A stretch of 62,815 nucleotides of DNA, counting the filler. It is 12 parts of 12 records of this genome, joined end to end, with 100 filler letters (N's around TTAATTAATTAA, not from the genome) between each part and the next. Parts side by side here need not be neighbours in the genome. Positions count along the whole stretch, not along the records: positions 53,177 to 56,465 come from SRR9670534_1591; 11 more parts are not named here. One strand, given 5' to 3'. Positions 1-62,815 of this stretch are shown piece after piece. The stretch's first letter is position 1, and every line of letters starts with the position of its first letter. The translations under genes were made by a program, and so were the position numbers. A model generated the notes under the pieces. It had not been told where the DNA came from. It saw only the letters and a list, made by a program, of their open reading frames with translations, and did not search any database.

Positions 1-200
1 AATTCATTCATTTCAAGAATTTGTCATAACTATGATAGTATGATACTATGGTATAATGTATACATTATCGCATACACTGCAAACGCTGTATGTCATAGTA
101 TTATGCCCAACATATCTGCTACCAAAGCCATTTGTATGATAGGGTAATATTATTAAACTATAGGCATGTACTAACTTGAAGTACATTGTACTACCAGTAG

Positions 201-3200
201 TAATAATAATAATAATTTATTTTCAATCATTGTTACAACGATCACAGAATAAAAATCGATACAGTTCAAATCATCGGTATGGCATTATCTAATTAATCAA
301 AGTAATAACACCCACGCATGGGGAAATAATAGCTATTGAATGAATATCGTTCATGCAATATTTAAGTAAAACAAATTGAATTAATAAAGCAAAAAACAGA
401 CAGCGGAACTTTTATTAATTACTAATAGTATTAACAGAGTTATTAAGTAATTGCTGCCAAATTGCTATTCTTTGACGTCTTCGACATAGGCATATATTCG
501 TAATTATCGTAAATTTCTTTCAATTTTTAAAGGAATTTAGTTCAAAGATCCATCGATATTTTCTCTCTTCCTATATCACATGGTTAAACAGGTAAACAAT
601 GGTCTTCAGCCTACCCCCTGATTGTGTATCAGCTTCTTTCTCTTGTTCTTGGAGTTTTTCTTGCTTTATTTCGTTCAGACTTTTCATCCATTTTTTGACC
701 AGTTCCAGCTTTTCTTCTTTTTCCATTCCAAAAAACATTGCCCAATTCGGAACATCTGTCCGCATTATTATTTCAGAATTTATCAACAGGATAGCGTCTT
801 TTAAAGTATCATTATCTGTTTGGAAGTTGATTTTGAGGGTTTTTTGAGTTTTTAATCTACTTACTATCCAGAGAAAGAAAGGTGTTCTTTTCTGGTTCAA
901 GATACCTCTCAACAGCCAACCAGCTTGAATATTTACTAAAAAGTCACTAATATTTGTTGTTTTCATAAGCATTTTAGCAACAGCATTACTTGCCCTATAG
1001 GGAAGACTCAAAGCATTTTTCATCATTACAGAATACTTCATCTCTAACTTTTTCATTCCTGTTTTGCTCCACCTATAATTTTGGCAAATAAAGTGGCTCA
1101 TAACATAAGAATGAAAAGTTTTCTTACCGCTTTCAGTGTTAGAAATTTCTTGGAATTCGAAATTCTACATAGCCCAGCAGCACTATGCTTTGCAATTTGT
1201 TTCAATTGGAAATCTTCGTTTAACTTTTGTGAAATCCAACTCCCAAGATACTTAAATCCCATTGTATTTCCAATAGATTTATCACCTACTTTTACATGGA
1301 ATTGGTTCTCTTTCACAGACCATACTTTTGGTATCACCAAAACCCTGGTTTTTTCTGCATTAAGCATTAGATGCAGGTTCTCCATTTTCTTCTCCATTTG
1401 AACTAGCTTATCCTCTAATTTCTTTATTGCTCCTTCAATAGTATCATCAGAGCAGAACAATATCATATCATTGGCATATGATTGACATCGAGGTCAATTG
1501 CATTGAAAAAACGGGTTACTTTTGCATTTATCATATTCATCAGCTAAGTCAAGGAGCTCCCTGTGATATATGTTATATAACACAGGCCCCAGCTTCGAAC
1601 CCTGGGGTGCTCCTTAACTGATGTTAAAACTGCTGGATTTGTGTTGACCTACATACACATGTAGTTTTCGCTCTGTCATATACGTGTACAGAATTTTGAT
1701 CAATTGACCATCTATGTTCTTATCATAAAGCAACTGTACTAGTTTCTCTGGACTAAGGCAGTCAAATGCCTTTGAGCTGTCCAGGGAAACCAGGACAGTT
1801 GCTTTTTTGCGATTTTTCGTGGTGAAAATATGGTGCCTTATGTGAAAGACAGCATCCTGGGTTCCTACTTGGGGCCTATATTCATAGTGCGTTGGTTTTA
1901 GCAGAACTTCACTATATTTATTTAATTCAAGCAGTATAATTTCTTCTATTACCAAGCTTAGGCCTGGCAAAATACTGATAGGTCTATAGTTTTTACACTG
2001 CATTCTACTACCAGCCTTGTACAAAGGCTTTACTTGGGCCTCTTTTCAGTTATCAGGAAAGCATTCATCATTGAAAATTTCTTGCACTAATCTTATTAAG
2101 AGGTCTTTATTTTTAAAAAGGAACCTCTTAAGCACCTTTTTTGGTAATTCACCATAAGGTGCCATTTTACTAACATTGATGCGTCTTATTATGGTATTGA
2201 TATCAAGATTCTGTACATTGAACCATCGATAAAATGGAGATGGTTCATTTAAAATATGTTCAATATTTGGATTTAAAACAGTCATACCCCTGCTTTCTTG
2301 CATCTTGTCGACAGCAGATGCATAGTATTTGGCTAGTTCGTTTACAATGGTAGGCCTGGATCGGACAAGTGTTTTGTTAATCTCAATTGCTTCCACATCA
2401 CAGTTTTTCTTCTTGATTTGCCCTGTTATGGCTTCTATCATCGAATAAAAGTCTGCTTGAGAACTTTTATAGGTATCTTCCATGATGGTTACCCTATGAA
2501 GGTTCTTAAAATAAGAAAGTTCATATACTAATTGATTCTTTAAATCGATATTACTTTGGTACATTGCCATAGAGATGCCCTCTTCAATCTTTTTGATTAT
2601 TGGGTTGTTCTTATAGTTCCAATATTTCTTAGCCATCCAAGCTACCAGTCTTTCCCCAATATTTTTATCAAGCAAAGCTGTTTGCTGCAAACACAAAATT
2701 AAATCTATAAATTGTTCAACTGAAATTTGTTGAAGAACATTTTCTATATCTATTTTCAAATTTTGTGCCATATAGGTAGCAATATTAATGAAAGCTCTTA
2801 AATAGGCAGAGTTAAACTCCTGTTCGTCAAGTTCCCCCCAATTCTATACTACCTGCTTTGGCTGTTTGACTTTTGCAATAGTTTTAATTTTAAATCCCTG
2901 TAAATAGTGGTCGCTTTGGGTAATTTTCTTGGAATGTAATGAGAAAACCCTTACCGTGTCCAAACAAGAATATATCCAATCTATTGATTTGCTACCATCC
3001 CTTGTGGTAGTCAATGAACAATTAACAAGACCCATGCTCCCTAGGATACCTTTAACATTCAAAAAATTTGGCCCCCAGCTATCTTGATTAAAGTCCCCAG
3101 TAACTAAATCTAAATAGACATTCTTTTCAGTAATAACATCGTCAATTTCCTGCCAACAGTGAAGAAGTTCATCTTCACTTGTGTCAGGACGTACATAATT

Positions 3201-3600
3201 ACATGTAATAGTCAAATTGTTAATACGTACTACCAGAAGTTGTAGTTCCATGCTGGAATATTGATATAAAATATTGTGTATGCCCAAGCTCTTGTGTGTA
3301 ACTATCATTACTCCTCCCTTGCCATCTTGGCATATAACAGTAGATATATGATGTGATTGGGAGGAGTAATCATTCACCTCTTTCACCCAGCTTACTGTAA
3401 TACAGATTATATCCATAGTTGTCATCCATTCCTGTACTAAATAAAATTTACAGTTAACAGAGCATATGTTACTGTATTTACAGGTGACAAAATTCGACAA
3501 TTTCATACCTGTTATGGGATATTCAAGAAATTCTGCTTGTAGCCTGCTCATTTGGAGGTTGTAAAGAAATTTCATATTAAGCAAAGTCACATTCATCAGC
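201..3600 (-). mobile_element. Decayed APE-type LINE (CR1/L2/Jockey group): endonuclease + RT + 3' end
   Basis: Endonuclease motifs TGDFN, SIDWI and SDH (2844-3641). RT motifs YRPISIL, SLDSSKAFD, GAPQGSKLGP (~1585-1613), YAND in place of YADD (~1467-1478) and FKYLG. Several stops and frameshifts. On the minus strand it ends in AATAAA (216-221) followed by (TTA)5 (201-215). Confidence 0.9.
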
Positions 3601-3729
3601 CTACATAATGTCCTTGCACTTAGGCCTACATGCATTATCATTATATATTATTATTATCTTTTATATTATATTTATTATCTTTTATATTATCATATTATTA
3701 TTATCATTATCTTTTAGCATTATGCAACT

Positions 3730-4847
3730 TATAGGTGTGAAAAATAACATTAAATATAGGGTAGAATACGTAGACGATGCTCAGGAATTCTTATCAATTA
3801 TTTTAAATATAAATGGTATGGAATTTTTGGTGTACGTACTGTATAGACCTCCTAGTGTAAATTTTCAAGAGCATCAGCAACTTTTCGACTCAGTAACCCA
3901 CTCACTAAAATCCACAGGAAATTTTTTAAAATGCTTTCATAATGTTATTATTTGTGGGGATTTTAACATGAAGGAAATTTCCTGGTCGCTCCATAATTTT
4001 CCTGGTACAAAACCCCAAATTTTTAAAAATTTTTTAGATGAAAATTTATTAGAAAATATTCAAACTGAAATTACGAGAGAGGCATCAGTTTTAGATCTGT
4101 GTCTCACAACAAGACCAGATCTTGTTGATAATATTGAGGTCATAGCACAGGAATTGAAATCTGATCACTTAGCATTTATTGCAACCCTAAATTGCCCCAT
4201 TGATGTAAATCAGGTTATGAAAACGGTCCTAAGGTGGGATAAGGCAAACTGGCAACTAATTTATGATTTTTATGAAAATTTATTTAAAAATTTTTATTGG
4301 AATTCAGATGATATAACCACTCAAGAGGATGTTGATAATTTATGGGATAAAATACTAAACCTTGTGCAGGAGGGGATTAAATTGGAGATACCTACAGAAT
4401 ATGTGAAAAAGGGGTCGCCTAAGCGAAAACCTTGCAGTAGGAAGCTAAGATGCTTTAAAAATGAGAAAAATAGGGCTTTACGACTTTGGAAAAAGTGGAA
4501 TACCACTTCTTTATATAAGGCCTTGAAGAAAGCCTCCAAAAAAGTATGTAGACAGCTAAGGTGTGATAATATAGTTAGGGACTTGGGTTTTTTGGATTTA
4601 CTAACATTAAAACCTAAAAAATTTTGGAATTTTGTAAACTCTAAGAGATCTGAACAACAGGTATTACCCAACCTAGAGGGAAAGGATGGGAAAATGTTAA
4701 CGACAGATAGTGAGAAGTCGAACGCCTTCAACACTTTTTTTCAAAGTGTTTTCACTAAGATAGTGAAAAAGGATTTCCCTATGACAAAGGGATGTGAAGG
4801 GAAGGTACTGTTTACTCACTTTACTATGGAGGAATTGCAAACATCTA
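3730..4847 (+). mobile_element. CR1-like LINE ORF2 fragment (endonuclease C-half + linker), cut by the contig end
   Basis: Motifs YRPP, CGDFN, VLDLCLT, SDH, PKKFWNFV and FNTFFQSVFT. Clearly the same family as the element at 9592-11824. The N-terminus of the tracked ORF is only TTA-rich low-complexity sequence. Confidence 0.9.
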
Positions 4848-4947
4848 NNNNNNNNNNNNNNNNNNNNNNNNNNNNNNNNNNNNNNNNNNNNTTAATTAAT
4901 TAANNNNNNNNNNNNNNNNNNNNNNNNNNNNNNNNNNNNNNNNNNNN
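4848..4947. other. Artificial contig-joining spacer (44 N + TTAATTAATTAA + 44 N); first of 11 copies
   Basis: The identical 100-bp spacer, which has stops in all six frames, occurs at 4848-4947, 9492-9591, 11825-11924, 14563-14662, 22404-22503, 26673-26772, 33398-33497, 38905-39004, 41303-41402, 53077-53176 and 56466-56565. It divides the window into 12 contigs. Confidence 0.98.
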
Positions 4948-6509
4948 CTTTTATGTTTTCATTGCAACCAGCCCTGAATTCAGATCACGTTTCACTAGAA
5001 TTCATTTTAGATTTCCAAGGGGTAACAAAGTGACACAGCAAAGAAGTCTAGATAAATCAAGGCAGAATAGAACTGATTCAACTATTTGAATAATACATTC
5101 AATCAATTTAATATGTAGCATTTCTGTTGTCACATTTTAAGCTTGTCATTTTTGTTACATGTCAAAATTTAATTTCATTTTGTTTGCTTCTTCTAATTTT
5201 AAGAACCTTTTTGTCTAGCATGTCAGTATTCTCTTGTTTGGATGTAATTTTAGGGCTGTTACTTTAAAAGGATAACATTATTAATGAGAATTGTTAAAAG
5301 ATAACATTAATTAAATCAGAGCTTTTGTAGACACTGAACTGTTAAAGCTCATGCTAATGGAGAATGACAGATTTTGCGAATTAATTATGTTATCTTCTAA
5401 GACACAATTAAAAATTCAATTCAATTAATAAGCTAATGCTACCAATAAAATTCTAAACATGTCATTATTAATAATAATTATAGTGGTGCCTGCAGGTACA
5501 GACAACTATATGCTGGAAGCATAATGCTGCATTTCTTATGTCAAAATCCTCCAAAATTTGGAATCCAAATAAGCATGAACCATTTAATTGCATAAAAATT
5601 AATTACTCAATTGTTAATGATTAACAAAAACTAGATGAGATATAGCAATATAGCAATTGCAAATGATTTATCATATGACTCTGAGCAACCGATAATACAA
5701 TCACATAATACCATATATGATAATGCAATATAATATATATTATATATAATATGCAATATATTATATATAATACAGTATATAATGATAAGTTATTAGAATA
5801 ATTGTTGAATAGTTAAAAAGTAATTACAAAAGTTATGTTTTATTGTAAGACTGCACCTTTTCTTGGGAATAATTGACTTTTTACAGATTTAAAGCTTTCT
5901 TACTGTTTTTCGTTTTATTGAGGAGGTTTATGCCATAAACTTTATGGTTATACATATTTTCGAAATTTTTTCAGTGCAAGATTTGGAACTTTAAATTTCA
6001 CATTAGCTGTGACAAATTTGCTATGTTTTAATAATAATATCAATGATATTATATCATTAGCAATACTGATGATATGTCTGTATTATTAATAATAATGATT
6101 CATAAAATGAATTTCATATATAAGAGGCTTTGACATATGAGAGACAGAATTAACCTTCAATAATAAATGATTTATTTTTTACTATACCATATAGTAGCTA
6201 TAGTAAGACACTCAGTGTCTTAGGCTAAGTTGAAGAATCACATGTGCTTTTGGAGAAATATTACCCTGATAAGTTTATAATAATTTGTCCTTGTATTTCT
6301 ATGAATCATTCTGAATAAATTGAACAAAACTTATATTAGCATATTCAATGGTAAGTTACACAGTATACTTTAGGAAATCAAACCATGCATGGTAAGCTTG
6401 CACTTAGTGCTTGTCATGTTATTACTAAAACACAGAAATTCATTGCTTGTAGTCTTATATGAAATAAATATAATGAAATGTCACATTATTTGCCAAATGT
6501 GGTACTCTT

Positions 6510-8545
6510 TTAAACACGATAATATTCTTTGAAAATGCATTCATTCATTCTGTTTGCATCACTTTTTGCAACCACTCCACCATTTATTTTCCAGAGATTT
6601 CTGTTCCATCTTATAACCAATTTCTCATCTGAACCAAATTGCCAACTTTGCAAGTTCTTATTGGTCAGCTGAATTTCAGGGATTATATAATTCCACATTT
6701 GGACATTCTTTATAGCTCCAACAAACATTTGGTGCCTATCCCAACAACCCTCCAAACAATCTTGTTCGCCAAAAAGGGCAAAAACCCCACCACCTTATAT
6801 CATCCCAATTTCATGAAAATATGTACCAACTAGTTCTTGATTAAAATAAAGTTTGATGATGTTGGAAATTGAATTATAGGTGAAACAATATGTTGACCAT
6901 TGACCAACATATTTTGGAAGATGTTGCTTTTCAAATTGCTTCTCACTATTGATGAATACCTTTGTTTCATTAAAAAAATTGTCAAGTTCAATCAAAATCT
7001 CATTCATGGTACCTTCTACAGCATATGATATTAAGTGCATATTGTTGGAATCCCTTGTTGCAAAGGGGATGAAATAATCAAAGCACAGGGTAAAGGCAGG
7101 TAAGTTGGGAATTGCTTCAGTGTATTTTGCATAGGTAATTTCTTCTTCCCTGTTATGTACTTCAAACCTGAACTTCATTTCATGAGGAATTACTGGTATT
7201 GCCGTAGTAGTAGTAGCAATGGAAGGCTTTTCTTCATGAAACAGTCTTATGTTAGCCAAAAGGGTAATTATAAGAACAAGGGTAATGAACCCTCCAAGGA
7301 AGAAAAATCCATTACTAAGGCACTCTAAAAATAAAAAATAATATTTTTAACTAATGGCTGTTGACAATAACTTATTGTAAATACTATTTTTAAATAAACA
7401 ACATTATGTTATATTATGTTAATAATTTTATAAACTTAATAACATGAGATAATCAATTGTTTATTGTTGACATGAAAATACATTATTAATGATTTGATAG
7501 CCTGATTATGATTATGGTTATAATTAATATTTTTTTATGATGCCAGTTGTTTTGTTAAAAATTTTATTAAATCAAAGTTACATGTATGAGGTAGATTTCA
7601 TCTGAACTATGAATTTTTTGATGCATGGTTTTGTGATAATAGAAAATTAGATAAAAAATAGCAAAATAAATAAAATACAATTTAAACATATTAGAATAAA
7701 ATTTAATTAAAGACTATTTAAAAATAAAAGAAAACATAAGGTTAACCTATATTTATTAATAAATAAAATTACATTGATTAAATAAATTTAAGTTCATTTT
7801 AGAATAACATAGTTCCAAAATTTTAAAGAAAATTTATTTGGTTTAAAAATATTGTTAAAGTGCTATTTATCTTAAATTTCCTTCATCAAGATTTTATTAA
7901 CTAACCTTTTTAATTACAATGATATTTTTCAGTAATATTAAGAAATTATATTTCCTCAACTTAAACACCAGAATATAGCAATATATTGCAATTACTGCAG
8001 AATCACAGGATAATTATATTAGAAACATTTTAATTATCTATGACTAACTAAAACTTTGAAAACAAAAGCTTATAAAAATTATCTATTATTATTAAAAATG
8101 TTTATTAAGATAATAAATAATTTTATCAGCATTTCTTTTCAAAATTTTACTTTATAAAAATTTCATATTTTAAAATATTTGAAATTACCTTCTTTCTTGG
8201 CTAATACTTTCTTTCCATTTTGATAATTCCTTTTTGCTAGCATAAGAAAAATGCAACCAAGAATTCCAAAAACTGGGTTACACAAAATTGAAATAGCAAT
8301 TGTAATTGAAACAAAACTTGCACTGGGCTTGTATTCTTTATGTTCAAGATTGATTCTATTTTCATTGTCTGCATTGGGTTGTTGAATTAAAACTGAAGAA
8401 GTTCCAGCATCATAACTTGCATTGGCCCCATTTCTTATTACAGAGGGGTATGCCCTTTATGGTAATTTGAGCTTGTAAAAAATTTAGGGCTTTCCTTCTG
8501 GTATGGAGGAGGATGGTCTGTTGGCACTTGCTTCTCCTCATCCAT
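6510..8545 (-). pseudogene. CD225/dispanin-like membrane domain fused to a C-terminal pentraxin domain (two exons; disrupted as assembled)
   Basis: Exon 8545-8189 joins exon 7324-6510 by a phase-1 GT-AG intron. N-terminal PPPY, then ITIAISILCNPVFGILGCIFLMLAKRNYQNGKKVLAKKE|ECLSNGFFFLGGFITLVLIITLL, then pentraxin motifs LPAFTLCF, ISYA, WSTYCFTY, GGGVFALFGEQD and FVGAIKNVQMWN. One frameshift near 8453-8458 and an in-frame TAA at 6795-6797. Confidence 0.75.
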
Positions 8546-9591
8546 GCTGCTTTTTTGTTCAGGAATATTATTAAAAAAATACAAAGATGGAAGGCACAGC
8601 AGTAAGACCTGCAAAGGATCAGATTTATTGATTTATTGCTATTATAATGGCCCTATTATTCAGAGCAGCAATAATGTGTTATATATTATTATAATGCTTT
8701 GCCTTGCAGCCACAAATATTATTATATTGTATTATCACAATAGCAGCACATAGGCTTTAGCTATATGCAGTAATATAATAGGCTAATAATAACATTACAA
8801 TTCTTATTCCTGGCTAAAAACCCTTTCCTTATGGTAAGGGTAGTCAATTGGTTAAAAAACACTTATATGATAAGCATAAACAATTTTTTTGGCAAATTTT
8901 GATCAAAACAGCTTGTTGTTTTTATGAATGTTAATTAATATTAAATTGTTCCAAAAAATAACAAATATCACCCACAGGAATTTCCTGATTAATAATAATA
9001 ATCTGATCATCAGTTACCTTTATTATTATTAATAATAATGATAAAACTTTATAAGTAAACAACAATAGGAAAGAATGACCCAGTTCCTGGGGGTACAACT
9101 TGATATTTCTTAGGGGCTATTTTATATTAGTAAGATTAATAATAAAGACAACAAGCTCTTTTGAGAACTGCTGACAGCAAACCTTTTTGAAGACTGCCGA
9201 CAAAAAGACAACATATGTTTAACTTTAAAGTTGTAAAAATGTTACATTACTACACATAACAACATAACAAAAGAAGGATTATTATAAATAACAACAACAT
9301 GGTATTATTATTAATAACATATGTTTGCTTATCACTATTTATAAATTGTTGTGTTATCAAACGTTTCATGTCTAAATATATAGACATATAGACATATAAT
9401 AATGCTGTTATATTATTATGACGGCCTGTTGGTAGCTGGGCCATCATTATATGTACTATTGTCTGTAGCAGGAGAGGGCGTTGCTTAAATGNNNNNNNNN
9501 NNNNNNNNNNNNNNNNNNNNNNNNNNNNNNNNNNNTTAATTAATTAANNNNNNNNNNNNNNNNNNNNNNNNNNNNNNNNNNNNNNNNNNNN

Positions 9592-11824
9592 ATATCTGGC
9601 ATTTTCTGGCCAATATGGTGTGTGGTGGATGTGAAGTCTGGAAACCATGTGGTAAAGTCAGATCTACCTCGGTACAAACACAAACAGATGGCTGCTAACA
9701 ACCTTGATGAGAATGAAGATGACGTCACATTGGAAGATGCTTCCAAATACAACATCAATGTTGTTTCTAAAGGTGGTAGAAGACAAGCTACTCATTTACA
9801 AAGTCAAAGTAAGAATATTGTTTATAATTTTATAGATAATAATGCTGAAATGACTAAGAACATGCATAAATGAAAGTTCAAGGCATCATTTTGTTTAAAT
9901 TCTTTGTCAAGCCTTAATGTCTTCTGTATAAACGCCTGTAGTATCAACAACAAAGTAGATGATGTTGAAGAAGAGATTTTAAATGCACATGCACACATTT
10001 TTTGTATTACTGAAACCCATCTTGCCCCTGATATGAAATATGTTATTAAGGATTACATTATCACTCGTCATGATAGAAATAGAATTGGGGGGTATTTTAG
10101 TGGGGGTTCACAAATCACTTAACTTTTCTGTTGTGCACATTGATCCAACTTATGAATTTATGTCATTAATAATACATGGTGAACAATCAAAAATCCTGCT
10201 CTATAATGTTTATAGATCTCCTTCCCTAGGATCAAAATATGATAAGCATATTGACATGTTAAATTCAATAGAAAAGTCCCTAAATAACCATGGTAATTAT
10301 TTAGAGGAGTTTGATACAGTACTATTATGTGGGGATTTCAATATGCCTGGGGTGAGCTGGATGCAGATGAGTTTCCCTGGAAAATATCTGTTAGGGTTTA
10401 AGGGTTTTTTAGATTCATGTCTTTTGGAAAATACTCAATTTCAACCAATGCAGTATAATTCTGTATTAGACTTGTGTCTGACCACGAGGCCAGACACAAT
10501 CAATAATATTGAGGTAATTGCATCTAATATTAAGTCTGACCATTTACCTTTTTTGGTAAGTGTGCAATGGCTGGATAACATTGAAAAGAAAGTTACTTGG
10601 TTTAGAAATTGGAATAAAACCGATTGGGAGGGATTAAGAAAATTTTTTGACCAGAAATTTGAGAATTTTTCATGGGATAGGGAATCTATACAGTCAAATA
10701 CTGATATAGATAAGTTATGGGGTGATTTTTCAAAAATTTTAGAGAAGGGTATATCAAGATATGTTCCATTAACCAAACATAGGACTGGATTAAGTATACT
10801 TCCCTATAGGGAATGGAATAATTCTACAAAAATTAAACAACTCAAACATCTTCGAAATCGCAATTTGCGTAGATATCATAAGAATCCAAATAAAAATACC
10901 TTCAAACTTTTAACAGTATCATTGAAGGATGTGCATAGAGAATTTAGGCATCAGAAATTAAGGAAAGACTTCTTTATGCTTGATTGTTTTGCTTCTGAAC
11001 CGAAGCGTTTTTGGTCATATATAAATTCACATAGAGCAGAAGTGAGTATTATTCCAGAACTAAATGATGATGGGTTTAAATGTTCAACAAATCATGAAAA
11101 GGCATGCACCTTTAATGCGTTTTTTCAGAGCATCTTCACCTCTAATGTGAAGACAGAGTTCCCAGAAACTAAGCACTGTTCTGCTTTTAATCATACTGAC
11201 TTCACTATGGAAGAATTGTTTAAGACCCTAAATAAATTTAGTAATGGGACTGCCCCCAGAGAGGACGGATACAAGATTGAGCTTTTTAAAAACTCTGGAC
11301 TAAATTTTAAGATGAAATTTTTGAAATTTATTAATGATTCTTTCGTCCTAGATATGTACCCCTCAAAATGGTCTAGAAGTCAAATAACGCCAGTCTATAA
11401 AAAGGGTTATATATTTACTTTGGGAAATTATCACCCCATGGCCCTCACAGCTGTGGGGTCCAAAATTGCCGAGAGTCTTTTAGTATCTAGGCTGGAGTTG
11501 TTTTGGACTTCGCAGAAGTTCATAAACAGCTCTCAGCATTGATTTCTTAAATCTAAGGGAACTATAATGCAAATGCTCCAATTTACGAAATTGATATACA
11601 ATATATATGTGGTATACACAGACTTCCAGAAAGTGTTTGACACTGTGTCTCGCGATGCTCTGGAGGTCTTGTTGCCACGTGCAGATGTATCAGGTAGTGT
11701 TGCGAAATGGATAAGCGGTTTTTTAAGAAATAGAAGTCAAGTTGTAAAAGTTTGTGATGCAATTTCCCCTCCACTAGATGTCTTTTCAGGGGTCCCCCAG
11801 GGCTCAGTCCTGGGGCCCCTGTTA
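9592..11824 (+). mobile_element. Decayed CR1-like LINE ORF2 (endonuclease + RT N-half)
   Basis: Motifs INACS, CITETHL, YRSP, CGDFN, SDH, TPVYKKG, NYHPMALT, DFQKVFDTV and SGVPQGSVLGPLL. Frameshift near 10090, and TGA at 11540-11542 within the QHGF motif. Confidence 0.92.
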
Positions 11825-11943
11825 NNNNNNNNNNNNNNNNNNNNNNNNNNNNNNNNNNNNNNNNNNNNTTAATTAATTAANNNNNNNNNNNNNNNNNNNN
11901 NNNNNNNNNNNNNNNNNNNNNNNNCTGCTATCCCAACTCGCCC

Positions 11944-12130
11944 GTTCACAGTGTACAGTACAATGTACAGTATTGTACAGTGTGTTAGTGTACAGTACAG
12001 TGTACAGTACTGTACAGAATGTACTGTACAGTGTGTACATAAGTATGTAATATGTATTGTACGATGATGTAAATAGGGCCATAGTACAGTGTATGTATTA
12101 TTGGTATAGGTATGTAGTACATACCTAGTA
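11944..12130. repeat. Low-complexity ACAGT/TGTAC repeat
   Basis: Irregular reiteration of tgtacag, tacagt and gtgtac units. Confidence 0.7.
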
Positions 12131-12141
12131 TGTATTTATTA

Positions 12142-12307
12142 CAGTAAAGTCTGGTTATAACGAATAACGAATCCACTTATAACGAATTCCTCGTTATTTA
12201 TAACGTAGTCCAATCTTGTCATTATAAACACATGTATTTTCACCTGCTTACAACAAATTTTTGCTTATAATGAATTTTATTCGATTTGCTATAACAAGAC
12301 TTTACTG
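12142..12307. mobile_element. pogo/Tigger-like (Tc1/mariner superfamily) MITE
   Basis: Imperfect ~22-bp terminal inverted repeats CAGTAAAGTCTGGTTATAACGAA ... TTGCTATAACAAGACTTTACTG, with TA on both sides (12140-41 and 12308-09) and internal TTATAACGAA-like subrepeats. Confidence 0.85.
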
Positions 12308-12872
12308 TATGTATCTAGGCTTGTAATCTCATTCATCGACATACCGTAATAAGTCACCAAAAACTTTTCAGTGAAAAGTGCCTACTTTATTGAAAACAGT
12401 AATGGGTTGCAGCCTAGCTATTGACATCATCTGAAATAGCTTGATAGGTAGTTTGTTTTTCTTGAGCATAGGCTATGCTCTGCATAGCTTTTCATACATA
12501 CCAAGCTTTTTTGAGATGCTGTCATAGTTTGAGGCATTCAACAGACAGTGCAATGATTTTGAAAAGTCAAAAACAAAGATTTTCATTTACATTTTTGGTG
12601 AACAGTATGTTTTTTATATTAATATTATATACCTATAGGTATATTTTTACCTACTACGTACTATTGTCTAATACAGTACATATTATTATTGTTGTCATAC
12701 ATCTATGAAATTTTAGGCACCTGCATCAGAGAGTTACTCTTCATCAATTAATTAAGCACAAGATCAATGTAGGATCTATTTACATACTACAGCAGGAACT
12801 ATTTATGTTGTACTACAGTACTATTTATGCTGTACTAGCGTACCATACGGTCTGTACGTATTATTTACATAC

Positions 12873-13934
12873 CTTCTTGACAACATTACGAAGTTCATTG
12901 TTAATGCGATCAAAACATCTTTGGCACTTATCATATCCATAAGTGGGTATAATTATCACTTGGTCAGCCAATTTTATAGCACATTCGATAATTGTTTGAA
13001 AATGGTGACCAACTTTTACAGGATCATTCCAGCGTCTTACGTTGTTGGATCCTACATTTATTACCATCGTCCTACAGTGACCGGTGGTGACACTAAGGCT
13101 TTCTGCTAAGCTGTAAATATCTGCACCAGGAACTGCATGTTTCCTAACCTAATTAATAACAATATGTAATACATAGTAATACTATGGTGATAGTACATAT
13201 ATGTAATGTTGTACATACCAATCACATGACTGGTTGCTATGAGTCATCTGTGACCATAGCAACATATGTGCCTATAATCTACCTATACAGAATTACAGTC
13301 AAATGTACAGTTAATGAATGCTACCATCAATGGGATATTTACCTCAGCATCATGGAGATGCAAGCTTTCCAGCTGAAATTTTCTTAAGTTTGAATCTCCA
13401 ACTAAGATTACATCACTGCCATCCAGATTAGAAATACCTTTGCATCTTTCATGATGTTTGTCAGGTTCACTAAGCAACTTTCAAGGATCCTGATTATTAT
13501 ACACCAATTTCTAAAGACAAAAAAATATTTATTAAACATATTCCTATTTTTAATATGAGTAGGTATGTAATAAGAAGCCTATTACTACACTTATAATCTA
13601 CCTTAGAATCAAACTTCTTATTAACTTCCTTCTTGTTCATATCCATTGCTTCATGCCTTTTCATTTTCTCATCATGTGAATGCACAGCTTCTGATAATTT
13701 ATCCATTCCTTGCTGCTGTTCTTTCTCTTTTTCCAACTTCTCCTTCTCTTGTTGCTTCTCCCTCTCTTGCTGCTTCTCCCTCTCTTGCCGCTTCTTCTCT
13801 CGCCAGCCTCTCTCCTTGATTTCATCTTCTATTCTATCCTTGAGTATTTTCATCTTCAAGTGGTAGGTGGTCAAACTGCCACTTTTGCTCAGTACAGCAA
13901 GCAACTCTTGCTCCAACTCCAATACTTCCGACAT
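12873..13934 (-). pseudogene. Spliced coiled-coil + SGNH/GDSL-hydrolase-domain gene (LINE ORF1p esterase-like); one in-frame TGA
   Basis: Three exons joined in phase 0: 13934-13602, 13510-13343 and 13148-12873, all with GT-AG borders. SGNH blocks VILVGDSN (I), AVPGA (II) and VINVGSNN (III), then RINNEL. TGA at 13481-13483. The last exon(s) with the DxxH block could not be resolved. Confidence 0.72.
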
Positions 13935-14995
13935 TATTATGGTATAATATCAATGAAAGCAAAATGAAAAATGTTAAATTTAAATCTTCCGCGTGTAAAG
14001 TGAATAAACAAAATGATGAGACAGGTTATGATAATGAATATTTAATAGTTTTATGTTTTGTTATGATACTATCATAAAAGGGCATTATGATGTTATCAAA
14101 AGACCAATTTTGGTGCCATCCAGTCTACAAATTTTTACCGTTAACAATGCCTATGCATGACGCAATGCCTATTATTATTAATAAAATGAAGTGCACATGG
14201 TGAACAGGCTGGCCTCATCAGGATTACATGATAGCCTGTTGGATTGTTATCAATGATACAGCAAAATCGATATTTTGCAAATATTGTTGCGCAATTTCGG
14301 CCAGTTGTATACATATAATGAAAATTTCATTATTGTTAAACACAACTCTGTAATCGATTGCGCAGGTGACCCCATTTATATGGAGGTTATATTGTTTATT
14401 GATAACATATTATTAGTTATAATTGCTTATTAATTAGTTATAATCGTTATTAATAATAAGTGGTATCGACCGTGCATTATTAATAATATATTATAGAGTT
14501 ACTAATAATTATTTAATACATAATAAATGTTCATTATTATTAATTATTAATAATGTTACATTNNNNNNNNNNNNNNNNNNNNNNNNNNNNNNNNNNNNNN
14601 NNNNNNTTAATTAATTAANNNNNNNNNNNNNNNNNNNNNNNNNNNNNNNNNNNNNNNNNNNNTCAAGATATGTCATCTTGTCTGGTCACTTTGACTGTCC
14701 TTGTCAGGAACAGTCAAAAAAACATGAGTATTTTGCAAAAACTTATGGGACAAGCCAGTAGTACCAATTAATATTACTAGTAAAATTAAATACTTTAATC
14801 AAGTAAGCACATGCGACATCTTTAGCCAATTTATTCAGTAGATATAAATAAATATCACTTGCCTTTGTTCTGCTGCTAAGCTAGAACTGCAAAAACTATA
14901 TATGTATGGAAAGACACATCAATGCTTTTGCTGATTTATTATTGCTTTTTAGTGGTATAAATTTATTGTAACAAATTTTGAGAGTTCTCTCACTA

Positions 14996-15474
14996 ATAAA
15001 AGAGATCCTTTGGTCTTTCATAGTTTTGGCAGTTTCTCTTTTTTATGCAGGTAATAAAAAATTGGCCAATATATTTAGACACCCTTGAAATCAATTTAGG
15101 TGCAGGGCGAAAACCTTTTGTGCCACAGCATCCTTGCCCAGAAAATCTACTGGAGGAGTGCAAGAACATTTGCAAAAACAACAATGGAGTTAGATTCTGT
15201 GATTTAGCATTTATCCCAGGTCATGCGTTTTGCAGATGTTACAATTATTATGGCGATATATTACATACTAAAGGTAGTGTTAAAATTGCAATCTTTATAT
15301 CTTTATTAAACCATAATATTTTAGGCATCATTGCTGTTCCTGCTTTACGACATTGCAAACGGTCCACAATTGGAAGAATGTACCTTTACATGCAAAGCAA
15401 AAGGAGCTGAATTTCCCAAAATCTGCATCTATGATAAAAATAGTGGGAAGATGCAAGAATGTACTTGCCGTTAA
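14996..15474 (+). CDS. Two-domain CS-alpha-beta defensin/toxin-like secreted peptide (probable pseudogene or sequence error)
   Basis: Signal-peptide exon ~14996-15050 (IKEILWSFIVLAVSLFYA; ATA where ATG is expected), with phase-1 introns at 15051-15099 and 15274-15324. Domain 1 is C-x7-CxxxC-x8-C-x10-CxC. Domain 2 is C-x7-CxxxC-x10-C-x11-CxC if one A is removed from AAA at 15357-15359. Stop at 15472-15474. Confidence 0.72.
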
Positions 15475-16111
15475 AAAACTAAATCTCTTACAATTAGTAA
15501 TAAAAAATTGATCATTTTTAAATGTGATTATTTTTCAGAATACCTTTCATTCAGCGTCATATTCATATATGCCATTAACATAGATTAAACTATAACCAAT
15601 ATAAAATATATTGTTAGAAATCAGTCAAGGAGACTTTCATCTTGCAACATTATTATAATAATAACTTTGTGGTTCATGTGAAAATAAATTTTTGTTAAAG
15701 AAAACAAAAATCCCTCAGCAACAGCATCTGTTTTATAGCAGATCAGGACTGAAAAAATTATGACTTGTTATTAATAATAAATTATTAATAATAATGTAGG
15801 ATGCAGAAAAATTGACTCTTCACTGCAGTCTCTGTTTATAATATTGTAGGTAGGATGAGTTATCACTAATAGTTATAATACTCAGTCATTGTGTCAAAAT
15901 GTTTGTGACAAGTTCGATTAGCAAGTTGCTAATTGATTTTCACACTCCTCTTTATTAAAGCATGAAATCAAGTTCAAATCTCCTACATGTATGCTGGGCG
16001 TGATGATAATGTATTGCTTTATTATCATTAATAATAATAATAAACACGCAAGCTATTCATTTGTTCTTCTTGTGTACTAAAACCTCGATCCCTCGATTCG
16101 GATAGATCAAA

Positions 16112-17047
16112 ATGAATGTATATTCAGTTTTGGAAATTCTTATGGTATTAGTTTCTTCAGCAGGTTTGTAATTTTTGGATTTTTAAAAAATTAGCAGTAT
16201 AATCCTCCTTAGGTCACTTTTTCAATTTCACGTAACTACTAACTAATAGGGTAGATAAATGCATTTATCATGATAATGCTGTAAACTTTAAAACATAGTC
16301 ATCAGTTTTGATTAGGTTGTTTTCAAAAGGACATTTTACAAAATTTGTGAAAATATATTTGTAATATTTACCAAACGTTGCCAAATATTAGTAATGATTA
16401 TTATTTACTGGACCATCCATGATTATAACCTATATGGTATTATTAATATTACAATATTACTATAATATTTAGGTGTATAAAATTAACCGAGTTTTAGCGT
16501 CAATTCTTATTATTATTATTAATAAACGTTATTTACTATTATTAATAGTCATGAAAAATCTAATTTATTAACATAACTTACATTGCATAAGCTAATAATG
16601 TCGTCTGTCTACTTTTACTTGTACAATAGTTGATGTTATTTAAAATTTTATAGAACTATTACTAAGAATAATATTCTAGAGGCATTGATATGTTATGAAT
16701 GCCAACGTGGAGGTATTTCTGGAATAGTTAGTCTTGGAGAAAATTGCAAAAATCCAAAACACAAAGTTACTTGCCAACGTGATGAACTGTGTTACAGGCT
16801 AAGCACAAAACTCTTAAGCGGTGAAGTAATTGAGATGGGATGTGTTAACTCAAGGCAAAAACCCTCTACTGCACTTATTGCCTGGGATGACAAGGGTACA
16901 TGCAAGACATTTGGTGGAATTAAAGAGTGTTACGGTGCTTGCAATAGTGACTTATGCAATGGTTTAAACAGCATCGACACCTTAGTATACCTATTAACTT
17001 TTGCTGGAATTTTAGAAACATTTTTTCAGTTTGCTAATTATAACTAA
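16112..17047 (+). CDS. Ly6/uPAR (three-finger, quiver-like) GPI-anchored protein
   Basis: Signal exon 16112-16163 joins exon 16680-17047 in phase 1. Starts LICYEC, has 10 Cys, ends CNSDLCN plus a hydrophobic tail. Confidence 0.88.
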
Positions 17048-17385
17048 AAATCAAAATTTTAATAATTGGTATCATTTTTATTATAAATTTATGCACTTTT
17101 CTTTGCTACGATTCATATTCTAGGATCATTGGTTGCTGTTATTTATTATGTTAATATATTGTTATTATTAATTAATAATAATAGTACTGGTTGAAGGCTT
17201 TTTTATAAATAGCTAATTAACATCTTAATATATTATCAAATATTATAATAATAATTTATTATATCCAAAAAGTTGTATAGCAATGCAATTTTGTCCTGTA
17301 CTCTCGCAGACCTCTAAATTGGGCAAAAACTAATATCAAACATCTTACATATTGGATGCCCAAAAAGTGCAGTAATGATAACAAG

Positions 17386-17552
17386 GTATTGCTTTATTAT
17401 TAATTAAAGAAGCAGATTATTTCATTTGATCACCCGGTTCACTACAACAATGTTGTATTACAACATGTAAAGATCAAGCTGAATATGTTTTCAGCTTTGG
17501 GAATTCTTTTGGTAATGGATTTTTGGATTTTTACACATTCAGCATTATATAA
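17386..17552 (+). pseudogene. Relic duplicate of the Ly6 gene's upstream region and exon 1
   Basis: Aligns by eye with 16010-16203 (gtattgctttattat...ttcatttg...agatcaa-tgaat...ttcag-tttgg-aattctt-tggta...atttttggattttt). The ATG reads CTG and the splice donor is deleted. Confidence 0.6.
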
Positions 17553-17875
17553 TGCCAGACAAATGGGTCATTGATCGTCTCTTTGAATTAACAAATAATG
17601 AGTTATTAATAAATAAGTCTAATAGACTTAGTCTATGTTGAACTTAAAGAGGCCAAAATATCAGTATTATCAGAGACGTTACACTGCGCAACAAGTTATA
17701 TTTCAGCCAGCTTTTATTATTAATAATAATACAGAAGACTAGAAAAAGCCTCCTTGAAAAGAGACAGCAATAATTTCGATCAGATTAAAAACATTAGTAA
17801 ACATTTACAGAGTTTTAACTCAACACTCAGATAACTAAAAATACATAGAAAAGATATCGCTCATACTTGCGTATA

Positions 17876-19257
17876 TTAGTAACTATTATTATTAATATTT
17901 AGCATATAAACTGTTATAATCCCAACCATTGTAAAAAGCAAAAGCAACGACTGATTTTTAGCAAGACAGCTTGATTTTTTCGTTCTTGTATCATTTTTAG
18001 TAAGACAGCCAGTCTCATTCATTTTTGTACTTTTGTATTTTGTCTTGCATTTTTGAATATCATCTTCCGGGAAATGTTTATTAGACTTCAGGGTTATAGG
18101 ACATTCTCTTCTTAACTTGTCAGCTGTTAGTAAAATCCTAAAAAAAGCAAACTCTCATTACTGAAAATTTTTAAATTATGTATTTAAAAGTTTTCAGCTT
18201 TTAATCTTGCGTAATTTTATAAATATGAACATATCATGATATTCATAAAAAAAATGTTTTATTTCAATGATTTATAAATACTTTATTAATTATAGTTTAA
18301 ATTATGACAAGTTATTGTTTGAATGAAGTTTATAAAAGTTATATAATAAATATTATGCTATTTATCACATAAGTTATTATAATGGTGAAAATTATTATTA
18401 CTAATTATAATTATATACTAATCATATAAAGTTATTAATATTTTATTAAATAACAAACAAAAAGTATAGTATACGATTTGCTGTAAATTCATAAGCATTC
18501 TACTAACGAAGCGTTCTTACCAACAATCTATTTCATCATACAAAGGTGTTTTAAATTCTTTTGAGCCCAGGTAGCCATAAATAATGTCACCATAGGTCTT
18601 TTTGTAATGAAGGCAATGATATGGTTCAGGTTGAGCTTTGTTCTTGCATATCTCTGCATCATTCTTCCATTGATAAAATTTAGCCTCTTTTAATTTCTCT
18701 ACAATCTGGTTATTAGCACATCCAGTAGTCAATTTGTCGGCTATCAATAAAACCCTAAAATTAGATGAATCATTTTTAATAAGATATTAGTTTTTTAAAA
18801 TTATAAATTAGAGAAAAATTTTGTATAATATTTACCCATTATTAATAAAAAAGAAAAAACAATAGGTATTTATATTTTAATAATATTTTATTTTGTTTAA
18901 TTATTTTAATAATTAAATTTAAATTTATATTTTTGTAATGAAAATTTTAAATATTATATTTTAATAAAGAATATACTCATTTAATAACATTTTATTCTTA
19001 TCAATAATAACAGCAGCTAAATTTTGATATTAGATTGGTAAAAAGAATTAAAATTTATGTATTCCAATAATAAATGTCAACTCTTACCAACATTTAATAT
19101 CTCCATCCATTGTTTCATTTTCTAATGGAAAATAGTTTTCAAGAAAAGCAACATACTTTTCTTGATGTGTGTTGCAATGCTCATGATGATTCACGTTGCA
19201 ATTGATGAGAGTGACACCATAAGTCAGAAAGAATATAAAGGCAATGACTAAATGCAT
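17876..19257 (-). CDS. Secreted/GPI-anchored Cys-module protein, paralogue 1 (two modules)
   Basis: Exons 19257-19088, 18754-18521 and 18137-17876; both introns are phase 2 within the W of CW. Signal peptide, two copies of HC...IxCW-xLLxADKLxxxC...C, and a hydrophobic tail SLLLLFTMVGIITVYML. The frame is open throughout. Confidence 0.85.
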
Positions 19258-19577
19258 TCCAAGTTGGAAATTCCAATGGTGTTTTCTAGAAACTACAAGC
19301 AACTAGCAGCGCAATAATAAATTCAAGCTAACACAAATATAAAGCCTATGGGTTATTATTATTAATAATAGGTTTTCAACTTAATCTACCAAAAACAGTA
19401 TATGGCATGAAGCGTGAAATTGGCTACCATGTAGTAATTGGCTACAATAGAATAACATAGTGGAAGATGTCGCCAATGACAAAGTCTTAAAATATGTTAT
19501 ACAATATAACAATGACAATTGTGACACAGTAACAAACACAACTATGAATTTGATCTATTGCGAATATTTATAACTAA

Positions 19578-20083
19578 CTACAAAAATGATTTGAAAAATT
19601 CATACGTGATAAGCACAGCGATAACTAGCATAAATTTAACACAATTTTTTCCAGGTGCTCCTTTTTTGGAACTTACATCCTTGTGGCAAAACTTTCTCAT
19701 GCAAACGGTTTTTGCCTTCTCTACAATTTTTTCCAAGCAATCCCCCATTTTAGCTGTGTTTTCTTCGTTATCAATGTTCAAAGTATTGAGTTCGTCTTTA
19801 AGGGTTTCATTGCAATCGCGACTTAGCGTCTCAGCAATGAACAGAAGTCTAAATACTCATTTGCATATTATGATGATTATGATTATAAATATAACTTAAA
19901 AATTCCTTACGAACACTTTATATCCTTATTAAAATCTTTGTTATCATTGACTATCGAAATTAAATTAATATAGAAACTCTTATTTTTCGAACAATGGCTT
20001 TTGTCACCGTTTTCGCCAACAACAAGCACAAAAAGTTGAAAGACGAATATAATGTATATTCTCAGCCAAAACGAATTAAGCAT
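19578..20083 (-). CDS. Secreted/GPI-anchored Cys-module protein, paralogue 2
   Basis: Exons 20083-19911 and 19848-19578 (phase 2). MLNSFWLRIYIIFVFQLFVLVVG, then HCSKNKSFY...DIKCS|LLFIAETLSRDC...C, then a hydrophobic tail. Confidence 0.85.
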
Positions 20084-20275
20084 AGCGCTACCACAAAATT
20101 GAAATTGTCAGTGACTGTAATAACAGAAAAGCAAAGTAAATGACTTGGTTTATTTATTATTAATACTACTAATGGTGAGAAATAAATGCCTTTAGGTAAG
20201 CAACAATGGCAATAGGTTGAACTGAAATTAAGTGAAAAGCTAACCATACTTTTTATTAAAACTGCTACATCATTA

Positions 20276-21171
20276 TCATAATATATTATATTTATGAGTC
20301 ATCAAATGATTAATAATGATCAGGATGGCGCCAAGTAATCCAAGGTGAGTCATGCTTGTGCTCCCATTGCATTTTTCAGCTTCTTCCAATACATGATCTT
20401 TCATCTTCTGATCATAGGCTTTAATTTCAGGAATTTCTCCACATTCATTTATTATTACTTTTCCTATTTCAAAAGCCCTAAAAATTTTTAAATATTACAA
20501 AGTCATCTAATAAATTTTTAAGGAAGGTATTAATAGTTCATAAATTAATTATATGAAAACTTTATAAATTTTAAAAATTAAAAAGTCATCTAATAAATTT
20601 TTCAAAAAATATTAAGAACTTATTAATAGTGCAAAAATTAATTTTATAAAATTAGCTTTATAAATATTATTAATAATTTTATTATTTTCATAATTATTAA
20701 GTGTTGCAAATTAAAATAATAATGTATTTAGCAATAAAATAATTTTATTAAAAATTACGTTTTATTTAGTTGGTATTTCAGTTGAATCACTTAAAATTCA
20801 AATAAGGATAAATTTATGTAAACTAACTGAAATCAAGAAATTATACATATAAACTTATAAATTCTTAACTATAAATGGAAATAAATGGATAAAAGTTCAA
20901 ATTTACTTACATTTTATTATAAAATATAATTTTAAAAAATGCAAAATTTGAAATTTTACTTAGATTAATATTATTTAGTAGGATGTTATTACGCTTACGA
21001 GCAGTGCATCTTTTCATCCAGATGAGCAATTAAAAATTTTCCATCAAAAAACTGTTTGTACAAATCCACATTTTTAGTGCAATGATCTTCTTCTGATTTA
21101 ATACTTACAATCATCACAATTGCTATGAACAAAATCTGCAAGGACAAATTCTTTACTAACAATAACAGCAT
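20276..21171 (-). CDS. Secreted/GPI-anchored Cys-module protein, paralogue 3
   Basis: Exons 21171-20999 and 20477-20276 (phase 2); absent from the ORF track. Signal peptide, HCTKNVDLY...EKMHCS|AFEIGKVIINEC...EAEKCNGS, and a tail LGLLGAILIII. Confidence 0.82.
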
Positions 21172-22056
21172 TACTTTATTTCCTGTGTTTACTTAGGGAT
21201 TACTTTATCTTTGATGAAAAGCTAATGATGATACATTTCAATATATCTATACGTATTTATAGCACACCTTATTCAGATTTATCTTACCTGACAGGTAAGT
21301 TTATTTGACTTGAATTATTAATTGGTAAGAACTAATAAATCATGTTGTTGTGATAACACTATTATTAAGTAAGCGGTAGGTACATTTATTACTTATTTTT
21401 ACTGCTTAGAATTCCCAATAACACAAAAGAAAAATGGTGTTATTTGTAAAAGATGTCGCCATTTGCGTTGCAAGAATAACATTTGCCCGTATGATTTACA
21501 TTGATAATAAATATAACTCCAAATCTTAGATAGGTTCTCTAAGCTTATAGATTATTTTACAGTATTATATTTATAAATATAAAAATTATTCTAATTTCAT
21601 TATTATTAATAATAATGCATTTTTATTAATTATACAGTAGTTTCACAGTAAAATAATATATAATATGACATATTAAATTTATATTTAAAATATAGCATAA
21701 TAAAGTTTGGCAGCTGTAATATAGACAATTTTTGATATTATAAATAATAATGGTAGTATATCATTTACAAATATAGTGGTTATAACATAAATAAAAAGCA
21801 ATATTGTAACTTCAAGCTTTTAGCCTATAATGGCAATCAAGCTAAAATTAGCACGAAATAACATATAGCTATCTAAGGTTTCAAGATATATCCTGATTAT
21901 TATTATTGTCAAACATACATTATTATGCATAGCAATTAATCAGACGATTATTATTAAATCATTATATATTATGATATGTTATGTTTGAAAATTTAATAGT
22001 AGCTTTTATTTTTATGAACTTTCTATAGATAGGCGTTAGATTCTGCAAAAGGAAAA

Positions 22057-22403
22057 TTATTCAGATGATGTATAGGCAAATGAATGATGGACTCCACATG
22101 AAACATCAGTAACGCTTTCATCTAAACATATAGTATGTTACAGAAGGCCTTTACATTAGTAAATCTCAATACACAAACAAACATACTCGAAAGTACAAGA
22201 ATTGGCGGGTAAAATGTTAGGTCTGGATTTGCTCGACCATTTCCTATTTCTCCATAATGATTTCTCCCCCATGCATATACCTCTTCTAAATTGAACATAA
22301 ATAGTGCTAAAAGAAATGTTATGAATCGATGTTCAACCCAGCTCTGAGCATGCCAATGTATGATCATGTCCAACAGCAATCTTTGTGATCTTTTTTGCAT
22401 TAA
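22057..22403 (-). CDS. RCC1-repeat protein, 3' end (partial)
   Basis: Three spliced exons give KITKIAVGHDHTLACSEL|EEVYAWGRNHYGEIGNG...|ESVTDVSCGVHHSFAYTSSE*, matching the RCC1 repeat consensus. Confidence 0.85.
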
Positions 22404-22588
22404 NNNNNNNNNNNNNNNNNNNNNNNNNNNNNNNNNNNNNNNNNNNNTTAATTAATTAANNNNNNNNNNNNNNNNNNNNNNNNNNNNNNNNNNNNNNNNN
22501 NNNACACAACTTACTTGACGCACTGTACTACTGCAACACAGGCTGAATTATCGAGGTATTTTAACATTTGATTTTAGATTCTTACTTC

Positions 22589-25500
22589 ATGGTTCATGGT
22601 GGATCGGTGATGGATGAACCGTTCACTACCCGATTCGGGGGTAATACTCAAGCTGAGATAAGACGAAGGGAACAGATTCAACGTTGGGAAAATAGTGATG
22701 TTAACACCGTGTCATTCAATCAAAATAGAACATGCCCACAGATACACTTTCGAAACGAGACTATGTTTTTAGCTGCTGCAGCTGCCAACGAACAAGATGA
22801 AGTGCAAAGACTGTTGCGACGAGGAGTTGATATAAACACAGGAAATGTCGATGGCTTGACTGCTCTTCATCAAGTATGTTGCTGTTAATTACCTACTAAT
22901 TAAATATTAATTAATTACGTATATACCTAATGTATCATAGTCGATAATATCGACTCAATATGTACCATAGGTAGGTATTATTGTAGAATGTAATTACAGT
23001 AGTACTGTACATGTAAGATTGGTAGCGTATACGTATCTGCACCATGGCGTGTACATATCTTATTACCATGCATGGTAAACCATGTGTTGTTAATATTTAG
23101 TACGTCGTACTATGTACATACTATGTACATAGTACGACGTACTAAGTACGTTGACACATACATACTGTATCTGATACAATGCCATAGTTAAAGAGGTTTG
23201 TATAGAATTATGTAATGTACACGTGTATTTTAATGATTGATTTTATCGGAAACATAAAAAGATTGCGTACATTGCGTACTAAATTGTAGTAAGCATAGAG
23301 TAAGAGAAATGGTAGTAAGTACCTAGTCTAGTATGTATGTGTTGTATTCATTCATCAATTTGTTCAAGAGAACAACGCTGTTATCACATTGGTTTTTAAA
23401 CAATGTATGAAAATACAAGTTACGACGTACAGTAATTTTTATGTGTAAAAATGTATTTATACAGACTGTGTAATACAGTAACAACGTACAGTAATTTTTA
23501 TCTTCTAATGGTATGTATATTGTACATGTATATCTATGCCCTTTTGAAGAGTTTGCGAATTGTGTTTCATTGAATTTACTACGGACTCCGTAGTACGGAG
23601 TCTTAACAGGCAGAGGATCCTGATCCATAATGAGGAGATGTATGATGCATTTCATATACTTATTGTTAGTGGAAGGTTTTCATGTCCCAGCTCCTACCTC
23701 GTTTCCGACGTTTTAACTCCCAAATGCTCAACGCAGCTTTACTAATTAATAATAATATGTAGGTAAATGTATAATACAGTATAACTTGTATCTTAACATA
23801 GAACAAGTTTGATTATTGTAATTATTTGAAGCGATATCATATTACAAATATGTACATATTAATAATAATAAGCCTAAATGCTGGAGTTGTTTGTGTGGCT
23901 ATTTTGAGGCGATGCAAATTTTATTTTTAGTCGCTTATTTGAAGTTGGTATTCTGTAAGTAGTACAAAATGCCTTGCAATGCAATACTGCTATAGGCTAT
24001 TTTTACTTACAATGATGATATTTTTAATACCGTTAACGGCGCTGTTGTACTGCTTGTATCAATTAATATGTAACAATAGTGTATTTGTTCAACAAATTTT
24101 GTTGTCTCTTGCAATTAGTAATGCATAATATGTATGTAGTGCATATGAACTTCATAACGAACTAGGGTTGTAAAAGTAGAGATCCTCTAACAATGTAGGC
24201 TTTCCATTGAAGGGTCCCTAATCGGGACTTCCGAGGTATTTGATAGATCGATGTCCTAGTGAGGATATCATGATGATAACTTAACTTTATTGTCAAATCA
24301 CATTACTGTGGGGGTAATAAGGATTATCAGGGTCGTACAAACCGAATTTTAAACTTCCAACTCCAACAACGAGTCGGAGGCTCGGCTCCGATTGAGTAGA
24401 GGATTATGGAATACAACATACAGTATACATTATATATATACTATACAATATACACTATACAACATACAATATACAATGTACTATGATAGAGTAGAGAATA
24501 ACTCAATGAAATATAATGTGTATCAAAAGCAATCAAAGGAGTTATGCATATGTACGATACTTACATGAATCTTCATGTATAAATTGTAAGTGTAATAGGT
24601 TCTCTTTGTAGGCTGTCATTGACAACTGTTTGGATATGGTGAGCTTTCTGATCGAAAATGGTGCAAACATTGATGCAGCTGATAACGAAGGATGGACTCC
24701 TCTGCACGCCGCTGCAAATTGTGGTTATGTAGAAGTAGTTGAGTTTCTTATCGAAGCTGGTGCCAATGTTGTGGCTGTAAATAACGAATGCGAAATACCT
24801 ATTGATATAATAGACGATGAAACTGGTAAAATACGAGAAATGATCTCCGAAGAAATGAAGAAACTAAATATAAACGCGGTAGAAGCACGAGCAATTGAAG
24901 AACGAAGAATGTTGGAAGACGCCAAAGTTTGGGCAAGAACTAAAGTTATAAAAGACATAAAGCACGCCAAGACTGGAGCAACAGCTCTCCATGTGGCTGC
25001 GGCAAAGAATTATATTGAAGTTCTAAAGTGCGTAGTTTGTCTGAAACTAGTAAATCATAAAAGAGAGTCAAGAATGAACAATAAATAATAAATGGAATAA
25101 CAAATCACTATGTAGACTTTCGCTTTTTAGGTTGCTAATTCAGGCAGGTATGGATATAAATGTCAGGGACTTTGATGGTTGGACACCACTCCATGCTGCA
25201 TCGCATTGGGGAGAAACCACTGCTTGTGAAATATTAGCAGAAAATGGTGCTGATTTTGAGATAACGAACGCCTCTGTAAGAGCACACAATTTTTATGTAT
25301 TACCTATATGCCATACTACATAGGGTAAAACCCCTGTTGACGTAGCAGCAGATGATCTAGTCAAATTTTTGCAAGATTTAAAAGAAAAACAAAAGGATAT
25401 CATTCAAAAACGCCAAATTGAAATGCCAAAGGTGTCAAAAGTTAGAAGGTAATCATTACCTGGTAGTAATGCTACATACCTACACAATAGGTAGACAATT

Positions 25501-26452
25501 TGCTACATACCTAGTCAGTATATATACAAGATGTCGTTGTTGAGCATAAACCTTAGGCCGCAAGGCAGGTTTTTTTGCTTAAAATGTTTTAGGCGCAACT
25601 ATATCCTCATTTATCAATTTAGTATAGCTTGTACTATTACTGATCGGCCACGCAATGCTTCAATTAATAAGAGGTTGGTTCCGCGTGATACAACACTTAG
25701 CAACTGTGGAGATATGCTATTCATGCGCATAAGACAAGCGAAGTTTAATAATTTCAAACTTTTATTAAAAAGCTTATCAGCTTGTGACACAACTCATGCA
25801 ATCGATTTCTAAATTTGCCAGTATTTATACAATGCAATAAATGCAATAAGTGACTACATAGTTCACTATAGTTCACAAGAATATATTCAAGCATGTAGAT
25901 GGTGCTACCAATTGCAACTTGTTGTTAGAAAACGCTTACTGCGAAAATTGCGTATGATAATGCAAGCATTTGTGCACGCACCAAGTTGTTTCGGATTTTT
26001 TGACAACTCATGACTATATTTTGTTTTGCAGAAGTTCAATATCTCGCACGAACATTGATCAAAAACACTTGATAACAAATTTGGTTACAAAAGAAGAAAA
26101 GGCCATGATTGATAAATCTTTACTTACTCAAAACAATGAACAAAGCGACTCGAAAAACGAAGATGTGATCACTGCTGAAAATGTTCAAAATGATCATGAA
26201 GATGAAGGTGAGGATGACGGATCTGTATCATCAGATTCTACTATTGACAGACTATCATCTAAATCGCCATCACCACCAAGAATCATTGGTTTGTATTATA
26301 GTTTAAGTTAAAATTTTGTGACAAATGGCTTTAATAATATATATTCTATAGAAAGAGATGTTCCTCAGAGAAGTGGTTCGTATAACGCCAGTCTTAGAGA
26401 AAATCGACCCAACTTCATTAATGTTCCTATTACCCTTGAACATAACAATGCA
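22589..26452 (+). CDS. PPP1R12: Protein phosphatase 1 regulatory subunit 12 (myosin phosphatase targeting subunit), 5' part
   Basis: Exons 22589-22873, 24612-25027, 25131-25275, 25324-25448, 26032-26288 and 26352-26452, all frame-compatible. MyPhoNE-type RREQIQRW, QIHF at the KVKF position, and ankyrin repeats (NVDGLTALHQA, DNEGWTPLHAA, GATALHVAAAK, DGWTPLHAASHWG). Confidence 0.93.
23097..23145. repeat. Perfect 24-bp inverted repeat with a 1-nt spacer, in PPP1R12 intron 1
   Basis: TTAGTACGTCGTACTATGTACATA-C-TATGTACATAGTACGACGTACTAA. Confidence 0.95.
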
Positions 26453-27208
26453 GTAAGTCTTTCATTTTTATACCTTTTTATCAATATTATGAATTAAGTC
26501 AATTTTACACACTAACAGCTCATAGGCAAGCGCTTAAAGTTTGAGTCTTTCACTGCTTTAGTAACGTAGATGTACTGTAGATTAGGGGGCTCAAAAAATG
26601 AAAAGTTTTATTTTTAAGATGTGAATCCCTTCAAGGGATTCCCTTGTCAATATTGAGCTGCTCTTTACGAAANNNNNNNNNNNNNNNNNNNNNNNNNNNN
26701 NNNNNNNNNNNNNNNNTTAATTAATTAANNNNNNNNNNNNNNNNNNNNNNNNNNNNNNNNNNNNNNNNNNNNTTGCTCAACTTATGTTGAATACTACTGT
26801 ACATACACTACTTAGTAGGTACATACTATGTATGCCATGGTATTAGGCCTGCCTGCCCCAGTAAGTAAGTAGTGTCTATAGGGTACGCATAACTACCTAC
26901 ATCCCTACTTAGTAGGCCTACTGTACCTGCTTGGTATTACCTACCCTACTTACTCCATTCCTAGTAGGAATTTCCTACATTTGTAGTACAAATTTTGTAC
27001 GCTGTTGTACCATACTTATAATAATAAAATGCCTACCTAGGTAGGTAATACCAAATCTCTCTATAGCAACGTTGCTATAGAGAGCCTTGGTAATGCACAA
27101 CGGTAGTACCGTTACGGTACCATCGGTATGTAATGTGCTGCATAGGAAACTCCTATTATAATACCTACTTGGTAAGTAGTACTTACCAAATGGTTGTAAA
27201 CTAGACAA

Positions 27209-27748
27209 ATGGAAATTAGTGCTGACGAAAATCCGGAAGGACTGACTACTAAACGTGAAGTTAGTGAAATGACGTACGAAGATCAGTTGCGTTTTGCCAG
27301 CCTGATTGCGAAACCTATGGCAAGTAAAAAACTTACAAAGAGAATCTTTAAAACTTTGATGAAGGCTAGAGAAGAGAGGAAGAAATTCCATGTTGGCGTT
27401 AAAGCTATTCAAAGGGCAATAAGGAAGAACAAGACAGGAATTGTTGTTTTAGCAGGAGATGTAACTCCAATTGATATCTTTTCTCATCTTCCCGTTTTAT
27501 GTGAAGAAAACAATATTCCTTATTGCTTTGTACCACACAGATTTGGTCTTGGCGCCGCCTGTCGATCGAAACATGCCGTATGTGTTCTGGCAGAGTCAAC
27601 AGAAGCGATAGCAAAAGATATGAATAAATGTATTAAAGAAATGGGTAAACTGGAACAAGTACCTCAAGTTAAGATTAGGATAAGTTGCACTACGATATTT
27701 CTTGGTGGCATAAGTTGTAGTAGATTGTTGCATAAGTACGTACATTAG
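27209..27748 (+). CDS. NHP2: H/ACA RNP subunit 2 (L7Ae family), intronless
   Basis: IAKPMASKKLTKRIFK, GVKAIQRAIRK and GIVVLAGDVTPIDIFSHLPVLCEENNIPYCFVP match NHP2. The last ~25 codons are non-homologous repetitive sequence. Confidence 0.9.
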   Translation: MEISADENPEGLTTKREVSEMTYEDQLRFASLIAKPMASKKLTKRIFKTLMKAREERKKFHVGVKAIQRAIRKNKTGIVVLAGDVTPIDIFSHLPVLCEENNIPYCFVPHRFGLGAACRSKHAVCVLAESTEAIAKDMNKCIKEMGKLEQVPQVKIRISCTTIFLGGISCSRLLHKYVH

Positions 27749-28352
27749 TAGTAGGCATAAGTTGCATAAGTAGGTACATACGATTGTGAATGCTTATTAC
27801 CACCGAGTAATAAGTTGTTTATTGCTCTGTGGCTTATTAGTAGGTGCAGTACATGGTCTGCGACTAAATTGTATATGTACTTACCATATCAGTCAGTACA
27901 GTGTCTGTACTACAGACTATACAGTAAGTATACATATAGGTATAGATGTAAGTTTAATATGAAAGGATTTCAATTACATAATGTTACTTATTAATAATAC
28001 ATAATGATAATAATGATTCATCTATTTACCAATGGAATTGTACATCTTGCATTCCTTGTACTGTACAACAGTAAAATTTCACAGACTGACAGTCTGTGAA
28101 TCACAGTACCGCAGTTTTTTATTAGATAATTACCATATTCATGTAGGTAGTTATTATTATTATTAATTAATAATAATGATTCAACAATAAAACAGAACTG
28201 GTAGATTTGTGGATAATTACCTAATTAATAATAAGCATGTCTACTCAAATTGACAGAGAGCATATTATTCGAGAATATAATAATAGAGAGAGCATATGTA
28301 ATACAAGAATATCTAAATAAGAATTGCCACTGAATCTTCAAGAACCTTCTAC

Positions 28353-31300
28353 CTACTTGGTAACTCCGTAGATTTGCTTCATCCTGTTACGCCAGAGCAT
28401 TCTTCGCCAATTTTGAGCAATTGCAATGGCTTCAACGTCCTCGGGTGCTGAGGACATCTTATTGATTGAAAATCCCTTATTAATAAGACAGAAAATGTTC
28501 AACAAAGATGTTCAACAGTTATTATTACTTAATTTAAGCGTACTACCTATTACGTTAGTATTTATTATCGAATGATTATGTAAAGTTTATATATGTTTTT
28601 TCAAGTTAATTTCACACCTTTACCGCTGCTATTTCAATGGACTTGAAAGTTGACATAAGAGCTTTCAGCAAATTTTTTGCGTTTTCAGTGTAAGACCTAT
28701 CCTGAAATAGAAATGTTTTGAATTTTAGTCGAGACAATAATTTAATACCGCTGTAATGCTCAAAGAACTATAATTAATAATAATAAATTTTATGATTATT
28801 AAAACAAAAAAAACAAAAGAAATTACTGGAAAAGGTAGAATTGATCTGGAGAGGGCTTTAACTTTTGTTATCATCATAAGTTGTTCAGAGAACCCTACCA
28901 TTTCAGTAGCTGACCTTTTTAAATTCTTTTTAATACTAAATATGAATTGCATGCAAGAAACAATTATGTTAGGGTAAAGGATCACCCTGGGTCCATGCAG
29001 TATTTCCAGATAACATTAACAAATCCTTGTATTGTCTTTATTCCATCTGATACATTTTTGGAGTACATCATGACCTTTTCTTTAAACTACACAGGACATT
29101 TCGTAAGGTAACATACTTTGGCGGAATAATAATGGCAGTTTACCTTGGCTATTTCGCTTGACCTGATAATCCTTTCTAATTGCAATACAGTCGAGACGAT
29201 ATTCCTTGCTGCAAGTACAACGTAATTTCCATTTCCGTCCCATTCCTTCAGAGATTCAAGGCATTCATTGGCCGTATTCTGTCATTATTATAAAAAAGAG
29301 CAATTTATTAATGATTGTTATTATTATTATTAATTTGCAATATTTTGTTAGGTTCGCCAGCTACTTACAAACGATTAATTAATAATGATAACTATTAATA
29401 ATGTACTTTTAATAAAGAAGCTAAGTTAGACTCCTCGTCATCACTTTGAGTAGGAAAATCAGACCTTGAATCATCAATAAATTTGCTGGTATCCCCTACA
29501 AAATGGTTCGCCATCAGTTTTCTCATGTCCTCTACATCTCTTCTCTCCCTTTCTATCTTATAAGCGGTTGGAATATAGGAGGCACATTGTGGTTTGTCTT
29601 GTATAATCATATTCACTTTGGGTGCAAAAGGTCTGCAGAATGCTCGTTCATATTTCCTATGTTGTCATCAAATTATTATTAATAATAATATAATAACTCA
29701 AAACTTACCTTGGGTCTTCTGTCGTCGTCAATTCTGATTTGAGATACATATGATTGGAAATTGACTTACCTTCTTGTTTTCTAATAACACTATTATTATT
29801 TGTTTATTTATTATTAATATTCAATGATTATAATTTCAGAATAATTTTAAATATTGGGATAAATTTATCAACAAATACCAATTAATTCTAATTTTATTAA
29901 ATTTTCAACTTAATTTCAAATATCACCTTTTAGTGAGACGAGAGCCAAAATTATGTGGTAATGTTTTAAATGCATAACAAGACGGAGTTGCTGATATGTT
30001 TCTTCTAGGAATTTGAGGAGAAGTGGAAGCCAATTTAAAGCGCCTTTCAAAGTTCTGATTTCTTACTTGTTCTCTATCAATATTGGTCAGCCTGACCACA
30101 GATTCATTATCAGTAACTTCATCGGATCTGGTAGAACCTTCTGAGGAAAAATTAACGCTTTCAGATCTGGAAGACAAGACATCTAAAGACAAAAACCAAG
30201 AACTACCAATTCTTTGCATCGCAACTAAAAGTATCACCTGATATATTTTTGCTAAATTCTATGGACAAGGTGTCATTCTTGCTAATATTGTGCATGGAAA
30301 TTGCCCAAAGGCGTTTGGCTCTATTTACATCAGACAAATTGCATGCGTTTACTAAAAAGGTCATTTTCATATAGTCATTCATAACTAATTTGTTTCGTAC
30401 ACGAAAGTGCCTGAAGACTCTGAATGAGGTTAGGTGTTAGTATCCGTAGTGTTTGCAATTCTTCCAAAAGGTTTAATTTGGCAAAACAAGAACCTTTACT
30501 GTCACAAGAAAACTTCAGAATGTTTTGTCTGAAGGTTCTGCAGAAGCCTTCAAAGGTAATCAGTTTTTCATCAAAAATTTCTCTTTGAATTGAGCATGGA
30601 AACTTTGCAGACATTTTTGCAATATCCAATGCCATTGCTATTAATTTATTAATAGGATTTAAAAAATCCTTAAGAACATCTTCTACTATCTAAAGATTTA
30701 ACAGTCTACACTACTAAAGACTATAAAGTTTATAGTATAAACTAACAAAGCAACCTTTTAGCAATTTAATAAATTGTAATGCAGATGTTATATACTATAA
30801 ATATCAATAAGAAGTTACGAGAAGTTCTGAATCAGTGACTTCTTGGGAACCCTTATTCTTGATCCAACAGTTTGCATTGCAAGTTGCTCTTTTATTCTTG
30901 CCAGTGACAAAGTTATTATTTCTAAAACATGTATAACAATATTATTATTAATAATAGCATATATTACACATGTAAGTTTATACGTTAATAGTCCGTGGAG
31001 TTGGTACATAACATTAGAATAGACTGCGATCTCTTCTAGCCCCATGATCTTATTGTTATTAGTAATAATCAAGCTATAGCTTTTTAATGAATCATGCTTA
31101 TGATGCTAATAATAGTGACATCTCTCGGTGCTTTGTAAGTCACTCTAACCCGTTACTGTATGACTCTAACCAGGTTATGTTGACGGAATATACCTAATAA
31201 TTTAGTACTGACAGAAACGACTTTATAATAACTAATAAATTTACTATACGGAAACGATTTCATACTAATAATTAATTTAATATATGGTGCCAACTCTAAC

Positions 31301-32726
31301 AGTTATTTATTAATGTATCAATTCTAACCTACAGTAGTCAACAGTAACAACGGTCATTATTATTAATAATATTTCATAAAGTATGCTTTCAATACATTTT
31401 TAAAAAACAAAATACAAAAAATTAAGAATAAACTAGTACCAATCATGCAGAATAAACTGGTTACCTTTCATGGGAAAATATTTTATTTAGGCAGCTTTCT
31501 GGGATACTAATCTTTCTAAAGTAATTATCAGTAATAATAATTTGATGATTAGGGCAAAACTACATTCGTTCAAGGTTAATGAAAGTTATTTTTTGTTTAC
31601 CTAGAATCAGTAGAAATTTCAATGCTTTGAGCTGAACCTTTCGTTTCAGACTTCCTTGGCAGTACAATATGGCTAAATCACATTTAACGTACTATACGAG
31701 TGAAAACTTGTATTAGAAGTTATTAAATGTACCTTATTAATAATATTATTATTACTAATAACAAGTACCTATAATATGTAGTACATATTATATAATACTA
31801 CCATAATATGTATTCTTAAGCAATAATTAATAATAACAATATAATTTAATAAGAACCTCAATAATTATAAAAACAATGTAGGTAGCTGTCAGAAAAAATA
31901 ATTGAAATTACCTCGGCGGATTCACGTGGAGTTCGCCTTCTACGTAATATTTGGAACTCATTTTCGTAAATTCACTGCTTCTCCTCTTAACGACCACAAA
32001 CCTATAATAATCAGCTATTGTAAATTATTGCATTTATAATGCTAATATGTATAATGTAATATTTAAGAACAATAGAATAGATATCGCGGTTTGAAAAGGT
32101 GGTTTCTCTTTAAAAATCGGATAGTATCCGACGGATACCCCTTTATACGGTATATACTTGAATGATTTTGTCATTTAGAAATTATTGCACTAACCACATT
32201 AATAAATACAACCTGCGGACAAGAGGGGAAATAGTTAACCTAACGATTATTAAAAATGACCATTGGTCAATCAGCACTTATTTATAAGTTGACAATCTCA
32301 TAACTCGTAAACTTTCAGTGCTTGTTAATAATAATAATTACTATTTCACATTATGATAATTATTTTAAGCAGCATATTTTGAACATTAGTATCTTAGTAT
32401 ACTATAACATTACTACAATATAAAAATAATAATGGTAAATTACAATAGTAAAATTCTTGAAAGGTAAAATTTGTGAACGTTATTATTAATAATAAAGCAT
32501 ACTTAAACGTATTTGTACTTTTGTCAACATAAACACCATCTGAGTTATTTTGTTTGCTGGATGACATAGTCTGCTGTAAATGATAATCCTTTGTTGTTAG
32601 CATTTTGACCAATTTCACAATAAGTCCATGAATAATTTTTAAGTTTTTGCAAGCTATGTTATGACCTGCAACTCGCCCGGGAATTTGAAGAAAATTTCTG
32701 ATTTCTTGCAAAAAAGTTGGTAACAC
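28353..32726 (-). CDS. Vinculin/alpha-catenin-family protein (C-terminal tail domain preceded by a long divergent linker), partial
   Basis: Frame-consistent exons 30182-29927, 29780-29709, 29656-29407, 29278-29144, 29086-28986, 28935-28827, 28701-28618 and 28475-28353 give EWDGNGNYVVLAARNI, YSKNVSDGIKTI, KYCMDPGIKKNL, FSEQLMMITKVKA and ENAKNLLKALMSTFKSIEIAAVKG, collinear with the vinculin tail. Further exon-like blocks up to ~32726 could not be phased reliably. Confidence 0.8.
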
Positions 32727-33373
32727 TATAGAATAATAATAATTTGTAGATCAATTATAATAATAATCCAGAAGATCAATTAAAATAATAATCCAGAATA
32801 ACAATGATTTATTATAATAAACAATAACTTAAGCGGTATATTGTAATCAATATACCTGAATTATTGTTTTTTATATAAAATATAATTAACGTAATTTGAA
32901 TCCAATAAAGTTATAAGTTATAAATATATAAGGTAAAATTGTATATTAATTATGTCAACTAGTCTGTTGGTAAACATATTTAAATTTGGCGGTGTTAAAG
33001 GCGACATCTGTTGTTCGCATAGACGTAACATTGAATAGCATGTCTAACTGCTATGCATACCTTGTCCAATATTATTTGTTATTTGCTGAATCTGGTTAAC
33101 TTGTGCATTTGAAATATCCATTTTCGTGGAAATTCTCATGATGTTGTTTTCAATGTAATCCAGGAATCTCATGATCTTGAAGTGAATTATTTCTGCAGTA
33201 CAACGAACATCCACAAGGCTTTTTATATTTACAAATGAAATACACTTGAATATTTCTTTAGTTATGCTCCTCCCTAAGTTTTATACATTTATTATTTATT
33301 ATATTTATCAAAATAATAACACAGATTCTAATGTAATTCATAAATTCGTTACTAATTATAATGTGATGTACAT

Positions 33374-33397
33374 ATAATAATAATAATAATAATAATA
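33374..33397. repeat. (TAA)n microsatellite at a contig end
   Basis: About 8 TAA units run into the spacer. Confidence 0.9.
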
Positions 33398-35506
33398 NNN
33401 NNNNNNNNNNNNNNNNNNNNNNNNNNNNNNNNNNNNNNNNNTTAATTAATTAANNNNNNNNNNNNNNNNNNNNNNNNNNNNNNNNNNNNNNNNNNNNTGT
33501 GCATCTGAATTCTCCAAAAAATTTTTTATGAAGCACCCTGCTGTATATACTACAGGGCCTGTTATACATTCAGCATTAGAATTTCACATTGCAACGTCAT
33601 TGTAGGCCTATAGGACCTGTAGTATAGGTATTTCAAAGTTATTAATCAAAATGAGAGCCACAATTCTGATCTAAATGTTTAAAAGAAATTAAGAGGTTAT
33701 TATTAAGCCCTTACAATCGAAAAAATTGTTATAAAAAATAGTAAGGTTTTGTTCGTTGTGAAATAGTAGAAAGTTTACAATATAGGTTAATTGGCGCGAA
33801 AATCTTTATAATAAATTATAGAATTGGAACGACTTTAGAACGACCATCATCTCTGAAAGATCCTAGTCGCTAGTCATCTCACCCAATTTTCTAAGCTGTG
33901 TTCATATACAAATCTGTGAAAGAGAAAGATGCATCTTCTCGAAAACTGCACCATAGGAGAAAAATGGATTTCATTTTTTAAATGCACATAGCAAATTAAC
34001 AGTTTCTCAACAAGAGCTAAGACACTACAAAACATAATAAAAGATGTCTATATTTTCTTATATATTATTATTGATTTTTCAAAAACAAAAATGCTTTTCA
34101 GTGATTGCAAATATGTACTTAGCAGTAGTAGTAGCATCTGTTATGTATGTATTGCAATAAATGTATGCTATATCCAGGCTATTTCATTATCTACCAAGAA
34201 ATCAGCCGTAAAAAAGAGCATCACGTGCAGACACGCCCACGCTAAATTATGCATTTATCTAACTGACATCTTTCCTTGATTTTTTACAAGAACAAACTTG
34301 TTCAATTTATGTCATGTGTAATTGAAAATAAATGTTGCATATACCATAGGGAAATGGAAATTGCGCGAGATACATTGCTGAGGGACCTGTATCCTAGAGT
34401 TGACATAAATGCACCATATAATTGCCCCTATTGCAAAAGTAACCTCATGAAAAAGTCATTTATAACTTGCAAAATCAATACATCCCCAACATAATTACCT
34501 TTTAAGTTAAGTTGATTAAAAAAATATGTTGCTGTCAGTAAATAAATATAAACAAAGTCATTTTTCATTTCTGTAATGACATATTTGGTTATTATTACTA
34601 TTATTAATGAAAAACAAAGCCATATGGTTAATAATAATAATAACCTTGCCCAGTTCAAAAATTCTGTTTTGCAATTATTGTAAATTACAAATTTTAAATT
34701 ATTAACTAACGGGGTAGCTAATTGCTGGGTATGATAAAGCGATTTGGCCTCATTATGATAAAAGGGGCATTCTTTGTTAGCAATCGGGCAAAGGCTCTTC
34801 GCCACAACCACCCCACGCACAAATGTCAATCAATGATGATTTAATAATATCCTTTAGATTTTAGCAACAACAACAATCAAAAATATCTAAAAATAACCTT
34901 TTAGTAATAAATGAAATGATTGACGAAATAACAAGTCCTCAGACAGCGTTTAATGTTAATTTCGTAAGACAGTGACAATATTGTTGTTGCCACCACCTGT
35001 ATATTAGCTTTATTAGATTTGACAGTTATCATAATTGCAAAATTGTTTTCCCAGAATTTAATATTGCTGCTGCAAATTTGAAGGATCCTTGGAAGAAACC
35101 AATATATGTATATGGGCTGTTTGCTCTTCTTATAAATTATTTATTGCTTGCTCATCCGTGTTGATTCCCTGGCTGGAGATCAACTTCTTCTCGTCAAGTA
35201 ACATTATTAATAATAATAAAATGTGTTCAATTTTCTCTCCTTTATTATTATCCATCATATGACTCAAAATTATTGATTTATCAAATGGGCATCAGTCATT
35301 ATGACAAGCTTAAGATGTTCCACCAATCAGAGTGTAGTATTACATGATGACGTCACGACCAAGTATAGTTATATTGAAAATTTGACTTGACTACGTCACT
35401 TTTACCATAATTATGCTTGACTATTAATGGTAATACTATTTCATTCATTAATGGTAATTTTTCTTTTACCAGTAGATAAACTTTTGTATCTACTACCATA
35501 AAAAAG

Positions 35507-38500
35507 ATGGAGATGGAGGGTGTTACCACAGAGGATCCCACAGATGCAAGGTTTTTTCAAGTTAAACCTACCATACAGCCTGGTGAAAACTTTGCAAGTA
35601 CCACCGTACTTCCAGAAACTGTTTACTTGGGCAATGCCAGCATGAGACATAATAGTCATGGTGAGACTATTGGTTTGAAACCCAGTGAGCGTTGCTACAA
35701 TAGGGCGTCCCTCAAATCAAGAGAGAAAATTGGTGATATTACCTACCAATCACTTATGGCTAATGGTACCTTGAGACCTTTCAAGCAGTTAAAGAGACCT
35801 AAGCAATGTGCAATCCCTCCAGGCCAACCAGGAGAAAGGCTAAGAAGACTTTCAAATAGCTTATCACAGTCCTCAGTATCAATCAATGGGGGTAGTAATT
35901 TAATTACAATGCCATTTTTACCTATTTATTCTCCTATGTGTTGTAATAGAACATGAAGTGGTTCCTATGATTCAGACATGCTCATCCCCAGCAGTTTCAC
36001 TCAAAGCTGGATGTGACATGAACAGTCCATCAAGCAGAGACTCCACCAAAGAGGACAAAATGACAGCTGGTCATAGGTAGGCTTAGCACATTAATAATAT
36101 TAAAAATACTAAATACTCTACTTTATTATGATTCTGAATTATTAGCATTTTGATTAGTTGTATTATAATTGTTTATGATTCAGGGTAAATTACACTTTGT
36201 GTAGCAGTAGTGTACCAAAATAGCTTATTATTGCCTTGATGATGAAAACAAAGTTTGATTTGGTGCTAAACCATTGTTATTATTAAACCTGATTTAATAA
36301 TATTGGGGAAAATAATTATTATAGTAAACAATATATTTGTTGTGCTTCTAAGCTGTACTGATGAATGCTTGACAGCTGTTTGTTGGTTTTACTTTTTTTG
36401 AGTTAATTTGTGCTACCATACACTATAGTGGCCAATATTGATTTAGTATGTGGAATAGTAAAGCATAGTAAAGTTGTCATTAGTAGTAAGAACTTATGAA
36501 GTGTACTAATTATTAAAATAATAAGCATTTTATATTAGCTAAATTGTTAAGCTTTATTTTTTATTTATTATTATTACTAATGAGTGCAATATTTTATGCA
36601 TTAGTTATAGTAATTTACCATGAATAATAATATTTATGTATTAAATATTACATTGTGTTATTAAATTAATAAAAAAAATTTCTTCAGGCAATAATCTGTT
36701 ATTGCTAATCTGGCTAGCAATATTTATTGTAGGAAAATCTTATTATCTATTAATATATCTAGATTATCCCAATGATTATTAACAATAACACTACTGTTAT
36801 AACCTTTTTTCTAATAAAAAATATGAGTAATATGAGTAATAATTTACTATAATAAGTAATTTTTTAAATCAGCATATAATAACTAAAAAATATTTTTTTA
36901 AAAACTTACAGATTATTGTAAAACTGCAAAATACATTATTAATTACATAATTATAAATAATTATTTCACAAATAACATGTCAACATTGTTTCTTAGATTA
37001 TTTATTGGATATTATATTGATAAATTTAATAATAATGAATTTAGTATTATTGAAACTAAACTAATAAATTGAAATAAGAAATATTTATTAAATATTCATC
37101 AAATTTAAAAAAAATTAATTTTGTAGATTCCATGTACTTATAATTAATTATTAAATTTTGAATTATTAATTATTAATTTTAAATTATTAATTTAAAATCA
37201 TTAAATTTTATTCTAAATTAAATATACTTATAAGTGAAGGTAGTAATTATTAAATTTTAATGTTAATTAACAAGATAAATAAAAAATTTTAATTATAAGC
37301 AAAATATTGAGAACAATGTGTGAAAAACTATTACATAATCATATTGTCATATCATACATTTTACAAATGCTGTTATAGGTTGGGCAAGAGAAAGGCATTG
37401 TATGAAAAAAGAAAAACCATTTCAGATTTAACCTTGGCATTTGGCATGTTGGGTATAGCATTGATGGTTCTTGAAACAGAATTATGCAACCATTACCATA
37501 TCTACCAAAAGGTTTGTTGTTGTTTTGTTAGAATATTGCAGTTACCACTATCATTAGTAGGTATTGGTGTTAATGCAGGCTATAATTATTATTGTATTAT
37601 CTATAGCAAAGCCCTTCCAGCTTATGAAATATTTCTGCCATTTCCCTTTGAACCCAAAACATAACAATAATCACTATTATGATATTATTATAATAACAAT
37701 AGTGATCCATTAACTGCTACATTTTTATGAAATTATCATAATAATGGTTGAAGAACAATGGATTGAGTGATATAGTGATGGGTAGTAAGGAAATGGGCAA
37801 AATATTGTTAATTAACACCATTGCTGCTAATTATCATAAAATTCATCAAATCAATATATCATATCTTGTCAATAATAACTAAAGTAAAAAACTTTGTAAA
37901 CAAGATAGATTGTCAAGTGTGTTTATTGTAGTTTATGGTTATGTTCTCATTGCTTATTATAATTAATAATAATAATAAGAATCATAATTTACATATATTT
38001 TTCATCTAGGATGACCTCCCATCCTATGTAATAAAATCCTGCATTAGTGGAAGCACTTTTATCCTGCTGGCATTGATTTGTGCATATCATTATGTTGAAA
38101 TTGAAGTAAACATACATTCATTTCTGGTTTGCTTAATAATAAATTATAAGTATTATTAGTATTAGTAATAATAATGCTATATAGTTTATACTGGTTGAGA
38201 TATAGAGTAAATATGGGTTAGGGTGCATAGAGTAAACTGACATGACAATTATCAAAGTTAAAGTAATTGGGTTTTCTGTTGATGTGTGATTTATTCTAGT
38301 TGTTCATGATCAATAACTGTGTTGAAGATTGGAGGATTGCCCTAAGTCTTAGGAGATGGCTTCATTTTTTATTGGAATTTGCAGCATGTGCCATACATCC
38401 ACCACCTGGTACTGGGACCTTTAGATGGTCAGCTATGCAGTTTAATCAAATTAAGCAAAAAAGTCTGCCTACACACTTACTGCTGGAAGACAGATTTGGT

Positions 38501-38793
38501 GCAAGGGAGGACACAGCACCATTTTTGACTGGAATAACTGCAGATGTACCATCTGACATGGTTTTGTCATTGCCAATGTTTTTAAGGCTCTATCTTATAG
38601 CTAGGGCTATGATGCTTCATAGCAAACTGTTTACTGATGCCTCAAGCAGAAGTATTGGTGCTCTTAATAGGATTAATTTTGACACAAGGTTTGTCCTCAA
38701 GACCTTGATGACAATATGCCCTGGCACCCTTCTGTTGGTATTTATGGTTTCTTGGGTTATTATTGCTGGATGGAATCTTAGAGCTTGTGAAAT
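35507..38793 (+). CDS. KCNN: Small-conductance Ca2+-activated K+ channel (SK), N-terminus to S5
   Basis: Exons 35507-35891, 35950-36076, 37379-37511, 38010-38105 and 38300-38793. Motifs [27 protein letters not shown] and [37 protein letters not shown]. Confidence 0.95.
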
Positions 38794-39130
38794 GTGAGTT
38801 CCTAATCATTTATCAGAAATACATAGGCTAGTGTACTAATAGTAATAATAATAGTGTTGTATAATATATAGTATCAGTATGGTATATTAACAGTAATATG
38901 TTCANNNNNNNNNNNNNNNNNNNNNNNNNNNNNNNNNNNNNNNNNNNNTTAATTAATTAANNNNNNNNNNNNNNNNNNNNNNNNNNNNNNNNNNNNNNNN
39001 NNNNGCGATGTCAAAGTACTTTGACTTGGCGGATGCTAATAATAATATGTAAAGTCTTTGTTGGTGTTGTTTTTTTAATTAATTGATTGCGTGCTTCAAT
39101 ATTTTGTATGGATTTTTTTTAACACTGTAG

Positions 39131-40267
39131 ATGATGATGTGGAGGATCAAGAAGAATCTCCTCAGGCTCCTACTGATGAAGAAGATGATGATGTTCCAAC
39201 CCTCATCAATGGCCCTGGTCCCCAGCAACCCAAAGAAATTATCATAACATCAACCTCCACACCAAATACAAATTTAAGGAGGCCACGTACTTTCACTTCC
39301 GGGAGGCGAATTTCTTCAGGGTTTCTGGGCTTCATTAGGAAACAAATTAGGGTTTCCAGTGCCCATTCTGTGGAGGAAAGGCAGCAGATAATTGCAGATT
39401 CTGCCACAAGGAGGCAACGAAGGAAAGAAATTAGGGAAAAGTTACTTGGCGAAAAAATTGTAACATTTGATGAAGTTATCAGGAGAAAAAGACAACGTTT
39501 TCACTTTACCTGGGTTTTTGATCCTGCAGGAAGACTTTCCTATTGGTGGTCCTTGGTGGTCAGTTTGGCATTCATCTACAACTTTTGGGTCATAATTTAC
39601 CGTTTTACCTTTTCTGAAATCACTGATCAAACCACGAGAATGTGGTTTTCAATGGATTATTTTTGTGATTTCATCTACATCATGGACATCACATTTCATT
39701 TTCGAACAGGGTATTTGGAGGATGGGGTGTTACAAACAAATGCCTTCAAAATGAGGGTACATTACATGAATTCTGCACGTTTTTACATTGACTGCCTTTG
39801 TATGCTACCTTTGGACTTTTTGTACCTTTCCTTTGGTTACATCAGCATTTTTCGCCTTTTTCGATTGATCAAAATATACCGGTTTTGGGAATTCATGGAT
39901 AGAACCGAAAGACACACTAATTTCCCGAATGTTTTTCGAACAGCTTCCATGGTGCATTATTTATGTGCATTGTTCCATTGGAATGCATGCATTTACTACT
40001 TGGTCAGCAATAAGATTGGTTATGGTAAATCCTTGATTAATAGGGGGGATAGTGATGAAGAAGCAATAGCCATGCACTACTTGTATTGTTTGTATTGGAG
40101 CACACTGACTTTGACAACGGTTGGAGGGACGCCAATTCCTAAGGGCAAACTTCAATATATTTTCATTATATCAGAGTACATTTTTGGGTTGCTGGTTTTT
40201 GCGACTATTCTAGGGATGGTCTCTAATATTGTGGCTAATGTTAGCTTGGCAAGGAAGAATTTTCAAT
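39131..40267 (+). CDS. Cyclic nucleotide-gated channel subunit, one large internal exon (S1-S6)
   Basis: AG/GT-bounded exon with FRTGYLEDG, LPLDFLY, FRLFRLIKIYR, DRTERHTNFPNVFR, FHWNAC, YWSTLTLTTVGGTPIP and FATILG. From memory it resembles the invertebrate CG42260-type clade. Confidence 0.93.
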
Positions 40268-40488
40268 GTATGTTAGAATGTTGTAGAATTTTTAATGTAT
40301 GTATGTATCTCATATGAGTAATTGCTTGCGGGGTTACTCATTTGTTTGCGTCAATCATAGGAGGACGCCATTTTGAATTTTGATAAGGCACTGCTATCTT
40401 TACTATTATTAATTAATGATGAAGATTCTTTATTGTATTAACTTACGTAATAGCCTTTTTGCGTAGTAGCTAGTGTAATAAGTGTACA

Positions 40489-40750
40489 TTTTTGCATACT
40501 ATTGCTATTATACTAATTTGTTGCGTAAAATGTAGTTTGTAATGTATTAGATTGCAATAGATTGTACTATAATATTGTATAATGTTAATGCATTATTGTA
40601 TAATTAATTTATTACGTAATAGTATTTTTGCATATTATTACTATTATACTAATTTGTTGCGTAACATGTAGTTTGTAATGTATTAGATTACAATAGATGG
40701 TACTATAATATTGTATTACGTGTATATTATATCGCATTATTTATTACGAT
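40489..40750. repeat. Diverged tandem duplication, period ~136 bp (intronic)
   Basis: tttttgcata...tatactaatttgttgcgtaa-atgtagtttgtaatgtattagatt begins at both 40489 and 40625. Confidence 0.85.
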
Positions 40751-41811
40751 ATATTATTGTACTATAGATACAAATATTATGAAATCTGTAGTACCTATAT
40801 ACTAAATTACACTATGCACTATAGCAATGCTACTATATTATTGCGTATAGCCCAATGTGTACTATTTGTTGTAATACTATGGTATAATAATATTTGTTAT
40901 AATACTATAGTATATGGATGTTGCAATTGTATAGTATAATATCATTTATGTAATACCATAGCATAGCATAGTACCATGGTATAATACATCGTACGTTATA
41001 GTTATAACGATAATGTATTATAATACACCTTAATTAATTTCAATACAGCAAAGTAGTTATTATTGTTAATACGCAAGTACAACGTACTACATATATGAGA
41101 GTACGTAATAGATATACTATATAATTGCAGCTCGACGTACATAAATAGTATGTACTATCCGTACTACGTATGTATTATCCTGTACGTATTGCATATTACC
41201 GTAATAGCTTTTAATATAGGTACATCTCAGATCTGTGTAATATCTGTATTATAGGTATATTACATTTACGTATTACGTATTACAATACGTGTGATACATT
41301 TANNNNNNNNNNNNNNNNNNNNNNNNNNNNNNNNNNNNNNNNNNNNTTAATTAATTAANNNNNNNNNNNNNNNNNNNNNNNNNNNNNNNNNNNNNNNNNN
41401 NNGTACAAAGATACTTTTATTAATTAATTATAGTATACTTTTATTAATTAATTTAATTATAATTATACTACAATTAAATGTATTTCCGAAAGATTCTTAT
41501 TTTCATTAATAAATTGAGGGTACATTATTAATAATATGCATATAGTATATAGTATATTTAATAATATACTGTTGTTATAGTACCTCTAAATTATCATGTA
41601 ATATTTTCATAAAATTTTTAATAATTATTAATAAGGTTAACGTTTCAGGCAAATTATGGAAGTGGTGGCAAAAGTTAAGGGTAGAAATTCAGCAGATCTT
41701 TCCAAGATAATTTACCAGAACACCTTAAGATTATTTAAGACTATCATAAAATAATCTGCTTATATTTTAGGATCGATACTATGAATATTTGCATTTTAGT
41801 TACACTGCTAA

Positions 41812-43541
41812 ATGTTTAAAAAATCTAGCACTGTTGCTGATTATTATTTGACAAGAGCAAATGAATTTCTTTCTGGAAAAAAGCAAAGTGAAAAACCTAA
41901 ACCTAAAAAGACTTTGACCCAAACAACACCGATAGCCAAGAGTAGAAGCTTTGCAAATAGATTGTCTGATGATGATGGATCTGACGATGAACAGCTAATC
42001 GATGTAATTATAATTACTATAGTGGTTATAAGCACAATTTTATAAAATAGGACCTATTTTACTAAATGCATTTATAGGCATTTTTAAATAAGCTTAATCA
42101 AAAATCTGAGAAAGCTGGGAAAGCTTCTGACAACCTTGCTTTGTCTTCTTCAGATGAAGAGCCTTTTGTCATTAAGAAATCATCAAGCACCAGATTTCTT
42201 AAAAAGAACAAAACTCTAACAACACAAACCAAAGAATCAGAGGAAACTTCATCACACATAAGAAGTCCTCAAGAAGTTGAGACTGAATATGTAAAACATA
42301 CCGAAGTTGAAAAGGATATTGTACAGAATTCTGCAGAAACTGATGTATCATTGAGCCAGAACTCTGACCATTTTGAAGTTATTGATGATGATTACGAATC
42401 ATCATCAAGTCACAATGAAGACATGGAAGTAGAAGAAAGGCAGAAATGTGATCCAAAGGAAGAAAGCACTGATGCAGCAGCATCTCCAGTTGCCTTAGAC
42501 TTAAATTTGTTAGATACCAGTAATTTGGTGAATGAATACGAAAAACTTATTGAAAAGGAAGACGAAAAAGAACCATCTGATGATCGTGCTACGTCCGATA
42601 GTTCTCTATCGAATAGAAAACCTGTTATTTTCACTATTTCTTCATTGGAAAATACAGAAGATAAATCCATCCAAAAATCAGTAGGCTACACAGATGATGA
42701 GGCTGATAATTCGACTTCTTATGTTAGTGATTTTATGGAGGTTTTAGAGGAAAAAATAGTGGATTCTCCAGTAGAACAAGAGCCCGAAGTAGCGTCAAGT
42801 GATTCAGAAAGAACATCTGAACATTCTTCTTCGGCACAAACAGAAGCTGAAAAAGATGTGATTGATGAAGCTGATAAATCCCAAGTAACGACTATCAGTG
42901 AAAGTGATACCAATACAGAATCATACTACTCTGACTTTGTTCCTGCGGATAGTAAGCACAGTTCATTATTAATAGAAAGTGATACCAAGAAAAGTTCGGA
43001 AATGAAAACTATAGTTCGAAAATCATCCCAGGACGATAAAATTGTTGAAAAGTTAACTAAAAAATGCCAAACAAACCATAGCATTATTAGCACTGTTGCT
43101 CATAGCACTCAAACATCATTTCCAATAGCTAAAGAAGAATCTAACAATAATAATCAAGAAGAAACAGTTGTTTATCATTCTCAGCGAGATTTGGCTCCGT
43201 CCGTTTTTCCATTTCAACCTTCAATTCTTGTTGGTGATCCCCGTCCAGTTCTACCTATGTTTTTGCCAACAGATCTGCTTAAGAAGACACTTACTGCTAA
43301 TAATCCGAATATTGTCCTTATGAATGATTTTCTTAAACAGAATTTAAATTTATTTGAAGGACATATTAAAAATGTACAGCAAAAATACAAAGAATCTATT
43401 CAAAATGAAGAACCTGATCATAAGTATACTACTCTAGAGGATACTATGTCATACATTAGATCAACTAGAAATGAAAGACCAAAAGTTGATTTTGATAAAG
43501 AACTCAAAAGACAGAAGAAAAAACTTGGTCTGAAGAAGTGA
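41812..43541 (+). CDS. C19orf44-like (DUF4614) protein
   Basis: Exons 41812-42003 and 42078-43541. A long acidic Ser-rich region precedes LTANNPNIVLMNDFLKQNLNL...HKYTTLEDTMSYIR, which resembles the C19orf44 C-terminus as recalled. Confidence 0.75.
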
Positions 43542-43686
43542 TCTCATTTTGTTATTTATCATGATAAAATGTCATTTGCAAAATATGTACAGAGTCTGTA
43601 TATGTACAATGGCATATGTACTACAGAGTATTAAAGGGGCTATTTTGTACTGTTATTTACAAGAGTACTGGTTACTGATAAAAATG

Positions 43687-45212
43687 TCATATATGACTGT
43701 TGCTACGCGTACTTTCCATGTGTTTTCCCCATTCTTCAATCAAAATTTCTATCCATCCGGTTGTAATAAACTTGCAAGAATGTTTCGAAAAAAAATTAAT
43801 GTCTTTACACGATTGTAACAATTTTGCCTAAAAATAAACAGGTATATGTTTCAAACTAAAAATGTTGGGTAACATTGTATAGTATACGTTTTATATAGTA
43901 CATCTTATATACGTATATATTTACGGTTATGATACTAATAGTCGATAAATTTAATGGAAGGTACACCAAGTTGGTGTCACCAACCAATGGTTGGCAACCA
44001 TAGTACCGTACCATGGAAATAGATGTTTTCAAGATATTCAAATACTTTAATCTTTGGCCATTATACCATTGTATAATAGGAACAATGTTATTTGTCAATC
44101 CTCTGTTACCTACAAAGTTATTATTTTATTAAATTGACTTTAATTATTGTTGAGTTTTGAACCTTCTACATTCAATTCTTCAAGTCTTGAAACAGATGTG
44201 GCGCGAGATTTGATTGTAACTTTCCGGAAGGACTGATCGTCGAGCTGATTATATGATAGATCCAGTGAGCGTAAGCTATTGAAAATATAATTACGTACGT
44301 AGCATAGAATTTTTACATAATTAGTAGAAAACCGTACTGGTGCTATATATATTGCACATATCCTACTAGGATAATCCTAGGTATATTATTCAATAGTATT
44401 GGAATACATCGTGTCTAACTGCTATATGTGTCATGTCAGTTATATGTGAAATTGAAACTGTATTAGCTATTACATATTATACAAAGTACAGTAGGGTGAT
44501 TCAAAAAAATTTATCACAAAACAAAATAGGTATACAAAAATAAAAATTATCATACTTATGTAGGTTCGGCATTACATATATACGCCGTAACGGTACATAA
44601 TGTACATATATGTATACCTAATACCTAATATAGGTACAGCGTATATACCTAGGTATACGGTGCCTACCCGACAAACTGGGTAGTATCTATTGTACATACT
44701 ACATATGTACTACATATTTCAGTAATGGAATATTCCCTTCGTGTACGAGAACGCATTCTATGGTAGTGCATGTATTGTATCGAATAGAATCTAGTAGATT
44801 CAATCTACCTACAATGTAGATGCATAATAATAGGAAACCTTGGAAGGGATAAAATGTGACTGCAGAAACTTCCTGATGTGTTCTTCTTTCTACCGAAATA
44901 AAAATTTAGATGACACCTGCTTAAACAAACTCTCGTCAAGTGATTCAGTTGAATAAGGTAATCTTCATACATGAAAAGAAGCTTTTCAGAAACCCCAAGA
45001 ACCAAATCAGTTGCAACAGCACTTTCGTATTGTTCATCAAACAAGGAGATAACAAATGTAAGGTTCTGCAACTCACACTGATGAATTAAAGGTGTAGATA
45101 TAGCATTAAATAAATCTTTTCCAATAATTTCTGGAACATGTTGCAAGGTGTCCAATTTCGTCAAGTTTAATCCAACAAAACCCAAACAATGCTGATAAAG
45201 GCTTTTCATCAT
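43687..45212 (-). CDS. LRRC42: Leucine-rich repeat-containing protein 42-like
   Basis: Exons ~45212-44839, 44275-44163, 44109-44012 and 43827-43687. Motifs SLYQHCLGFV, TLQHVPEIIGKDLF, LRSLDLSYNQLDDQSFRKVT, LNVEGNRGLT and TTGWIEILIEEW. The true start codon is uncertain. Confidence 0.78.
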
Positions 45213-46294
45213 CCGAAATATAATAACTTAAAATATATATAATAAATTTTTTATAATTATATTTAAAAAAGAAATTTTTATAAATATAAAAGATTATACA
45301 TACATGTAGCTATAAATTATTAAAATATTAAATCAAATCAAATTTGAAAAAAATAGTGATATTATTTGCTATATTGATCTTTACTAATAATGATTAGTAA
45401 GATTCTTTACTAATAATGATAATAAGATTAATCAGGTATATATTGTTTGAGTTTGATGATGTAAAATATGCTAGCAACATAGTATGTATTTTAGTTTTTT
45501 TTTCAATAAAAACTTTATATAAGTTATAGTAAAATAAGCTATAGTAAAACTGCATTATAATCTTCCTAGTAATACATAGTTACTTCTTTACATCTATAAA
45601 TGTACTTTTATTATAAATTTTTTGCTTATAATTTCTCTTTAATAATAATCTAGGATATTATACCAAGAACATGTTGGTATAATATCCTTGGCAATAATCA
45701 GTACTAAAACTAAATCTATTAAAAGTAACTATAATAAATGTTTACTATATTAACTGCTTTTAAAGTAACAAAGTCTATTTTAATAACTTTTAGTCTAATA
45801 TTTAAAATTACAATGTATAAAAAAAGCCAGAATTAAAAATAACAATATTAAATATAATAAGTTCTATTTTAATAGTTATCAAATTTTATAGTATTTGTAT
45901 AAAAATTTACTAATAAACAATCACAAGCTTTATTTGATAAAAATATTCTTATATAAATGTTATTTTTTTTAAAAATTTATTTATTACTTATTTTTTACAT
46001 AAAGTAGATTTATTATTTTAAAAAACTTTCCAAATTCTATATACTATACTTATATTTTATCTAATATTAATTTGAAATCTTTAGAACATTAGATAAATAT
46101 ATGTATATAACTTATAAATAACTAATTTTATAAGCAGCCATTAGAGAGGAATAGCTTCTAAATGTTCCTCTGAGATTTATTCAAATCATTTATTTCTGTG
46201 TTTTGTAATGAATAAGAATCTGGCTATAGTTTAGGCTTTTTTTAGAGTATGGTAATAATTTGATATTATTCATGTGTGTCAGTCCCTTATCTTT

Positions 46295-48900
46295 TTAATT
46301 ACAATTTTTATCTGTATTCTTAGTATTTGGTAAACACATATTGTCACTTCTTATTATGTTATGAGTTAATTGGCTAACTTTTTTTTTTTTGGTTTTGGTA
46401 AATGATCTTGGCTTGCAAATTTTATGATTGGCATCTTTCAGTGCGACATCTTTTTTACCTGCATTTTTGTTAGCTCTAGCATCTTTTAGAGTGACATCTT
46501 TTTGATCATTAATTTTGTACATATTAATTTTACTAATTATTAATAAACACCAATCAAGCATTTTTATTACAGTGTTGTCAAGTAACTGCATTATTATCCC
46601 TAACATCCTTGATACATACTCCATATTATTATTTTCTGTACATTTTTCCTTAATGTTATTGTCCTTATAATCTTTATTATGCTTATTTATTATGGTAACC
46701 ATAATATGGTTTCATAAGAGTTATCATCAACACCATCATCTTTAGTAGTATCTCTTTGATCTATGAATGCTCCAATAATATTAGTAAAGAAACACTTTAA
46801 ATTAAAACATCTATTAACGTTACAGTATTGTAATAATTTATAGTATTTAATTAAATATAGAATAATCAATTGCATAACTGATTCATCCTGTGAATTTACC
46901 ATAAGTGTCAATAATAAGTCCACAAAACTAATGTAGCAGAAGATTTCCACTATTATATTCCTATTAAAGTATATATATTCAGCCCCATTAAGTAGGTATT
47001 GTGCAATCCCACTATTATTATCAATAAATAGTGGGTGAGAAATTGTTCCTATTAACATTAGTTCAATTTTAATTCTATTATTAAACTAGAACTTCCATTG
47101 ATTATATGCTACTATTGCAATATTTATCATCATAGCCCATAACATTAATAGGCCTAAGGTAAGAAAATTAATTTGGAATAAGTGTAAATATGGTAATAGG
47201 ATAATGGTCACTCCTATACCTACTTTTCCAAAATAATAATAGAAGTTGATTGAATTCTTATTCATTACATTACCAATAAGTAATTGTTTGATGATTTTCT
47301 TAATTAACTTTATAGGCCTATATGCATAAAAACTACTATCTACTATAGCTTTACATAAAGTTAAAATAAATTGTTCTCGATTGCCATCATGTAATAACAA
47401 ATTATCAAAGTATTGCATCTTTATTATTGAAATAATAGCAAATAGCAACAAACTATTAAACATCAATAAACTATGCATAACTAATGGCCTGTTGATAAAT
47501 TTATTAATATGCCTATTAACAATTAAATTTAACTTTCAGTTTAATACATTATTAATAATTAGTATAAGCTTATTGTGTGATTATTTAGTATTAGCATGAT
47601 GTACATTTTTCTCAATCAGATCTTCTTTCCTTAAGGGAAGGCTCACCATTAGCCACTGGTCTAGATGCTGGTCCAGCCTTTTGTGATTGTATTCTCTTAA
47701 GCACATTCTTTGTAAATTTGGCCATGCCTGTAAATCATATAAATGATCAATAATTATATTAAATTATATTTATATATTGGTTCAATTTGACTCTTACCAT
47801 ATGCTTGCATCAATTTCAATGAATCCATAGAATACTTAGCAGTCCATTGCTCAAAATCATAGTTACTGACTTTCTTGTTATTATCCATATTTCCTATTGT
47901 TGAATATGATAGATGTTCAGATCTATAACACAATATAGTATAATTGGTAATTGATAAACAATTTATTGTATTACCAATTATTAATCCCTTATAAACAATG
48001 GTAATCCTAGTTTGATCTATTATTTTATGACATATTGTCAATAACAACAATACTATTAATATCTGACATGTAAACTGCCCAACAAAATTGTATTATAAAG
48101 TTATGGCACCTAATTAATAACCATAAATAATAATTAATATGTGGAAATTCCACAACATAGCATATTTGCATAAACCTATGGGAAGAAAATTGTTGCCTTA
48201 TTAATGTATCATAGTTAAGCCCAAACAAAAAATGCCAATTAACAGCAAAAAAAAGATTATTTAGTATTGGGATTCTTATTTCAATCACCCAACATATTGC
48301 CTTGTCCATCAAAGAATCAGCCTTGAGAGCCACCACATAATCTGCATCCTCTGCCACCTCTTCCTCTACCATGATAAGAGGCAGAAACATTTCTGCCTTT
48401 TTTTCTATAAGATCAATAACAAAAATATTATTATTAATAGGCATTCTATGCATATATTAATTAAAATTATCAATTATTGATAAATTGAAAGTTATACTAT
48501 TATGTATTATATAATTATTATTGAAATGAAATATTAAATCTATTACTTCATGAATTTCAGAAAATTTTTCATTGTCTGAATTCTTGTAGTTACTATTCCT
48601 GTTGTACTTGAAGAGCTCAACACTAAAATCAATAGGAATAAAATATAAATCTATTTTAATTATCAATGTCAAATATATTCCTATAATATGCATTGATATC
48701 AGATGGTATTTATAACCTGATTGCTTATTACAATAATAATCGATTTTATTATCAGTATCTATCAATAGATTTGAATTATTATTATAATAATACAGATTAC
48801 CTACATTGCCAGGATTAATAGCCTCTAAAGGAACCACCAAAAAATTGAAAACTTCTGCTGCAATAGCAGCCCACAAGGTCTCCATTATCAAATTTGACCA
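46295..48900 (-). CDS. Possible multi-exon orphan gene, product unknown
   Basis: GC-richer exon-like islands lie in AT-rich DNA. Exons 47922-47798 and 47727-47647 join in frame through canonical sites (...FEQWTAKYSMDSLKLMQAY|GMAKFTKNVLKRIQSQK...). Other islands lie near 48300-48405, 48546-48623 and 48800-48890. No complete model could be built. Confidence 0.4.
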
Positions 48901-49543
48901 CTTTGTGTTACATGGCATGTATATTTGTATATATAAAGAGTTATCATGTATATTTGTATCCAATAAAGAGAAATATAATTACCTATCATTATGTCTTATA
49001 TCAACTGTATATTGAACAGGATTTGATGAATTTATCAGAATCTTGTATATTAAATAAGCATGATCTGGTACCACAGTAAATTGAAGATAGTCCAATACAT
49101 GTAAATCTATAGTGTCTATGATTTCTTTCACAAGTATGTATGTATCCATGTATATGATAATAATCTTTTATACAGTAAATACATTGTTGCATATTATCAT
49201 TTTTACATCTACCAAGTTAGAATTTTGGTATGTACAGTGGTTCTACCATACTGTACATTATATCTCACAATGGATAAGAACACTGATGGTCAAAGTACTG
49301 GTACCAAGTACAAAATTTTGCATCAGGGTCCTGTTACATCATGGAAAGTTGTCCCTGAAGGTACTACGAATTTCAGAGGTACTGCATCTCGTTTATTAGG
49401 TACTACTCCTTTTCATTTTTCGTCTCCAAATACAAATGTTAATTCTAACAATCGTATTGTCACTAATGTAAGTAATATTCTAATAATAATGATAACGATA
49501 ATGAAATGTTAAACTAACAAGGGCTACCAAATGTGTACGTACA

Positions 49544-52500
49544 ATGTTTACATGTATTGCAACCAAACAATCGTTTGGTAAAATATTTATGTTATTACTT
49601 TTGTATTTTTACTTTTATTCTCTCACATACAGTGAGTTTCAAAAAGGTTTTAAACCTTTTGACCACTTTTGGCTACTACCTTTGAATTATATTACTTCTG
49701 TACGATTTTTTGACATTTATTATGTTCATATTAATCGTAGTACAAACTCTGCTAGTATAATACCGCCTACACACAATGTGAGTGCACCATCTGTTAGTAA
49801 TTCTAGCAGATTATTGTCTGTAACCTCAGAGAGTGTTAGGAATTACAGTGATGCTTCCATTATTGATTATGATAATGATCTATACTACAGTAGACATGAT
49901 AGTTTTTATTATAAAGTTTCTCACAGTGAGCTTACCATTACAGACGACGATTTATTTCGATGTTTTTATTCCAACATTAATGGCCTAATGAAATATGCTT
50001 ATGATTTAGATTTAATGTTGGCTTCTGGGAGGTACAAAGCATACTTTTTCACTGAATCACATCTGAATGGTAATACTATGACTGGAACATTTTTGTCCAG
50101 AAATGACTATAGGTGCTACAGACAGGATAGATTAACATTCACCAAAGGTGGTAGAGCATGTATGATTGTGTTACGTGATATTAAAACCCTTTCTGTGAAG
50201 CATTTCCAGGAAGAAGCGCAACAGGGTTTTGAAATACTTGCTGTGGATTTTGTGTTTAATCATATTAAAATGCGGTTTATTTTAGTATACTTACCACTGA
50301 ATTTATCTTCAAAGACTGACACTGTCTCTTCTTTTGTTAGCATCCTACAAAAATACCTGAATGTATCTTATGAATATGTTATTATTGAAGACATTAACAT
50401 GTCTGATATCAAATGGGAATCTCTTACCTGTAAGAAAGTTCCATTTCGTATGTTCTTATCAATGTTCTCTTCTTATGGCTTTAATCAGAATGTGACCTTT
50501 CCTACTTACATATGTAAGCAGTCATTATTGGATGTAATATGTAGTACTTCTCCTATGCTTGAATGTAAAAATGTCCCTAATGTTCATAAGAATTGTGACC
50601 ACGTAGGAATAGAATTTTCATTTTTAGTTGATCATTTATATAATGCTTCAGAACCTATGTTATATAGGGACTATAGAAACGCTGATTTTAATGCTTTTAA
50701 TCTTGAACTGTCCAGTATTGACTGGAATGTTATTGCTAAAAAACACAATGTACATGAATTTTATGATATTTTGATGACTAACATCATAGCTCTTGTAGAA
50801 AAATATGTACCTCTTCAACATGTTCATGACAAAAACTTGTATCCTGAATGGCTTCTTAAATTATGTAGGAAAAAATGTCTTCTTTATCGTAGGATGAAAT
50901 CATGTGACCGTCCTTCTGATCATTCTAAATATGAAGAATTTAGTGATTATTATCATCAAGTTGTGTTAAACTATCATGAGAAAAAAGAAATGAAACTTAT
51001 CGAATGTAATAATTTTACTGATTTATACAGAAAAATGAAAGCTGCTACTAAACAATGGTGTCAAGGAGAAATCCTCACTAATGACACTGGTGAGTTTATC
51101 ATATCGAGATGTTACCCAGTGCTATAATGAGTATTTCTGCTCTGTATACCAAAAAGATGTCTCTAACTCCACCACCACTGTGAGTTCTTTAGCACCGAAT
51201 AATGTTCATTTAAATGATATTGATTTCAATGAATTCGATGTTTATGCTAGACTCAAATCTCTTGATTATAAAACATATCCCACCTCTGAAGGGGTATGTG
51301 CTGCTGTTTTTAAAAAAGCAGCTTCCAGCTTAGCTATTCCTTTGAATTTATTATATCATAAATTACTCAATGAGACATGTATACCTAGGCCCCTGTATTT
51401 AAAAACGGATGTAGTACTGATTGTAGTAATTATCGTCCGATAAGTCTCACTGCTATATCCTCCAAAGTTTTTGAATTTATTGTTGCTAATGCTCTTCGTA
51501 ATTATATTGTCGATAATAATACGATTTCTCTCTATCAATATGGTTTTTTAAAAGGTAGATCCATCTAGGCAAATCTTACTTTTTCCCAAAGTCATTGGTA
51601 TGATGCTATGAACAAGAAATTACCTACTTTAACTGCTTTTCTAGATATTAAAAAGGCATTCGACAGTATTGACCACTCTTTATTGATCCGTAAATTGCAA
51701 CAGCTTTATGCTGTTGAAGGAAAATTACTATGGTGGATTAGGGAGTGGTTAGCAGATCATGATCAAAAAGTTTTAGTATATGGTGTATGTTCTGATATAG
51801 GGCCAGTAACATCTGGTGTGGTCCAAGGATCCGTCCTTGGACCAGTCTTATTCATTATATATATTAATGATTTAATTGTTGAACTTTCATCTACTAAAGA
51901 CATTCATGTCTCAGCTTATGCTGATGACATGAAAGTCTGGTCTAGTGGCCCTAAATGTCATGAATCTTTACAATTAGCTATATTCAAAGTTTATGTTTGG
52001 ATGTATAGTTGGGGTTTATGTATCAACGTATCTAAGTCTGGTATTATGAATATGGGTACCATTATTGATAATTGTCCTCCTATTTTTTAGGGTAGTGAAG
52101 CTATGCCTTTTATTAATATCATCAAAGACCTGGGTATGTTAACGGATCCCAAATTGAATTTTGATACTAACCATAAATCTATTTTACAATGTAGTAATAT
52201 TAGATTACATCAGATGTTTTCTACTTTTAAAGGTAAAACTATGTGTATGTACAAATTTACTTATATACTTTACCTGAGGCTGCTTCTTGAAAATTGTTCT
52301 CCTTTGTGAAATCTTCTCTATGTTCATCGTAGTAAGGAATTAGAACGTATTCAAAAGAAATATTTTAGAATTGCATTTAGACTTTCTAAAACACAGCCTA
52401 TTTACCGCTATTCTGATGTTTGCAATGAGTATGAAATACAGTTCCTAGCTGAACGCAGATTACATGCTGATCTAAAATTATGTTTTAATATCCTTAATTC

Positions 52501-52804
52501 TCCTTACTTTTCCACCATTAATCCTTTTTTTAACAGTTTTGTCTCGAAAAGACTTAGTGCTAATATTAGCTTAATTCAGCCTGTAATTTTTGATATTTTC
52601 AAGCGTAGCTTTGTTGTACGTGTAATTAATTGGTGGAACTCTGTTGACCATAAGGTCAGAAAGTTAAAAGAGTACTTAGTTTTTTTCAGTACCATAGAGA
52701 CTATTGATTTCACCAGCAAAGGTAATGTTTTATTTCATGTTCCAGTACGTAACAGATTAGCTCATTTTCTAAGCAACATGGAAAAATATGCCAGATGGCA
52801 ATAA
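49544..52804 (+). mobile_element. Decayed CR1-like LINE ORF2 (endonuclease + RT + C-terminal tail)
   Basis: Motifs YSNINGL, FTESHL, EDIN, LDVI, CDH, NYRPISLT, QYGF, LDIKKAFD, SGVVQGSVLGPVLFIIYIND, YADDMK and KDLG. Several frameshifts and stops. Confidence 0.92.
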
Positions 52805-53182
52805 TACTTTATTATTATAGTATAGTACATAGTAGCATTTGTAATTAATTTTTATATGTTATTTTACATTTTCTAATCTGGTCTGTCAAGCTGTACCTTG
52901 GTCTTTCAGACTTCTGTTTTCAGTTTGGTAGTTCGGATGTTTTTCGTTGAATTTCCCAAAGCCTGAAATTCACAAAAAATGTTGGTGAAAGGTCATTATT
53001 GTATTTTAGCAACTTATACACTAAGTATGTTCTAATGATCTTATTTTCACCTGTTTCCATTGTTCTTTTCTATTGTNNNNNNNNNNNNNNNNNNNNNNNN
53101 NNNNNNNNNNNNNNNNNNNNTTAATTAATTAANNNNNNNNNNNNNNNNNNNNNNNNNNNNNNNNNNNNNNNNNNNNGTAAGT

Positions 53183-55366
53183 ATGGCTCATTCTAGGAAA
53201 TTACCTCCACATTGTACCATCTTAACAAGAAACACGGACTACTTGATCCAAAACTTGGATGTAAAGGTTCTGATACCAGAATTGCTTGCAAATGGTGTTA
53301 TTGATTCTGATCATGTTGATGTAATAAAGCAAGGTGAAACTGACAAAGCTCAAGTATTAGAACTAATTGAGCTAATAAAGTATGTTGAGGTCGAAAAATA
53401 TGACTTATTTTTAAAGGTTTTAGAAAAGAATGAGCTTTATGGTGATATTGCAAAGAAACTTGAAGATGATGCAAACAACAATCCTTGTCAAACTGAAGAT
53501 TGGCATTTTTGTGTAGACCAACTGAGCAATGAAATAGCAAGAAACTACAGTAATTTTGTTTCTGAACATAAAAAGTTTCTTATAGCTAGAAAGGTTATAC
53601 CAATTGCAGTACTATTAAAGATCCTAAATGACAAGGGTTTGACAGATTTTCAAAAAATTTTCAAGTTTTTTGAAGCTCTGAAAAGTGAAGGACAAGAAAA
53701 ATGGAAACAATTTCTGAAGTTGATGAAAGAACTTGGATCAGATTATGCCATCATAATTTCATCAGAATCCTTGAATAATATGATAGAAACTAACTATGCT
53801 GTCTTTGGAAAAGATGACATAATTTTGAGTTTTGAAGCTATTGGCTTTGGAGCAAATGCATCTGTTTATGAAGCACAAGTACCAATGATATCATCTGATG
53901 CTAGATTTGCATTCAAAAAGTACATACAATTATCACAGATGGAAGGAATAAATGCTGCTGGTTCTGAAAAATGTTTGAAAGAAATGAAAAATGAACTAAA
54001 AAAGTGTTTCCTCTGTAGAATGCACCCTAATATTGTCACCATCTATGGTATTGTTCAGGAACCTGGTTGCTATGGTATACTTATGGAGCTGTGTTCTGAA
54101 GGAAATATCAGAACTTTCATAGACAAACATGTTCTTGAAAAGATACCAATTGGTTTAGAAATGAAGAAAGATTGGATCCTGCAAATTCTCAGAGCCATAA
54201 ATTTCTTGCATACCAGAACTCCAATAATTATCCATAAGGACATTAAAACAGAGAATTGTCTTTTGACTTCCATGAATGTTGGAGATGTTTTGGTGGCCAA
54301 ATTAGGAGATTTTGGAGCTTCAGCTTTTAGCTTATTAACCAAGACAGTAACCAAATCTAGACCTAATCAAGTAACAATAACTCATTGCCCACCAGAATAT
54401 TTAAAATATGGTGAAATCAGCCCTGCTTATGATATGTATAGCTTTGGTATATTCATTTATGAAATTCTTAGTGAAGAAGTACCATACAAGGAATGGGCAG
54501 ATGATAATATAGTACAGTTCAAGAAAATTTTGGATGGTGAAGTACCAAAGATTCCTAAAGTCAGTGACTTTGATGAAACATTTGAAAAGATGTATTTCAA
54601 ACTGACATCAAAAGATGCCAATGAGCGTCCTACTGCCACCGCAATACTTTTAGAATTGAATGATTTACCGCCAGAAAATCCACCATCTGCAATTTCATAT
54701 GAGGTTGTGAAGCAGGATGCTGAAGATGCTTGGGTTCATGGTCCACTTGTTGTTTTAAAAAATCATAAAATAATTGTTAGAAGTTCATATAAAGTTCATT
54801 GGAATGGTACAATTGAAGTCTTGCTGACCCAGATATACTCTGAAAGTAGTGTGAGAAATATACCAAAATGGCGCCTTTTTAACAGAGATACCAAAAGATG
54901 TCTTGCAAATGGTGTGGCTACAAATCATCCTAGAGAAAGTTTTTTCACGGATCCCAAATGGGTGGGGTTAAGGTTGGAACTCCAAATCCATGCAGAAGCT
55001 GATGTCATACCAAGCTGGTCATTTCAAAATGAAGTTACATTTATTTGGGATAAAAATGAGCACCAACATAAGCATAATGGGTGGAATTTCCGCGTTTATG
55101 AGCAAGCTGGTTGGATGGGAATAGAATTGGCTTCTCAAGATATCCAAGATTATAATACCTATGCTTGGTATGTGAAAATGAAAAGTTTGGACGATAATGT
55201 TTGTCCAGATGCATTTAGACAAGATGTTGGAAAGGGTAGAATGGGGTCATATTTCTTTGTTCCTAGTGATTTAGTGCTTGAAAAGTACTTTATTTGCTCT
55301 GAAACAAAAGAAATTAGGTTTGAATATGGAACAAAAGCAATGACCGAAATTTTTGATACGAAATGA
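53183..55366 (+). CDS. CARD-CARD + TKL (RIPK/IRAK-like) kinase + MATH/TRAF-like C-terminal region, 727 aa, intronless
   Basis: aa ~8-95 is an Apaf-1-type CARD (LIQNLDV..LIPELLANGVI..YDLFLKVL..YGDIAKKLE). aa ~105-190 is a second, weaker CARD-like unit. The kinase at aa ~215-492 has GFGANA, FAFK, HPNIV, HKDIKTENCLL, DFG, PPE, DMYSFG and RPT. aa ~615-720 (GWNFRVYE..WMGIEL..GSYFFVP..YF) is MATH-like. AATAAA at 55447-55452. Confidence 0.88.
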   Translation: MAHSRKLPPHCTILTRNTDYLIQNLDVKVLIPELLANGVIDSDHVDVIKQGETDKAQVLELIELIKYVEVEKYDLFLKVLEKNELYGDIAKKLEDDANNNPCQTEDWHFCVDQLSNEIARNYSNFVSEHKKFLIARKVIPIAVLLKILNDKGLTDFQKIFKFFEALKSEGQEKWKQFLKLMKELGSDYAIIISSESLNNMIETNYAVFGKDDIILSFEAIGFGANASVYEAQVPMISSDARFAFKKYIQLSQMEGINAAGSEKCLKEMKNELKKCFLCRMHPNIVTIYGIVQEPGCYGILMELCSEGNIRTFIDKHVLEKIPIGLEMKKDWILQILRAINFLHTRTPIIIHKDIKTENCLLTSMNVGDVLVAKLGDFGASAFSLLTKTVTKSRPNQVTITHCPPEYLKYGEISPAYDMYSFGIFIYEILSEEVPYKEWADDNIVQFKKILDGEVPKIPKVSDFDETFEKMYFKLTSKDANERPTATAILLELNDLPPENPPSAISYEVVKQDAEDAWVHGPLVVLKNHKIIVRSSYKVHWNGTIEVLLTQIYSESSVRNIPKWRLFNRDTKRCLANGVATNHPRESFFTDPKWVGLRLELQIHAEADVIPSWSFQNEVTFIWDKNEHQHKHNGWNFRVYEQAGWMGIELASQDIQDYNTYAWYVKMKSLDDNVCPDAFRQDVGKGRMGSYFFVPSDLVLEKYFICSETKEIRFEYGTKAMTEIFDTK

Positions 55367-56420
55367 ATGTTTCATTTTATATGTCATTTCTCCTATTTAA
55401 CTCTGGTATTTATTATTAATCGGAAATTTAAAATCGGAACGTCTGTAATAAAGGTTAATTCTTATTGTTTTTATATTGGAAAATTTAAATTAAAAATTCA
55501 AATCCCTTAAATTTTTAATCTTTAAATTTAAATCCACAAATATGGATTTAAATTCTACATTCTAAATATGAATTTTAAAATTTTTCAATTTAATAAACTT
55601 TTATCAAAATAATAATAGGATTTTTATTATTGTCATAACGTACCTGACAGGTAAAACTTGACAACAATAATATTACACCATTGTATTTGCATATAGTATA
55701 GACTAATAGGTTTTGTTATTACTTTTAATTAATAGGGCTGGAATCTTACTTACCTCTGAATTAAATTATTGATAATAATAGGCTTTCACTAATTGTTTAC
55801 CTTTGCTCTTATTATTAATATTAATTAATTGTGTTGTAGTTAGAAAAAGATTCCCCTACAAACAATACAATTATTTATTACATCCAAACGAAATAATATA
55901 GGACTAAACTGAATGACAATATGAACGAGGTAAGCAACATGTTCTCTACGTTGTTATTATTAGTAATAGTAACATCATTTTCATAACTTTTAATAAATAC
56001 AAACTTATTAAACATTTCATTATGCCATTATTAATAAAAATCTTGTACATTACTATTAAATAGCAACAGATAAATTGCTAAAAAATAAACTATTATTAAT
56101 AAATATTTTTATTAATAAAATTTATAGTTATTATTAACACCGTGTGACATATGTGACACATGTTTTTATTGATTATATATTAATAATCATAATTAGTTTT
56201 ATGAATCATAAATTATGATAATAAAACTCTATACATGAAATATTATTAAAAATTGATAATTTGTAAAATGGACATTACATATTGGTCATAAAGCGGCAAA
56301 TGCTAATCTAACAAAAAAGGGGTCACTTATCATTTTCGTAGAATTTCTCCGTTTATATATAAACATATACTATGTAGTACAATAGCATTATGAAATCATG
56401 AATAGTATAATTATTATATT

Positions 56421-56465
56421 ATAATATAATAGTAATATTATAGTATAATATTACTATTATATTAT
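56421..56465. repeat. Perfect 22-bp inverted repeat with a 1-nt spacer at a contig end
   Basis: ATAATATAATAGTAATATTATA-G-TATAATATTACTATTATATTAT. Confidence 0.9.
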
Positions 56466-56872
56466 NNNNNNNNNNNNNNNNNNNNNNNNNNNNNNNNNNN
56501 NNNNNNNNNTTAATTAATTAANNNNNNNNNNNNNNNNNNNNNNNNNNNNNNNNNNNNNNNNNNNNCAAGAGATGGCGCACTCACACTCTACAATACAAAG
56601 TATTGTTATTAATAATAATAATAGAAAATGTAACTTGGGTTTGCATTACTAGTATAGGCTATTGGATTTTGAACTAGAATACATAGAAATAGTTAATATA
56701 AACATTTGCTGTTAGACTGTGTCTATAACTGTAGAAAAGTAATAAACTTAGCATCAAAAAACAGCTGGTTGATTGTAATTCATGAGTGACATTACATAGT
56801 TAATGGAGTTTAAAAGAAATAATAAAAAGAAAAAGATAAAACAAGTTATTTTGTATAGGCTGAGAGGAGGAG

Positions 56873-59800
56873 TTAGTCTTGAGGGCATTTATCATCATCA
56901 CTTATTGCTCCAGGCAGCATTTTTATCAGCTTTTGAAATGCTTCTTCATGAGTTGGATAGTCATCAGCATTATCATGGTATATGGGTTGTTCTGGGTCAA
57001 CTGGAGCAGGTGCCTTTGTCATGTGAGATCTGCAAGTATAACATGGACATTTGATTGTCCAGCTGCAAACATTATCAAATGTAAAATAGTTCATTGTTAG
57101 TTGCATTAGATAATTGTGCAATAGTTGTTGGAAGTTGATTGATTTGCCAAATCCAGGACAATCAGGCAGATTGTTGCATAATTCAATTGGAGATATTAGT
57201 GGCATGTTATCAAAGCATTTGGTTTTATAAATTTTCTGTTTGAATTTTACTGCCTTTTTGTTAGAGCCATCTTTTTCCACAAGTTGCTCATAAAGCCCAT
57301 CATTGTTTATTTCACCTGTAAATAATAATTTATTAATGATCTTATGAAGCCATATTGCTTTAGATTTAATAATTTCATAAGAGGCAGGAAGAAATTCATA
57401 TTTCTTAATAAAGCTATCATAATCAAATTCATGTTCAAATTTGCTAAAACCTATAAAACTTCTACAGATGTCAAATTGAGTTTTTTCAATTAATATTAAT
57501 GTTGATCTGGTCACTATTACTGATTCTACATCATTCATTAGTGCAGATCATAAATTTTGCTTATATAGGTGTAACCATCTATGCTTTGGTATACCACTGG
57601 GTAGTGTGTATTTATAGCTATAGTATGTTTGTTTACACCTAGCAGCAAGAAGTGAAAAATGATAATTGAAGTTAAGTATGGGACAGTATTGTATTTCTAA
57701 ATCTCTTTGGTTCTCCTTTTCCTCAATTTTAACACCATTGAGTATTATTTTATGATTCTTATCCCCACGGTAGGTAATAATTCCACATTTGTTGAAGTTA
57801 AGTTCCATGTCCTTGGAATGGCTCCAATTGTTGATATAATCTAGAACATTTTGGATGTTATGGGTATGTTCATTTTGTTTAAGTTTCTTGCCAAGGATTA
57901 TTAACTTCATGTCATCTGCATACATGAAGTGATTTAGGCTATTCCTTGGATTGTACAATGTTATATCACAAATTGAAAGTGTGAAAAGAGTGGGAGACAG
58001 AATACCACCTTATGGTACTCCAGATCCCACTATATAGAACTTGCTAAATGTGTTGTTAATCTTGACAGCAGTAAATCTGTTGTTTAAGTAGTTCATGATC
58101 AAAACTATCAAATTAATAGGAAATTTAAGGATCTTTAGCATTGATAATATGGCAAAATGTGCCAACTTATCAAATGCTTTGCGAAAATCTAGGTAGACAA
58201 CAGATACAAGATTTTCAGTGTCATCTAAGCTAAATATTAGTTGGTTGAGAAATATAGCCAAAGCTGTCTCTGTGTTTGACATTTGTCTAAAACCATATTG
58301 GTGGTTTAAACTTGACCAAGGAATACATCTGTTCATCTAGTCGAAAATTACCCTCTCTGCCAATTTTGCACAGTGGCAGAGGACTGTAATTGGTCTGTAA
58401 TTATCAACCTGGCTGAAGTTTCCTGGTTTTCTAATTGGTGTAATGATACCAATTTTCCATAATGATGAAAATTCTGCAGAATGCAATATTCTAATTATAA
58501 TCGTTTGTAGCATTGGTATTAGCTGCCATTTAAATTGTTTTATAAATTTTACTGAGATACCATCAATGCCACATGCTGATGCAGTATTCATTTAAGATAG
58601 TTTATGGAAGATGTCACAGCATCATGGATATGGAAATTTTCCTATAGAGTCACTATGGTTCATTTTGTCTAACCATCCATTTTTGATGTCATCTGTTAGT
58701 GAATAGCATCCATAAACATCTTTAAAATGTTGTGAAAAAAGAATGGCCTTATCACTGTCAGAAGTTGCAGATTCTTTATTATAGAACATAACAGCTGGGT
58801 AATTTGGGCTAAAGTTACTTTTAAGAAGTTTGTGAATTTTATCTATTGAGTATTTGCAATCATGTATTAACCTATTGTGCCAATCCTAGAGATCAATGCT
58901 TAGTTAAGTAAGTAATTCAGCCTTAAGTCTATCACATAGTGATTTGTTGCCTTTTTTTCCTAGCTGTATTGAGTTTCTTCCTTAAATGAGATGCAAGATT
59001 ACTACAATACCTAGGAATTAAATTTCTCCAGTAAGTAGATTTTTTAGGTAATGTGTCTACACTATCTGCTATAGATAGGTAAAAATCAAGGACAAGATCA
59101 TCTAGAGGCTTATTAATGTTTAATTTGCTTCTACATGCTACTAAAGAAAAATCAACAAAATTTTCATCAATGTTTTTAAGATTTGTGTTTCTAATCTTTT
59201 TAAGTGCTTCCACTAATAGGGCTCCTGAAGAAAAATTATTTTCTATGAACTCCCAGTCAATGTCCTTATTATCCCTAGATTGGTTACCCTCATCAATTGT
59301 GACAGCTGTTTGAGGAATACTAAATGATGCTAAATATATAGGATGATCAGATGGATATTTACCTGAATTGTTCGAGAATAAATGGTGACATCTATCCACA
59401 TTATCTTCCAGAAGTATGTCATCTAGAGAAAAATTGAAACATAAAGTCATACAATCTTCTTTGCTGTTAGTACCTTGAGTGCCCAAAAAACTAACAAGAC
59501 CTCATTTGTCAAAGAAATGATGAATTTTGCAAATGTTATCATCAACTATGTTAGTAGTAGTGCTATTTAGTTTTCCACCATGATTTAAATCTCCACACAA
59601 TATAATCCTGGTATATTCTAAATTATCAACAAATTCTAATAACTTTAATATATTTTTGTAGCCAATTATATAGTTACTGTCAGTTGGGGCATTATAAATA
59701 TTAACTAATAATATTTGAATACCCTTGGTTTCAACAACAACAATGCACACATTTTGAATAACTGTTTTAGGCAGATTCTTAATTTCAATTTGTTTACTTT

Positions 59801-62800
59801 TCATCGATTTATGGATAATCCAAGCAACACCTCCATGACGAGATTCTCCTAATTCCTTTCTATCTCTTCCTGTACAAAATACATCATGTCCTATAAAGGG
59901 ATAGTTTATTAGTTCCTCATTAGGAAACCAAGTTTCTACCACAGCAGTAAAGCTTGGTTGTAAAACAAGAATACCTTTTTTCCAAAGCAGCTCTCCTAGT
60001 AGGGTTTAAGATGCTATTGGTGTTAATCAGTACTAAGCTTAAGTTAGTAAATTTGATGTTATAAGTTATTTTAGGAGCAGCAATTTTTTCTCTCAGACCA
60101 TATAGTCATACTTGTGGTGCTTTGTCAGTCTTATCATCATCAGTAGCAACCACTACAATTGTTTGACTAATGGCATTCTCATTACAGGTGTCATTTTTTT
60201 TTGTACTGGATCTTGTTACTGGTCTTTCTGTAACATATAGTGCCTTCTTAGGTTTTTTTTCTTGTTAAAGTCAGCTTTGGTAATGGGTTGTAAAGAATGT
60301 AATCTTTCTGTCATAGCTTGTTTATCAACTTCATCACCTTCAACTTCAGAGGCGTCTCTGGTAGTTACATTTGCAATTGTAGCTTCAGCTGTTTCTGCAA
60401 TGGTAATTTCAGAATTCAAATCTATTAAGTCATCATCAGAATTTGTGTGTGGCAGTGAATCTAGAGTTTCAATGCATGTATCAGTATCACCAGTTGCTGG
60501 CTTAGTAGCATTAATTAAATTCTCCTTGTTCAAAACCCTTAGTATCCATTCTTGTTCCTCTTTATCTTCAAAACCAGGCCATAAGTCTAATGAAGTATCC
60601 AATTGATTGCTGTTATCAGCTGCCTCATCATCAGTTTGTATGCCAATTGTTTCTAAAGAGGATGGATTTGCAGGTTTATCATTGGAGGCTATTTTGTTAA
60701 TGTTGTTACCAGATAGTTCCATGTGTTCAGAGGTCTCTTTGCTGACCTTCTTGGTAGTTTTATCAGGTGCCAAATATGGTGCAGAAGGAAACCATGTTTC
60801 AATCGTGAAGCTGTGAACTTTGTCAGCTTTAGTAAATAAAATAGATTTAAAACAATTTTTTTAAAGGTTCAATTTTAATATATGTAAAATGTTTAAAATT
60901 TTGGTTAAATTTTAAAATTTTAAGCCTTTTTTGTTACAGCTAATATTATAATATATATTATATATTATTAGTAGTATGGGTATATACTATAAAATGTTTA
61001 AAAATTAAAGAGACTTTAAATGAAACAAAAATTAAATTTAACACTGTTTGAGTAGTCTTCAAAATGATTTTAGTAATTTTTTCTGCATTGAAGTATACAA
61101 TTACAAATTCACAGAAAAATCAATCACCATTATCTGAAGAAAGCTTGGATTTCTTGGTGTTGTAAGGTGTTGAGGTGGTCACAGAATTATTATATCTTTT
61201 ACCACAGTAATAGTCTCTTCTATCATATTTAAATCTATTGTACCCAGGTTCTAACGGAAGAGATTATCTATGGAAATCATTTCTATTAAAATGAGGAGAA
61301 TAGTAACCAGGATCATAAATGGGGTATTCAGGAGCATAATTAAATCTTCTATGATGCATTGGAGGTGGTGGATAGTAATAATAATCATTGCCAAAATTAT
61401 TTCTAAAATCATAATGGTGGTAGTGATCATATTCCCTAAAATTATAATAATTAAATGATTTGATGTTTTTGTTGTTGGTATTAAAAACCCATGCCTTCTG
61501 TAGCAGTCTTCAGGATCATGACCATAGCTACATTGTGGTTGTGCATAGGAGTTATCATGAAAAAAGCAGGAATGCCGATGTTTTTTGCCATATCCAGAGC
61601 CACTGCCCCTGTTAGTGGAAGAGAGCAAATCAGAACTTGGTGTACCATTTTTGTTGATACCATTTCTTGGAGAAGCAGTCTTGGTAGTTGTTTTTGTAAT
61701 GTTGCTTTTCACTGCTTGCACAGGCTTCTGTTTGCTCATTTGCTTGGAAGCTTCTATATTTGACTTTTGTTTGTTGGTATGAGAGCTGATGGACTTTTTG
61801 GTGTTTGCAATGGTAGCATCACTATCATCTGTAGGGCAAAAGTCCTTGTCCAAGAAGATATCTTCCACATAGATTGATAATGGATCTTTGAGGGTTGTTG
61901 CATTTAGAGTAGTGGATTCAAGCAGTGATTTTTCTTCAAAATCTTCCTTCATTGCTTTGTTGGTAAAGGTAGATGTAATATCAGCAACTATTTGCCCTTT
62001 GTGTTCAACTTTGTCATAGTTTAGATGCAAATTGTTATAGTTGACTTGAGGGTTGTTTGCTTTTGCTTGCTTTTTCGCTTCTCTTTCAATTAGGGGGACA
62101 TACTCTTCAACCCACATTCCTTTGCTCTTTGTCTTCTTCACTGTCTTCAGGATCTCTACCCGTATTTCTTTGCTTTTATGAATTGCCAGTTTTGCTAAAT
62201 ATTTCAGAAAAAGATTATCAGAAATTGAACCATCTGCAATGTTATTTTATATCACGTTTGCATTTTTCCGGTGACATTGAAAATTATAATGAAAAGTTGA
62301 AAATTGCCAAACAAATAAGTATAAAGTTGTTATTTAAGTACCATTTACTAAATCTATTGTTTAACATTTTGGCTGGGAATTTATATCCAAATTTGAAGTA
62401 GTACTTTCAACAGAGGTTGAACTCAAATAGGAAACAGCCCTTTGAGTTAGTGCAATTAAAACTAAACAAGGCAAAATTGGAAAAGTTCTATGCTTACTCT
62501 ATAATTCCAATGTGAAATGAATTGACATGGAACTTTTTCTACGAACTACTTAATAGGAAATTTTCAAAAACTTTTTTTAAAACAAAATTACATGAGCACT
62601 TGTTGGAACATCAATAGCAGGCATTAACTGTTTTTGTATTTTCAGGTTAACTGATATTTAACCCTTTGCAGATGGCTCAAATTAAATAAGTTGCTCATTG
62701 TGAACAGCATGATAATTCATCACAGTGGAAAAAAGAAGCCATTTTTAGATGGCTGCCATTTTGCCCTACTTGCACATATTGTGTATATATACATATCATT

Positions 62801-62815
62801 TTGTAGCATTTTCTC
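56873..62815 (-). mobile_element. Near full-length decayed LINE (CR1/L2 group): ORF1-like region + endonuclease + RT + C-terminal CxCxxC
   Basis: Motifs VETW, HGGVA, IYNAP, GDLN, SDH, GIDGI, NYRPIT, QYGFR, LDFRKAFD, GVP*GG and YADDMK, ending with CSWTIKCPCYTC. The ORF1-like 61251-62141 has WVEEY..R and a C-x11-C-x8-C-x3-H motif. Many stops and frameshifts. Confidence 0.92.

Follow-up and report, generated by a model that had tools for sequence, protein, structure and literature searches.

The CARD module, the RIPK- or IRAK-type kinase and the TRAF-C docking domain are separate proteins in the vertebrate NOD and Toll pathways, and fusions of such parts are classical evidence that they work together. 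Does the open reading frame (ORF) described here carry all three on a single chain? It lies in a window of 62,815 nucleotides, the whole stretch of DNA that we analyzed, in which 12 contigs are joined by artificial linkers (Table 1). The initial annotation read its product as two CARDs, a kinase and a MATH-like tail, to which the term 'one-chain signalosome' might apply. We find that the protein is a lineage-specific death-fold/kinase shuffle in an arrangement that we did not find in print, although the kind of shuffle is already known because death-fold/kinase shuffles have already been described in lancelets and sea anemones.

Table 1. Features of the window, the ORF contig and the encoded protein.
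Feature	Residues	Positions	Strand	Remarks
Whole stretch				12 contigs; 11 identical 100-bp linkers, each 44 N + TTAATTAATTAA + 44 N
Linker, previous contig to ORF contig		53077..53176	.	44 N + TTAATTAATTAA + 44 N
ORF contig		53177..56465	+	3,289 bp, GC 0.298; sole real genomic context
ORF		53183..55366	+	727 aa, ATG to stop, stop codon included
CARD 1	13-94	53219..53464	+	Pfam PF00619
Unit 2	101-205	53483..53797	+	Helical, degenerate CARD duplicate
Protein kinase	218-489	53834..54649	+	PF00069, TKL-like, non-RD (HKD)
Proximal tail	497-589	54671..54949	+	No family match; strands predicted, pLDDT 32-45
Distal tail	590-727	54950..55363	+	Beta-rich, candidate MATH/TRAF-C-like
DAFRQDV motif	676-682	55208..55228	+	Within distal tail
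First AATAAA 3′ of stop		55447..55452	+	81 nt past the stop; of little weight given the AT-rich DNA
Linker closing ORF contig		56466..56565	.	

An intact reading frame on a short contig

The 727-aa ORF reported in the initial annotation is real, intact and far beyond what chance would produce. The composition of its contig sets a stop probability of 0.086 for each codon, which gives 727 open codons a chance of 4.9e-29; the remaining five frames contain 27-84 stops each across the same span. The ORF is uninterrupted by any intron over the visible 2.2 kb, and it is followed on its contig by 1.1 kb of AT-rich non-coding DNA. Its codon usage fits that of other genes of the window, with an RSCU correlation of r = 0.84 to a DUF4614 exon and of 0.72-0.74 to two LINE ORFs, and the GC content of its contig matches that of the other contigs. 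The host is most simply read as an AT-rich metazoan from the CARD, DUF4614, pentaxin and LINE content. The window is rich in LINE debris, and its other coding ORFs resemble split-gene exons: no ATG-initiated ORF of at least 250 aa occurs in the ion-channel ORF, and the DUF4614 ORF holds a partial one only. An Rfam scan of the window returned no families.

The contig starts 6 nt upstream of the ATG, with GTAAGT, and the frame is open through these two codons to the contig edge. Because the edge is so close, N-terminal completeness and the idea of retroposition cannot be judged from the contig; and because the gene sits on a single 3.3-kb contig, its description as intronless in an intron-rich genome, its true N terminus and its neighboring genes are outside the reach of the sequence. 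The retroposition proposed in the initial annotation was not borne out by the hallmarks of a retrocopy (poly-A, target-site duplications): no A-run of at least 8 occurs downstream of the ORF, and the 5′ flank lies beyond the contig edge. The flanks of the ORF contig show no repeat elsewhere in the window, except for AT-rich simple sequence at the 3′ end.

An N-terminal CARD and its decayed duplicate

CARD 1 matches PF00619 at 28.0 bits (cutoff 23.9, E 2.2e-6) over profile positions 3-83 of 85, and at 31.6 bits in a scan restricted to aa 1-210. At E ≤ 10, CARD is listed in this region and the Pfam Death domain (PF00531) is not. The nearest solved chains are the CARDs of NOD1, with E values of 0.056-0.15. 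The full-length AlphaFold model, made from the single sequence, predicts helices throughout aa 9-183, at a pLDDT of 34, with an unfolded kinase and a topology too unreliable to show a six-helix Greek-key bundle. One clear N-terminal CARD is present, as had been claimed.

The unit that follows is related to CARD 1 by internal duplication. The alignment pairs residues 151-199 of unit 2 (53633..53779) with aa 50-100 of CARD 1, in register and at 31% identity (BLASTP E 4e-5), and the Smith-Waterman score of 58 between the two units is reached by one of 2000 shuffles, which average 27.6 +/- 5.0. A joint profile of the two units improves the match to the NOD1 CARD from E 0.056 to 0.012 and adds the NLRC4 CARD, and eight of its nine matches to solved chains are CARDs. 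A MAFFT alignment with CARD 1 places a gap of ~11 residues in the helix-3 region of unit 2. The second CARD-like unit of the initial annotation therefore stands by its in-register likeness to CARD 1, but it goes unseen when taken alone, with no Pfam CARD match and with CARDs in none of nine PDB sequence matches. Judged by its sequence, unit 2 is a decayed internal duplicate of CARD 1.

A kinase of the non-RD type

The kinase domain matches PF00069 at 129 bits (cutoff 31.7, E 2.8e-37). Its motifs comprise GFGANASVY (221-229), K245, E271 (in KNELKK) and HKDIKTEN (351-358), followed by DFG (376-378), PPE (403-405) and DMYSFG (417-422). The catalytic set K245, E271, D353 (of HKD), N358 and D376 is kept in full, and from these residues the kinase is apparently catalytically active. 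The claims of a non-RD kinase with its catalytic K, D and DFG residues, and of a CARD placed N-terminal to a kinase of this TKL type, are both confirmed.

The best solved kinase relatives are DLK (80.7 bits), ZAK (79), WNK1 (69.6), RIPK2 (66.9), MLK1 (66.1) and IRAK1 (63), and the C-lobe motifs are in register with those of DLK/MAP3K12. By these sequence scores, the kinase resembles MLK-type kinases at least as much as RIPK or IRAK. Its N-lobe is divergent, since the alignments to solved kinases cover nothing before residue 61 of the query piece (aa 205 onward), close to the alpha-C helix.

A predicted beta-rich tail

The tail of about 230 aa is predicted, with low confidence, to be beta-rich. 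Its AlphaFold model has a pLDDT of 42, and the distal part shows ~8 strands, in part at a pLDDT of 50-61. An ESM-Atlas query with the tail lists no families other than MATH/TRAF-C; its score, 0.84 for aa 497-727, reaches 0.91 once the query is narrowed to aa 590-727. The neighbor clusters of the narrower query are MATH_2, MATH, CYHR1_TRAF_C and TRAF-mep_MATH, at 0.87-0.91, with the top two sets at 0.91 and 0.90 and with 24 of 30 matches at ≥0.9 in the two top MATH sets. A score of at least 0.9 is also reached by 4-10% of shuffled proteins, in a calibration that was not made for protein parts. Members of those top clusters carry Pfam MATH_2 in only 29-36% of cases, and the shared-feature counts (166 and 161) both fall below the mark of 170.

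A short motif points in the same direction. DAFRQDV is located 52 residues from the C terminus, and human TRAF2 has DAFRPDV 57 residues from its own C terminus (sequence printed in PMC13482392), a match noticed post hoc and compared by eye. In simulations, 19 of 3000 runs (about 0.006) yield a 6-of-7 window match to the TRAF2 motif by chance.

Profile, sequence and fold searches do not recover this likeness. The Pfam MATH models PF00917, PF22486 and PF21355 match none of three tail pieces and none of ten sub-windows at E ≤ 10, and phmmer finds no match at E ≤ 10 between the tail and 177,635 distinct solved sequences, which are expected to include TRAF and other MATH chains. When the pLDDT-42 tail model is submitted to fold searches, the matches listed are sandwiches of Ig/FN3, adaptin-ear and CBM type and include no MATH chain. 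Sub-cutoff Pfam matches to DUF928 (E 0.005-0.24) and to DUF5884, at aa ~597-668, were taken as noise. The MATH/TRAF-like character that had been assigned to the last part of the protein is thus favored by the ESM-Atlas neighbors and the DAFRQDV motif, but not by the Pfam, PDB sequence or fold searches. We consider that the distal ~140 aa probably form a very divergent MATH/TRAF-C-type beta-sandwich, and we treat this identity, drawn from language-model neighbors and one short motif, as a lead only. The second degenerate MATH copy suggested at aa ~510-610 finds no support: the two halves of the tail show no likeness to one another, with no BLASTP alignment at E ≤ 100 and with a Smith-Waterman z of 0.0 (941 of 2000 shuffles reach the score).

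Relatives and published architectures

The architecture was not recognized in the initial annotation, and our searches agree. No full-length relative was found in protein, solved-chain, metagenome-contig or viral-contig searches, and the metagenome and viral contig collections gave no related locus; the other 11 contigs of the window hold no paralogue or paralogous fragment. With the whole protein, a word-index search gives kinase-only matches at up to 33% identity, and a CARD or MATH Pfam domain is present in none of the 120 matches listed. Among the proteins of 399-1273 aa in a collection of 5.8 billion protein clusters, there is neither a self-match nor a close relative. The tail (aa 497-727) has no word-index match at E ≤ 0.1 to proteins of 399-1273 aa, and aa 590-727 have none at E ≤ 10 to proteins of 243-2000 aa. 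An exhaustive phmmer search with the whole protein yields 120,613 matches at E ≤ 0.001, of which the best 150 all lie within aa 190-521 at no more than 38% identity. Ten of these 150 were scanned with Pfam; all ten contain at least two kinase stretches, which accounts for their high scores, and none contains a CARD, Death or MATH domain. Across 270 retrieved relatives, none matches aa 1-210 or aa 500-727 (best E 0.015, 9.6 bits).

A literature search that covered article text yielded no description of a CARD-CARD-kinase-MATH protein. According to the available passages of one survey, the combination of CARD and kinase is found only in vertebrates, and the CARD of RIPK2 binds the CARDs of NOD1 and NOD2 (PMC9573974). 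The accessible text of other articles describes filaments formed by the RIP2 CARD (PMC11747288) and the MATH domain of TRAF2 as a docking domain leading to JNK and NF-kB (PMC8195603). Shuffled architectures reported in such excerpts include RIPK2-like LRR-Death-Kinase and Kinase-Death proteins of lancelets and the sea-anemone protein NG3, which joins kinase, Death and TIR domains (PMC11747288, PMC9573974, PMC5094078).

Alternative readings of the locus

The reading that we favor, with a likelihood of around half, is that of an intact gene for a cytosolic, lineage-specific protein with a CARD, a decayed CARD, a TKL non-RD kinase and a beta tail whose distal part is probably MATH/TRAF-C-like. 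A stricter version, in which CARD recruitment, a RIPK/IRAK-type non-RD kinase and TRAF-C-type MATH docking are joined in one polypeptide as a 'Rosetta-stone' fusion, is possible but somewhat doubtful. The main competitor of the favored reading denies the tail a MATH identity. The tail would then be either a pair of small beta domains or a single beta-sandwich, lineage-specific and unrelated to MATH, and the protein would be a TKL kinase recruited through its CARD, functionally analogous to RIPK2 or IRAK and devoid of a TRAF-type module. We think this rather doubtful too, although the Pfam MATH models miss the tail, no solved chain matches it in sequence, its relatives are absent from both word-index searches, and 4-10% of shuffled proteins can reach an ESM-Atlas score of 0.9. 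The fold searches, with Ig/FN3, adaptin-ear and CBM-type sandwiches and no MATH among the matches listed, also speak for this competitor, but they used a pLDDT-42 model and so exclude no fold. It must further contend with ESM-Atlas families that are all MATH/TRAF-C, with a score that increases on narrowing to aa 590-727, and with a 6-of-7 TRAF2 motif at a matching distance from the C terminus.

Three further readings concern the gene rather than the tail. It is unlikely that the ORF is the large 3′-terminal exon of a longer gene, with further exons, and more N-terminal modules, beyond the contig edge. CARD profile position 3 falls at residue 13, as expected of an N-terminal CARD, the ATG has an A at -3 and a G at +4, and the GTAAGT before it lacks the terminal AG of a splice acceptor; this has to be set against the start of the contig 6 nt before the ATG, the frame open to the edge and the other ORFs of the window (ion-channel, DUF4614), which look like split-gene exons. 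There is likewise a small chance that the ORF is a young non-functional copy, either a retrocopy or a recently shuffled and unexpressed ORF, in which stops have not yet gathered. Such a copy would explain the lack of introns over 2.2 kb, the absence from the 5.8-billion-cluster collection (399-1273 aa proteins) and the lack of a paralogue on the other 11 contigs in a genome rich in LINE debris. It would not, however, account for 727 codons that stay open at a stop probability of 0.086 per codon or for the retention of all catalytic kinase residues; there is no poly-A tract 3′ of the ORF, and the far greater decay of unit 2 than of CARD 1 indicates long coding evolution rather than a fresh copy. 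Finally, the small isolated contig, its one intronless ORF and the want of relatives might suggest that the DNA is foreign to the animal, with a contaminant, a symbiont or a large DNA virus as its possible source. We judge this very improbable given that codon usage correlates with the DUF4614 exon (r = 0.84), that GC is as in the other contigs, that, unlike in a densely coding virus, the 1.1 kb downstream of the ORF are non-coding and AT-rich, and that the viral contig collection holds no related locus.

Proposed mechanism and significance

In the pathway that we infer for the CARD-kinase-tail protein, an upstream CARD protein, once activated, would recruit the CARD through a homotypic CARD-CARD contact; NLR/Apaf-1-type sensors and CARD caspases are examples of such a partner. 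The resulting clustering would gather the kinase domains, and trans-autophosphorylation would then activate them. The tail, with its putative sandwich fold, could serve as a peptide-docking module that chooses substrates or downstream partners. Recruitment, catalysis and docking would in this way be combined in one chain, whereas vertebrates divide them between the TRAFs on one side and RIPK2 or IRAK on the other.

Expression of the gene and a TRAF-C-like tail would together mean that three steps of innate-immune signaling, normally inferred from interaction data, are physically linked: homotypic recruitment through CARDs, activation of the kinase and docking of the TRAF type. The protein would then offer a compact model for induced-proximity kinase activation, and it would extend CARD-plus-kinase proteins beyond vertebrate RIPK2, to which the available part of one survey confines them (PMC9573974). 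Under the Rosetta-stone reading, the CARD-kinase-TRAF axis would already be a functional unit in this invertebrate lineage, as a minimal single-chain signalosome open to study in isolation. Should the tail not be a MATH domain, the protein would add one example to the lineage-specific death-fold/kinase shuffles, and its interest would be local, confined to the immune repertoire of its host.

Comparison with known systems

The shuffles of lancelets and sea anemones likewise recombine immune-type adaptor domains with TKL kinases in single lineages, but the passages available of the articles that report them describe no protein in which CARD-CARD-kinase is followed by a beta tail, MATH-like or otherwise (PMC11747288, PMC9573974, PMC5094078). 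RIPK2 (RIP2/RICK/CARDIAK) also joins a TKL-type kinase to a CARD, which, according to the part of the survey available, serves in homotypic recruitment by CARD sensors (PMC9573974). In RIPK2, the kinase comes first and the CARD is C-terminal, whereas the order is reversed in the ORF protein, which adds a second degenerate CARD and a ~230-aa beta tail. By bit score, the kinase of the ORF protein is no closer to that of RIPK2 (66.9 bits) than to DLK, ZAK and WNK.

The IRAK/Pelle family, which is non-RD and acts upstream of TRAF6, shares the placement of a death-fold domain ahead of a TKL kinase, and IRAK1 is among the solved relatives (63 bits). It differs in that this domain is a Death domain in place of the CARD (PF00619) of the ORF protein, and the tails differ as well. 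Among solved kinase domains, those of the MLK-family MAP3Ks DLK/MAP3K12, ZAK/MAP3K20 and MLK1 (80.7, 79 and 66.1 bits) score with the best, but the similarity is confined to the kinase core; their leucine zipper, SH3 and SAM modules have no Pfam counterpart in the ORF protein.

The TRAF-C/MATH domains (TRAF1-6, SPOP, USP7, meprin) share with aa 590-727 the ESM-Atlas neighborhood, the TRAF2 motif and a predicted all-beta character, although aa 590-727 match neither the Pfam models nor, by phmmer, the solved chains. By eye, the canonical TRAF-C domain appears to be longer than the candidate domain of the distal tail, and TRAF proteins carry a RING, a TRAF zinc finger and a coiled coil, none of which Pfam lists in the ORF protein at E ≤ 1. 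The tandem-CARD proteins NOD2 and RIG-I/MDA5 have in common with the ORF protein two CARD-derived N-terminal units. In those proteins a NACHT or helicase domain follows the CARDs, whereas in the ORF protein the second unit is far more decayed and a kinase takes that place.

The CARD-kinase reading frame

The frame encoding the CARD-kinase protein is a real coding sequence, because 727 consecutive open codons would be expected with a probability of ~5e-29 when 8.6% of codons should be stops from the base composition of the contig, and because each of the five other frames carries 27-84 stops over the same span. The openness noted in the initial annotation is thus borne out, from ATG to stop. 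The contig edge lies 6 bases 5' of the ATG, with no stop in frame up to this edge. The start context has an A at -3 and a G at +4. A CARD profile match beginning at residue 13 is what an N-terminal CARD should show. On the 3' side, an AATAAA lies 81 nt past the stop, with no poly-A tract following it. Codon usage (RSCU) correlates with that of the DUF4614 exon of the window at r = 0.84 and with that of two LINE ORFs at r 0.72-0.74, and the GC content of the contig resembles that of the other contigs. On both measures, a foreign origin of the contig is unlikely.

A non-RD kinase behind an N-terminal CARD

The central region (aa 218-489) matches Pfam Pkinase with an E of 2.8e-37 and contains all of the catalytic elements: the Gly-loop GFGANASVY (221-229), K245 and the alpha-C glutamate E271, followed by HKDIKTEN (351-358), DFG (376-378), PPE (403-405) and DMYSFG (417-422), in register with DLK from the alpha-C helix onward. 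Because HKD replaces HRD, the kinase is of the non-RD type, as had been proposed, and the catalytic residues noted as retained (K, D and DFG) are all located. The top solved relatives are the MLK-type MAP3Ks DLK (80.7 bits) and ZAK (79), and the next are WNK1 (69.6), RIPK2 (66.9), MLK1 (66.1) and IRAK1 (63 bits). From this mixed order, the kinase reads as TKL-like without a clear subfamily and as neither specifically RIPK- nor IRAK-like.

The clear N-terminal CARD described earlier is recovered by Pfam at aa 13-94 (E 2.2e-6). Its score of 28.0 bits exceeds the curated cutoff of 23.9 and rises to 31.6 bits in a scan limited to aa 1-210. Its closest solved chains, weakly, are NOD1 CARDs (6 of 9 matches, E 0.056-0.15). 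The second CARD-like unit (aa 101-205) fared less simply: Pfam lists no CARD there and a search of the unit alone against PDB sequences returned CARDs in 0 of 9 matches, yet its aa 151-199 share 31% identity, in register, with aa 50-100 of CARD 1 (BLASTP E 4e-5). The Smith-Waterman score between the two units is 58, against 27.6 +/- 5.0 for shuffled sequences, 1 in 2000 of which attains 58; comparing these units with five further parts of the protein gives only 20-30. A two-row profile of both units improves the match to NOD1 CARDs from E 0.056, for CARD 1 alone, to 0.012 and newly picks up NLRC4 CARDs, with CARDs making up 8 of its 9 matches. In the MAFFT alignment, the second unit lacks ~11 residues in the helix-3 region, and the full-length AlphaFold model has a pLDDT of 34. 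Judged by sequence, the unit is a diverged duplicate of CARD 1, which we read as a degenerate CARD.

The C-terminal tail

The end of the tail (aa 497-727) had been called MATH-like. Homology searches returned nothing of the kind: three tail pieces and 10 sub-windows contain no Pfam family above its cutoff and match no Pfam MATH model even at E<=10, a phmmer search of all solved chains yields 0 matches at E<=10, and two word-index searches found no tail relatives. Three weaker lines nonetheless point to a MATH/TRAF-C-like fold for the last ~140 residues. For the whole tail, the best neighbors by ESM-Atlas features are solely MATH clusters (0.84, 174-175 shared features). For aa 590-727, the scores are 0.91/0.90, with 24 of 30 matches at 0.9 or above in the two top MATH sets, on a scale calibrated on whole proteins rather than parts, where 4-10% of shuffled proteins reach 0.9; CYHR1_TRAF_C and TRAF-mep_MATH are also shown. 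Within the top clusters, Pfam MATH_2 is itself present in only 29-36% of members. A second line is the motif DAFRQDV (aa 676-682), which lies 52 residues from the C terminus; a human TRAF2 TRAF-C construct carries DAFRPDV 57 residues from its C terminus (PMC13482392). This resemblance was spotted post hoc and by eye, and a window with six of seven identities arose in 19 of 3000 simulations of the tail composition against a 192-residue comparator. Finally, the tail-only AlphaFold model (mean pLDDT 42) places approximately eight strands in aa ~612-713, in part at pLDDT 50-61; fold searches with this model gave generic beta-sandwiches only, under the noise level of the tools. On balance, we lean modestly toward a MATH/TRAF-C-like identity for aa 590-727 and assign no family to the proximal tail. 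The second, degenerate MATH copy suggested for aa ~510-610 finds no support, as the two tail halves give no BLASTP alignment and a Smith-Waterman z of 0.0.

A recurrent match to the bacterial family DUF928 was also observed at aa ~609-668 in six overlapping tail pieces, with 16-17 bits (E 0.005-0.012) except for a shorter one with 11.6 bits (E 0.24). It stays below the cutoff of 26 and was taken as noise.

Other contents of the window

Eleven identical linkers (44 N, TTAATTAATTAA, 44 N) split the window into 12 separate contigs of 2.2-11.7 kb each, a feature overlooked in the initial annotation. The window is a concatenation and no single piece of chromosome, and gene-order findings across the linkers are therefore unsafe. 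The LINE-type ORFs at 49505..52090 are on another contig and are no neighbors of the CARD-kinase ORF; they and three further stop-broken pieces of decayed non-LTR retrotransposons lie on four different contigs. The Ion_trans frame is probably an internal exon, because it contains no ATG-initiated ORF of at least 250 aa. The pentaxin frame is another immune-type module and may be one exon from a gene for a pentraxin-like lectin. Two series of minus-strand frames look like decayed long ORFs, possibly of mobile-element origin, and Pfam gave 0 matches in the seven frames scanned.

Features of the window and their positions
Feature	Position	Strand	Description
CARD-kinase ORF	53183..55366	+	ATG to stop, 727 residues
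ORF-bearing contig	53177..56465		3,289 bp, GC 0.298
DUF928 sub-cutoff match	55007-55186	+	within tail
Retrotransposon pieces	49505-52090, 3581-4847, 10037-11542	+	Exo_endo_phos_2 endonuclease and RVT_1 reverse-transcriptase ORFs
Retrotransposon piece	1614-2045	-	as above
Ion_trans frame	39079-40317	+	412 aa, E 9e-26, voltage-gated-type cation channel
DUF4614 frame	42078-43541	+	E 1.7e-14, codon usage closest to CARD-kinase ORF
Pentaxin frame	6795-7346	-	183 aa, E 6e-8
Ribosomal L7Ae/L30e/S12e/Gadd45-family frame	27200-27748	+	182 aa, E 1.7e-20
Serial open frames	56873-62246, 46295-48978	-	130-330 aa, single stops between
Linkers (11)	4848-4947, 9492-9591, 11825-11924, 14563-14662, 22404-22503, 26673-26772, 33398-33497, 38905-39004, 41303-41402, 53077-53176, 56466-56565		100 bp each

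Relatives and comparison with known systems

We found no full-length relative in the protein and contig collections searched. A word-index search of 5.8 billion clusters gave 427 matches at E<=0.001 among 7999 scored candidates, all via the kinase and at no more than 33% identity; it returned no self-match, so, for the lengths covered by the search, this collection does not contain the protein. An exhaustive phmmer search of 1.84 billion representatives gave 120,613 matches, the best 150 of which all fall within aa 190-521 at no more than 38% identity. None of the 270 proteins fetched matches the N-terminal or tail parts. Ten top matches scanned with Pfam owe their high scores to multiple kinase domains and contain no CARD, Death or MATH domain. 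Scans of metagenome contigs, viral contigs and the 11 remaining contigs of the window brought up no related locus.

The modules present suggest how such a protein might work, each binding step being drawn by analogy. Through its CARD, the protein would be recruited to an activated CARD protein upstream, in the way that RIPK2 uses its CARD to engage those of NOD1/2 (PMC9573974); the RIPK2 CARD also forms filaments (PMC11747288). Clustering would then switch on the non-RD kinase in trans, and the tail would choose partners or substrates in the manner of the TRAF2 MATH domain, which serves for docking on the way to JNK and NF-kB (PMC8195603).

The protein differs from each of the systems it recalls. 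Its domain order is the reverse of that in RIPK2, it has a CARD where IRAK has a Death domain, and it lacks the RING, zinc fingers and coiled coil of a TRAF; it is thus not a RIPK2, an IRAK or a TRAF. The architecture is known from one small contig, with a candidate fold for its tail, and literature searches turned up no account of a CARD-CARD-kinase with a MATH-like tail. Lineage-specific recombination of death folds with TKL kinases is already known from lancelets, which have LRR-Death-Kinase and Kinase-Death forms (PMC9573974, PMC11747288), and from sea anemones, which have a kinase+Death+TIR gene (PMC5094078). As far as these sources go, the CARD-kinase protein adds a new arrangement as a further case of this known death-fold/kinase shuffling.
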